This document shows, one piece after another, positions 1-64,000 of a DNA stretch of 64,000 bases. A program made the translations under genes and the position numbers. The stretch lies in the NCBI GenBank assembly GCA_003344405.1, contig NOWV01000168.1, positions 62,001 through 126,000 on the forward strand, read 5' to 3'. The notes beneath the pieces were generated by a model. That model had not been told where the DNA came from and searched no databases. It saw only the letters and a list, made by a program, of their open reading frames with translations. Within the stretch, counting starts at the first letter, position 1; the number at the start of each line of letters is the position of its first letter. Source of the stretch: Trichoplax sp. H2. Taxonomy: Eukaryota.

Positions 1-118
1 TAGATCCCTCGCTCGTTATACTTCGCGTACTAAGTACATGTACAGTATTTGTGTTTATACTCGACTCATTATGCTTGTATTTGCTTAAATGGAATAAATA
101 TCTATTACTATTTCTTAG

Positions 119-2750
119 AGTTTTAGCTGGGCCGTATACAACAATGGTGCTTGGTGATCTTGGAGCTGAAGTAATTAAAATTGAGAAACCAGGTTAGTAT
201 GATTACAATAAGAATTTAAAAGCGAGCATCATCCTATACTATAGGAGTGATACAACCGTTGATAGTGATATGCTATCCGATGATGATTTACAACATAGGA
301 GTATACATACTTCCTGCCTAATCTTGATCGGTACAGTTCATTCTATATAGAGGTAAAAAATGAACTTATAGCATACATTGAATAGGAGATGGTGACGATA
401 CAAGATCTTGGGGTCCTCCATTCGTAAATAGTGAAAGTACCTACTTCCTGTCTATCAATAGAAATAAAAAGGTATAAATTATATTTCGGATGGTCAACTC
501 TGAAATTGCTATTGTATCAGGCTGAGTATAAAATTATGCTATACTATACTTTTATCTTATTGTGGTGAACAATGTTATTAAAATCTACGTATATGTAATT
601 GATTTGTAGTTGTGTAGTCATGATATAAGTAACAAGTTGGATAGTACTTTGAAGATGAACTGGTTCAATAAAGTTATAATTACCAACTCTGTATTAATGT
701 GCGTTAATTTAATAATTCTCTTATGACAGGTGTATTGTATTACCATAGTGACAGTTTTTTTGCTTTATATGCGCAGCAATCATGCTAAAGAAACATGTAT
801 GCTAATTTTAATATTTAGAGTGTTGTTGTTGATCTAAAACGTTCAGAAGGATCCAATCTTGTCAGAAAGGTTAATATCACAATATTTATATTGAATTATA
901 CAAATAATTGTAAACATAAATTGCTTATCACTAATGACTTCTGGTGTGACTGTTTCTCACTTAGTTAGCTGCATCATGCGATATTTTAATTGAAAATTAT
1001 CTACCTGGAAAGTTGGACAAGTATGGATTAGATTATGAAAGTATTCGCGAGTCTTCACCCGGAATCATTTATTGCTCAATATCTGGCTATGGATCAGATG
1101 GACCTTATCGAAATCGTCCTGGCTATGATGTGATTGCTGCCGGTATTGGAGGACTATTGCATATAACAGGACCTGAGGTAATACTATCGTTGAGTGAAAT
1201 AGCAATGGCATAGAATATCAACTTACCTTGTCAATATTCTTGTACTGTGTTACATCCCCTACGGAATTTAAATTAAATCTTAATTATCTTACCATACCTT
1301 GCATATCTGACGTACTTTTAGTAAAGTTTTGGATATGTTAACATCAGTAGTTTGGAGGATCTAGGTAGTTGCATTTAATGGTAGCATTTCTAACGCGCAA
1401 TAAATAATAGGATAAAAGTCACTCTGGAATACTAGATGATTTATATTTAATTTGTGCTTCATTTGAAAGGGTGGAGATCCCTGTAAAGCTGGCATTCCAG
1501 TTACGGATATGGCTACGGGATTATATGCTTCCACTTCAATTATAGCTGCTTTAGTAGAGAAACATAAGAGTGGAGTAGGTCAAAAAATTGAATGTAACCT
1601 GCTGAATACCCAGGTAACGATTAGAATTTGATGTTACGAACCTATAGCTTTTATCATATTGTACATCTTTACTAATAAAAGTATTCTTCAATTGATTAAG
1701 GTAGCAATGTTAAGCTATGTTGCTGCTGCTTATCTAAATGGTGGACTGGAATGGCATCGTTGGGGAACAGCTCATGGTAGTATTGTACCTTATCAGGTGC
1801 AGTATAATTCTTAAACTATTTACCTATACGATCTATAATTCGTGCAATATTATACACCTGTGTTGTGTTCACCATCTAACTAGTATTAACATATCATCAT
1901 ATACAAGGCATTCAAAACGGCCGACAGCTACATTGTTGTAGGAGCTGGAAATAACACTCAGTTTCAACAATTATGCAAGGTAAATGTAGTAAATTAAAAT
2001 AAAAATACCAACAAATCGATTTAATAATATCCAGATACATCATTAAGTTATCAACTTTCACCGTTATTAATAGATAATACAACTAGATAATTTAGCTGAT
2101 GATCCACGATTTAAAACAAATGATCTGAGAGTCAAGTATCGGAATGATCTAATAAACACTCTGAGTGAACGGTAAGAAGATAGACACAATCATGTCGTAA
2201 TATGTGATAAGTAGAGGCTTAACATACTGATATTATTTTCTTAACCTCCCTGTATCACTTTTTAGATTTCAACAAGCAACAACAAGCAAATGGCTGGAGC
2301 GCTTAGAGAATTGTGGATTTCCCTATGGCCCAATTAATACAATAGGACAAGTCTTAAACGATCCACAAGTAGTACACAATGGTCTAATTCAGACTGTCGA
2401 AAATGCAAATTCCGATAAAGTTGATATTATCGGTAAGGCATCCTAATTAACTTTGTTAGTTATTAGAAATGATTGTAATCGATACATGGTTGAGGCAGAT
2501 GCTATAGAGTAATCTTACCGTACCAGTTTCTTTTGATGAAAAGGAGACATACAGCAGTAATTGCTATTAATACATAGGTATTTGATATTGTAAAGGTCCT
2601 GCAGTTACGTTTAGTGAAAGCCAAAATCGAATTCGATCTCCTCCGCCGCTATTAGGACAACATACAAGAGAAGTTTTGAAAGCAGAGCTAGGACTCGATA
2701 AAGACAACATAGACAGACTGCATAAAGAGAACATTATTTATTGTGCATAA
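119..2750 (+). CDS. SUGCT: Family III (CaiB/BaiF) CoA-transferase, succinate-hydroxymethylglutarate CoA-transferase-like; 5' exon(s) lie upstream of the window
   Basis: Ten GT-AG exons join in frame: 119-192, 386-471, 819-869, 965-1177, 1470-1613, 1701-1796, 1908-1979, 2074-2171, 2266-2432, 2596-2750 (TAA). Motifs: [80 protein letters not shown] (catalytic Asp), [26 protein letters not shown]. Confidence 0.93.
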
Positions 2751-4559
2751 GACCTTAATATTTACAGTATTCAATACTGTAGTAATATCAGTAAAGCTAG
2801 CTAGCTATGGGTGTAGACATTGCAGAATACGATATAACGTATTATTTTTTTTAAAATGGTATCCAATTTAGGCAAGACCCCGCAGCTCATAGTAGCTCTG
2901 TAATAAGGGAACTAGTATTAAACTAAGTGTGTACTACAATGTTGAACTTTTAAGCTGATAATAGCTAAAGCGATCAGATAAAAAATATGTGTATGAAAAA
3001 TGTTCTATCCTCTCTTTATGAAACTATATTACTTAGTAAGGAATTATGTCACGTTAAAAAGAAGAATAAATTGATTAAAGGCAAATTTTAAAATTAATCA
3101 GTCGACCCTTTGATATAGTATCTACTGTACGTTAATGAATCAGGTTTTGAATTGATCTTATCATATTTGCCCGTTACTGCACAGTAAATCGCTAGTAACT
3201 AAACAGTAGTTCGAAAATTACTGTAATAATATTATACCGCACATTTGCATCATCAGGTTTTGAGAGTTGATATACTACAACAACCGATTAAGGACAATAC
3301 CATGGATTTGGGTTGAACAAATTTGAATTTTTGCTGCATAAATATCGCTGAAATAAGTATTATTTGATTCACCATTGATTGTTTGATCGAGTCTCATCTA
3401 ATTAAAATAGATTGACTTGTAAATGACACACCGAAAAGGATAAACTGTATTATCCGATAGTAATTCCTAAATAAAGTAAAAAGTATAAATATAGTCGTTT
3501 ACAGTCACGTGAAGTATGTACTAGCGACAAATCGACTAGTTCTTCATAAAAGACAGGTTGCTACATCAACTAGACTGTATTCATTGTAGCAATTGCTATA
3601 GTATAACAAATCCTTTTGGTACACCGGGTATACAGGTTAAAAGGCATTTATTGCCAATTTATTTATTGAACCATTAGTAGACCAATGGTTAAGTGACCCA
3701 ATAAACTGTTTCAGCGTCATTTTTGGTACGCAAATTGATCTTGAACGGTGTGTCAGTGACTACTAAACCCTGACTATACCCAAAATGATACTCAAACTTT
3801 CATCTTAGAAAAAATAGGTAGGGAGGGAGTTTGAGAGGGACTGGTGGATGAGTTTAGCCTCATTTTGGCTAGGAAATTTGACATCTACATTCTACAGTAC
3901 TGTAGTATTATTGTACTGCAGTAGTTGCTCTTCGACTTATGGTTGCCGTATTAATTTGAATAACATTGATGATTTAAAGTTACTGCTTCCAAGCAGAGAT
4001 TAGCAATAGGCATGGAATACAATATATTATTACTTAATTTAGAAAAAATGGGTCAATTCAGAATCGACTGCCTGCATACTAAAGTACTGCATCAAGAAGT
4101 GTTGAACACAATTTGTTGACGAAATGAGGCCAAATATCTGTCCGTCGAAAGGAGTGTCCAGCCTAGGTATTCTTCTAGTGGTCCATGACCGTGTGTTGCA
4201 TACTAAAGAGTCTTTCTAAACTATCGGATTCTAGAGTGGGACTGGATTTTTTCGTATTTCCGAGTACAGTACTACGCAGAACACTGCTGTAGTGTATATT
4301 AGTGAATTAAAATTATTATATAATGCGATGGGATGGAGCGGGATGAGATAAAATTGATCAAATGTTGCAGACTTCTGCTGTACAGTATAAAATCGACATT
4401 TTCAAGTCTTCCTCAATGCATTACTATCGATATGTAAAATACATGTCGTGAGTTAAGGTATCAGATACACAACAGTATATAGACATTCTATGTTGGTGGA
4501 TGACATCTCTTTTTACACAATTGTGCAAGATCAAGCCTGCTGGTAGCCAGTGGGACCAT

Positions 4560-4800
4560 ACTGCCAAACTTGTCTGCTGTACAGTGTACAGTGTACAGTA
4601 AAGACCCTTCTAGAGTACAATGTACTGTAACCGATCCGGTAATAGTGATCCAGTAGCGTACGACCGTACAGTACTTGAACCGAGTGCAGTACGTGTACAC
4701 TAGCGGTCAACTGTCAACGGTCAGCAGACTACGTAGGTACGACTGTAAATTAGCGTGAATCTAGTAGTGGATGACACGCACGCACAGTCAGTCATTAGAG
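4560..4800. promoter_or_regulatory. Putative MOB4 promoter region rich in GTACAGT/ACTGTAC motifs
   Basis: Locally more GC/CpG-rich, 150-400 bp upstream of the MOB4 ATG; three tandem TGTACAG at 4578-4599 plus several variants nearby. Promoter role is inferred from position. Confidence 0.45.
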
Positions 4801-4956
4801 GTGAATTGCTGTTCCTGTGGAACATTGATCCCAGCACGACAAGAAAGCCACAGTGAAATTTTTCTCACCAGTTCGTCCATTGCCCTCTTCAATTTGGACA
4901 ATTAGTTGAATGATTTTACAAGTTTGCACAAGGTGAAGAGGAAATTAAGCAATCAG

Positions 4957-7900
4957 ATGGAGGATATTCTAGCGGATAGCGACGCTATGGTACATCGTAA
5001 TCGACCTGGAACAAAATCGAAGGTAAGCGAGATATTGCAGTGTACTGTACTGGACTGGTTTTCCTTGTCAACATGATCCCCAAAGACGATGGGCTAGGAG
5101 CGAGGATATTTTACATACAAAGATGAAATTTGACTTTCAGTCTACAGTATTCACTTTTATACAACAACAGCTTAAAGATGGAGGTTTTCTGTCCTTTGTA
5201 ATTTATTATCCATGTATTGCACCAGTGAAATGGATAGTTTCTGATATGATAATAATTATTGAATTGAAGAAAAAGTTGGAGCTACGGTATACTGGACATT
5301 CTCCTACTTTCCACCTACTACAGTACGAGTATCATATTGTACCATTGGCATAGACTTGCTGGATCGACGCGTATATCATGTTATTTGGTAGAAGCAAACT
5401 TGAGTTGAGTTTACAATACTGTACAATTATTTCAACGCTTGTTGGATTGCATCAAGAATCAGCTTTTATGTCCAAGTTACATGCTATTTCTCCATACAAC
5501 TGCTACATGGACTATCCCATGAAATAATTGATTGCTTGACAGGAAAATTACTCCTGACTTATATCGAACTGATAGTACTTTGCTTGCCTTTCAAATGCCA
5601 TACAAGAGATCTCAGATCAAGTTGATCCGATATCTCATAGATAGTCTGCAAAAAAATTCATTCATTGTTTCGTTGTTTGTATGGAGAGATGATTAGGAAT
5701 GATATGTAGCAAAAAGTCAAAAAACGTATCAACTCTTTCCTTATTTGTGCCGAGAGACGATTAGAAATGATACGTAGCAAAAAGTCAATTTACTTGATCA
5801 TAGGAAGGTTGCAAGGCCTGTTATTTCCAATTGGTGAAACTGTACGTGATGTTTGATTTCATTGCCCCTATCTCTCGTCACTTTAGCTGTGCATTTAAAA
5901 TTTTAACGCTAATGACAACGTCAGCGATTCATGTTGATACACTGTAGTTACTACAGTGTAGTATCGTCATCCCTCCAAGAAAATTCGTCAATGACAAAAG
6001 CAATTCGTTGAGGATACGTATACTGCCACAATCGCAAATAGCAATGCGCCAGAGTCGTATTTTGTGATCATATTGATTTTGCACCATAGCTGAACGTAGG
6101 AATACAAACTTGACAGCTTTAATCGTGCCTGGAATTCATCTTGACTATACTCATTTTGATGACTGAGATAGATTATAATGTCAATACCTTAGAATACTTG
6201 TAATCTACAGTGCTAGTTTAATAAAGCGATGAAAGGATCCTTCCAACGCAATATTATTACATACTGGATTGACAAATATTTCCAATTGAAAATATTAGTA
6301 CAGTGCATGATCCTATTAACCACGCTACTGTTTTATGTATTATCGATACCAAAGCTGTTATTGTATATTTATTACTCTAGGCTATGAACCGGTGGCCTGA
6401 TATCGAATTTGATGACATGGATTCTATACTTTGTGTACAACAGGTATTGACTGCCATATAGTACTTACTCGTACATGCTTATTACGTAGTTTTTAATGTG
6501 GAATAGGTCATGGACTCTTGTCCATGCCTATCACTTGATGATACATAATACACAATTCGTATATTAAAGTGAATTATTCCTTCATTATTTGACAATTACA
6601 ACAAAACATATTTCGACGGTTCGTTCAACCACAATAATAACTTGATTGCAATTTTAGAACGACTGTACTATATAAGCGATACGAGAAGACCTAATTTTGA
6701 AATATTTTAGCAGTTGACTTGTAGATGTAAAACCTTAACAGAATGTCAATAAAACAGTACTTCAATTATAGACTTTTAACTGAACAAACTTGTGAACTTA
6801 TTAACGTAAATTTTTGTGCTATATGCCAGTGCTGTTCTAAATATCAACTTATCAGTATGGGGACAATTAATCTATTACAGCGATTTATTACTGCATTGAG
6901 TAGCTAATTTTAATGTTGAAAAATGTATACTTACTGTATACACTATTTGAAAAAGCTAAGTACAATCTCTATTTCATTGTTAGATAATTCAGCAACGAAT
7001 TAAGGATGATGCGTCGAATATACAAGTAATAATTAATCCTCCTCCATCTCAAGACGAAGATGTTTGGAAATACGAACATATCAGGTAACCTTATATAACT
7101 GCTGTCAATGGCTAAATGAGATAGCATCTTGGTATTAGAAAAATAAAAATTTTATTATTCCTAGGCAATTTTGTCAAGAACTGAATGGATTAGCGGTCCT
7201 GTTACAGGTTATAATCTTCATGCTATTTATTTATGATATTATGATCTAAGTATCATTTTCTATGGACTGTTCTTGCCAAACTAATGGACATTGGATGCAA
7301 CGAATTTTTTTGGCAATATTATTTATTAAATCATTATATAACTAATATCAATGTTTTTGGGAAATTAGGCTGAATGCAACCCAACCAGTTGCCCGCAGAT
7401 GATGGCAACAGAACAGTGGATTTACTTATGTGCTGCCCATAAAATACCAAAAGAGGTAAATGATGAACAATTTATGTAGAAAGTATCGATCCATTGGTGT
7501 AATCATTACGCTGGTGCAATGGATGATTAGCAATGTCTTTTTAAGACTTTCATCATTTTACTCTTACAGTGTCCAGCAATCGACTACACAAGACATACTT
7601 TAGATGGCGCTGCTGTATTATTAAATAGCAATAAATACTTCTCTAGTCGGTAAGGACTATGATTTGCGAATAAAAAAAAATGAATAGTAATCTAAGTGAC
7701 CTAACATGTGAAATTCAAATTGTTACTATAGGGTGACAATAAAAGATACATCCGTAGCAAAGTTGGCTTCAGTGTGTCGTAGGCTATACAGAATCTTTTC
7801 TCATGCCTTTTATCATCATCGGGCTCAATTTGATATCTTCGAGGTTTGTTATAGCTTCAACTTAGATACGATTATGAAATATGCTTTATCTGTGTCATTA

Positions 7901-8050
7901 CTACATATCTTATCTTTCCTTCAGACTGAGACCTTTCTTTGTGAGCGGTTTACTGCTTTTGCAAAAAAGTACGAGCTAATGACCGGAGAAAGTTTAATTG
8001 TAACCCTGAATCATGATAGTAACGCAGATAGCGAAGGTATGGAATCATGA
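4957..8050 (+). CDS. MOB4: MOB kinase activator family member 4 (phocein), STRIPAK subunit, 225 aa
   Basis: Eight GT-AG exons: 4957-5022, 6381-6443, 6984-7084, 7165-7207, 7369-7455, 7570-7649, 7732-7843, 7925-8050 (678 nt). Translation includes [82 protein letters not shown] and ETFLCERF, all typical of phocein. Confidence 0.97.
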
Positions 8051-11000
8051 CCATGATAAGAGAAGCATTGCATATATGCTTTTATTTGATTAGAAATGTT
8101 TTTAATAGCCGATTTTAGGGCAGATACATCAATTCTGTGAAAGATTAATGGAAGGCTACTTAAGACGAACAGAACATACGATTTTCTTGCATTTTAGTAA
8201 TTAATAGCGATACTATAACTTCATTAATTCAACTAATTTTGTCTAATATGTTTATTTAAACTGACTTTATACTGTAAGTTATTTCGTTATATGTTAAATT
8301 TCAGTGAATGTTAATGTGCATATAAACGTTCATTTTATCTGTCTATGAATATAAATTTTTCGAAGGTATCGTGAATAACAGACAGCAATTTATAGGCATA
8401 ATTATATTATGTAACTAGCCTGCAACTGACCAACAAATTATGATAATCACACAACTACCCTGTAAATATACCTTTTATCTTTAATAGCCTCATAACATTG
8501 CACAATATATTAACACTACTGCTTATAGCTTAGAGCGTGGTAGAGTTTTCATGTATATATATATCTATAGGATTCCATAGTATTTTGAATATATAATCAT
8601 TCTTATATTGGAGATTCTAAATATTTTAATTCTATCATTGCACTGCAATAGCAATAATCGCTTGAAGGTTGATATTAGGATTATGTAACGGACAGTTTGT
8701 CAAATCTTCTCGAATATTGCAATCATTTTTGCTTATAACAAAACATAAGTGGCATTAATTACTTTTTCGTTTTTTACATGCCTAAATTAGCACCTACCTC
8801 TATAATAAATTATAATTGTGAAATTTATGATTGTAACGTTGTTATAAGAGTAGAATTCTTATAAAAAAAACTGAAGTTTAAAAATTATCGATTCTACTAT
8901 TAATACTGCCCGATATCCTACAAATTCTTTAGGTGTAAATTATTACTCAAGGGACAGATGTTATGGACCGCGCGAAGTCAATCAATATCTACCGTTACCA
9001 CCATACTCGTTTCATTGCAAACCATTATAACGTGTACAGTACCGTTGTTTGATCATTGTAGATTCGTTAAAGTTCGAAAAATGATCTGGTCTGTCGTACT
9101 GTTGTAAAGTACAGTAGCCGAAGAATTTGTTATGATAAGATATAAAAGTATGCACAGGGCGAAGGTCAATCTACGTTACTGTAGCGGACGATAATTTTCT
9201 TCGTAATGAATGAGTGCTATGGAAATATACTGGCAAGAGGATTATAAGCTTGGTTTAAATATTTACTGACATCATGATCTATCATAAAATTTATAGATAT
9301 TGATATTTTAATCGTATAGGATGCCAACGAGGGAGTACTCAGGAAGCAACATTTAAGTTATCTATTGTTTTTAGCGCAGAAGCATTTTCTAAAGATATAT
9401 TGCAATAGGTATTTGGCGACTCTTGTACAGAGAATGGGAATGTTAGTCAATTTACAAAAGGTTTAAAATGGCTTAGTTCTTAAAGTAGGGAACGTCCGAT
9501 AGCAGCTATAGCACTTGCAATACTATACGATTGTGCATGTCTGAATGATTGTTAGAAAGAATAAATAATTTCATTTGCCAAAGCTAATTACAAATATTAT
9601 AGTATTTAATGATTGGACACTGATCATCACTGTACTAGACAAAGGATTTTTCGTTGTATAAACTAATCTCGTGAGAATCTTACTGCCATTAGATCGATCT
9701 TGTATGATATTCTAGGATAGTCTTCATGTACAGTAGACAAGAGCCTCACTGAATGTTATGCTCTTATTAATCAGTAAGAATATTTACAATAATTCTATGT
9801 TATAATTAGTTTCTACCACGTTTACAGAATTATGAAGAGTACTTGCGTGATGAGGTATGGATACTTTTCCATATTCGTAATTGAGCATAAAAACTGAGTT
9901 TACCACAAGGATAGTTTCCATAGACGAGCATGAAAATCATACGTACACTTCACAATAGCATAGACAAACCTAGTTACCGTATCAAATATGTGAAACTTAT
10001 TGGATCGAACTAGACTAAACTTTCACATAACTTGCATCATATGTAGTAGGATAGCACGTAAAATGTTCATGCAAAAATATCATACTGATATATTGTACGA
10101 CTATATATACTAATCCTACATAAGGTAGAATAATGTACCTGTAAATGAAATAGGCTATATCCGATTTATGCTTATAAAAGTAGCGTAATCACCTCGATAA
10201 GCACATCTAACCGTAATCCTGAAAATACAAACTATCGTTACTAAATATAAAATTTTGTACCCATATTTATTAAAATATCATATTTTCTTCAGAGACTATA
10301 GGAATATATCTTATCCTATCTTAAAATAGAAATAAATTGCGAGACAACAAATGAATTATTTCCTCTCGCTTAGTAAACGAGAACCATCTATAGCCATCAT
10401 ACTATAAATTAAGTATATTTTTCGAAGTATTTCTACTGTAGGTAGAGAGAAAGCTGAAATTCAAAACAAGAAATCGGTTTGAAATTTTAAAGCACTAATA
10501 AGTATAATTAGTGTACTAATAGCGTAACTAGATTATCAAGTTGACCAAGGTATAACGAATTGCTCATACATTGACATAATCTGTTCATATCAAAGAAAGG
10601 AAAATTATGACTCGTTATAAATACGGAGCGATATAACATTGCACCGCTACTATACTGCTAGAAATATTTACACATACAGAACGAAGACGTAAAATTTAGC
10701 GGAAATAGTCTAAGTCTGTAACTATACTACTAAATAATATGCAGAATTAATATAACTACGTTATGGAATTAATATGATAAATTATTGCCGGATAACAAGA
10801 AAACAAGATTAATTGAATTATTACGTCATAGATGTCACTTCTATATTACAAGTGTTTATTTACATTATAAAATTGATAATAAAGATGAAGGAAGGTATTA
10901 AAGAAAGCAATTTGAGATCATTAAAGCAAACAGCAGATCAGAAGCAGTGCAACTAAGTGATAGTACTAACATAATCTAATCTCGTAAAAGAATATGACGA

Positions 11001-12399
11001 TTTATTGAATACGTCATTTATGCCGCATGGACCGTCGTTATCTGCCGGTTTATTTACATGATATAACTGATAATAAGGGGATACATATAGGAAAGATAGG
11101 AAAATTTACGAAAATATTTTAGACTAAAGCATACCAGTAGAACTTCTCCGAAACTATGTAACTCAATTATAATATTATTGACCCGATCCAATCTTGTCTT
11201 TGACAAAGAAAACCGCGATTGATTGAATATTATGTTATGCACACCGGTATTTATGTAACTAGTCCTACTCTGATATAATGTATACCAGCTCAATAAATAT
11301 AGTTGAATATATCCAATATTGAACGAATTCATTATACATACACTTAAAAACATATAATAATAGCATATCTATGGTTTACAATACTATTTGAAAGGATGTG
11401 ATCTTGTCGAAGTAATCCATATTCAGTAAAGGGAAGATAGTGAGGCCAAGAAAAGTGGTTTTAGATGTAATTATATAACTCGCCAGAAATTACATAACTA
11501 GATTATTGGTATTGACATGATCTAAGCTTGTTCCATACCAGAAAGACACGATAATTGAATACTATAACACTTAACTTGATTAAAAAGTCTGTTGATTTTA
11601 ATTGAGCTAAAATTTATCTCATTAACGGATAATTATAAACTAAAAAATTTAGTAAATTATTCCCGATAATTATTAATTAGGCAATCATTTGAATTTCCCT
11701 TTTATCTGCGTTTTAATAAAAAACACAAAATTTCCAAGTATAATATCATGACAGTATGAGATACGATAATTATTTATTAACAGTAATTAACCCTTGGTAG
11801 ATATTGCAATCTATTCGTTTATTCTATTTTCTTATTTATAATATACGAGATCAAGAGGAAAATTATAAAATTGAAAATTTATTATTGTGTCTGTTCATTG
11901 TCCATTAGTAAATAATACCAATTTTGAATAACAATAACTATATTATCGGTAATATATTACAACTGCCAAGGATAAAACGTGACGATCATTTAAATAGAAA
12001 TTATTAACTAGCTTAGAGTCCGAGGAGGAAGAAGTAAGGAAATTATGAAATAGACAAGAGCTTCATGTCTATATCGATCCAATAGAAGTAGCAGCAATAT
12101 AAGGTTAGAGTGGATACGCTTAGAAAACGGAAGATTTCTAGAATTTTTAGTAGAATGGGAATTTTTTATTTTTAATCTATTTTCTTTATGATCTGTACAA
12201 TTTATTGATAATGAATTAAACTCTACATTAACCTTTAACAAATTTAGTACTTATTACTAGCTATATTGACCGCCGTAGCGCTAGTATCTTATCCTTGTTT
12301 TTACATAGCGGTATGAAACTTAAACATATTACCATGACAGATTAGGTTAAAACAAGAAAATAAAGTAGATTAATTGACATTTTAATAAATTCATCATTA

Positions 12400-15300
12400 A
12401 CTTAAATCTCTATCTCAACACGTATCTCAATTTGGGTTCATGATGTACGGTACAATAGTTAAACGAGACTGTTTGCTTGAATAATTTACATTTGAATAAA
12501 ATTGCCGTTGAAATGGGTATCTTAGTTTGTGGTAGGAATTGTAATGGAAATGTTAAATGAGGAAATGGACCTGATTATTCAAGCAGCGCGATTTGATCGA
12601 TCTTTAACAGTTTATCAAATTGGCGTTGGATTTGACAGTCTATCACGAACTAAAATTCACTAAGTCGAATTGAAACAACAAGCAAGTTGAGTTGATGAAT
12701 TTAGATTAAAAAAACAGGAGATTCCTAGTTGAAAGATAGAGCTGCCTTTATTTTGATAATAAGTAACAGAGATATTTAGTTAGGAAATTTGCTAGATTAA
12801 CTTCTAATGGGATCATTTCCTTTTGAATAGCTATCTTGGCGTTTCATAATAGTATGTTAGAGGCAAAATAGGAAATGTGCTTGAATACTTTACAGTTGAA
12901 TACATCTCAATTTCTATAGAAACAAGAATTTCAAATTTCTGTCTGTTGTGTACGTTATAGAGTTATTGAGTAAGGAAGCTTTACCTGATTAATTGAACGT
13001 TGAATACTTGCTTTTAAAATTCATATCACGATTGATTTGACGATCGTAGTCTATCGTAGCGATATTCAATAAGAGAAAAAAACAAAACTAACATGGAGTT
13101 CAAATTAATCAGGTAATTCCTATGGAACATGTATCTCAACCTGCCTTAGCAATACTAGAAGAAAATGTTTAGCAAGAAAACTTGCTAGTTCAAAATACAG
13201 CTCAATACATTTTCAATTTCTATTGAAATACAAATCTGAATTTTATGTTAGTTGTATGTGGCAGACTTGATGAAAGAATTTAATAAAGAAATTGACTTGA
13301 TTGATAGTTTCAATAGGTTTCAATACTCTATTAGAAGTGTGGATGTTGATTTTGTTTTTAGTCGTAATACTAAATGAAATAATTAAACAAGGAAAGTAGT
13401 TTGACCAATTTTATAATTCAATTTTTGTTAAAAGATATATACGGATTTTGTTTTTAGTTGTGTACGTGATGAGAGTATTTAAGAAGAAAAGTAGTTTAAC
13501 CAATTTATAGCTGAATGTTTATTAAAGGATAAATGTGAGTTTTAAGTCACATAAATGATAAAAGAATTTAACAAGGAAAATATCGGTAGCTTAATAAATT
13601 TATGCTATTCAATTTCTATTGAAATCTGCATCTTGATTTACATTTTATTCGTGTTTCAACGGAAATATCCAATAAGGAAATTGTTAACTGAACTTATTTA
13701 TATAGATCAATCATTACTATATCGAAATTGGATCTTAATTTGTTCTAGTCGTTTACATTAACAAATGCTCAACTAATAGATTAACTTAACTGCTTTGTAA
13801 TTTTAATTATTCTTCTCTCAAATTTGCAACTAAATTTGTTTTGGCTTTAAGCGTGATAAGGCACTTAGCGAAGAAATAAATTTGAGTAATTGTTTAGTTA
13901 ACAAATTCGAAGCTCCTATAGAATGCCTTACAATATGAAATATGCTCAATAAGGAAAATTAACTGGACTAATCAACAGTTAAATTTGTTAATTATTTCTT
14001 TTGAAATACGAATCTCAATATATCTTATGCCTACAGAATGAAGAGGCTCAATGAAAAATTTTGACTTGATTATTTTTAAATTTGAAGTACTTTTATTGGA
14101 CTTTGTACCTTCAATGGGTTTCGTTGTTCATAGGATAGAGATGTAGAGTGAGAAACTTAGCATTGACTACTCCGTAATCTTAATTCTTTCCGTTGAAATT
14201 GCAATTTCTATTTGCTCTAATTGTGTATGTAATGGCCGTGTTTAATATCGAATTTGACTATCCTACAATTTCAGTTATTCCCGTTAAAACGGCTATATTG
14301 GCTTGCTGTAGTTTTGCATGGAATAGAGATACTTTGTAAGAGAATTGACTTGACTACTGGGTAATTTTAGTCATTTCCGTTGAAACTGTCATGTCTACTT
14401 GCCTATCCAGTAGCTTAGTAACAGGACCATGACTTTAACAGCTTTGCAATTTCAGTCATTTTCATTGAAACAGCCATGTTTACTTGCTTCTAGTTATGTA
14501 TAAAATGGCTTATTGGGGACACTGACTGAAATCACTTTGCAATTTCACTCGTTCTCATGAAAACTGCCATGTCTACTTGCCCTAGTCATGCAAGTAATGA
14601 AGATGCTTAATGAAAATTGACTTAACTATGCTACAATTTCAGTCATTTCCGTTGAAACTGGCATGTCTGTTTACTGTAACCATACATCCTTGATGGAAAT
14701 ACTTAATTAGAAAATAGGCCTCTCAACAATTTCAATTATTCCCGTTGAAACTACCGTATCGATTTGCTCTAGTTGTATATAGGATGGAAAGATTTAACGC
14801 ACAAATGGATGGACTAGTTTACTCTACAATTTCAATTGTCCCCGTTGAAATTGCCATGTCTACTTGCTCTAGTTGTCCGTGTAATAGAGCTGTCCGACGA
14901 AGAAATTGGTTTGATCATCTTATAATTTCAATGAGTTTCGTCACTATCTCACTTTGCTTTCAATATACGCAACTGAGGCAAATAAAAATAACAGTTTGAA
15001 TGAGAATGATTGAAGTTGTAAAGCCATAAGGAAATCCATTTGACTAACCAGTAATTCAATAGATTCTAATTTCTATTGAAATTGACATCTCGATTTACCT
15101 TATTGGTGAAGAATAGAGGTGTTCAGCAACAGGATTGACTTAACTAATCTACCGTATAAGGTCAATAGATTTAATATTTTCTGTAAAAATATCCATTTAC
15201 ATTCATTTGACAAGTATACCACCACGATATTCAAGAAAGATACAGACTTGATTCATTTAGAGTTTAGTATTCAGGATAAAATTAAAATTTTCATGGAGTG

Positions 15301-16500
15301 CCATAGCGATAGAGCTAATCAATTAGGCCATTAGCTCGAATTATTGATAATTAGATTATTATTTTAACTGAGATTAGTGTATCCGTTACTGATCATTTTG
15401 GGGGGACCGATTTGTTTCAGTTCTATTCAACTTGTACTTATGGATACGTTTTAAAGTTACACAAATTTAAATTAGTCGACTACAATTTTCTTATTGAAAT
15501 ATTCCATTGCCTACCGATACTGCTCAAAAATAAATCAAGATTTTCCTAGTACGAATAATTGAATCAATCAAGTTGATTTTCTCATTAAATATCTCAATTC
15601 AGCAAGAGTTGTAAAGTATTCTCTGCTATAATTCAATAAGCTAGTATTTGCGTGTAATTAAAAGTATGATTGCAGAATTTACTACTGCTTTTTATACGTA
15701 ACATATGCAGTAAAATACACCTTATTAAATAGAGATATTAAACAAGAAAATTGACTAATTGCATCATTGCTACTAGGAATGTCTTGATTACTTACAGTAG
15801 TATGCGATACAACTTTTCAATGAAAAATTCGTCCGTAACTAATTTCTATTTCCACAACTTGAACATTTTTTTTCGATATTTGTACCTAAATTTCTCTAAG
15901 CTATCTGTATCTACTACAGAGACTGAAGTCATGTAGAAATTGTACCGGGTTGATTCACGCTGATTCAAATAAAATGGAACCTTCCTGTAGAAATTTGTAT
16001 CTCGGCTAGCCAAGTTATCAGCATTGAATTAAATCATGTAGACACATGAATGATGCTGAATAGCTGGTTAAAGTTAAAATCGAGTGTAAGAAATTATTAA
16101 ATAAATAGATTCAATTTTTATTTCACTTAAAAACTTAATGATTGATAAAATATCTGAGACATTGCGCTGGATTGATTTAATCCCATTCCAAAAAATGAAA
16201 CAGTTCTTTGGAAATAGCATCTCTGCTTACCCAAGTTATGACACTTGCTTTGCCTTAGCAATCCGAGTTCAATAGGGCGGTTTAAATATTAAAAGTAGTT
16301 TTTTTATTAACATCCATTTTCTTTCCATTGGAAGATTTGTGCTATTATGAAAAGTAACATGGTTGATTTCAATCAGTTGTGATTATAGAAAACAATTTCT
16401 CTTTGCTCATGGAATCTCAACATAGTGACTACAGTAATCTATTTAAAACTAGCACGAATTCCTATGGAAATCGGTATTGACAGTCATGAACAATTTTTAT
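12400..16500. repeat. Degenerate tandem array, ~85-100 bp unit
   Basis: Core resembling CAATTTCAGTCATTTCCGTTGAAACTGCCATGTCTACTTGC recurs with anchors at ~14190, 14281, 14377, 14462, 14555, 14649, 14742, 14842; more diverged copies continue at about the same spacing on both sides. Confidence 0.8.
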
Positions 16501-18229
16501 CCATTTCTACCATTTTTGATTAAAAGAAAAGAATGATAATCATATTGATACATTATTCTTTCTGTCCTTACGATTGGCTAAATGTTGTTATTTATAGGAT
16601 AATCATCTTAATTTACTTCATTTTTTATTTATTCCACTATTCTAAAAATACTCCTTCAGTAACATTGTCCAATATTAGAATATTGCCTTTTAGAGCGATA
16701 GTATTATCCATAACATGACTACTATTCAAAAACTTAACCTAGAAGATTGATAATAATATTGTTTGACGATGACATGGCTATTCTTTTAGACAACAAGGAA
16801 TTAAGGAATAGAAATTGAGACTTGATCACGGTAAGAATTCTTTCTTGACTATAAGATATGTATTCAAATCCCATTCTAGGGAATGTCAATTCCACTTTTT
16901 TTTTGCTACTGTCTAACCCTAATTGTAATTTGTACTTGAAAATAGGCAAGTATACAATCGATTCGAAATTGATGATATCAGTTGGACATGTTGATTATAG
17001 GAAAATAATGGTAAGGAAAGGATTGTGCAATCACTCTATTGATACAAATACTGGAAAGACTTTACATTAGCTTATTTTTCGTATAAACAACGATGAAAAT
17101 GGCATCATTTCATTAGAAATAGGTGTTGTTTTAGAGCATTTCTTTTTATAGAATTAATTCTTCTAGCAGCATTATTTTAAAGCGTTTGATGAAATTGAAT
17201 AACGATTGCCTTTATCATCCTATTTTTCTTAACATTTTTTTCATCATTGATTTGTATTTCCCTCCCATTTCTTTGAATGGATCTTGAAATGGGACAAGTT
17301 GGCACGAGGAATTAAGTTTTACATCTATTTTATTCGTAAATTATAAGCTTTCCCAAAAATAAATATGTGTAGGTCATCACCGGATACAACTAAGTAAAAA
17401 TCGATTCTACTTATGTAGATATAATCTATTAATTTCTCATTGTATACAAATAACTAGATCAGTCTATTGATTAATTAAGCTAAGCAAAGTCATAAGAGAG
17501 AAGACGGAAATCAGATCGTCTAGGGAGCAAATCGATTCCATGTCAGTTAAACTGGCCAAGTTATCAGACCTAGAAGGAAGATCCAGCTCAAGTTTGTCGT
17601 AGCACACTAGTCTTGATAATAATTCCTCTACTCAAAAGGAGTGATCGATCGTAATTACTATAAAATCGATTTTTCTCCCTAAAAAAGTCATGATTGCCTT
17701 GTCTCAATTCGTTGATCTTTATTCTCTTTCGCCAATTTTGATATCTATCTATTCTTTTAGTTTTAAATTCAATATAATAAACTTTTCAAATACTATTACA
17801 ATAGCTAGCAAACTATACTTTAGTTTTTATTGATAATAAATTGAATAGTACATAATGGATGATTCTTTACACTAACTAAAAATACCCAATTTTGTTGTTT
17901 TTAATGTTTCAGTCTAATAATGAACAACAGCAATGACAGCTTGATTTATTAATTTATCCACTTAGCCGATTTGGAAATGAGATAGATGAGCTATCATCGT
18001 TTAAGAATTGGATGCCATTAAAATTATACAGGCACTATCAGTGAAGGAGTTAATCGTTGTATCTTACTAGGAAGTAAACATATCCATCCGGGGTATCTAT
18101 AAAATATAATAAGAGTCATTTTAACAAAAAGAAGGAAAAAAATCAATTACAGTAACAGAGGAGTGGAAAAAAATCCAAACAATATTACCTGTATATTGAT
18201 TTCATTCCTATTTCTTTTTTGAACGCATC

Positions 18230-19760
18230 TTTGGATCCGATGTCTAACCCCGGATATTTATCACATTACTGTTAACTAATCTTGCTTGCATTCTAGTAAC
18301 TGGCATTGACATTTAACAATTTAATTTATTAAATAAGCTCGCTGCCTTTTTCTTCTTCTTAAATCGGTCTTATGTGGAGCACATTGGATACCTAGCCATG
18401 GATATTCTAAGCCCTCTCTGTTAACCGATCTTGCTCGTATTCTAGTAACAAGCATTGATATTTGACAGGCTGACTGTTTACTACTTGTTATATCGGCCAA
18501 TACGGCTACTTTTGTTGCGTAGCCATGAACACTTTAAGCACTTTTTAATAGCTGATCTTGCTAAACATTGATAGTCGGTAATTAAATTTATTAAACAAGC
18601 CCACTATTTACATCGTATTATATCGATCTATATTGCTAGTTTTGATATCCAGCTTGGACATTGAAGGCATCTTTGTTAATCGATCTTGCTCATATTATAA
18701 TAACCCTCATTGATATTAGGCGAGCTGGTTGTTTGCTTCTTGTAATATCGGCCCATGCTTTTAATAGCCATGAATATTTTAAGTTATCTCTATTAACCGA
18801 TCTTGCTTAGATTCCAATAAGAAATATTAATATTTGACAGTTTTATTTTTTAAACAAACTCGCTATTTACTTCTAGTTATGTCAGTTTACAGTGTACTTT
18901 TACCTTGTATTTCTTGACATAAAATTTAAGTCATCTCTGTTAACCGATGTTATTTGTATTCCAATAACAAATATTGATATTGACAGTTTTATTTTTAAAA
19001 AAAGCTCGCTATTTATTTTTAGTTATGTCAATATATCCCTCTATCTTGCAGATCTAGACATGGATATTTAAGCTATCTTTGTCAACCGATCTTGCTTGAT
19101 TGTAATAACGACTTTAACTTTTTAAATGAGCTTGCTATTCACTTCTTATTATATCAGTCGATACAGTTACTTTCGATGTCTAGCTACGGAATTTTAAGCC
19201 GTTTTGATAGCCGATCTTGTTTTTACATTCGAATAACAAGTATTGGTATTTGATAGTTTAATTTTTAAACAAGTTTGCTAGTCTATACCTCTGTCTTGTA
19301 TTTCTCGACATGCATATTTAAGCCATCCCTGTTAACTGATCTACTATTTTAATAACAGGTATTGATATTTGCCTGTTTAATTTTTTAAACAAGTTCGCTA
19401 TTTACTTCTTGTTATATTAGTCGATATAGTTACCTTTGATATCTAGCCATGGATATTTCAAGCCGTCTATGATAACCGATCTTGCTTACATTCCAATAAC
19501 AAGCGTTAAATTTTGACAGTTTCAATTTTATTTTAAAGAGGCTCGTGGATAGCTCAGTTTGCTCTTTAATGTTTCTGGTTACATAAGCCTATGTAGCTGT
19601 TTTCAGTAGTAAATCGTAGATATTTATGACAATTCTACTAGTCAGTCTTGCATTCCTATAACAAGCATTGCTATTTGATAGTTTAGTGAATGAAAGAAGT
19701 TGGCGGATAACTGAGCTGATTCATTCATTTTCTTGTTATATAACTTTACACGGCTACCAT
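18230..19760. repeat. Degenerate tandem array, ~115-150 bp unit, about 11 copies
   Basis: Core resembling AGCCATGGATATTTAAGCCATCTCTGTTAACCGATCTTGCT...AATAACAAGCATTGATATTTGACAG recurs near 18272, 18421, 18546, 18676, 18793, 18940, 19082, 19207, 19332, 19472, 19639; fainter TGATATTTGACAAT-like remnants continue to ~22 kb. Confidence 0.85.
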
Positions 19761-22700
19761 TAGTTAACAAAGCATTAGTAGTCACAATTTTAGCTTCCAT
19801 AATTATCCTATCTTGCCAGTAATTGTGATAGTTTTTATAGCTTATTTATTGGTTTAATGTAACCGTGTTTAGACTGTTCGGGAATACAAACAGTTTAGCC
19901 ATGAATATCTTTAAAAGTATTTCGGTTAAGATTGAGTTTCTTCTTCTAAGTGTTGAGACCGCTGTAATCGGCTTATAAATATTAGTAGTTTACAATTTGT
20001 ACCTTGGATTTGACTTGCTTACTAGCGACCAATCCTATATCTGATTTTAAATTAAATGCGCTTAAATCGTACATGTATTGTGATATTTGCCTGGGTTTAT
20101 TTTATGATTTACTTCTTTTCTTACGCGTCTATGCCGTTATCATGTGTCTACTAGCACTAATATTGGACAATTTACGCAAGGACTACTAGATGAAGCCCTT
20201 GGTCTTCTTCTAGTATAGCTTCGCACTTAATCTAAATTACCCATAAACTGGCAGTTCTACGTTAGCTGTTTTGGAATTTACACGACTTAGATTCTACGAT
20301 TTCTGCTAGAGTTGGCTATCGATGTCGTCCAAAAATCCTTGTACCTTGCATTTATTACCCAAAACATTGAATGAATAGTCGACATTCTCCAAGGGTCTCC
20401 TTTTGAATTTAATCTATATTTACAGTATATAGTCTCCAGTATATAAAAGTGAATATTTGGCAATCATTGCTACTATAATTTGATCTATCTTGCCTAGAAA
20501 CAACGCAATCTGTTATTTCTTTTTCTTAACCTTAAGCACAACCTAGCGTTAACTAGCAGCTATGGGTGCCATAAAGTATTGGATAGTCTAATACAGAACT
20601 TAATCTTATTTTGCTCATCCAGTAGTATGCAGATATGGGTATTGGCTAATATAAACCTTGCCTTATCTAAAAATGAAGTTATCCTCCACTTTTGACTGTC
20701 CAATATATCTGAATTCTCATTACACTAGCATTAATATTGGATAATCTACTCATCTATCTTTATAACATCTCCCTTGGTGCTAAACTGTAAATTAGTTCTC
20801 TCTTCCCTTCTCTGACACAAGTACATACCGTTAGTTTCTGGATATTAAGCATAATTTCTCATCGCATTAAAGTTGATTTGCCTCACGTTCAATGTGTTTT
20901 CTCTGCATTTTATCAATTTTTATAGCCATCCAAATACTATTATTTGACAATAAGTATCTTTAAAATTAAGTTAATGCACTCCCCAATGAATTTCTTCTCT
21001 ATTCACATACTCGTATATATTCTAACTTCGATAGATGTTCATTCATATCTGACAATTGACGTCATTACAGTCGATCTGTCTAGGCCGCAAATGAAGTTAA
21101 TTTTTTGCTGTTTATTTATCTATATTGCCTGGCTTCCATTATATAAGTATTGATATCTAACAATTTGCATCATGCTTATGTACGTAAATCCGCCATGGAT
21201 ATGTTGATACGTGACAACTGACGTCTTTAAATCTGTTCCATCTGGCTTACAAATAATTTTGTTCATTATTTTGAATATAATAATTTATTCTGGCTTTCAT
21301 TGCTCAAGCATTTAATCTACTTTGCTAATATTGACCTATCTTTGCAATAACTTAACTTTTTTGACTACTTCACACCCTGACTTTGGTATACTAGCATAGT
21401 ATTTAGTTATCTATGTTTCCAATGTTTAAAACCTAGACTATCTACGGATGAGGTCATTGCTCATTGGCTTTCTTCTTGCAGCAAGGTAGGTAAATGATAT
21501 GGAAATTGGTAGTACAGGCTATTAAGGTAGTTATGTTACTGTTAATCACTCCTTATAATGTAGAGGTAAATTATTTATGTTATCCATCCAGATTGTAATA
21601 TACAACTATTGATAGAAATAATCTGCCTTACGCTTACGATATTGGCTTGTTTATTCCTTAATTTTAAATTTCGTATATGTATGTCCGGTATATTCCCCAA
21701 TTGGATAGAACAACATTTGATATTTGACAATCTATACTGTTCAATTCGATCCATGATGTATATGATAAATTTATTTTCAATCCTTATTATATCTTGACAT
21801 CTGTATCGTTATGACTTTAATATAAACAGGATGGGGATTGAACTTATCCTGCTTATAAACACTTCCATTCTTTATTTTTTTCTTTTGCATGTACTACGGT
21901 AACTTTCAATACTGTTTTGTAAGCATAGATACATGGTAATTTTCAGGCTTTAATCTTGCTTAATCAACCTTTTTACAGCTAACCTTTTTTGACTATAAAT
22001 AACTCAAATTTCTGGTACTGTATTCCTTGAATTTGATGTACTACTGATCATGTTTGCAGTCAGGGGCCATAGTGCAGGTCTATAGTGCGTAGACACGGGT
22101 TAATTTTTCAATTTCCGTATCTGTCATATGGTATACGATTTACACACGCCACATGTAACCCTAACTTGGATATTCGGTAATTTATATTTATTTGATATTT
22201 TCGTACCTTACTTCATCTTGCTTTTAACTAAAATGTATACTTAATTTCTTATATACGGCTACATTACGTGTTATGGATAATATGATCTATATTATATAAT
22301 GTCAATATTGATACAAAACAATTTATATCTTTCAACTCTAAAGTCTTGACTACAAATGAGGCTATCACTCTATTTCTTAGAAAAAAATTACAGGTTTCAA
22401 TAGAAGAGCAATCTATGTTGTTGACATTAATTGACTGTTTCAATATTCAATCCGACGATCTAATCTACCAAAATTTTAATCGTTGTAAATTTTATGATCG
22501 AAATTAGAGCACATTTAAATTCCATGTTTATAGCTTAAGAATTACCATGTTTGGTAATTATAGTATCCGTTGGATATCTATCGAATTTAATCATCATCGA
22601 AAATTACTGAGCAAACACCTAACGTTATTTTTCGATATGGCTATTTTTGCTTGAATGTTACTTTTATAATAATCAGTCAATGACAATATGCTTTTGCAGT

Positions 22701-25700
22701 AAATAGTCGCCAACTTGGATCCTGGCTAATTCTGCAACAATGCCACCTATTAATAAACTATATAACTTTAGTAGATCTTGGCCAGTAATATAATAGCTAA
22801 ATATTGAATAAAATCCGTACATCCTGTCTACATCCATCACTTGAATCCAAATGGAGACATTCTATACAATATAATTATTTTTTCTTAAAAAGGGTAACTA
22901 TTTTAATTACAAGAAAAATACATCAAATGTATAAATCAATAATGATCAATTGTTTATCTACTTCTCCTCCATTTCTAGTTAGAACACATTATTCATGTGT
23001 GAATTTCTAGTATAGGATATTACGTGACAATATGAATAGACAGCAGTTGAAATGGCTTAGTTTATATTTAGTTTCCATTTCTTGAATTCAAGTTATGACA
23101 TCAGTACGTCATCTCTGAACTTCTTTTGACAAGCCTATAACTAGTAGCATTCATTCATTGCTTTCTCTCCATACATATACAGTATATGTGCGTTTATCGA
23201 GACAAAGCCATAATTCCATAGACTACCTGCATTTACTAATGTAGAGAGTAGACCAACTAGTACAATATATTGGAAATCAAGCAAATGAAAGAATTTAGAG
23301 ATTGTCGTCTTACTGACTAGTGTTGTGATTGGACTTTGAGATTTCTAAATTTTTTTCATTCATTATCGTCGTATATTATCAATCCCAATCGTGTTCTATC
23401 TCTAGCTGGTTGCTCACTACCCTATAGCCATCTTCTGTTGTGTATGATAATAATTAGAGCAAGTCTATTTTGTTAAAATAGAATGATCAACTATGGTTTA
23501 TAAATTAGGATAGAAGCAGAGAAATATTTTTAATAATCAATATAATAGGTGACATTGAGATTCATGCTAACTATCTAATCGATGTAATCTATCTTCATTA
23601 TAATTTATCCCATGCTTTAGTTATGGTTGAATCCTAATAAAGCCTATCATTTCAAGAAGCACCCAGAAAAGGTAAAATATCAGAACTAATTTTATTCTAT
23701 TAGCTGTCAAAAGTATATTTTATTACCCTTTTAGTAAAACTTTGACATAGGTGAATCTAGTTATTTTTCATTTTTACACATGATAACGTCAAATGACAAC
23801 TTGTAAAGTATTTACTTATATATATAGATAAATAGTTAGATACAAGTCTAAAATTTACCTTTCCCTGTTTCCTTCATTTTTTTAATATCAACAAATTACC
23901 AACTTTTGGAGTCTATTAGATTTTACATTGCAATACGTTTGTCTTAGATAGGAGTAAAATTATATTTTAATTTTAATTCCGAACAGTTATCATAAACGAT
24001 TCAATATATTAAGATTTATTTTAGCTAGACAGAAGTAAAACTACATCTTATATGACTTTGCCTATTATTACGTGCAGTATCAAGTATTTAATTCAAACCC
24101 TTAGTTGAATTTCGTTCAGGTAGAAAGAACTATGTTGCAAAGTAACTTTGCATAGTGGCGTAATAGAGTTCTAATAAGATAAGTAGAATGTACTGTCATC
24201 AATTTATCTATGATGTCTGAAATATTTTAATAGATAATTGCATGCTGCCGTATAATATTATGTAAGTCCTGGCATTAACGTTATGAAGCTACACCATAAA
24301 TTGTCCGATTTTGTAAAAATTTTGAGTTTATAATTTGGTCTGAAGAAAGACTAGTAGTTATTGCGGCCACTTGTCGTTGGGAGATCGTCAGTATTTAGAA
24401 TCATATTGTAGGGTAGATATTATACTGTATTCATGTATGGTATTTACTGCTGATACAATGACTAACGTTAGTCGTAATTATCAAGATTTGGATATAACTC
24501 CTTATTTGGTGTAATTATCTATATTTGGTAACTTTTACTAAATATGAATACATAAAAGAAATAGCGTTTGAGGCTGAGCAAGCTAAGCACGGTAGAGAGT
24601 TTTACGAAGAGTTGTTGTTTAGATCGGATCTTGTTACTCGTTGGTAACTTCTAGTTCATAACTAATAAATTGAATATAGCCAGATTTAGAGCCTGTTTTT
24701 ATTATTTATTACTACATCCCAACAGTAGATATCGGGGAAGACTATCGTGGCAGTGAGCGCATAACGTATAGTTCCCACTAGTAGTGTCTAATTTGTCGAT
24801 GCAAATTGCGGTTTATAACAGGCTATAAATGGTATGGCACATTTAGCTATACCGTATTAGCACAGAAAAGTCTGTACTTCATGCATTATTAAGGTAGATA
24901 AAGTTAAGATTCGAGGATAACTCCACGATATATGCATCTTTAGAACAGATAAGTAAGTTTGCACGCCTATATTTTAATGTATTGCTTGGGGTAGGCAACG
25001 GTAAATTCCATTGTATGTAAATCTACTTAGGCACGTGCAACAATGGTTAGCCTATATTTTATTGCCTTATCCAGAGTAGTTCGAGATAAAATGACGTTAC
25101 CCTTCTGCATATTTAGCATATGCAAGTCTATATAACTTTATAGGCCGCATAGAGCAGATCAAGATTAGAATACCTTCTAAATCTGCATCATTTACATCTC
25201 GAATAGCTACTATACGTAATAAGTAAGTCTATATCTTGCCGACCGTTTTGAGCTATACATACATGAATTTATATTCTAAATATACATTGAGTTATAAAAC
25301 TAGTAGTCTGGTGTGCAGTTACAGCTAGTTCTATTATTTGTACATCAACAATCATTAGTATCCGGTATATTATAGCTTTATATTCTCTTAAAGTACCTTC
25401 CCTTTTTAATTTCAATGAAAGTAATTGTGGTACCAATAGATTTTAAGAATCATAAGCAATCATTTACAAACTTTTCAATGCTATAATCATACAAATAACG
25501 TCGATTTTGTCCTTATTAGTCGAAAATAACGGCAATAACTGCTTAAGAAATTTGCTCATCTCAATGGAATCTAAATCTGTAAATAATATTAATCATTTGC
25601 GTTTACAACGTATCGGTAGTCGTCATAGACTCGTATTATTGCTTACACTCCGTCAACGCAAATTGGTTTAAAACCTAAGTTTAGTTTAAATACGTGTTAT

Positions 25701-28700
25701 AAGGTAACTTTAGTAGAAGGCTTTTAAATTGATATCATTGCCAGTGGCTTTATCATAAACATTTGAGAATTTCGCTAATCTTAAAGTTGGTTAATAAATC
25801 AACCATTAGATCTTGTTTGCATAACTTTATTATTTTATCTCCATTAGATGTGTAACTTCAAAACTTATATTTAAAGCTTCAAGATGGACTAATTTTATTG
25901 TTGTACGATAAACGAATTGCTTTAATAGATTAATGCCATCGGAATACTAACCCTTGCATTATGCTTTAAGTTCGGGGCTACTAAATTTCAATTAGTTACT
26001 GATTTTGCACTTTCTTCGACTTGATAGTGACACAATTTAAGCTAGCAGGAGAATGAAACATTAGCTAAGGTCTGACTTTTCCAACTTATCATGAAAGTAA
26101 TCCTTGAAACTAACAGATTTAAAGCATAGCCTCAGATCATCCGACTCATGAAATGTATAAGGCCATAATTCCCAAATATCCACCCTTTAAATAAAATTTA
26201 AGCTTGTATGATGCATATCAGCGATTATTATCTTGAGGTCAATGTGATCAACTTCTCTACTGTATTGAAATTTATGAACTAGGTACCAATCATTGATATT
26301 GCACCGTGTGCATAAAGTACTTCGCTACTGAGTAGAGTAATTTTAACTACAATTCGTCTCTTGTATTCCTGTTAAATGCATTTAAACTAAATTACAATCA
26401 CGTAGGATCATAATCGTTCATTAATCGTGTATGTTACAACGCTATCGTTTAAAGATTTTCCTTCTATTAATTTTCATGACTAAGTTTATAATATTCTGCG
26501 AGAAAGATTACCGCATAATCTTGTTTTAGAATATCAATAATTAATAATCTGCACTGCATTGAATTAAGTTATCAGATACATATAAAGAATATTATACAAC
26601 GGATACTATCATTAATGTTCGTTTCAGCAATTTACATAAAATTAATTAGCAAGTTTATCTCTGTTCTGATAATCTTTCCAAGGAATTGTAAACGAAATGT
26701 TGCAGTGGTAAAATTATTTTCAAATTCTGATGTTGAATTCCGTCATAGCCTACGGTATGGCTTAGCAATTTTCAATTATAATACATTATACTACTTAGCA
26801 GTAGTTTACGTAAACTATCAAGAAGGAAAATATCCACGTATACATCCTAAAATCCTTATAAGTATGATTTCGGAATGAGATCTATCATTTATTATAGTTA
26901 AATTTGTATTTGAAAAAATTTTTCTCATGGCAAACTGACATGATATTATAGTAATGCTATGAATAATATCAAATTCGATTCCATCAAAATCTTATAATTT
27001 GCGAAAAATATGCATCTTATCCGTAACGTTTGCAAAGAACAAATAATTATTTAATGGTTGACAATGTATTCATAAAATTGAGAAGACAGTTTTAGTCTGC
27101 TTAGCAGTTAATTATTGTCGCCGCTTCTTCCGTATTTCCTACATTCAGTTCTATATCTTTGACATTTTTAGATATTAAATAGAATCATGATAGAAATCGA
27201 CTGACATATTGCGGAACTATATAACTTAGTCGTCGATATATTAATCAATTAAATATTACTTCGATCTATTATAATAGTCTATCATTGTTATAATGTCTGC
27301 CGCACATTTTCTTCATTCTAAGCAATGGAACAATGACATATTTCAAGACCTATATTGTGCTTAAAACAATTATTAGATTAATTGTACAGATATTAAAATA
27401 GAAAATTTACTTGATCGCTTCATTTAAAATTCTATCTTCTCATGTAATACTACACTTGCTATCATGCTCATTATGATCGTTTGAATCTATAAGACTAATG
27501 GGAGAAAAGTTACTTTGTGTTAATAACCCAAAATTACTTCTCCTTCGTTCTGCCTGATTCAGTTTATGAGCCAGACATCTCTTCAATACCGATATTATGC
27601 TCGATCTGATCGTAGAACTGTAACAATTACATAAATAGATCTAAAAAGATTCCATCAACACTTTCAGACTATAGTTGTAGCTATAGCTACGCGAAATTAC
27701 GCCAACGTCTTTGATGAGCTTCGATTCAGCACACACTATTAAGTTATTTAAAGCTATACCGGATACTTTCTAATACAGATATTATATTAAACAAATTAAT
27801 GACTTTTTACCTATCATGAACAAATGTTATAGGGGAAAAAATTACCTAAGGAACCAATTGCTTTAATTCACCGATATAATTTTAAGTCTACTTTCCTTGA
27901 ATTAAAAAAATCACATCATTCAGTGAAAACAATGCGCTTAACATGGCTATTACATTCTATCAAATTATCATCATAGCCAAGATGATATATGCAATAGCAA
28001 AATAATCGTTGTCGAACCGATTCTTCAATTCATAGCTGCAATTATAGCCTCTACTATAAATTTGTGATTCTAAGCTTATCTAAAGATACTGATATTTTGC
28101 AATATTGGTTCTATGCTCAATTAAGCTACTATCATGCACATGCTGGAAGGCGTATAAAGATAAATATCTAAGAGATCAATTTCAACTCGTAGCTATTATA
28201 ACTTCCCTTTTTCTAAATTATTAACTCTGGATTTATTTAACAGTAATAATGCATTTCGATATGAATCTCATACTCAATTCAATTATCATAGCCGCACCAA
28301 TGCGTATAATGAAGAATCACTCTTTAATTGATTACAGAAATTTAATCCGTAATTATGATCACCTGCTCTACTCAAATTTTATCCTTTATCATTTAATTAT
28401 AACGATACCCTCAGCATGGATGTAATGCTCGACCCAATTATCATTATGGCCATGTGATATACATATAATTGAAAAATAATTTCGATCAAAAAAGTGGATC
28501 ATTTCCACCCAAGGCAATGATTCCTTGCTTGTTCCCAAATTGGTAATTTCTAATTCGCTTAATAATTTGGACGCCTTTTCATGGTGGGGTTAACTATAGT
28601 GCTTTATAACGCAGATTATAACTATTGTTATCTAAAATATTATATTTAAAGTAATTATCGTCATCACCTTTTTGATCTACATGATAAAATAGTAATTATA

Positions 28701-28998
28701 ATTGTTATTTAATAATATATTATTTCAGCTCATAGCAGAAATCTAGAAGTATAGTCATCTAGAATATTTCGATCGTTGTAGCAGTTATCGTTTCGATCTA
28801 TATGAAGTTAATTATTATTTTAGTAATGAATAATATAACGAGTAATAAGGAAGGGAATTTGTATTTAATGGTGAATAATTTTACTACACAATAGCAATCT
28901 ATAATTCTAAGGATCTCTTTTAGATCTCCTATTTTAATTTTGCATTAATTGGGTAATCATTGCAATATCAGAGTACGCTATATAGTATAATAGTATTA

Positions 28999-29166
28999 TG
29001 TTGACATGGAATAGGAAACTGTCGTAGAAATATATGTACTATTAACACATAGTCGATTTGTAAAATCGATTTAGAGCGTATTGTTGTTGACATGGAATAG
29101 GAAACTGTCATGGAAATACTAGTACAATCAATACATTTAGACGATATGCAATATCGATTTAGAGCG
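28999..29166. repeat. Two-copy tandem duplication (~86 bp period)
   Basis: TGTTGACATGGAATAGGAAACTGTC...ATCGATTTAGAGCG at 28999-29078 and 29085-29166. Confidence 0.85.
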
Positions 29167-32100
29167 CAAAATTGAATGATTTACGCTTTAACTTAGAGGA
29201 AGTTGCCAGGAAGAAATAATAAAGGCAATCGTCGTCATCAAGCCTTTGGCATATCGCCAACCTATTCACATTGAATAAGATTACGATTTTTATACATTAT
29301 CGCTATTGTAGTGAACATGTACGTATTGATATTATTGATGAGTAATTGAAATTCAGTTCTTTCATTTACCGCGGTACCATTCTGATAGAGACGAAGAAGG
29401 AAAGAGTCAAATAAATAGGGTAGTATAAAAGTTGAATAGAGAATGTAGCAGGTGCAAGGCACCAGTCATTCACAAACGCGATCAGCCAGCCAACTTAGTA
29501 TAGATCTATCTCAAAAATATTCATCAACGTTTATTTATATTCTCCACACGGTAGATTAAAAAAGTAGATATTGAAAAAACAACAGACACTATAGAATCTA
29601 CCAATTAGAATGGACAATATATTTACAATAATATTATTACAGGCCGCCCTTTCTTATGGCGATGATGAATCATGCTGAATATTAAATTGAAATTTTCACC
29701 GACACTATGACGACGCAAGAGGAAATAATCATCTTCTTAGCTTTCATATCATTCTTCGACTTGAATTTTTTCATATTAATTTCACAATCTACAAAATATA
29801 GCAGGAAAAGAAAGTATGTACTTTAATGAGTGACTCGAATATAATAATGACCGCTCTATGCTTTTATTTATGTTCATGCTAAGTTAAGAAATATTAATGG
29901 TAGAGTTTATTATTATAGTCCGAAAATTTATAAATTATAGGTCATCAAATATCTACTTGCTCTTACCAAGGCATAATATAAGCTTAATTATGTCCATCAG
30001 ATTCTTATACCTAAATTTTAACAAGTCATCTTTTCTGAATAACTTACCTTTAATGTAGTAGACGATAATTTCACTTCGATTTAGTTCGAATATCTTTCCC
30101 AGTCTTACTAATTTACGAGTATATATGATACAAGTGATCATAAGCAGTAATGGCATTTTTCAATAAAGTTAAAGCTAACTATAAATAATTACAAGATTTA
30201 TGTAGCAGGTAAAGCTTTGACTAACTTTAATGGATTCTTAATCTTTAAATTACGTGACTTATGATATAGCGAGTGTTTCCATTTTTTTATTCAGAATTTT
30301 TAGTAATAAGGTAGACGATACCCAGAAAAATATTACAATAGTATTTAAAATTAACATAAGCCACCGCCATTAGTCTGTGATATTATTAGTCAAGGTTTCA
30401 CTCGACAACACTATCGAACCAAATTCAGAAGTAACTAAAGAAAAACATACGGTATGAATCCTAAAATGTCGTTCTGATCATTTCTATTATTGTACATTGC
30501 ATTCTAGATCGAATTATTATCTCCTCAGCACTACCTAATTTCTAGCATTCGTTGTAATACTCATCAGCATCAAATTATCAAGTATTTCCAGATATATTGA
30601 GTAAGTAGCTATGTAAAATTCTAATTTTAGTACGATAAAAAAGTAAATTGAATTGAAATTTCCGATTAAATGGAAAGCAGACCTAATGAGACCGGTTTAG
30701 CTAGTAAATACTGATTCTGAAATGCATCTTATGCCAAGCACCATGCTATTTACTTGACATTCATATATCTAGATATGACTAAACTGCCCGATTTACGGCA
30801 CTAAATCGCTATTTTGTAGGGGTCCTTAGCCCAGTAGGCAGAGATTTCATTTAAAGTTTCTTTTATGGGTAGTAGTAGCATCGTCAATTAATTAAATTAT
30901 ATGTCAACTACAGAGTTATATCTGCTAGGAGGTTTTTAATATCGAAGATGATCCAAGATCAAGTTTTAATAACATTTTTATCTTTATCCATTCTTAATAT
31001 TATCTACTTGAGGTGTAAAAAGGGAACTATAGTAATTTAACTTGTTGGTAAGTAGAACCATATTCGTCCTACAGAAAGTTATAGTTGGTCTTTTTTTGTT
31101 ACTTTTCTTAACCTTAATCACTAGCTGATAGCTATAAAATCATAATTGATGCAAATCATTATAAAAAGTAAATTGCGAGCTTTTTATTTGATGTTATACT
31201 GCTATACTCGTTTAATTACGATCACAACTGAGTTGATGTTGCCATCTGCAACACAGTAACTCAACGGGTATTCAACAGCATATAATAAGAAATGATAACT
31301 AGAATAGTTGCAAACAGTCAATGCTCTATGTTGTTACATATGAGATGTTATCTGAACGAATATTCAGGTAAAATACTGATCATAAATTATCTCAATCTTA
31401 ATATTGTAACGCTTTTAGGAACGTAGAATGTTCATTGCGCTTGAAAATTTACCAATGTTATTACTCTGATTTCATCAGTCACTAGAAAATTGAAAAATGG
31501 GTTAAAATTCAAATCAGAAATTTATATCTTGATCAGCTCCATAGTAGAATGAAATAAATGTAATAGGCCTTTAGTCGTTAGAAAAATTATTCAACAAAAT
31601 ATGAAATAAGACTTCATGATTTTGATTAGTTATATAGTAAAATAGATACAATAAGCACTTAATCACCTGGAAAATAATTAATCAACAAAAATATAAGTCC
31701 GAAATTTATAATCAGATCAACAAAAAGATAAATTAGATGTAACGGATTATAGCTATACTTGTATTGTTGTGCCCCTCAGGAGTATCAATATCAACGATAC
31801 TTCAGTTATAGCCAAGATCGGTTTTCAATTCATATTCTACTATTAATAGACATAGAAGCTTCCTGCTTAATTAGCTACAATTTAGAGATCGTAAGCCTTA
31901 ACTGTATTTAGATAAGCATTAAAAATTAGCTGTTTTAAATACTAGACGATGCTTTTTATTCTAATACGGCTCTCTGGGATAGTATGAAATATTAATTGAT
32001 TAATTGCTTTCATTTATGGGATCAGTAAAATATTATGCTATTAATCCTTTAAATACCGTAATAGATTATACATATTATTCACTTCACTTTATTGCTTCAA

Positions 32101-35100
32101 AATTATGCTAATCTCGTTGGTTTAATAGCAATTTAGAGTATCAATTGTTGACCAAACTTGGAGCAGGAGAATAGAATAACATTACATAAATATAACATTG
32201 TCTCGCTTAACTTGAGATATCAAAATTATAGCACGTCTCAGCCTTGGCAAATGATGCCAATATCTGACTATTTCAGGAAAGTTGTTTAATACTTATGATA
32301 AAATCATTTATTAATACTATTCACAATCCATAGTACAAGTAAAATAGATATAAAACAAATAGCTTATGCTTGAATATCATTATATTATTACAAGCTTACC
32401 AATATTTAAACTGTAATTTTCATCAATTTTGAAAGGATATCTTCATAATTAATTATCATAATCTGTGGATATGCTGGAGAATAAAACTGAAAAGGCAATC
32501 TTATAGCTGTGATATTTGCTGAAGTGTAAAAAATACTGTAATTTATTTAATATTTTGAATTTTGAGGACTAACAAACTTTATAATAATATTAGTTGGCTA
32601 TAAAATTTATCAAGTTTCATTAATACTTGTGATATGTCAGTCTTCGGACATAATTTTAGAGAATATTATCAAACAGTATACATTAAACTCTAACAAGATG
32701 ACAAATAAATCATAACTTGTACTAAATTAGCTAATTAGCTAATTATTTAGTTTCATAATTTCAAATAACATCTTTTAAATTATGATTACTTATCTAAATA
32801 GGTCAAATATCTTAGAAAAGCCCCATTACATCATTTCTACAATATGTACTTTTAAATGATGTAATACGATGTTGTTTTCTTAAATTATAATATGATTAAA
32901 ATAGAACATTTAATTAAAAATTAGCATTCAATCCAAGGATTACTATTTAAAGAATAATGAGTTTAAGTTAAAGATTCTTATATTGCTCCTTTGATCATAA
33001 AATTGATTAAAGTAAGCATGAAAATTAAAGAGTTAAGTGCAGTTTTACAAGTCTTTATGATATAGTAATATAATTTTTGGATTCTAAAAGTTTAAATATT
33101 TCTTCGACTATGAATAATATTGGAATGTTATATTTAAAGATTACTAATTAATATAATTAATTCTAATTATGTAATTACGTAATGTAATGAATATTTATTT
33201 GGATGTTAACGTTTCAGTAAACTAAACTAAGGTAGTGACCGGCAACATTATGCGGTAGATAAAACTCCTCAATTAATGGCAGTAAAAAACAATAGTAGTA
33301 TCATGATTTCTAGGTTGCTGTAATAGCCATGATGTCACAATACAATAAATTTATAGTGCTAATTATTAATCGCTTAGGTTTATAGTTGGTTTTTAAAAAG
33401 CTATTCTTAGCATTATATTTACATCATGTCGGATCATTGCTAGCATTCAGATCTTTCCGAGAACTAAATTATTAGTCTGTTCAAATGCTATATGACAATT
33501 TATGTTCGTAACTAGCGGCTCTAGTTTATTTGGAATGTCGGTTTGAAATTGTATTAAACCATTACTACTTCCAGTACATCTTAAATGATTTGAAAGCAAT
33601 AGTCTTTAACTAACCTAATTAGCTAATTAGATAATATTTAATCGCTTTATATTCATAACCAATGACTAGAATTCATTCTTGGTTATAGTTTACATAATAC
33701 CCTATCGTTAGTACTATCGTATTCTTCAATTTGCTTACCTATTTGTTCAATTCCTATCTGATCATATTACAATTACGATAACGTCTATTATAATTATAAG
33801 AGTATAATCTTGATAATATTTTAAAACTAGGTCGTATGATAAACCATTATTTCTATCCATTTTTACTGATTTATTTAAAATCTACCCTCATTCCATTTAT
33901 CCAAATATTGAAATTGTTTCCCAGTTATACACTACATTTGAGGCGGATATTATTCGAAGATGTACTATACTACGAAATATACTTTATCGTAAATATACTT
34001 ATTCTAACAGATCTAATTATCACATATTCGTAATTAGCATCTACAATTTATTCTTGGTAAGAATTTAGAATTTTTCTCGTATCATTTGCTATCTACCTAT
34101 TTTTTTTACTTCTTAATTGATATAAAAATAGATCTTTAATTTAATTCTCAAATGGTATTTAATTGTTTTATAGTCTTGATTATTACTTACAGATGAGTCT
34201 TGATGCACATATTATCTGACAACATACCTTATTACGAGTATGCATACTCTTCTATTCCAATGACGATATATCAAGCTACTTATTTAAAAGAAGTTTAATT
34301 GTTTTATATTCATAACTAGCAGCTATAATTTATTGCTGAAATTTTTACTTATCACACGCTATATTCTTACTAGTCATCAGAATTTCCAGTTTAATATGAA
34401 ATAGACTCTCATTCGAAGTCTCCAATGATATTTAAAAGTTATATGTCCATAATTGGTACCCATAATATAATTTTCCTCTGTCTTTTTTAATTGATGTAGA
34501 TACTGATCGTCTCTTGCTATTTCAATATGAGATTGTTTTCAATTCATGATTAACTTACATCCATAATTTTGTCTACGGACTTGAAGATTCATTGCATACC
34601 ATAGCTTTTCTCTTGTGCCTATTATATATAAATTATGTCCTCAATCGATCTCTATCCAAATAATATTATCTTAAGGATAATAGATACGGTTGTTTTTATT
34701 AAATAGGATAATATCGAACTGCTCGACTTCCTCAATCCTAGAAAAATTTCTTTGTTATTTAAATTGACAAATTATCTCAACGTTGATATTCAGCAGTAAT
34801 ACGATTTTTATATTCTTTCATGTCAGTTGCTTTAATTTACATTTGTATAGATGTTTACTATTTTACAAAATAGCCTTGAATCTTTTATTATCTAAGTATT
34901 GATGATACAGACAACAAATGTCCTTTGGTTCCAAATAATATACCGAGCGATAATCAACATTGAACCTTAAGGGGTTAAAAATAAAATATAAGGCTGCCCT
35001 GTTATTCAATCCTCGTTAGGAATTTCACACTTAACGTAAAAATAACAGCCATCACAATCATTAATATAATAAATCAAACTCGTAGTTAATATTCATTTTG

Positions 35101-35427
35101 ATGACTGATCAATAAAGTGTAATGTTTTGACTTTACCCTTTCTTTTAAAATTCAACATTCTATACTATTTAAATCAATACTATCGTGTTTTAAGATAATC
35201 GGGTAGGAATAAACTGCGTTATTTTGTCTTATTTGTTTAGTTTTATCTCATTCTCATATTGGAATCATTTACAATCATTTTACAGTATTGCAGACAGAAA
35301 TTGCTTAAAGTAGAAACTACCTACTTATCGCCAATCAGCTAAGTTCAATTAATACTATCCTCTCTTTCATTCGTAGAGCTTATCGAACTAGTAGGAAAAA
35401 CAATCGGTTAAACATCTAGAAATTAAC

Positions 35428-38400
35428 ATGGCTGCAAGTTTACCGATGGAAAAGGATCCAAAGCAAGCATTAGAAGTTTATCGACAATGGAAAGACCAAG
35501 GCACTAATGAATCATGTTCTATCGGCCAATTAATAACTCAACGCCGTTCTGCAGTTATTTATGAAGATTTTATTCCTATTTGCCAAGATTTACTTGATTT
35601 CTGTCAATTATGTTATAAAAGCTTAACAGATGATTGCCAAATTAATTCAAGTTATTATCAACCGAGAGTCAACAAAATTATTCAATTAATAGAAGAGCTA
35701 TATCGGATTATGCTAAATTTATGCCAAGTAGAGCAAGCCATTCTTCAAATTCAACAGGAAAATTCTGCGGCAGCAATCGATCTACAAGCAGTAGCATTAC
35801 TAAAAGATCACAAAGATACTGATAGCGTTCCGTGGGGTAAGAAAACGTTGAAATATATCATGGATAGAATCTAATTATATTCAGTCGTTTTTACTTTCGT
35901 TTTAGCGATCTTTCCGGAAATTTATGATCCGATGCAATTTTTGTTTTTTGTTACCAATATAGCTGCTTTGATAACTGAGTAAAGGACTAACTAATAATAA
36001 TGCTATTACTCCAATCTTATCAATCAAGTTTTACGATTATAGTTTATTAGGATTATTTAAATACCGAGAAAAGAATTCGATGAGTCTATCTTAATTGTAT
36101 CTCCAACTAAATCGAACTTTATAAAACCCATTTTCTTGATTCGTATATCAGCTTTACATACTAACTTAGAATTAATTTATGTAATGGAATTTCAACGAGA
36201 TAGAAATGATGCAATTCATCATCAACAGTCTAGTATTTATTGATTATGGGACTGTCTAATTTTTATTGATTAACTTTAATGCTGGCCTTTTTTACCCTTT
36301 ATAAGATTGCTCAACAATCTCCCAAAATTCTATCGATCAAAGAACCTTAATCAGAATTAACATAGACTCTTAATTTCCTATATTAAATCCCATATTGTAT
36401 TTTTTGTATGCAAAATTATTGTTGTAAAGTTGTTTAAACTCCTACTTTTAGTTCAAAATTGATTAGCATTGTACTAGTTCTGGCTGATATATTGAAGATA
36501 CAGCGGTAATATAAGTTTCCTGTAGGACTAGAAAAACTATTTTACGAATAGATTAGAGAATATAGATGTGAATGAAAGGTAGGTTGTTAATTTATTCCAT
36601 TAATTTTGAACTTACTTAGCTGATATCCATTTTAATGTAAACGAGTGACTTATCAAATAATAACTTTTTTAAATAGTGAAAATTTTATTTATTAATAAGC
36701 TCAGAGCTATATGGTGATTTATTCCAACCCTTTACAGTATAAATTGAGTAAATGGCTAAGGCATTAAAAGATAGCATAAGAATCCAGAATAGTTCACACA
36801 ATGTCATAAAATTGGTGTCAATATACACTAAAATGATTAACTAAAAAGGATTAAGTTTGCACTTTACTTTTGGTAGGTGTTAAGCTATATAATTTATCAT
36901 CGTTTATCACAAAAATGACTGGTACTAAAGGGAATCTTATGGATTAGCATAAATATCAGGTGGAATTTGTGTCCGATATACTAAAAGAATCCAATCCAAT
37001 CTGGTTCATTTATCACTTTATACATCATATGTGTTTACGCATCGTAGAAATCGATAAAATTTCTCTATTGCTGGCTAGCACAGATTCTAACTAGTAAGGC
37101 TTAAATATCTCCTAAAATTACTGCATATCTGAATAAATTCAGCAGAATTTCCCTATTACAGAGATAGATATAGGATTGAATTGAGTGCACTACTTATAAA
37201 TTACCGACAAAGAATATTCTAATAAAAAATCTACGAAGTTTTTCCTGCTGCCGACATGACACTAGATTAAATCTAATAAGCACTGCTTGAAATCTCAGAG
37301 AGTTAAGGATTGATGGAAATGATATTTGATCACTCACATAGAATATCAAATAATTAGACAAAGTTAAGGATTAATTGATCGTTGATTAATAATTTCATAG
37401 ATATACAACTTTACGTGTATTTTAAAAGGTTAAATTTTGTGTAGATATATCTATTTCCCTCGTTTTATTTATTACTACTTCCGAATAAGTCTAACGGAGC
37501 TTCCTATTACAGATATTGATATAGGACTGAATTTAGTATATTACAATACTTATGAATTACTGATAAGGAATATCGTAAATAAAATCCATAAAGCTTTCCC
37601 ACTGATTACATAGCAATGATGGCATTGGATTAAATCTAGTATGCGTTTCCTGAAATTCTTAACGGTTAAGGGTTGATTGTTCAATAATTATAATTAGACG
37701 AAGTTAAGGATTAAACGATCGTTGATTAATAACCTCCTAGGTGAACAACTTTGTTTTAAAGGTTCAATTTTATGTAGAGCCATTTCACTTCTCTAGTTGC
37801 ATTTACTGCTACTTTATGCTTCAGGCAATAATTGAATAATTACTTAACATTATTAAAAATATTAGAATAGAAAATAAACGGAATAAATGGTAGGTCTTTA
37901 GTTCTAGCATTCGAGTAATGAATCTAATAAAGTTGTAAAGGTATAACATATAATTATAATATGGTTGCAAATTGATTACTCTTTCATGAATTCTGTGATG
38001 ACTATGACAATATTATGCTATAGTCTCCTTAACTATCAGATCTTTCCATAATCTACTATTATTACGGAAGGCTCTAATCTATTGTAGCCTAACTCCTTGT
38101 TAGATATTCTACGCCAATAATTGATATTTTATATTGTTATATACTGCATCTTCGTGGAGCTTTTATATTGTTGGATATCCTGTCATGGGCACCAGGTCAT
38201 CTTAATTACAGTTTTCTGATTGACATAAAGTACATAGAATAATCTATTGCTGTATAAGTACAGATAAATTCCTTTAGGAATATCCCATTAAGCGTTGGAG
38301 ATTATGATAATTTATTATGGTATATAAATTGATGGATAAATATTGCTATCTCTTATGAAGCTAACAATTGCATCCTGATCTACGATATCGATGAAGGTTA

Positions 38401-41400
38401 TGATATTATAGGGATATTATGATGGAGGATATTTAGGGTTTTATGCTATGAGATAGGATCGATTTTATTAATTGATCACTGCTTGAAAAATATCCTCGAT
38501 ACCCTGAATACTATTCTAACTCAATAGTAAATTCAATTTACTCAACTTAAAAGGCATTCTGTATCCATTACGATATTACTGGATTAAGTCAATCTTCTTG
38601 GCTAGAAACTGTCCAACTAGTAAATCGAACTAGTTGCATTAATGAATAGCGTAATACTATCAGAAGAGTATCGACCTACAGAGAAAGTAGGAGATTATAA
38701 AGGCAAATAAATGCCTACTCGATACAGCTTTATTAATCACCATTTCAATTTTAAATGACGTAGATTGTATAGCTGATGGATTCGATATTTATTTTAGCAA
38801 TGAATAGCATGATATTATCAGTACAAATCTATGCATAAGTAGTAGAAATTTAAGGCAAGAAAGTGCATACTCAACACAGCTTTACTTTTCTATCGTCATT
38901 TTAATTTAAAACTGATGGATTCGATATATATATTTAGCCACGGATAGCATGATACTGTTATTGCAGTATCGATCTATGCACAAAGAGTAGATAAATTAAT
39001 TAAGGCAAATAAGTGCATACTCAACGCAGCAATAATAATCTTGATTCTATTTAGGTATAATAGATGAAATTTATCACCATGAAATTGCCGGTAAAACCAT
39101 CAGTTTAGCAGCATCGACATTACCGCCGTTGATCGATACCGTAAGCCAAGAATTAAGCAAAGATGTAGTGAAGAAAATTATTGAAACTATTCAACGATTA
39201 ACTTGGAAAATGGAAGCTGCAGTTGAATGCGAAAACGGCGATAGCCCAGTGATTCATTCCATCATTTTCACGCCAGTTAGGCAACAACAATTAGATTGGG
39301 CTATGCTTCCTGAGCCATCTTGTGGCAGCAGTAGGCAATCTGGTCTACGAAGTAGTTTTCATTTATCATTGCCTTATCCAACGGATGATATTAGCGGAAA
39401 AGGTGATATCCTGACATCGCAGCCACCTTTATTAGATCCAAATCATGTCGCTAATACCGATGGCCTTCCCGATCCAGCAAATTTATCCATCACATCCGAC
39501 GAGAAAAGCTCCAACCATAGCAAGCAAGATACGACTATTCAGCCTCCCAGTGTTGCTATAGCTGATCGATCTACTATTGTAAATCATGATGACGATGATC
39601 GTAATCGATCAACAGATCAAAATGAGACTTTTTCTGACAGTCATCAAGAACAGATACGTAGCTGTCATGATGTCCCATCTGCCACTCGATTACAAGGAAA
39701 TAACGAAGATTTATCAGCTCATATTCTTCCTTGTAACATCAACATTAACAAGAAGAAAAGTTTAGACAAAGTTATCGATACAAAAGAATTGAAATTACCA
39801 CCAGAAAGCGAAGTTGCAGATCCACCTTTAAGCCCTATCTGCCATCCTAGAATCCCTAGTATCATCCTAATGAAACAAAGTTCTAGCTTAGATGTGGTGC
39901 AATCAGTCTCTGGCAATGGCAAAGTATCCAACGAATTCAACATCACTTCCGATGATATAGATAGTAATTCACCGACTTATATCCATAATAGAACCTGTTC
40001 CTTCGATTCTGTTCATGCTAATCATGTCTTGACATTAGCTCGTGATAATTCAATGTCTAAAGTGATGGAGAATAATAACAAGTTGACCTATCGAAAAATT
40101 GGCCGTGAAAAATATTTAACCCTAAGACCGCTATCGGATGTGCGCTCATCGGCAGTCATGACCCAAGAAGATTTGACCAAATTAGGCTTAAAAGTGGACC
40201 TATTAGGACAAGTGGATAGCCAATCGATCGATAACGAGATTAATAAGACTACAACGACGTTAGATATTAATACATCCACTGTTTTTCGACAAAGTTGTGC
40301 CGATATGGTACAATTATTCAGCTCACGGAAGCAATTAAGCCGCGTTAACGATGATGTCGAACCGCCAACAATGAAACGAATGAGTTATCATTCCAGCCAG
40401 GAATTAACTATACCGCTTATTATTCATAAAGATTCTATAGAATCACAGAAAGAAGAAGAGAAAGAGGAAGAGAAAAGCCAAGACAAAGAAGGGAAAAAAA
40501 ATCTACAACTAGAAATTAGTCAGCCTCAATCGGAAGAATCCAAGCTACCTGCTGTTGACCAGGACATGGGCGAATCCCCCAAGCAATTATCGGTTTCATT
40601 ATCGGATAACACGGATAAATTAATTGCCAGTATTTCACAGATACAAGAAAATTTACAAGTCCTAAAACAAGGTAGAATTAGACTTCATTTTTCATTTCTA
40701 TGTTGTGTCGTAATTTAATTTTGCCTACAAGCAATCAGTAGCTGTCAGAAATATTTAGATTAGACAGGATTATAGGATAGTAGCAATCAATGAACCATAC
40801 AGTATTTCGTTGAGAAAGTACCAAATCATATTAGCTCATGGATTATAAATTATTTATTGAACAGATTTATGGATTACTGTTTGCGTAGATTACGTACAAT
40901 TCTCTACCTAGGCCATTTCTAGAATAATGTTATAGAATCCTACACGACTTGGAAGATTCATCATGAATTTGATGTACTGTCCAATATTATTACCATTTTA
41001 ACCCATGATGACAATAACAATCAAAAATCTATCATGGCTGTTCATCTTGCTCTCAAATATTATTTTATATGATTAGATGTGAATTGATTTGCGAACATAT
41101 TACTATAATCCACCCTCTCAATTCAAAATGCCTAATGGAAATGGACTATATCCATTAATTTATTACCTATCATAGACATGCTCTTTAATTTAAACTAAGA
41201 TACCGAGTTATACGCGTACATATTCAGCCAGTATACGATATGGTTATTCAATTCTTATTTTCCGTTATAGCATCAGTTTCTATAATGATCAAATCGAAAT
41301 TGTTGAACGCCATAGTTTAGCAATTTTGATTAACAACAGCTTCATTGTAGCTTTAACCAGGGTAGTAAATGAATATATAGTTCGAATAGAATACCTAAAT

Positions 41401-44400
41401 GATTTGCAATGTTAGTTTCCGCGTTGGTTGAATAGGATATATTTTGAAGTCCGTATATTTCGACCACAATAGTTTACTAATCAAAATTACCATCAACAAC
41501 TTAAATATTGGTTTTAACCTGGATAGGGAATGATATGCATCGAGCCTCGTTGTGTGAGATATAGCTGTGCAATCCTATTTCCAATAATGGTTCGATTTTA
41601 TGATACACAGGGTAATATTATCCAATTAGAATCATCGAGTATGGTAGTTTATTAGCCATAGTAGATAGTAGTTTTATTTATACCAGGACGGTCATCAATC
41701 ATGCTTTGTGATAAAGTAAATGTCGTGACACTTAGGAAACAGAAAATAGTAGAAAATCGAACCTAACTCACTATACTGTCCTCGAGTCTAAATCACAGCG
41801 AGACCGTAAAAATACCTTATTCTTTAGAACGTATAATTCAAAGCTAACAGAAAAGTGCCTACGGAACATTTGCATAGAAATCAGTTTGAAGACAAGTTTA
41901 CTGAGGATTACTAGAATGAAATTAAATGTTTAACTATTTCAACTGCCTTACACTCGTTTAGTGATATAGTTCTAGTATTTTAGCCTATTTCTCTACCAAA
42001 TAAAGCTTACCCTTATCTGCGTTACTTTATTTTAAATGCTTTTAAATTCATTTTATTAATTGATAATGGCTTCAAATATTCATATGAATCTGAATATTAA
42101 TTAAAAATCACATGCGGGCTAATATCAATTAAAGTGGGGTGTAGTTGTATGAACTTTATTTACTAGGAGTATTGGTAATTGAAAATCATCCAATCAATTT
42201 TTTCTACTATTATGTAAACTAGAGTTAACGATAGCCTCTAATTTAGCTGTAACCAAGATACTAAGTTTTTTTTACAATTGATCTAGAATATGAATGTACA
42301 TTTAACGTCTGTAGTGGTAACAGTTTAAAAATAAAGCATTTTTGGCTTGTTGTTGAAATTTTTAGATACTCCTTTGCAATTAAGTGTCACGCCAATATCT
42401 GTACGAAGTATGGGTAACTTTTCCAATATTTTGCAGCGTGCTCTACCTAAAAAAGTTGGCCAATCTGTATTTAAACATCGCTTTATCGTATACGAAATTA
42501 AAGTAACGACAATCTTGCCAGGGGTAAGTTCTACTTTATATTAATTATTATATATTTCTTGCACCCCACCTAACTGGACAGTTAAGATAGTTATAAGGTT
42601 TCCATATAATAAGCTATCAATGAATTGACATTTGTAAATACTGAAGACTACTAGCTGCATTCTTTTATCGCCCTAGTCTATAGCTTTATTATCATCCTAA
42701 CCTTAATTTGTTGGAAAATTTTATTAGAAATAATCGATCGAAACTCAATGACGTAACAATTAATAATTATGAATAATCTAAATAATTGATGATCCCAGCT
42801 ATTAAAATGTATAATGACGAAGATAGCAATCATGACGCCTATATAGAAATACAAATTCGTATTGGATAGGATAGGCTACTCCAACAGAACGGAATTAACA
42901 GTATAGTACCTTTCAACATTCAGTGGATGGAACTAAAGCTATGCTATAAACAGCATTTGTTTGCGGTAGTCATGGATGTTATTCGACATCGTCGTCAGTT
43001 CGTGGGATTTTAATCCAAAACAACAGTGCCATTCGATATATAAAAACCATGATTTAAAAAGTAGTCAAGTTAAGCTGTAGTTTATCGATTTATAATATGA
43101 TTATTTAAAGCAATCAGCGATAAAATAGAAGAATATTTCGTTCCCTTGCTTCTTACAACCGCTGAACAGAGTGTTTAATGGAATTATGGAAAGTATACAG
43201 TAGAATGAATAGAAGCACCGTCGCTTACAAGCGGTAACTAAATAAACAACAGTATTCTACTAAATGAAAGGACCAAATTGTATTTCATAAGATAAGCAGT
43301 GGTCCTAATTTATGTTAATTAAGGATATAATTTATGTACGATGACTCAATGGAGGTAATTAACTAGCATACAAAGCATTGAATATGAGTCATGCTCAATT
43401 AATTCGCCATTAAAGAATCAATATATTGTAAACATAATAGTCTTTAAATGTCCATAAAGTACTTTTAAGCGAAGCCATTGCTTGTACAGTACTTTAGACG
43501 AGGATTGATGAAATCTAGTCTCTATATTAGCCATACAAAAGTTCTACTGTGCTCGTTATCAACATTATTCTTATTTATTAAAGCGGTATCATCCTTACAT
43601 AACACAGAAAATTTTCTTTTTGAGATCATTTGTACCATTTTTTAACCCCTTTGATTGCACGTTATGATTTCCAAATTCATAAATTGAGTACAATTTAGCA
43701 GAATAATATAAATTTCAATATCATCAGTATAATCTCAACAATAACAAATCAGTTTTGTATTCGGTGAGGTAAATAGTGAAAGAGTCGATAGGATACTAGA
43801 GTAAAAAAAGCTCCATCCGTTGTCAATTTGTCATGGTTACAGAGAAAATCAGATAGGAGCTGGATAGTTGATAACATTTTAAATTTAGTTCAATCTTAAA
43901 ATCTTGAGCTATATCTAGATAGAATGAAGCGGAAATTGAATTGATTAACTTATTAATGCTATCGCTATGCAATATACCATCGCATAGTATGTAATAGCAA
44001 GAAAAAAGTAACTTGACTAATCGATCATCTCAATCGATTTATGATTACGTCTGACTTTATCTCCACGATCGTCATTAATTTAATATATGCTATCGCGTTG
44101 ACTATCTACATCTGCCGCTTGTTATAAGTTCAATTGAATCTTTCTTTAATAGATGTAATGAGAAGAATCTTAGGCTGCAGTAATAAAGTTACGACAATAG
44201 ATTACTTATTGCATAACAATATCTCGTGACCAACATCTGTCAATAATTAAGTAGTCCGTATCGCGTCTACTGACAAGTTTACCAGTCTGCTGACATAGAT
44301 ACCGTAATGGAATGCTATGGATTCCGAATAACATTAAAATAGTTGAAAATCAAATCAACATTGCAGATGACTATTTCGATTCTCTAAATTGACTTGTAAT

Positions 44401-47400
44401 GAGTAACATTTATTGACAAGCAAGCAGTAATTTAGATGAAGATTGGTGATAGAGTATGATAAAAGAATAGCTGATGAGTCATCAGTAGAGATTATCCTAC
44501 TTGTATTAGCGATCTTAATGTTCATGATGGTGATTGATTAATGAGTCAGCTAGTGGTAATTACTAATCATTACAGTGATTCAGGGTGATTATAATTTAAA
44601 ATGAAGCAATTTAATTAATCTAACCGATGTTGATTGATAAATTTACTGTATTTGATGAGGTGAAAATGAGTCAGAGGGAAGCCTTCCTTTATCATTTGTT
44701 CCCTACAAAAGTGGAATAATGTATCATCCTCTACATAAACTTTTATGAAAGGTTTCATCTTAAAACAAATCAAAGCTTTTATATGTTGATTATTGATCTT
44801 ACAAATTAATTAAAATCGAAGTAGACTACTTCAGATCTCTCTAAAAAATCGCTCTCTTACTGGTATAAATCTGTTATATAGCGCGTTAGCATCAGTAATC
44901 AGGATATTTCTATTCAACGACCAAAATTAATTATACTGTATGAAGGTTGTTATATAGTAGTATTAGCAGTTAGCCATCCTACTGAACCTTGGGCATATCT
45001 ATTTCATGGCGAAAAGACTGGTCTGGATTTGTACACCTTCTGCAGATTACCTATAATAATATCTATGTCATTGGCAATTTTAAAGCCAAATTTATTTCTG
45101 TCAATTTAAGATAGTTTGTCTACCGTGTACTGTATACCTCGTCCTATACTCATGGAACATAATCGATCAAGAATATTTTTCATGCTGCTAAGCATGAGCA
45201 CCCTTCCATCCGTTAATAATATTATTTGGTCCTGTTTATGTCATCAGATACAAGATATGGTATGTCTAACATTGCCATAAAATGAGTTTCAGTGAGCTTT
45301 ATACTTGTATTTAGCTCTGCTGTCCTATACATAGCTATTCATAACAGTATTAGAAGTAGGACTTTTATGATTTACTAGTGCAAACTCCCGTCGCTTTGCT
45401 GACGGTTTACGATAATGTGCTCATTTAACAGATAGTATTACCATTTGATAGACCTGTCAAATGTTATCATCAGTATTTCAGTTGTTGAACTCCATTTTTA
45501 GACAAGTACGGTAAGAAATATTTTGAGTTAGGTTATGGATTTATGCCGGTTTAAATGCCTACATTATAATTCAATTAGGCTTTCTGTTTATTCGCAACGA
45601 CGAAAGATTTTCTGTGTATGCGTAATCTTCTATCGGACGTATCGAAGATAAAATGCATCGATATCCTAAGTTTAAATTTTTATTAGAATTTCGAACTTCA
45701 TTGCAATTTAACAGTAAAAATGCTTGACATACCATTCTATAAAATTGACAGATAGCTCTTAATAGCCGAAGTACACGTAAAGTTCTGTAGCGTTTATTAG
45801 CTTACTAAGTTAATACCGCTGCTTTTTCAATTTTTCATCCGGGTAAAGAAGGGATCGAAAAGTTCCTGTTAGTATTTTGTTGCCATGGTCGAGTAGAGAA
45901 GCATGATGACGTATAATTAGAATCACGTAGACATACATTGTTAGACAATTCCTTTCAAAAGTGTAAATGCTATACAGTATATTAAACATACGACAGAAGT
46001 TTTATTCTGTTTTATTGCAATCTATTTGCAGATAAAGTAGAAACACCTATTGGCTGATATAGGTATTTCCTCTTAATTATTTTTAGCAAATCTTCGACTA
46101 TACGATAGTTTGTAAGGAGGCATTTACATCAAGTATACAAAGTACAGTTTATACAGCAAGATCTAATTTATACGCCTATATTTAGACCAAATTTTGGGAT
46201 TATTTTTGTTTGCAATCATCACCTATACCGTGCGTGCATTTAGATCATATTAACGTTATTTTAGTGTTTCATTTTGCAGTGTGAGTCTGCAATAATGGAA
46301 GAGTTATCTGGGTAATTTAATATAATCGTTCTATTTGCACTACATTTGCATATTGAGTCTATATACATATCATATCATGATTATTTTTCCTCTATATAAT
46401 TTGCAATACGTAATAACTATATATAAAAATTTGGTCTGAATAACATCCATGAATAGTATATAATATGGATACATATCGCTCGTATTCCACATATTAGTGT
46501 ATCAAATTCTATATATGATATCTCCTACGTGGCAGAATTCTATACAAATACTTCAGCTCTATATTTATGGTACAATATAATCAATGCATGCTATTTCTGG
46601 ATCATTGCGCGGAGATATTTATATCGACTAAATATTAAGACCTGATACATATATTTTAGTATTTTTGGGGCTTATGGATTGTATTTAGTTTATACTTATA
46701 TCATATTTTTCCTATTTATATACGACGCTTACGTATAGTGCGCGTTGAACTACTGTTCATTACTATTTGCTCTATTTCGGTATTCAAAATACAGCAATAG
46801 TATAGGATAGTTATCAGTTGTCACCATGATCATCTAATTTAAAGTACAAAGTATGAAATTAAGACGGGTCGCCTATAAGAGTATAGCAAACACGTTTGAT
46901 TGATATTTATGAAATCGAACCTTGTACAGTATAGTGATCGACACCGGATAATGAATCAATTTTTCAGATACTGCAGGTTCCTAGAGTAAATGATCCATTT
47001 TAGAACTCTTCAGACAGACTTTTGGATGGGCAAACCCAAATTTCTCCTCATCTTGCTGAAAGTCCTGTTTTACCCTAGTTACAGCCTTCATTACTATTTA
47101 GATTTGCTAAGTATAATTCTGTTATTCGGGACCTTGGCTTACAGAGTACATGGCATCGGTTAGAGGAATTTTTGGATTGAGTAGTTCCTGACTGATTACA
47201 GTATACAACACATCTAGTTACCTAGCATTTTTTATTGTCGGTATGTTATCCGATATACAGTGCTACGTTATATACTAATAAATATCCCGGCGAACTTAGG
47301 TTTGGATAATTTCCTATAATTGATAGTATTATGCACTATTAAGTGTCTGTACGCCCAATTTGATTGTTACAATTTACAATTTATTATTTTTTAATACAAG

Positions 47401-50400
47401 GTCGATTTCTCGCTCGTTCTACTTCATATACTATACTTGTACCTTTTACTTGATAATATCTTATTTATCATTTTAATATACAGATTATTCTTGTTGATTC
47501 TAACATGGGAACAATATAGCATGGTAAATTTATTAAATCAATCACATCACAAAAGTTTGATTGATTAAAAGCTAAACATAGACAAGTAAACACTAGCTTG
47601 CCTGTATGATTATCCTTAAAATTGAATAGACCCGTAAATAACATTTTCTCTTGAAAAGAATTCAATATCCTATGTCTTTGACTAGGATATTGGACTAATA
47701 TCGTAATGCTAAAGACTTTACAGCCAGAGTTGTGGCGTAATCACTTTTCGTCATGAGAACCAATAGAAAATGACCATATCCGAACTCTATTGCAACAGAG
47801 TGTAGTATCATGCTTCTTTATTCTGACTGTAGAATAATTATTGCGATGGCTACCGCGTTAACTGCTGATCTTATTACAACACAATGCAGGAATAGCTAAA
47901 CGTAGATAAATGAAAGAGAAGAACTGTGGTCAGGCATTATTATTCCACAATACTCTTAATACAAGTTGTATTTTCTTGCCGTTTAATGGCTCTGATGCTA
48001 GACAAATATTGTGCTGGTAGTAATCATTACGTTTAATCAACGGCCATAGTAGGGTAATGATAACAACTAAGACAAATATAGACAATCAATAACAACGATA
48101 TTAAAACTATGCAGTTATTGGAAGATATTAGTCCTATAGACTAGCCAATACTAGACTGGCTATTTCATTCAGTGAAATGCAAAAGACTTTAAATCTTAAG
48201 CATGAATATTGTATCCAGACGATATGAAAACAGACAAATATAGGGCTAGATGAACCAATAGAAAATCATTTGAGAAACGTTTTCTCCTATTTAAGACATT
48301 GATTTATCATTTCAATCTAGGCCCAAAGTCTATCCTATACTATAATAAGAAAATTCAAGCAAATTTGCAAGTTGTACGATAAACTATCCAAAATTGACCA
48401 TGAAGGTAAGAATCGTCATCAGAAAAATCAATGTCTCTTCACTATCAAGATTACAAGTAGGACTATAATTGTTGTTGAATTATGTTGTCAATATCGTCGT
48501 GTACAATCTTCTCTAATTATATAATATTCATGATGTCTGCTTTGTCATTATAAAACTTTGTCTCTCTATTAATCGATATTAGCATCAATGCTTTACTGTT
48601 ATGATATGAATAAATATAGACAACGATTAAAAGAATGCAAACTACTATATATTTAAGGAAAATCGTCTGTCCATTTTAGTCTATCTAATTGGTTATAGTA
48701 ATCTTGCTTTTCTAAAAAGTAGCATAAACTCCAGGGTATTGTAAAACTATTTCTGTTACAAATTAAAATTGCCTACAAGAGTAGTCATTAAGTACGACTG
48801 CTACAAGGATTATTGCCGTTCGTTCTATTATTCCTACCCCCTTCCCGTAAAAAAGAAATTATCAGCTACTAATCAAGAATCATCATGTCGTTCGATACAG
48901 GGCCGCTACCAAGTAAGCCAATTAAGCGATTTTTCAGCAAAGACAAGCAAAAGCAACTGCAAAAGGTATAAAATTGTATTAGTTTAAAATCGATTCAATG
49001 TTAAAAGTTTGTCACTTTATGCTAGTATATCAGCTATAGCTATTTTTCTCTTTTATTCAACTATATATAAATTGACAGTATTTTGATTTATTGGCTCTTA
49101 ATTTACTGATGCCAATTTAGTCTCACGAATAGAACTTTTTAATAAAGATTAAACTATTCTAAGCGATAGGTATTGATAATCATTATGCACTTGTAGCCTT
49201 CATTTTTTATTGCCTAAGTGGATATACGTAAAACTCTGGCAATCTGGAGTAGTTTGGAATGACTAGAATTAATCCTAGTCTTTATGTGCTTGAGCTCTTG
49301 CCTTTTTTTCCATTTTGGCCTGAATAGATTACAGCTACGATAATTTAGAGTACTTTTGAACGATAAATGTTGTTCATTATAGTTATAGTTTATTAGTCTA
49401 CACCTTCTAGCTGCCAATTTTTAAACGGATATAAAAAGTTGCAATAATCTATGGGACGGAAACTTTTTAACGTTAACATCGGCATTATGATATAAAATTC
49501 AGTCCGATGTTTGATATTTTCATTTTTCAGCTATCTGCTCGTAATATTACATGACTGGATACTAAATTAAAAATTAATCATCAGTCTTTAACATCAAATG
49601 AGCCCTATTAATTTTCATTCAATCAGTCTTATTGAATTGAGTAGATAATTTTTATTCTCAATACTTGGTGTTTTGAACTTGTTTTTTTCTAATATAATTG
49701 AGAAAATACATCAATCTTGTTTAAAATTTGGAAATAAATTTTCTTCAAGACATTATCTAGGAGTGGAATTAAAAATAGAAGTTTAAACTAGTCATTTTAA
49801 TATTCTGATTCTATATTCAATTAGGTTGAAGGCGTCTTCAAATTTGTTACCTCCAACCCGAAACTTCGAACTAGTGATTGCGTAGTCGAATTTCTAATGC
49901 CAGATCAACAAGCAGACTGTATGTTTGAAATAGAAAATCTTTCCATCTTTGTATATTTTCTTGATCTATGGCTGTATAAAAGTAGCTGTCTAGCTCATCA
50001 TAGATAATGGTCTAATGTTTCTCTACTTTAACGATTTGATACCATAATAAGTTACATTTTTTAATATAAAATTTCCCATTAGGTTCTTATGACGAAGCTA
50101 ATTTAGAACATCGTGCATCATCGGCTGTGGATTCATGCAATGTAAGCTTTATCTTATATTTTTAATTTAAAAGTTATGATTCCTTCAAAGTGTACAGAAT
50201 GATAAATAGGGTTAACGCGTAATTTTATTTTCTTACCATAAAACTCTGACTGAAATTATGACCTATTTCCATTTAACGATGTATAGCTTAATGTATTGTA
50301 ATTTAATTTTAAAACAAAATTTTACCGATGCCGTTTAATAGATGATTGTAGAGGATAAAAGCTTTCATTTTTAGTAGTCATGTACCTGATTAGCTTATTG

Positions 50401-53400
50401 TATTAGATTTAAAGTCATATTTATTCCAATGCTACATATCCATACTCTCTTTTTCTTGCTAGTATATTGAAGAAGTACAGTTTTAATTATAACTGGTTAT
50501 GAGCCAGTAGCCATTTCTAGACTTGTATCTATCGGAGATAAATAGAGTAAATTGTCAGCAAAGCCGTCAATTCGATGCTAGTATTTCCAGAATTTCTCTA
50601 CATTCTTGACGTATATCCTCTAATTTACTAGCTTCCTTTGTATCGTTATTTAATTCTTAAAAATTTTATGCTATATTAACTAGATCATATTTATACTTTT
50701 AGAGCATAACTCCGTAATTGATGTTCGGATATTAGTATAGGCTTATCTCGTTGTAGTCTCTATTTCTAATAAACCAATGTCAGTCTAATCTGAATGCTAA
50801 TACATTATAGATGCAATTTCAAATTTATACATTGGTTTATTCTTTCCTAGTATTTTTTTATTTCTTTAACTCCTAATTTTTTATTTTACCTATATTGTAT
50901 TTATAAGGCATTCTAATGCTTTATTTCCTGCTAGCCAGGACAACGCGTTTTCTGTTCGTAAATATTAAATTTTTTTTTGATATCGGCGATTAGATTACTC
51001 ATGCTTATCAAAAAGCTTTATTAAATGTTGCGGCTTCCGTAAATATGCGATCACCGTCTTCCTCTCCAAGTAAGTTGTTAAGCAATAACTATCACTATAA
51101 AGTACTAGTTCGGTAAAATTTTCACTCACTTAATATGAAGAATAAAGATTTTACTGAATTAGTACTTATTAACATAATAAAGAAGTCTACTTACCGATGA
51201 GCTTTTATTTATAATATTGTTATTAAATGGATATTAATTTCTTTCGTGTGTAGTTTACGATAGTTATCAACATAGCAATAGAAAGAAAGTAGGATTTCGA
51301 AGGAGTCTCTTATTAAGATAAGAAGACTTTCTTCTGAATTTCTAACAAGAGGGGCTATAATAAAGACGATAGATTAATCTGGTTTTTAATTAGTTTTTCT
51401 ATCATCGTAGTGATTATAATATCTACCTGTAATAATTATCTTTTCAATAAGAATAAGCTTGCGCAAGAGAAAATTAAATCTACAAATTTAAAAAAATAAT
51501 AAATATAATTAAGCACTAAGATAGGTTCATTAATTAAAATCGTAGGCTTTTTATTCAGCTTCAACACATTTTCATGCACGTTGCTTTTGCTTAGACTTTT
51601 TAACACATGAGAATAGTCTTATTTAGGTATACCTATATCACACTCGAAGCTGTAATATTATCATTGTATATTTAGGAAATTAGAGTTGCTGATTTTACAC
51701 TAAACTACGGTAGTACTAAAAAATGACTATATTCAATCACAACGTATCGCCTAGATTTGATCGGTCCAATAGATAAGCATAAGATATGCTTAAAGCTTTA
51801 GTTTTTTAAAGTGCAACTGATTGATATATTTTTACTCATAACATAATGTTAATTAATTAATGATTTTGTTTTTTAATAAATCACGTAAATACCTTGCCAT
51901 ATATGGAAAGACAGAGATTCCAAGATGAAATTGATATTAAAGTATCGATAATTTTAATTACATCCATTATTCGTTTGTAGACTATAACTCACTCACTGAT
52001 ATGTAAATTAACGATATGAGCAAATTCAAGTTACCCAGGAGCCACTATAAATGCGTCTTGGAAAAGAAGTATACCTAGTAAAACTATCGATCATAGGAAA
52101 CAATCATCCATATTGTTGAAAACTAATTTATAATAGATTTTGGGTAATTAATCTCGAAGGAGTCCCTTATTTTTGGATAATTCTCATGTATGAGCATTCT
52201 TAAAATTTTCACATGCAAATTTTACACCTCTGACAGAAACTAGTAGAATAGAGTTTTACACCTGAGTATTGTTCGATGACATTAAGTAAATTATATAATG
52301 GGTAACTTAATCCTATATGAGCTAGTTATGGTTTTAATTATTTAACGATGGGATATTAAAAATAATCACTAAAGAATAATACTGAAATCTAAATATGAAA
52401 GCAATATTTTACTGTAAAAAAGTGATATACGATGTTCATAGTAATAGTTAAATTTAGACAGATAGATATAAATTATCAATGATGATGATACCAATAAAGA
52501 AATTGTGTTGATGATTAATAAAGTTAATACGATGATAACAGCAACGACAACAATAGTAATGATACGTGATATGATGATGGATTAGTATAGATAATTGGCC
52601 GTGTGTCTGATATAAAATTTTATCACAATGAGCTATATTGATATTATTTTAATTTTATAATCTTGTATCTATTATTAGATATTAATTCTTGTTGTTTTTA
52701 CTCCAATACAAAAATATCAAAATATAGGACAATCACCGATTATTTCCCAAAGATTCTTTACACGTCGAGGTTCAGCCACTCCTAAAGCTACTACTGCGAA
52801 AGAAAATCAAGATGTTGTCTTTAAAGAAGGTAAATAGCAGTAAACCAGAAAATGCTCAATAGTAATTTTATATTTCAATCTTGATTTCAATACAAGTATG
52901 TTCGGCGTACTGTGAAAGATTAAAGTCAAAGTTTTTGATTAGGATAAATACGACTTCAGTAAAAATTATTATTTTTTATGTTTATTATTGTGATTTGATG
53001 TGATCTATTAGTCCTATATTTCTAAAAATGATTATATGCAAATATAAAAAAAGAAATGCAAGTAAAACAAAATTGATAAATATCATTTTATTTAACCAGA
53101 GGATAAACCAACTATGATTCTAACATGGAGGAAAGATAAATATATTGTAGCAGCTGGAACTATCGAAAAATTAGTTGAACAATTGGCCTGTGAGGACAGT
53201 GCAGGTAAAATGTGATAAAAGATTAATGCTTTACTGTACCAGTTATTAATTTCCAATATTGAAAATAGGAGAAGTAATAACTTACAATAAATAGAATTAA
53301 AACCTTGTTATACTGTGAGCAATTGTAAATTATCGTGCATTGAAATAAATATGCCAAAAATTATCTTCTGTTGTTTTATGTAGACGTCGGCTATGTTAAA

Positions 53401-56400
53401 GCTTTCCTTCTTGGCTATCGACACTTTGCTAAACCGGAAGCAGTACTACAAATGCTGCTATCTCGATATCTTTAATATACTATGTATGAATTATGGATTA
53501 CTTGCATAAATATAACCACAGCATTAATTAATATGTAGCTAGAGTTGAGTTTGTGTTAGCTTATTGAAAATTATACCCAGGTCGAAATTATTTGGAAGAC
53601 AACTACAATATTAGAATTCGATAAATGAAAGATGATTAAAGATATTATTGCTCAGACTTTGAAACCTACATCAATTACAGCGGAATGAAATATGAAGTAA
53701 TTTGGTAGAACTCTAGCACTTTTGTCCTTTCTTAGAGATACTTATAATGTATAGTGTTATTTCCTTCCAATTACTAATTTAATAATTGGCTAAGCTAGAG
53801 CACGTAAACTTTATTCTTATCCTATAATATGTTTCTAATGAATAACTTAATTTCCTATATTTTATCATTAGATATTTTACAAGTAATAATAGTAAATAAT
53901 CCATCATTGACTGCAATGATCTTTAGCGAGTAAAAACAAATTTATTGTTCTTAACTGTAACTACATTTAATGTCATGTTGCATTATGATGCAACGCAAGA
54001 AGAGCTTGAATACGTCGAGAAATGGGGATTAGTCATTAGATTAAGGTAAGAAAATTAGCAAAGACTAAACTTCATAAAATTTTCTTGCTGTCTTGACAAC
54101 AATCTATCTCCAATGGAATTGATCACATGGAAGGAATTATCTTTTATAATATAAATCTCTAAAAATACACTGTACTAGTATCTCAAGAGAATGCCACTGT
54201 TGCTTGTTAGATTAGTGTTATAAATTCTTTGATGCTCAAGATTTAAGTATATTATTAAGTCTATCAAGTTATAAAAGTTAATATACTATTCCAACTAGGA
54301 CTATCAATACCTTGATGCAATGGATGGAAAGATGTTGGTGGGATTTTCAGGGAAACGAGTCTATGGTTAGTAATAAATCTACATCTGATCCTATTAAATA
54401 TTTTCTTGTGTAAGAATACAGAGCTTAAGATGCATACTAAGCTTAATTTAAAAAGTGTCATAATTTAAAGAATTTAGGGGATTTATAATGATTCTAATTA
54501 TTTAAAATCCATGCTTATATAAATTTAAACATATTACAGTTAAAGCGAGTAGATGACTTCGTTGAAACTTTACTGGTTTCTGATGCTGCGTTTCACAATG
54601 CTGCCAAAGGTATTGCCGATTTAAAGAGTAAAAAGCTCGCAAGCGGTAATAATTCAGAAAATTCATCTGCAATCTGGTATGGCTCATCAACACAATCGAA
54701 ATTAACCAATATAAAAGATATTAAAAAAATATGTATAATGCAAGTACCTGCGCAGCAAATTGCAGAACAGGTTATTAGAATTCTATTCTTCAATTTTCTG
54801 TTGATAAAGAAATAGTTACACTTAACTCAAAATAGGACCTGTAAAATTTTCCTTTCGTTTTATAGGTATATATTAGTTTAATTATGCGTATACTTCTAGT
54901 AACGAGGTACATCGTAAAATACTCTCAGTTTCTTAACTTACTCATTTGTTTACTCTGGCTAGCTAACTCTGATAGATTTGGAAATATTAAGATCAATCGG
55001 CCCAAATGAAGTCTTATGTCATCTATGGGGATCGAAATCAGGTAAAATATTTTATTTCTTTTTAATCTATTCAATTAGCATTCATAATGTATCATTAATT
55101 GGAATGCTAATATTATAAGCACAGTTCTACGAAATGGTAGTAGTGTATAGCAATTTCATGAATTATTTAAAGGTCTATGGATTAACCGGTTAATATATAA
55201 TATTTAGTATGTAGAGATGATAAAGACAAGGCTGAAATTGCTGGCAATTTGAATGCCTATATCAAGCGATGGAATACAGTTTGTTATTGGGTCGGAACTG
55301 AAATTTGTCGCACTTTAGATTGTCGAGGACGTGCTCAGGCTATGGAGAAATTTATTGAAATAGCAAAGGTAACGATAACTTTATTGCTTCGTGGCTCATT
55401 AAAACTATCAAAAAATTTTTACTAAATAATGTTAAAAATTGTTTCCGATATATTAGCATTGTAAAATAATTCGCAACTACAGTACAATGGCTAGTATAGT
55501 TGGAGGTCTTAACATCCATCCGATAAGATCATTAAAGAAATCCTGGGAGGTTAGCTTATTATTATACGTAATATTCCTTTTCCTAATTTTTCATTTATAT
55601 GTATATATATATTTATACATTTATAAAAGAATTCGAAATAATGTTCCATGCATGATATCTACATCTTGTCATTTGCACTATGAATATAGTTCAATTTTTG
55701 ATATTATTCTGTAATTTACGCCAATCTTAGCAACTTATTGCTCTGCTATTGTAATTTTACTTACGCATCTTATGATTGATTTATGTTTTTTTGTAGTGTG
55801 TCGGCCATAAGTATGTTAAATTATTGAATGAAATGGAAGATTTTATGAAGCCTGATCGAAATTATATCAGTTATCGTAAAGTCTTGGCTGATATCCCAAC
55901 CAGCTGTCCATGCATTCCATTTTTTGGTAATGCAAACAGCTAGAATTTATATTCAATTAATTACTTAGCTTGCATTTATTTAGGATAATATTATAATCTC
56001 GTTATATTTATAACTGATTTAAGATTCATCCTTATTGCTTTAATAGGTGTTTTCATCAAAGATCTAACTTTTCTTAATGACGGCAACCCTAAAGTTTTAG
56101 CTAATGGATTGTATAACTTTACCAAGATTAGAGATATCAGTAATAAGGTTAGACTAATCAAAAATGGGTATATTTTGATATATAACTGGAAACTATCTAC
56201 TAACCGAACATCAGCCTTTTTAGATATCATTCTTAATTCTATTACTGTTATGGTGCTTTACTATGCACCTAGTATTATGTTTCTAATTTTAGAAACGTCT
56301 CGGCCATTTATCATCTCAGACTATGATATTAACAATACGCATTTATCTATTACTTTTTATAAAATATTTAGATTAACGAACTAGAGCGTTATCAACGTTC

Positions 56401-56715
56401 TGCTTATCAAGTATCGCCGAATCCTAAGATATTTTTTGGATTAAAAAAATTACAAATACTATCTGAGAAACAGTAAGTAATTAGGGAATATCTATTTTCT
56501 ATCCAAAATTACTATCTATCATAGTCAAAATAGATTATTACATTTAAAATTGTGTAGCATAAGCTGCAATACATTACCTATCCACAGAATCATCTATTGG
56601 ATGATTAGTTATCATTCATACTGTTACTTATTGATATATATTCTTTACTTGGTAATATTGTAGGATATATCAGCAATCTTTGAAGCTTGAACAGCGTCGC
56701 AAATCTATACATTAA
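35428..56715 (+). CDS. Ras-family guanine nucleotide exchange factor with PX-like, REM and CDC25 domains, ~1315 aa
   Basis: 21 phase-compatible exons: 35428-35836, 39055-40671, 42366-42523, 48321-48405, 48901-48965, 49825-49918, 50083-50141, 50994-51069, 52728-52829, 53100-53204, 53384-53465, 53965-54045, 54299-54365, 54540-54770, 54963-55041, 55208-55368, 55457-55549, 55797-55926, 56047-56147, 56372-56472, 56664-56715 (3948 nt). REM: VAAGTIEKLVEQL, YVKAFLLGYRHF, IRLRTINTLMQWMERCWWDF. CDC25: IAEQLTLID, WNTVCYWVGTEI, RNYSTMASIVGGL, CIPFFGVFIKDLTFLNDGNP, NFTKIR. The GEF part is very secure; joining of the 5' exons rests on splice signals and phase. Confidence 0.85.
37149..37778. repeat. Diverged ~300 bp tandem duplication in RasGEF intron
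   Basis: ~37149-37446 and ~37501-37778 share CCTATTACAGA..GATATAGGA, GATTAAATCTA and TAATTAGAC(A/G)AAGTTAAGGATTAA..GATCGTTGATTAATAA in the same order. Confidence 0.8.
38690..39030. repeat. ~140-150 bp tandem repeat (2.3 copies) just upstream of the large exon's acceptor
   Basis: AAGGCAA.AA.TGC.TACTC..CAGC near 38700, 38852 and 39002; CTGATGGATTCGATAT...TTTAGC...ATAGCATGATA at 38772 and 38912. Confidence 0.8.
42366..49918 (+). other. Four small exons encoding a PX (Phox homology)-like domain of the RasGEF
   Basis: Joined translation: FKHRFIVYEIKVTTILPG|AQSLSYTIIRKFKQICKLYDKLSKIDHEG|PLPSKPIKRFFSKDKQKQLQK|VEGVFKFVTSNPKLRTSDCVVEFLMP. This follows the PX pattern YxIxV, (V/I)xRR(Y/F)xxFxxLxxxL, PxLPxK, ...PxLxxSxxVxxFL. 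Confidence 0.7.
43341..44673. promoter_or_regulatory. Intronic cluster of AP-1/bZIP sites (ATGASTCA x5), candidate enhancer
   Basis: ATGACTCA 43341, ATGAGTCAT 43384, ATGAGTCAT 44474 (inside the odd palindrome CTGATGAGTCATCAG 44471-44485), ATGAGTCAGC 44541, ATGAGTCA 44666. Confidence 0.45.
53466..53964 (+). other. U12-type (minor spliceosome) AT-AC intron, phase 2, 499 nt
   Basis: 5' site ATATCTTT at 53466; branch site TTCTTAAC at 53948-53955; 3' end CTAC at 53964. Splicing gives MLLSR/FNVMLHYDATQEELEYVEKWGLVIRLR; unspliced read-through hits TAA within three codons. Confidence 0.88.
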
Positions 56716-57983
56716 TGGCTTCATTATTTGAGGATCCTTTACAGGTTTAATTTAAAGGATTTTTAAGATTATAATGTCTAATATGGACTATAGAATCAGC
56801 ACCGGTGAAAGATTTATTTACTATAAAGTAACCTTTGAATTTAACAATATCATTTGTATTGTTTAAGGGTATTTATCGTTACACCGTTAGTAACTGAGAT
56901 TTGATATCAGATTTCGTATAATAGTTAGTTGATATAAAACGATTTCATCATTTTTAAATAAACAGCTGTTATTTACTAACTTTGATAGGGTAACGGGTGA
57001 TTAAGCGTAACCCTTGACTTTAATATTGATTTTATAGTATTAAACATGTAATTCGTGTAGATGTAACTTAATTAACGCAGTAATATAAGTTCACATCAGA
57101 AATAAAATAAAGAGTATTATACTAGACTATTCTTGTGATTTCTTGAATGCGAGAGTTAATAAGAGAAATTGAGCTACAGCTGGTTGATAATTAATCGAGA
57201 CAGTTTATGTTGTGGTATGATAGTCAGGACGCGATAAGCATGGAATATTTTACCATCAGTAGAAGGGAAACGAACGATATCGTCGATCTTGTGCATGGAA
57301 CATTAGTACACTTTTACGAAAAGACTTTAAATATTATCATCAATCTTGTAACATAAATTGAGAAATCGAGGTCATTCTATGCACGTACAATTAACCAATC
57401 TATTGGCTTCAGTGTTGAATAAGGTATAACTAGCCACGACAGCATGATGTGATCTAAGTTAGGAATTATTAACATCAATCTTCTAAGGTAACATATATCG
57501 TATCAGATCATTGTGATTCATTTTGTTGCATTAGCTTTTACATTATGTCTGCAATATTGCATTAAATTCCGTATGTGAGTAACTCATTCAAATAGTATAA
57601 AGGTGCAGTGCTCCAGATGAATGAAATACCGTGATGTCATCAGTTCTACGACATAAATCGTAACATGGACGGATGAACTTGGTCAGTCTATCGAATATAT
57701 TTCTACTTGAAATGATTTACATCCTTACCATCACTTGATCCTTCTAGAAGCATGAATTAACTAGCTATATATAATTATGCTGTTGATCAATATGTTGATT
57801 TTTAATTAAGTTTGAAATCTAGTGGTTTACGATTAATATCAGTTCGCGTCTATTTACAGTATGTGAGTTTGCATAACATTAACGTATTTTATCGACGCAA
57901 TCTCTTTTATCAACTTGTGCTATAATTCATTTCGCCGATTCAAGTTAAAAAAACATACTTGTCTTTTAGACAGTCTTTTAATA

Positions 57984-58053
57984 AGCTATCAGAGTATGAC
58001 ATCAGCTATAGCTATCAGAGTATGACAAATAGCTATCAGAGTATGACATCAGA
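57984..58053. repeat. Short minisatellite, three copies of AGCTATCAGAGTATGACA
   Basis: Copies begin at 57984, 58010 and 58031. Confidence 0.9.
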
Positions 58054-58203
58054 GGGCTCAAGATGCCTGTGGGCTACTTCAGTCCCAGCTCCGATGTCTA
58101 TCAGTATTCTTTCTAGTCTATTTATAAAATTAATTGACTTAAGTAGTTATGCTGTTCAGAATTATTTTATTCCATCTTGTTTTGGTGTTTCAAGTTTGAT
58201 TTA

Positions 58204-58717
58204 CCGGATAGGATACCAGAAGTGAATTGCCCATGTCTGTTTCAAGCATTCCATTATGAATAGCATGTAAGTGCTTAAAACGATGGGAAAAGTTAATATG
58301 GAATGATTGTAATAGAAAATGCTTTCATCCTATCCTGCTTTGATGACTTTACGTTGGATATGCAGGATAGGATACCGGAAGAGAGTTGCCTGCGTTTTAT
58401 TCAAGCATTCCACTATGAATAGTATGTAGATATTTAAAACGATGAAGTAATTATGTCTAATTCGAGATAGAAGCCTATTCATGGGAAATGTTAATATGGA
58501 GTGGTTGTAATGGAAAATGCTTTCATTCTATCCTACTTTGATGACTTTATGTTGGATTTGCAGGATAGGATACCGGAAGTGAGTTGCCTATGTCTATATC
58601 AAGGATTCCACTATGAGTAGCATGCAGACGTTTAAGACGATGGAGTAATTATGTCTAAACTGGGATACGAATCTATTCATGGAAAAGTTAATATGCGATG
58701 ATTGTCAATAGAAAATG
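58204..58717. repeat. Three-copy tandem repeat (periods ~158 and ~199 bp)
   Basis: GGATAGGATACC(A/G)GAAG.GA.TTGCC...TCAAG.ATTCCA.TATGA.TAG begins at ~58206, 58364 and 58563; copies 2 and 3 share a ~40 bp segment missing from copy 1. Confidence 0.9.
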
Positions 58718-61700
58718 GCCGTCAACTACATTGGTCCACTTGTTTAATTTTTGATGACGTGTTTATGGATATACACGTATTATGGTCTATCTTGGCTATG
58801 TTTACTTGATTTAAAACGAATTGGAAAAATACAACTATCGACAGGTTGCATTACACTGCCGTACATTGTTAAACTATCCTTGAAGTCTATGTCAACAATT
58901 CTTGCTTACAGCTACTAAGTTCAATTTTATTTGCTTTTAGACCACCAATGACAATAGTCCATCCCCACCCTTATCCAATTATCCGATTATTTTTTTATTA
59001 TCGAATAGATATAATTCCGTATTTGAATTCTAAAATAACGTAACCCTAGCCATATTCTATTATTCAACATTTGATTAGCTTCATGTAATTAAGCTTTTAA
59101 CATGCTCTCTAATGGCCTTTTTATTGTCATTTGCATTGATGCAAAGCTGAACGCTAACAACCTATTACTCGATAGTTACGATATCGATCAATCGCATCTG
59201 AAATTGGTTAGCTGGTGTTCTTAGAGAGTACCGCTAGCTACTGTATCATTAAATCTGTCATATTGTGTCATGAAATATTCCAGTCATAGTCATATTCTAT
59301 ACGTTTACTTTTGATGAGGTTTTTTATCCGTTCGTAGAACGGGTATAAACTGCTAGTTAAAATTATTTTGCCAGTGTGTGTGTGACTGTACTGTAGTTCA
59401 GTTCGAAGATTTAGGCGCCTATTTTTACAACCTATTTTGCATTTTAGCCTTACTTGAATGAATTTCTACGTTATACACTTTGATGTAGGGATCAATCGGA
59501 GGATGAAGGCAACAACTTGATGCAGCTGTAGTGATGCACCTATATTTGATTATAAGGATGGCTATATTTGATTGTGTTAATAGTTATATTCGATATAGTT
59601 AGATTACTTTAAATAGATACTATCCTGAAGCTAATATTAGATGATTGCTAACTACTATATTAGAAATTGTTGATGACTGATAGTAGCCAGTTGACCAATT
59701 ATGGTACAACATTGATATAGCTAGAAACACTGTAGTTGTTAAGATGCCCTTCGGAGAAAGGCGCTAGACGTTAATAGAATAGAAGAGTAGTGGCATACTA
59801 AGTAGGATGATTTAGATTGTCGAAGATAATGATGTACTGTTTGAGAAAAGTAGTTTGTTTTGATGACTCATATCTGATTGTAGATTAATCAAGTGTCATA
59901 AATGGATTTAACGAAGTGTATATATACTGTACTGTATAAGAACTACAGAGATGAGCTCAAGGGAGAAGAGACTTCACTTCTTCGATTCTTGTAGTGATTA
60001 ATTATTGCTCCACTATTCCTAAAAACCTTGTAATAAAAACCTTTTAGAAAATACTATTTGACTAAGATAGTTATTGTGAGACACTTTTATTACAGCAGCA
60101 CTTAGAGGTAGGGCATGTAAAATGATACAAGAGTATCAAAAGATGGATAGAAAATGTTGGTAACAGCTGTACAAACAGCTTACAAGCTAATGAAATGAGG
60201 TAATCCATGACTGTCTTCTAATCTGTAACATCTGTAGCGCTACGATTGAAATAGAATGCATTCTTGAGCGTAATAGAGCCAATTGAATAATCAGATTATT
60301 ATTTACCGAACCTTTATCAGGTCTACATATTACATCATGACGGCCTTAAGGCTGAAAAGTATACAGGTATAGCAAAATTCCTCCTAATATTATCAGTCAT
60401 CATCAATAAGGTAGTCGTCATCCTTGCTCTTTACTTTCCCTCCTTCATTATCGAGAATGTGCATTTAGTCATGATTGACTGTTGAATGATACTTGATAGG
60501 AGATTTTGTATCATGTTGGGGACAATGATTAATTATTTTATTTTGATGACGGCCATCTGATATTTTCTAGACAGAAGATAGTTTCTATACCTGCCAGGGA
60601 TTGCTGCGCTCAGGGTAGCAGTAACCGTATTCTGGCACAGCTGAGTATCGATCCTAATGTTCGGCAATGCTTCCATATACAAATGGATATTCCAATTTCT
60701 CGTCTGTAGCCCAGTTCAGTTCTGTGAGAGGCTAATCTTTTACTGCAAGTTGGAATTTAAAAATTTCGAATTGAATTCTGGGTGGCATTGTTCAATTTGC
60801 ACACCTGCTGGTCAGGTAGTCATTATTTTTTGGTCTCTATGCGATAGCCTCTTTATCACTTGGTTACTGTACATGACAGTCCATGAAAGCAGCATCGATG
60901 GGATCTTGGTGAAGATTGGCGTTTATCAACTTTGTAATCTAATGCTCCTTTTAGATAGTGTACATAACTTGACTAGCAGCATCAGTAGGATATTGGCGAC
61001 GGTTAGCGTTTATGAATTATGCACGTTGCAGATAGTATAATGCGAAGCAAAGTGTATCTATGTAGCATCGCTAGACTACAGTACATGGTAACAAAATCAA
61101 TATATGATGTTGGCGAATATCAACATGCAATGTACGATAGTGACTCATTTCTGATAGTATACAGTACTTGACCATAAAAAAGTAAAATCGCAAGTACGAA
61201 GTTGGCGATGATTGGTGTCTATGAACGAAGCAATATAGTAGATATTGCAGAGACTGATTTCAGGTGTTCTACTATGAGGTTAACTCTATCTCTGCATCGT
61301 TTAACTTATGGTAAGCAAAATCAGAAGATCAACCATGCAATATAAAGTAGTATATAGTATAGAATGTATACTGAAAAGACTGATTTAGGGTCGTTGACTA
61401 CGAAGAAGTAAGATCAGTACGGCGACAGTTGGCATTCAGGAAATAGGCAATCGAAAGTAGTAGAGCATGGACTACCGCGGCTAATTTCAGATAGTATATT
61501 ATCCTAGATCAAGGAGGCCGTTGTTGACAAGCTGATATTGTTGAAATGGTTACGTATTAGGGCGGAATCTATTAGTAATGTTATGGATTGCTAAAAGCTT
61601 ACTATTACAATGGGGTTGTCTACTTTTGTAATATAAAAGTATTGTAAAACAATGATTCTATGGCTGAAAGTATAGCGTGATGATGAGATGTACAAGATTG

Positions 61701-63364
61701 CTTGAGCACGATTTAAATAAATAAATAGCTCGTAAATAATTAGTAAATAATACTGTACTTGTATTCTACAGTGCGCTTTCTTGACTCTTGACTAGGACTA
61801 GACTAATTATAATAGTCTTTCCATATTATGTTCTATTGTATAATCATGCATGAACCCGTAAGTTACCTATCCACAAAGAAAAAAAATAGGCTGTAGAGCT
61901 TGCAGGGGTAATTTTATGGATGCCTATTTATCCTAGTGGTGTTATTTCTATACAATATGCCATATATTGTCGTTGGTCATGTATGGAAGCATTAAACCGT
62001 AGATATCTTGCGTGTTGGTTATACTATACAGTACTGGTCAACAGTAAAGGAGAAAGGTTAAAATAGATCCACTGTCATAATCATGAATGGCAAGAATTTG
62101 GATTTGCCATCATTGAATTTCATCCAGTGACTCGAGCAGAATAACCGTAGATTGTCGCGATCATTCATGGCAAAGGATTAGGCATAATTGAATTGAAAGA
62201 ATAAAAGTAGATTGAGTGATAATTAACAGTGTCATTAATCTAATTAATTCATTGATGGTAAGGATATGTGGCTTGATTGAATTTGAACTTTAACAAATGA
62301 CTTGAAAAGAATCACTGTAGGCATGAGCCGATCATTGGTCATTTTGGCTAGTATTGGGCCGGTATTACTTGAAATGGTTACCCATTGATTACGAATTGAA
62401 CTCAATTTGTTATCAAATACGAATTGCATTGAGCCCATACTTGAATACTGTATCGTTTTGAATTTTTCATGGCAAGGATTGGGTACGATTGAATTTGAAT
62501 ATACTGTTCATCAAGTGACATTTAATGAATTAATGTCGACTCTACAGTCTACAACAGATCATCCCTTGCAAAGATTGAGTATGACTGTATTCAAAAAGAA
62601 TCTATGTCGATTGCAGTGATGATTATGATCTATTTTCAACTTGCTGTACGATCATTCAAGTGGTTCAAAAAATAACCCGAAATCAATGCCAGTCAAGTTT
62701 CATTTTATAATATCAGCCCATATTAGTAAAATGACTTTGGATCGACATCCATATACGACTCGCCTATACCTTACAGTGTAACTGTACATTGGCCCTGATC
62801 ATTTTGCATCAATTACTTTGTACACTTGGTTTAAGCTGTCGTACTGATCCAAATTATTTTTTGATGGGGATGATGCAAGACACAAATTTGATTTACTCCG
62901 CATGAGATTGGACGATTTCTTGATTTTTTTTGTAGATATGTCATTACATGTCTAATTGTATCAGTAGGACAGCTGAAACGAAGTATGCCAAGTAAAATAA
63001 TTTATGCAACATGGTCAGGGCTAGGGTGTGCAATGTGCATTAATGTGCATGGATATAAAATACCAATCTACTATACTCTATTTTATCCATGGAATGCAGC
63101 GGAGTCGTATATTGATTTTTCTTCAAAGCAACATTTTACTTCGTCTACGATCCCAATATCGATCCATAGCAATGGAAGATTGTTCTTCCACTGTGAAGGG
63201 CCATGGACTAGCATAGGCCGTCCGTCGATGAAGACCCAATATCCAGCAGTTTTTGTATGGTTGTATGCATCAACTTGGTGTAGACGCTACTTCCTCCAAT
63301 ATTGACATAATCATGTTGTTTTACAGTAGGTTGAATGAGTTGCGGTAGGTCGGTCGACATGTAA

Positions 63365-63961
63365 CACGAGAGATACTGTGGTGACAGCAGTTCTGGAACT
63401 CGACCGTACTACTGTACAACGACGCTACACTTGGACCATAGACTTGAGTGAGTTGCATGCATGGAATGACCGAGTGATCGTCTTTTACTATGAATGCAAG
63501 GCGAGCGATACTGCGGTGACAGCAGTTCTGGAACTCGGCCGTGCTACAACTACACCTGTCGAAGGTTTGGTTTGGACTTGAGTGAGTTGCATGCATGGAA
63601 TGACCAAGTGATCGTCTTTTACTATGAATGCAAGGCGAGAGATACAGCGGTGACAGCAGTTCTTGGACTTGAGTGAGTTGCATGCATGGAATGACCAAGT
63701 GATCGTCTTTTACTGTGAATGCAACACGAGCGATACTGCGGTGACAGGCTGTTATGTAGCTCAGGTGTAACTACAACGACGCTACTCTTTGACCATGGCC
63801 TTGAGTGAGTTGCATGCATGGAATGACCGAGTGATCGTCTTTTACTAAGAATGCAACACGAGCGATACTGCGGTGACAGCAGTTCTGGAACTCGGCCGTA
63901 CTACAACTACACTGTCCAGTATACAACGACGCCGCAGTTGGACCATGGACTTGAGTGAGTT
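63365..63961. repeat. GC-richer mosaic satellite: conserved ~80 bp core plus variable linker
   Basis: Core GACTTGAGTGAGTTGCATGCATGGAATGACC(G/A)AGTGATCGTCTTTTACT...GAATGCAA...GATAC.GCGGTGACAG starts at 63441, 63575, 63666, 63798 and (partial) 63948; periods 134, 91, 132, 150. Confidence 0.92.
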
Positions 63962-64000
63962 AGGGCCATGCAGGTAAGAAAAACATGGTCAGGGTTTCAA

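What the first reader, a model, noticed from the sequence alone, without database searches (positions are those of the whole stretch)
35428..56715. RasGEF carrying a PX-like domain: unusual PX-REM-CDC25 architecture
Seen: four small exons (42366-49918), mostly missing from the ORF track, splice in phase into a complete PX-like fold upstream of clear REM and CDC25 domains. Established: the familiar animal RasGEF families (SOS, RasGRF, RasGRP, C3G, Epac, PDZ-GEF, RalGDS, RalGPS, RasGEF1, PLC-epsilon) use DH/PH, C1, cNMP, RA, PDZ or similar modules. I know of none with a PX domain, which usually binds phosphoinositides on endosomes. Inference: this may be an undescribed or lineage-restricted, endomembrane-targeted Ras/Rap activator.
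Basis: partly seen in the sequence, partly recalled or inferred. Interest (0 to 1): 0.8.

Follow-up and report, generated by a model that had tools for sequence, protein, structure and literature searches.

The report
Trichoplax RasGEF with PX-like domain
This is one real, expressed 20-exon gene of the simple animal Trichoplax that joins a probable membrane-lipid-binding PX-like module to a Ras-activating enzyme, and public gene models cut it short.

Summary
The core observation holds. RNA contigs from three runs show the three junctions inside the PX-like region exactly as predicted. They also link that region to the REM and CDC25 exons in one open frame.

Three details are wrong:
- The step 49918->53100 does not exist. 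Three more coding exons lie between.
- The last coding exon starts near 56558, with the stop at 56606-56608, not 56715.
- The protein is 1281 aa, not 1315.

The first 728 aa match Trichoplax sp. H2 protein TrispH2_009514 exactly. That 775-aa public model, like T. adhaerens TRIADDRAFT_55068, stops after the first PX exon with an exon that no displayed RNA joint supports.

REM and CDC25 are confirmed. PX identity is only weakly supported. A two-species profile of the first PX exon hits sorting nexin 3 at E 0.22-0.31. A PX-type motif pair forms across the exon 4/5 junction. No Pfam or fold test of the joined domain could be run.

Seven literature searches found no described PX-RasGEF. I rate it a new variant of a known kind, of moderate interest.

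The parts
35428..35836 (+). Exon 1, with the start codon. Encodes aa 1-137, a predicted helical N-terminal region.
   Evidence: An in-frame stop lies upstream. The sequence is identical to public model P0028. The donor is GTAAGA. RNA contigs of X7, X9 and X1 carry a loose end before 39054 that reads the last 30 nt of this exon.
39055..40671 (+). Exon 2, aa 137-676: the end of the N-terminal region, then a long low-complexity stretch with conserved islands.
   Evidence: RNA contigs cover it, and the joint 40671->42366 stands in 3 of 3 RNA runs. It is 54% identical over 540 columns to P0036, a fragment of a second placozoan-like genome. Islands reach 57-93% identity (aa 399-608), against 13-40% at aa 249-398.
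42366..42523 (+). PX-like exon 1 of 4 (gene exon 3), aa 676-728: the putative strands beta1-beta2.
   Evidence: Both of its joints stand in 3 of 3 RNA runs. It is 74% identical to ortholog fragment P0029, which ends its exon at the same place. A profile of the two hits sorting nexin 3 chains at E 0.22-0.31, aligned to the start of that PX domain.
48321..48405 (+). PX-like exon 2 of 4 (gene exon 4), aa 729-757. Carries the motif RKF..I..L...L.
   Evidence: Joints 42523->48321 and 48405->48901 stand in 3 of 3 RNA runs. The motif was found by regex. It has no PDB hit on its own.
48901..48965 (+). PX-like exon 3 of 4 (gene exon 5), aa 757-778. Carries PLPSK.
   Evidence: Its joints stand in 3 of 3 RNA runs. 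The motif lies 7 residues after the exon 4 motif, which is true only in the spliced product. It has no PDB hit on its own.
49825..49918 (+). PX-like exon 4 of 4 (gene exon 6), aa 779-810: the putative C-terminal helices.
   Evidence: Joint 48965->49825 stands in 3 of 3 RNA runs. Joint 49918->50083 is shown for X1 and X9, with a T>C difference at 49918 (table 5c). It has no PDB hit on its own.
50083..50141 (+).
   Evidence: RNA joints 49918->50083 (X1, X9) and 50141->50994 (3 of 3 RNA runs). Borders are AG/GT and the frame is open.
50994..51069 (+).
   Evidence: RNA joints 50141->50994 and 51069->52728 stand in 3 of 3 RNA runs.
52728..52829 (+).
   Evidence: RNA joints 51069->52728 and 52829->53100 stand in 3 of 3 RNA runs. 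X1 record 6 (671 nt) runs from exon 4 through this exon into exon 10.
53100..54365 (+). REM (RasGEF_N) region in four exons: 53100-53204, 53384-53465, 53965-54045 and 54299-54365.
   Evidence: Pfam RasGEF_N matches single ORF pieces: 26.4 bits on profile positions 20-50 and 17.5 bits on 75-101, both below the 28.3-bit cut-off. The joined model aligns to the Pfam-verified REM-CDC25 units of P0013 at E 3.5e-52. The shown RNA joints stand in 3 of 3 RNA runs, except 53204->53384, which is shown only for X7.
53466..53964 (+). AT-AC intron inside the REM region, of apparent U12 type.
   Evidence: The joint 53465->53965 with ends AT..AC stands in 3 of 3 RNA runs. The 5' end reads ATATCTTT, and TTCTTAAC lies about 10 nt before the 3' end. 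The consensus I compare these with is recalled.
54540..54770 (+). Exon 14: the end of REM, a linker and the start of CDC25.
   Evidence: Its joints stand in 3 of 3 RNA runs. It aligns to P0006.
54963..56147 (+). CDC25 (RasGEF) catalytic domain in five exons: 54963-55041, 55208-55368, 55457-55549, 55797-55926 and 56047-56147.
   Evidence: Pfam RasGEF matches five collinear pieces at 14.2, 39.8, 28.5, 38.8 and 25.4 bits, covering profile positions 6-181 of 181. Four of these exceed the 23.1-bit cut-off. Joints stand in 3 of 3 RNA runs. The donor at 56147 follows from 231 nt covered in the bin 55677-56343 in all three runs.
56558..56608 (+). Coding part of the last exon, 16 codons plus stop TAG at 56606-56608. 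The 3' UTR runs beyond 57000.
Evidence: Inferred. The acceptor is TGTAG|CAT in phase 0. The lengths of X9 record 26 and X7 record 20 fit. The joint itself was not among the rows displayed.
42870..43013 (+). The terminal exon of the public 775-aa models, which I judge spurious; it lies inside intron 3.
   Evidence: The last 47 aa of P0028 equal this ORF. No displayed RNA joint uses it. Only a low-depth unspliced contig covers it (X1 record 3, depth 6.5).

Best explanation
A single 20-exon gene of Trichoplax encodes a 1281-aa guanine-nucleotide exchange factor for a Ras-family GTPase. The CDS runs from 35428 to 56608 and the 3' UTR extends past 57000. The window is identical to Trichoplax sp. 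H2 over the first 728 aa.

Order of parts:
- a predicted helical N-terminal region (aa 1 to about 225);
- a long, mostly low-complexity stretch with islands conserved between placozoans;
- a PX-like module of about 125 aa (about aa 680-806), built from four small exons and resembling sorting nexin 3;
- an 80-aa Ser/Pro/Arg-rich linker;
- a REM domain and a CDC25 catalytic domain.

Shown: the exon structure, the single spliced transcript chain, the open frame, and the REM-CDC25 identity. Also shown: the public models stop after the first PX exon.

Inferred: the PX-like module places the enzyme on a phosphoinositide-bearing membrane, most simply endosomal. There the REM-supported CDC25 domain opens the nucleotide pocket of a Ras, Rap or Ral-type GTPase. 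By recalled alignment, the usual PI3P-contacting residues are only partly kept. R-K-F stands where R-R-Y is usual. The Lys of PLPSK is kept. The helix Arg is apparently not kept. Lipid specificity, or lipid binding at all, is therefore open.
For: Transcript:
- Fifteen displayed GT..AG or AT..AC joints stand in RNA contigs of X7, X9 and X1, and none stand in the DNA-like run X2.
- X1 record 1 runs exon 2 -> 3 -> 30 nt of exon 4. X1 record 6 runs exon 4 -> 10 and on (exons 4-8 sum to 379 nt, matching record positions 1-380). A third contig runs from exon 11 to the 3' end.
- The joined CDS is 3846 nt with no internal stop.

GEF module:
- Pfam RasGEF matches five collinear exons, four above the cut-off, and RasGEF_N matches two pieces.
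- The joined model aa 900-1269 aligns to the REM-CDC25 units of Filamoeba proteins P0013/P0030 at E 3.5e-52, and to Fonticula P0010 at 2.8e-49.

PX-like module:
- The profile of exon 3 plus its ortholog fragment hits sorting nexin 3 in 4 of the 10 rows listed, at E 0.22-0.31. The match falls at the N-terminal start of that PX domain.
- RKF..I..L...L, then 7 residues, then PLPSK spans the exon 4/5 junction. The pair occurs in 0 of 20000 shuffles of the protein.

Constraint:
- Of 16 exonic differences examined, all 5 that fall in PX, REM or CDC25 exons are synonymous. All 6 non-synonymous ones lie in linkers or low-complexity parts.
- Exon 3 is 74% identical in a second placozoan-like genome.
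Against: - Pfam finds no PX (or anything else) on any single PX exon at E<=1, nor on the 775-aa public model at E<=10.
- phmmer of exons 3, 4, 5 and 6 alone against PDB gives no PX hit at E<=10.
- The sorting nexin 3 hits are sub-significant, come from one protein in four constructs, and rank below a chloroplast ribosome factor at E 0.045.
- The motif test was written after seeing the sequence, uses motifs recalled from memory, and the proline motif is PxPxK rather than the usual PxxPxK.
- The Atlas gave no usable hit for exon 3.
- The joined domain could not be given to Pfam or to structure prediction, so no fold evidence exists.
- RNA evidence is from assembled contigs that overlap by only about 28-30 nt at two breaks. 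No single contig spans the whole gene.
- The last junction is inferred from depth arithmetic.
- Substrate and localisation are untested.
Confidence: 0.72

Rival explanations
1. One gene and a real RasGEF, but the 125-aa region is not a PX domain. It would be another small fold, or a placozoan-specific module that resembles sorting nexin 3 by chance.
For: No Pfam hit on any piece or on P0028. No PDB hit for exons 4, 5 and 6. The sorting nexin 3 hits are E 0.22-0.31 only and are outranked by an unrelated protein. A roughly 25-residue insert lies before the conserved strand. The Atlas gave nothing.
Against: The only recurring family among the weak PDB hits is the one predicted in advance, and it is aligned at the right end of the domain. 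The two motifs lie in the right order and spacing, and only after splicing. The exons are under constraint.
Confidence: 0.2
2. Two adjacent genes: an upstream gene ending with the PX-like domain and a separate REM-CDC25 gene. On this reading the assembler joined them in the contigs.
For: Public models end upstream. Contigs are broken in exon 4 and exon 11, and the tool warns that a contig across two genes shows no single transcript.
Against: Six consecutive spliced joints carry one contig (X1 record 6) from PX exon 4 into the first REM exons. The same joints stand in X7 and X9, which belong to another study. The frame stays open across all of them with no stop after the PX region. The terminal exon of the public models has no displayed RNA joint.
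Confidence: 0.03
3. A true PX fold that has lost lipid binding and serves as a protein-binding or autoinhibitory module of the GEF.
For: By recalled alignment, two of the four usual PI3P-contacting positions are changed (K for the second Arg, no Arg in the later helix). The proline motif is one residue short.
Against: The residue assignment is by eye and from memory. No alignment to a PX profile could be computed, and no assay exists.
Confidence: 0.3

Closest known systems
Sorting nexin 3 type PX domain (Pfam PF00787)
   Same: The first PX-like exon aligns to the first strands of sorting nexin 3. A basic-basic-aromatic motif followed by a proline-lysine motif comes next, in the usual order. 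The length of about 125 aa is similar.
   Different: No profile-level match. A long insert lies before the conserved strand. The motif is PxPxK, not PxxPxK. The lipid-contact residues are only partly kept (recalled). Sorting nexin 3 is a small stand-alone protein, whereas this region sits inside a 1281-aa GEF.
REM-CDC25 exchange factors of protists (Filamoeba P0013/P0030, Fonticula alba P0010, Arcella P0022)
   Same: They give the best full-length alignments of the joined REM-CDC25 module, at E 3.5e-52 and 2.8e-49. Both Pfam domains are present in them.
   Different: Pfam finds no PX in any of the 11 longest hits scanned. Identity over the CDC25 exon is only 37-53%. They are not orthologs in any demonstrable sense.
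Animal RasGEF families with solved structures (RalGPS1, Epac2/RAPGEF4, RasGRF1, yeast Cdc25)
   Same: They share the CDC25 catalytic core. Single exons hit RalGPS1 (7.2e-5), Epac2 (1e-4), RasGRF1 (2.2e-4) and yeast Cdc25 (0.04).
   Different: No one family is consistently nearest. None of these carries a PX domain (recalled). This gene shows no DH/PH, C1, cNMP, PDZ or RA hit on the pieces scanned.
PX domains fused to other small-GTPase regulators, such as the PX-RhoGAP proteins ARHGAP32/33 (recalled, not tested)
   Same: The logic is the same: a phosphoinositide-reading PX module placed N-terminal to a catalytic regulator of a small GTPase.
   Different: Those are GAPs for Rho-family proteins. 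Here the catalytic part is a Ras-family exchange factor. No sequence comparison was made.

Membership tests
RasGEF / CDC25 homology domain (PF00617) | Profile match over the whole catalytic domain | tested here: met
   Five collinear exon pieces cover profile positions 6-181 of 181, four above the 23.1-bit cut-off. The joined model aligns over about 200 aa to Pfam-verified RasGEF proteins, for example P0021 at 4.8e-46.
RasGEF_N / REM (PF00618) | Profile match N-terminal to the CDC25 domain | tested here: met
   Two pieces score 26.4 and 17.5 bits, each below the 28.3-bit cut-off on its own, on profile positions 20-50 and 75-101. The joined model aa 900-1269 aligns through the REM plus CDC25 of P0013, whose REM lies at 144-248 by Pfam, at E 3.5e-52.
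RasGEF | Exchange activity on a Ras-family GTPase | not testable with these tools
   This needs a biochemical assay.
PX domain (PF00787) | Pfam profile match at or above the gathering score | tested here: inconclusive
   No hit on single exons (21-52 aa each) or on P0028, which holds only the first exon of the region. The joined region could not be submitted.
PX domain (PF00787) | Similarity to a solved PX domain | tested here: inconclusive
   The exon 3 profile hits sorting nexin 3 at E 0.22-0.31 in 4 of 10 rows. Exons 4, 5 and 6 alone give no hit.
PX domain (PF00787) | Basic-basic-aromatic motif, then helix, then the proline-rich PxxPxK loop (motifs recalled) | tested here: inconclusive
   RKF..I..L...L and PLPSK are present, 7 residues apart, in 0 of 20000 shuffles. 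The loop is PxPxK, and the test was designed after seeing the sequence.
PX domain (PF00787) | Three-stranded sheet followed by a helical subdomain | not testable with these tools
   Structure prediction accepts only unjoined window sequence, and the domain is split over four exons.
PX domain (PF00787) | Phosphoinositide binding | not testable with these tools
   This needs lipid-binding assays. By recalled alignment, the contact residues are only partly kept.
Named animal RasGEF families (SOS, RasGRF, RasGRP, C3G, Epac, PDZ-GEF, RalGDS, RalGPS, RasGEF1, PLC-epsilon) | Closest CDC25 relatives, and accessory domains typical of the family | tested here: not met
   The best matches differ from exon to exon. 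A full HMMER scan of 1.84 billion representatives gives no hit above 53% identity to the CDC25 exon, and the named ones are protist proteins. No accessory-domain Pfam hit was found. No CDC25 tree was built.

The most novel reading that the evidence does not exclude
Placozoans, and perhaps other early-branching animals, keep a RasGEF family of their own. In it a sorting-nexin-like PX domain reads endosomal phosphoinositides and switches on a Ras/Rap-type GTPase on endomembranes. No described RasGEF family has this architecture, and it is invisible in public proteomes because the gene models are truncated.
Probability: 0.35. Interest if true: 0.6.

Novelty: new variant of a known kind. Interest (0 to 1): 0.45.

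Why it matters
Ras-family exchange factors are placed on membranes by a small set of known modules (PH, C1, cNMP, PDZ, RA). A PX-coupled one would add a direct phosphoinositide or endosome input to Ras/Rap signalling in one of the simplest animals. It would also inform how these pathways diversified before bilaterians.

There is a practical point too. Both public Trichoplax models of this locus are truncated after the first PX exon, and the REM-CDC25 part is missing from the protein collections searched. Domain censuses of placozoan signalling therefore miss this GEF. The corrected 20-exon model, with its AT-AC intron, is directly usable for re-annotation.

Tried and rejected
PX-like region:
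- Pfam on single PX exons gave nothing at E<=1.
- Pfam on P0028 and P0029 gave nothing at E<=10.
- phmmer of exons 3, 4, 5 and 6 against PDB gave no PX hit.
- The ESM Atlas gave no usable hit for exon 1 or exon 3.

Searches for relatives:
- A word-based search with the CDC25 exon found 28 candidates, none significant.
- The N-terminal 225 aa found only P0028 itself and one placozoan-like fragment.
- I scanned metagenome contigs for a spliced copy or a relative. The exon 2 protein gave 592 pattern matches, none confirmed by tblastn. A 39-nt exon 4 pattern gave 0 matches.

Structure:
- AlphaFold2 of the N-terminal 224 aa without an alignment gave mean pLDDT 42.9, too poor for a fold search, so none was run.

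Unavailable:
- No whole genome is held for this window.

Readings rejected:
It predicts 251 nt covered in the bin 55677-56343 and 337 nt in the next bin for X1, against 231 and 440 observed.
- The two-gene reading (see rivals).

Intron repeat at 45373-45447:
- No tRNA, no Rfam family and no second copy in the window.

Not run:
- I did not use complex prediction on the four exon pieces. It would not name the fold, and it would have been a way round the bar on joined sequence.
Full report
**What the window is.** The region has about 30% G+C and split coding exons. The first PX-like exon is 100% identical to the 775-aa 'hypothetical protein TrispH2_009514 [Trichoplax sp. H2]' (P0028). My joined model matches P0028 at all of its first 728 residues. 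It differs at 6 positions from the T. adhaerens copy TRIADDRAFT_55068 (P0035). The locus is therefore placozoan. No whole genome is held for it.

**Checking the observation.** The four small exons have GT..AG borders and join in phase. I laid contigs of four public runs on 37001-57000. X7 and X9 are on record as RNA. X1 behaves as RNA, covering exons only and carrying joints. X2 behaves as DNA, with even depth of about 66-245 in all bins but the one holding the repeat at 45373-45447, and no splice joint.

The contigs go 49918->50083 (shown for X1 and X9), then 50141->50994, 51069->52728 and 52829->53100. This adds three coding exons that form a Ser/Pro/Arg-rich linker. Downstream joints define exons through 55926->56047. 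Upstream, 40671->42366 links the large exon 2. A loose end before 39054 reads the last 30 nt of exon 1.

**One gene or two.** X1 record 1 covers exon 2, exon 3 and 30 nt of exon 4. X1 record 6 (671 nt) starts at exon 4 (exons 4-8 sum to 379 nt, and exon 9 sits at record positions 381-480) and runs into exons 10-11. A third contig (depth 54.9) runs from the end of exon 11 to the 3' end. X7 and X9, from another study, show the same joints. The joined CDS is 3846 nt, giving 1281 codons and a stop, with no internal stop. No single contig spans the whole gene, and contigs overlap by only about 28-30 nt at two breaks. Even so, a spliced, frame-preserving chain from the PX-like exons into REM leaves very little room for two genes.

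**The 3' end.** The last junction was not among the joints displayed (10 were not shown). In the bin 55677-56343 the covered length is 230.5, 231.5 and 230.8 nt in X7, X9 and X1. In the bin 56344-57000, X1 covers 440 nt. A last exon starting at 56558 predicts 443 nt, and one starting at 56664 predicts 337 nt. Contig lengths agree. The acceptor at 56558 is in phase 0 and gives 16 codons and TAG at 56606-56608. The stop at 56715 is therefore not supported.

**Public annotation.** P0028 and P0035 consist of exons 1-3 plus 47 aa that equal the window ORF 42870-43013, which lies inside intron 3. No displayed RNA joint uses that ORF. Searches with the CDC25 exon found no Trichoplax protein. The word search gave 28 candidates, none significant. 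A full HMMER scan of 1.84 billion representatives gave 27 hits, the best at 46-53% identity. In these collections the REM-CDC25 part is thus unannotated. A model that skips this one exon cannot be excluded.

**REM and CDC25.** Pfam RasGEF matches five collinear exon pieces at 14.2, 39.8, 28.5, 38.8 and 25.4 bits, covering profile positions 6-181 of 181. RasGEF_N matches two pieces at 26.4 and 17.5 bits. In the script box the joined model aligns over aa 900-1269 to each of the two REM-CDC25 units of P0013 and P0030 (P0030 is from Filamoeba) at E 3.5e-52 and 5.3e-50. It also aligns to Fonticula alba P0010 at 2.8e-49 and to unnamed fragments. Pfam confirms both domains in those proteins. Single exons hit RalGPS1, Epac2, RasGRF1 and yeast Cdc25 in PDB, with no consistent favourite. 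The module is a complete but divergent REM-CDC25 unit that I cannot place in a named animal family. No tree was built.

**The PX question.** This is the weak point. The domain is split over exons of 52, 28, 21 and 31 aa, and the tools take only unjoined sequence. Pfam and structure prediction on the joined region were therefore impossible.
- On their own the exons give no Pfam hit, no PX hit in PDB and no Atlas hit.
- A second placozoan-like genome supplies an ortholog of exon 3 (P0029, 74% identical, same exon end). The two-sequence profile hits sorting nexin 3 in 4 of the 10 rows listed, at E 0.22-0.31. The match aligns to residues 44-63 of the full-length protein, the first strands of its PX domain. 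It ranks behind an unrelated chloroplast factor at E 0.045.
- In the joined protein, RKF..I..L...L (exon 4) is followed after 7 residues by PLPSK (exon 5). This pair occurs in 0 of 20000 shuffles. The first motif alone occurs in 42 of 20000 shuffles, and once elsewhere in the six-frame translation of the window.
- The motifs are recalled, the test is post hoc, and the loop is PxPxK rather than PxxPxK.
- Taken together I put the PX fold at about 0.8. By recalled alignment the PI3P-contact residues are only partly kept, so lipid binding is less certain than the fold.

**Constraint.** I examined 16 exonic differences between runs and window (14 from the displayed rows of table 3, with 159 rows not shown, and 2 read from table 5c). 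Ten are synonymous. All 5 in PX, REM or CDC25 exons are synonymous. The 6 non-synonymous ones lie in exon 2, just after the PX region, or in the REM-CDC25 linker. Exon 2 is 54% identical to P0036 over 540 columns. Islands reach 57-93% (aa 399-608) and 70-83% (aa 159-248), against 13-40% at aa 249-398.

**N-terminal region.** There is no Pfam hit and no Atlas hit. AlphaFold2 without an alignment predicts mostly helices, but at mean pLDDT 42.9. Its nature is unknown.

**Literature.** Seven full-text searches found no paper describing a PX-RasGEF or this gene. They combined 'PX domain', 'phox homology', 'sorting nexin', 'PF00787' and 'PF00617' with RasGEF, 'RasGEF domain' or 'CDC25 homology', and also tried Trichoplax with RasGEF and the locus tag. 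In two papers I read only the passages found. There the terms co-occur in a reference list or in unrelated sentences. For the others I saw only the listings. InterPro architectures, the decisive check for prior cataloguing, are not available here.

**Verdict.** This is a real, expressed, mis-annotated placozoan gene for a RasGEF that very probably carries a sorting-nexin-like PX module upstream of REM-CDC25. It is a new variant of a known kind. The targeting mechanism is inferred, not shown.

Noticed in passing
window 53466-53964: An AT-AC intron inside the REM region. Its 5' end is ATATCTTT and TTCTTAAC lies about 10 nt before the 3' AC, so it looks like a U12-type (minor spliceosome) intron. 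The joint stands in 3 of 3 RNA runs. The consensus I compare it with is recalled.
   Followed up: partly
window 45373-45447 (intron 3): A roughly 75-nt element of very high copy number. Depth is about 35000 in its bin in the DNA-like run X2, against about 80 around it, and it is also high in the RNA runs. Many different loose ends lie on both sides. It is not a tRNA, matches no Rfam family, and has only one copy in the window. It is probably a short interspersed or miniature transposable element.
   Followed up: partly
window 42870-43013: The public 775-aa models of both Trichoplax species (TrispH2_009514 and TRIADDRAFT_55068) end with this intronic ORF instead of continuing to exon 4. The locus needs re-annotation.
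   Followed up: yes
window 46648 and 51956: The DNA-like run X2 has a contig that goes back from 51956 to 46648, with one letter between (table 5c). Summed X2 depth roughly doubles from about 47.7 kb to the end of the laid stretch. The window has no shared repeat at the two places. This could be a structural variant, two laid haplotypes or an assembly artefact. It is unexplained.
   Followed up: partly
window 39937 (exon 2): Run X9 lacks 6 nt here. This is an in-frame length difference in the low-complexity part of the protein (table 4).
   Followed up: no
window 7712-8050: An ORF piece with a Mob1/phocein family match (E 9.3e-6, 26.2 bits, just under the 27-bit cut-off). It is probably an exon of a neighbouring MOB-family gene.
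   Followed up: no
window 58283-58717 and 63367-63747: Tandem repeats with periods of 198 nt (2.2 copies) and 134 or 91 nt (about 2 copies), downstream of the gene. The second lies in a stretch richer in G+C and produces repeated ORF motifs on the minus strand.
   Followed up: no
P0002 (unnamed ENA fragment): A G+C-rich eukaryote-like genomic fragment. Its CDC25 exon ends at the same position as window exon 16 (after ...AK), which suggests a conserved intron position in a distant relative.
   Followed up: no
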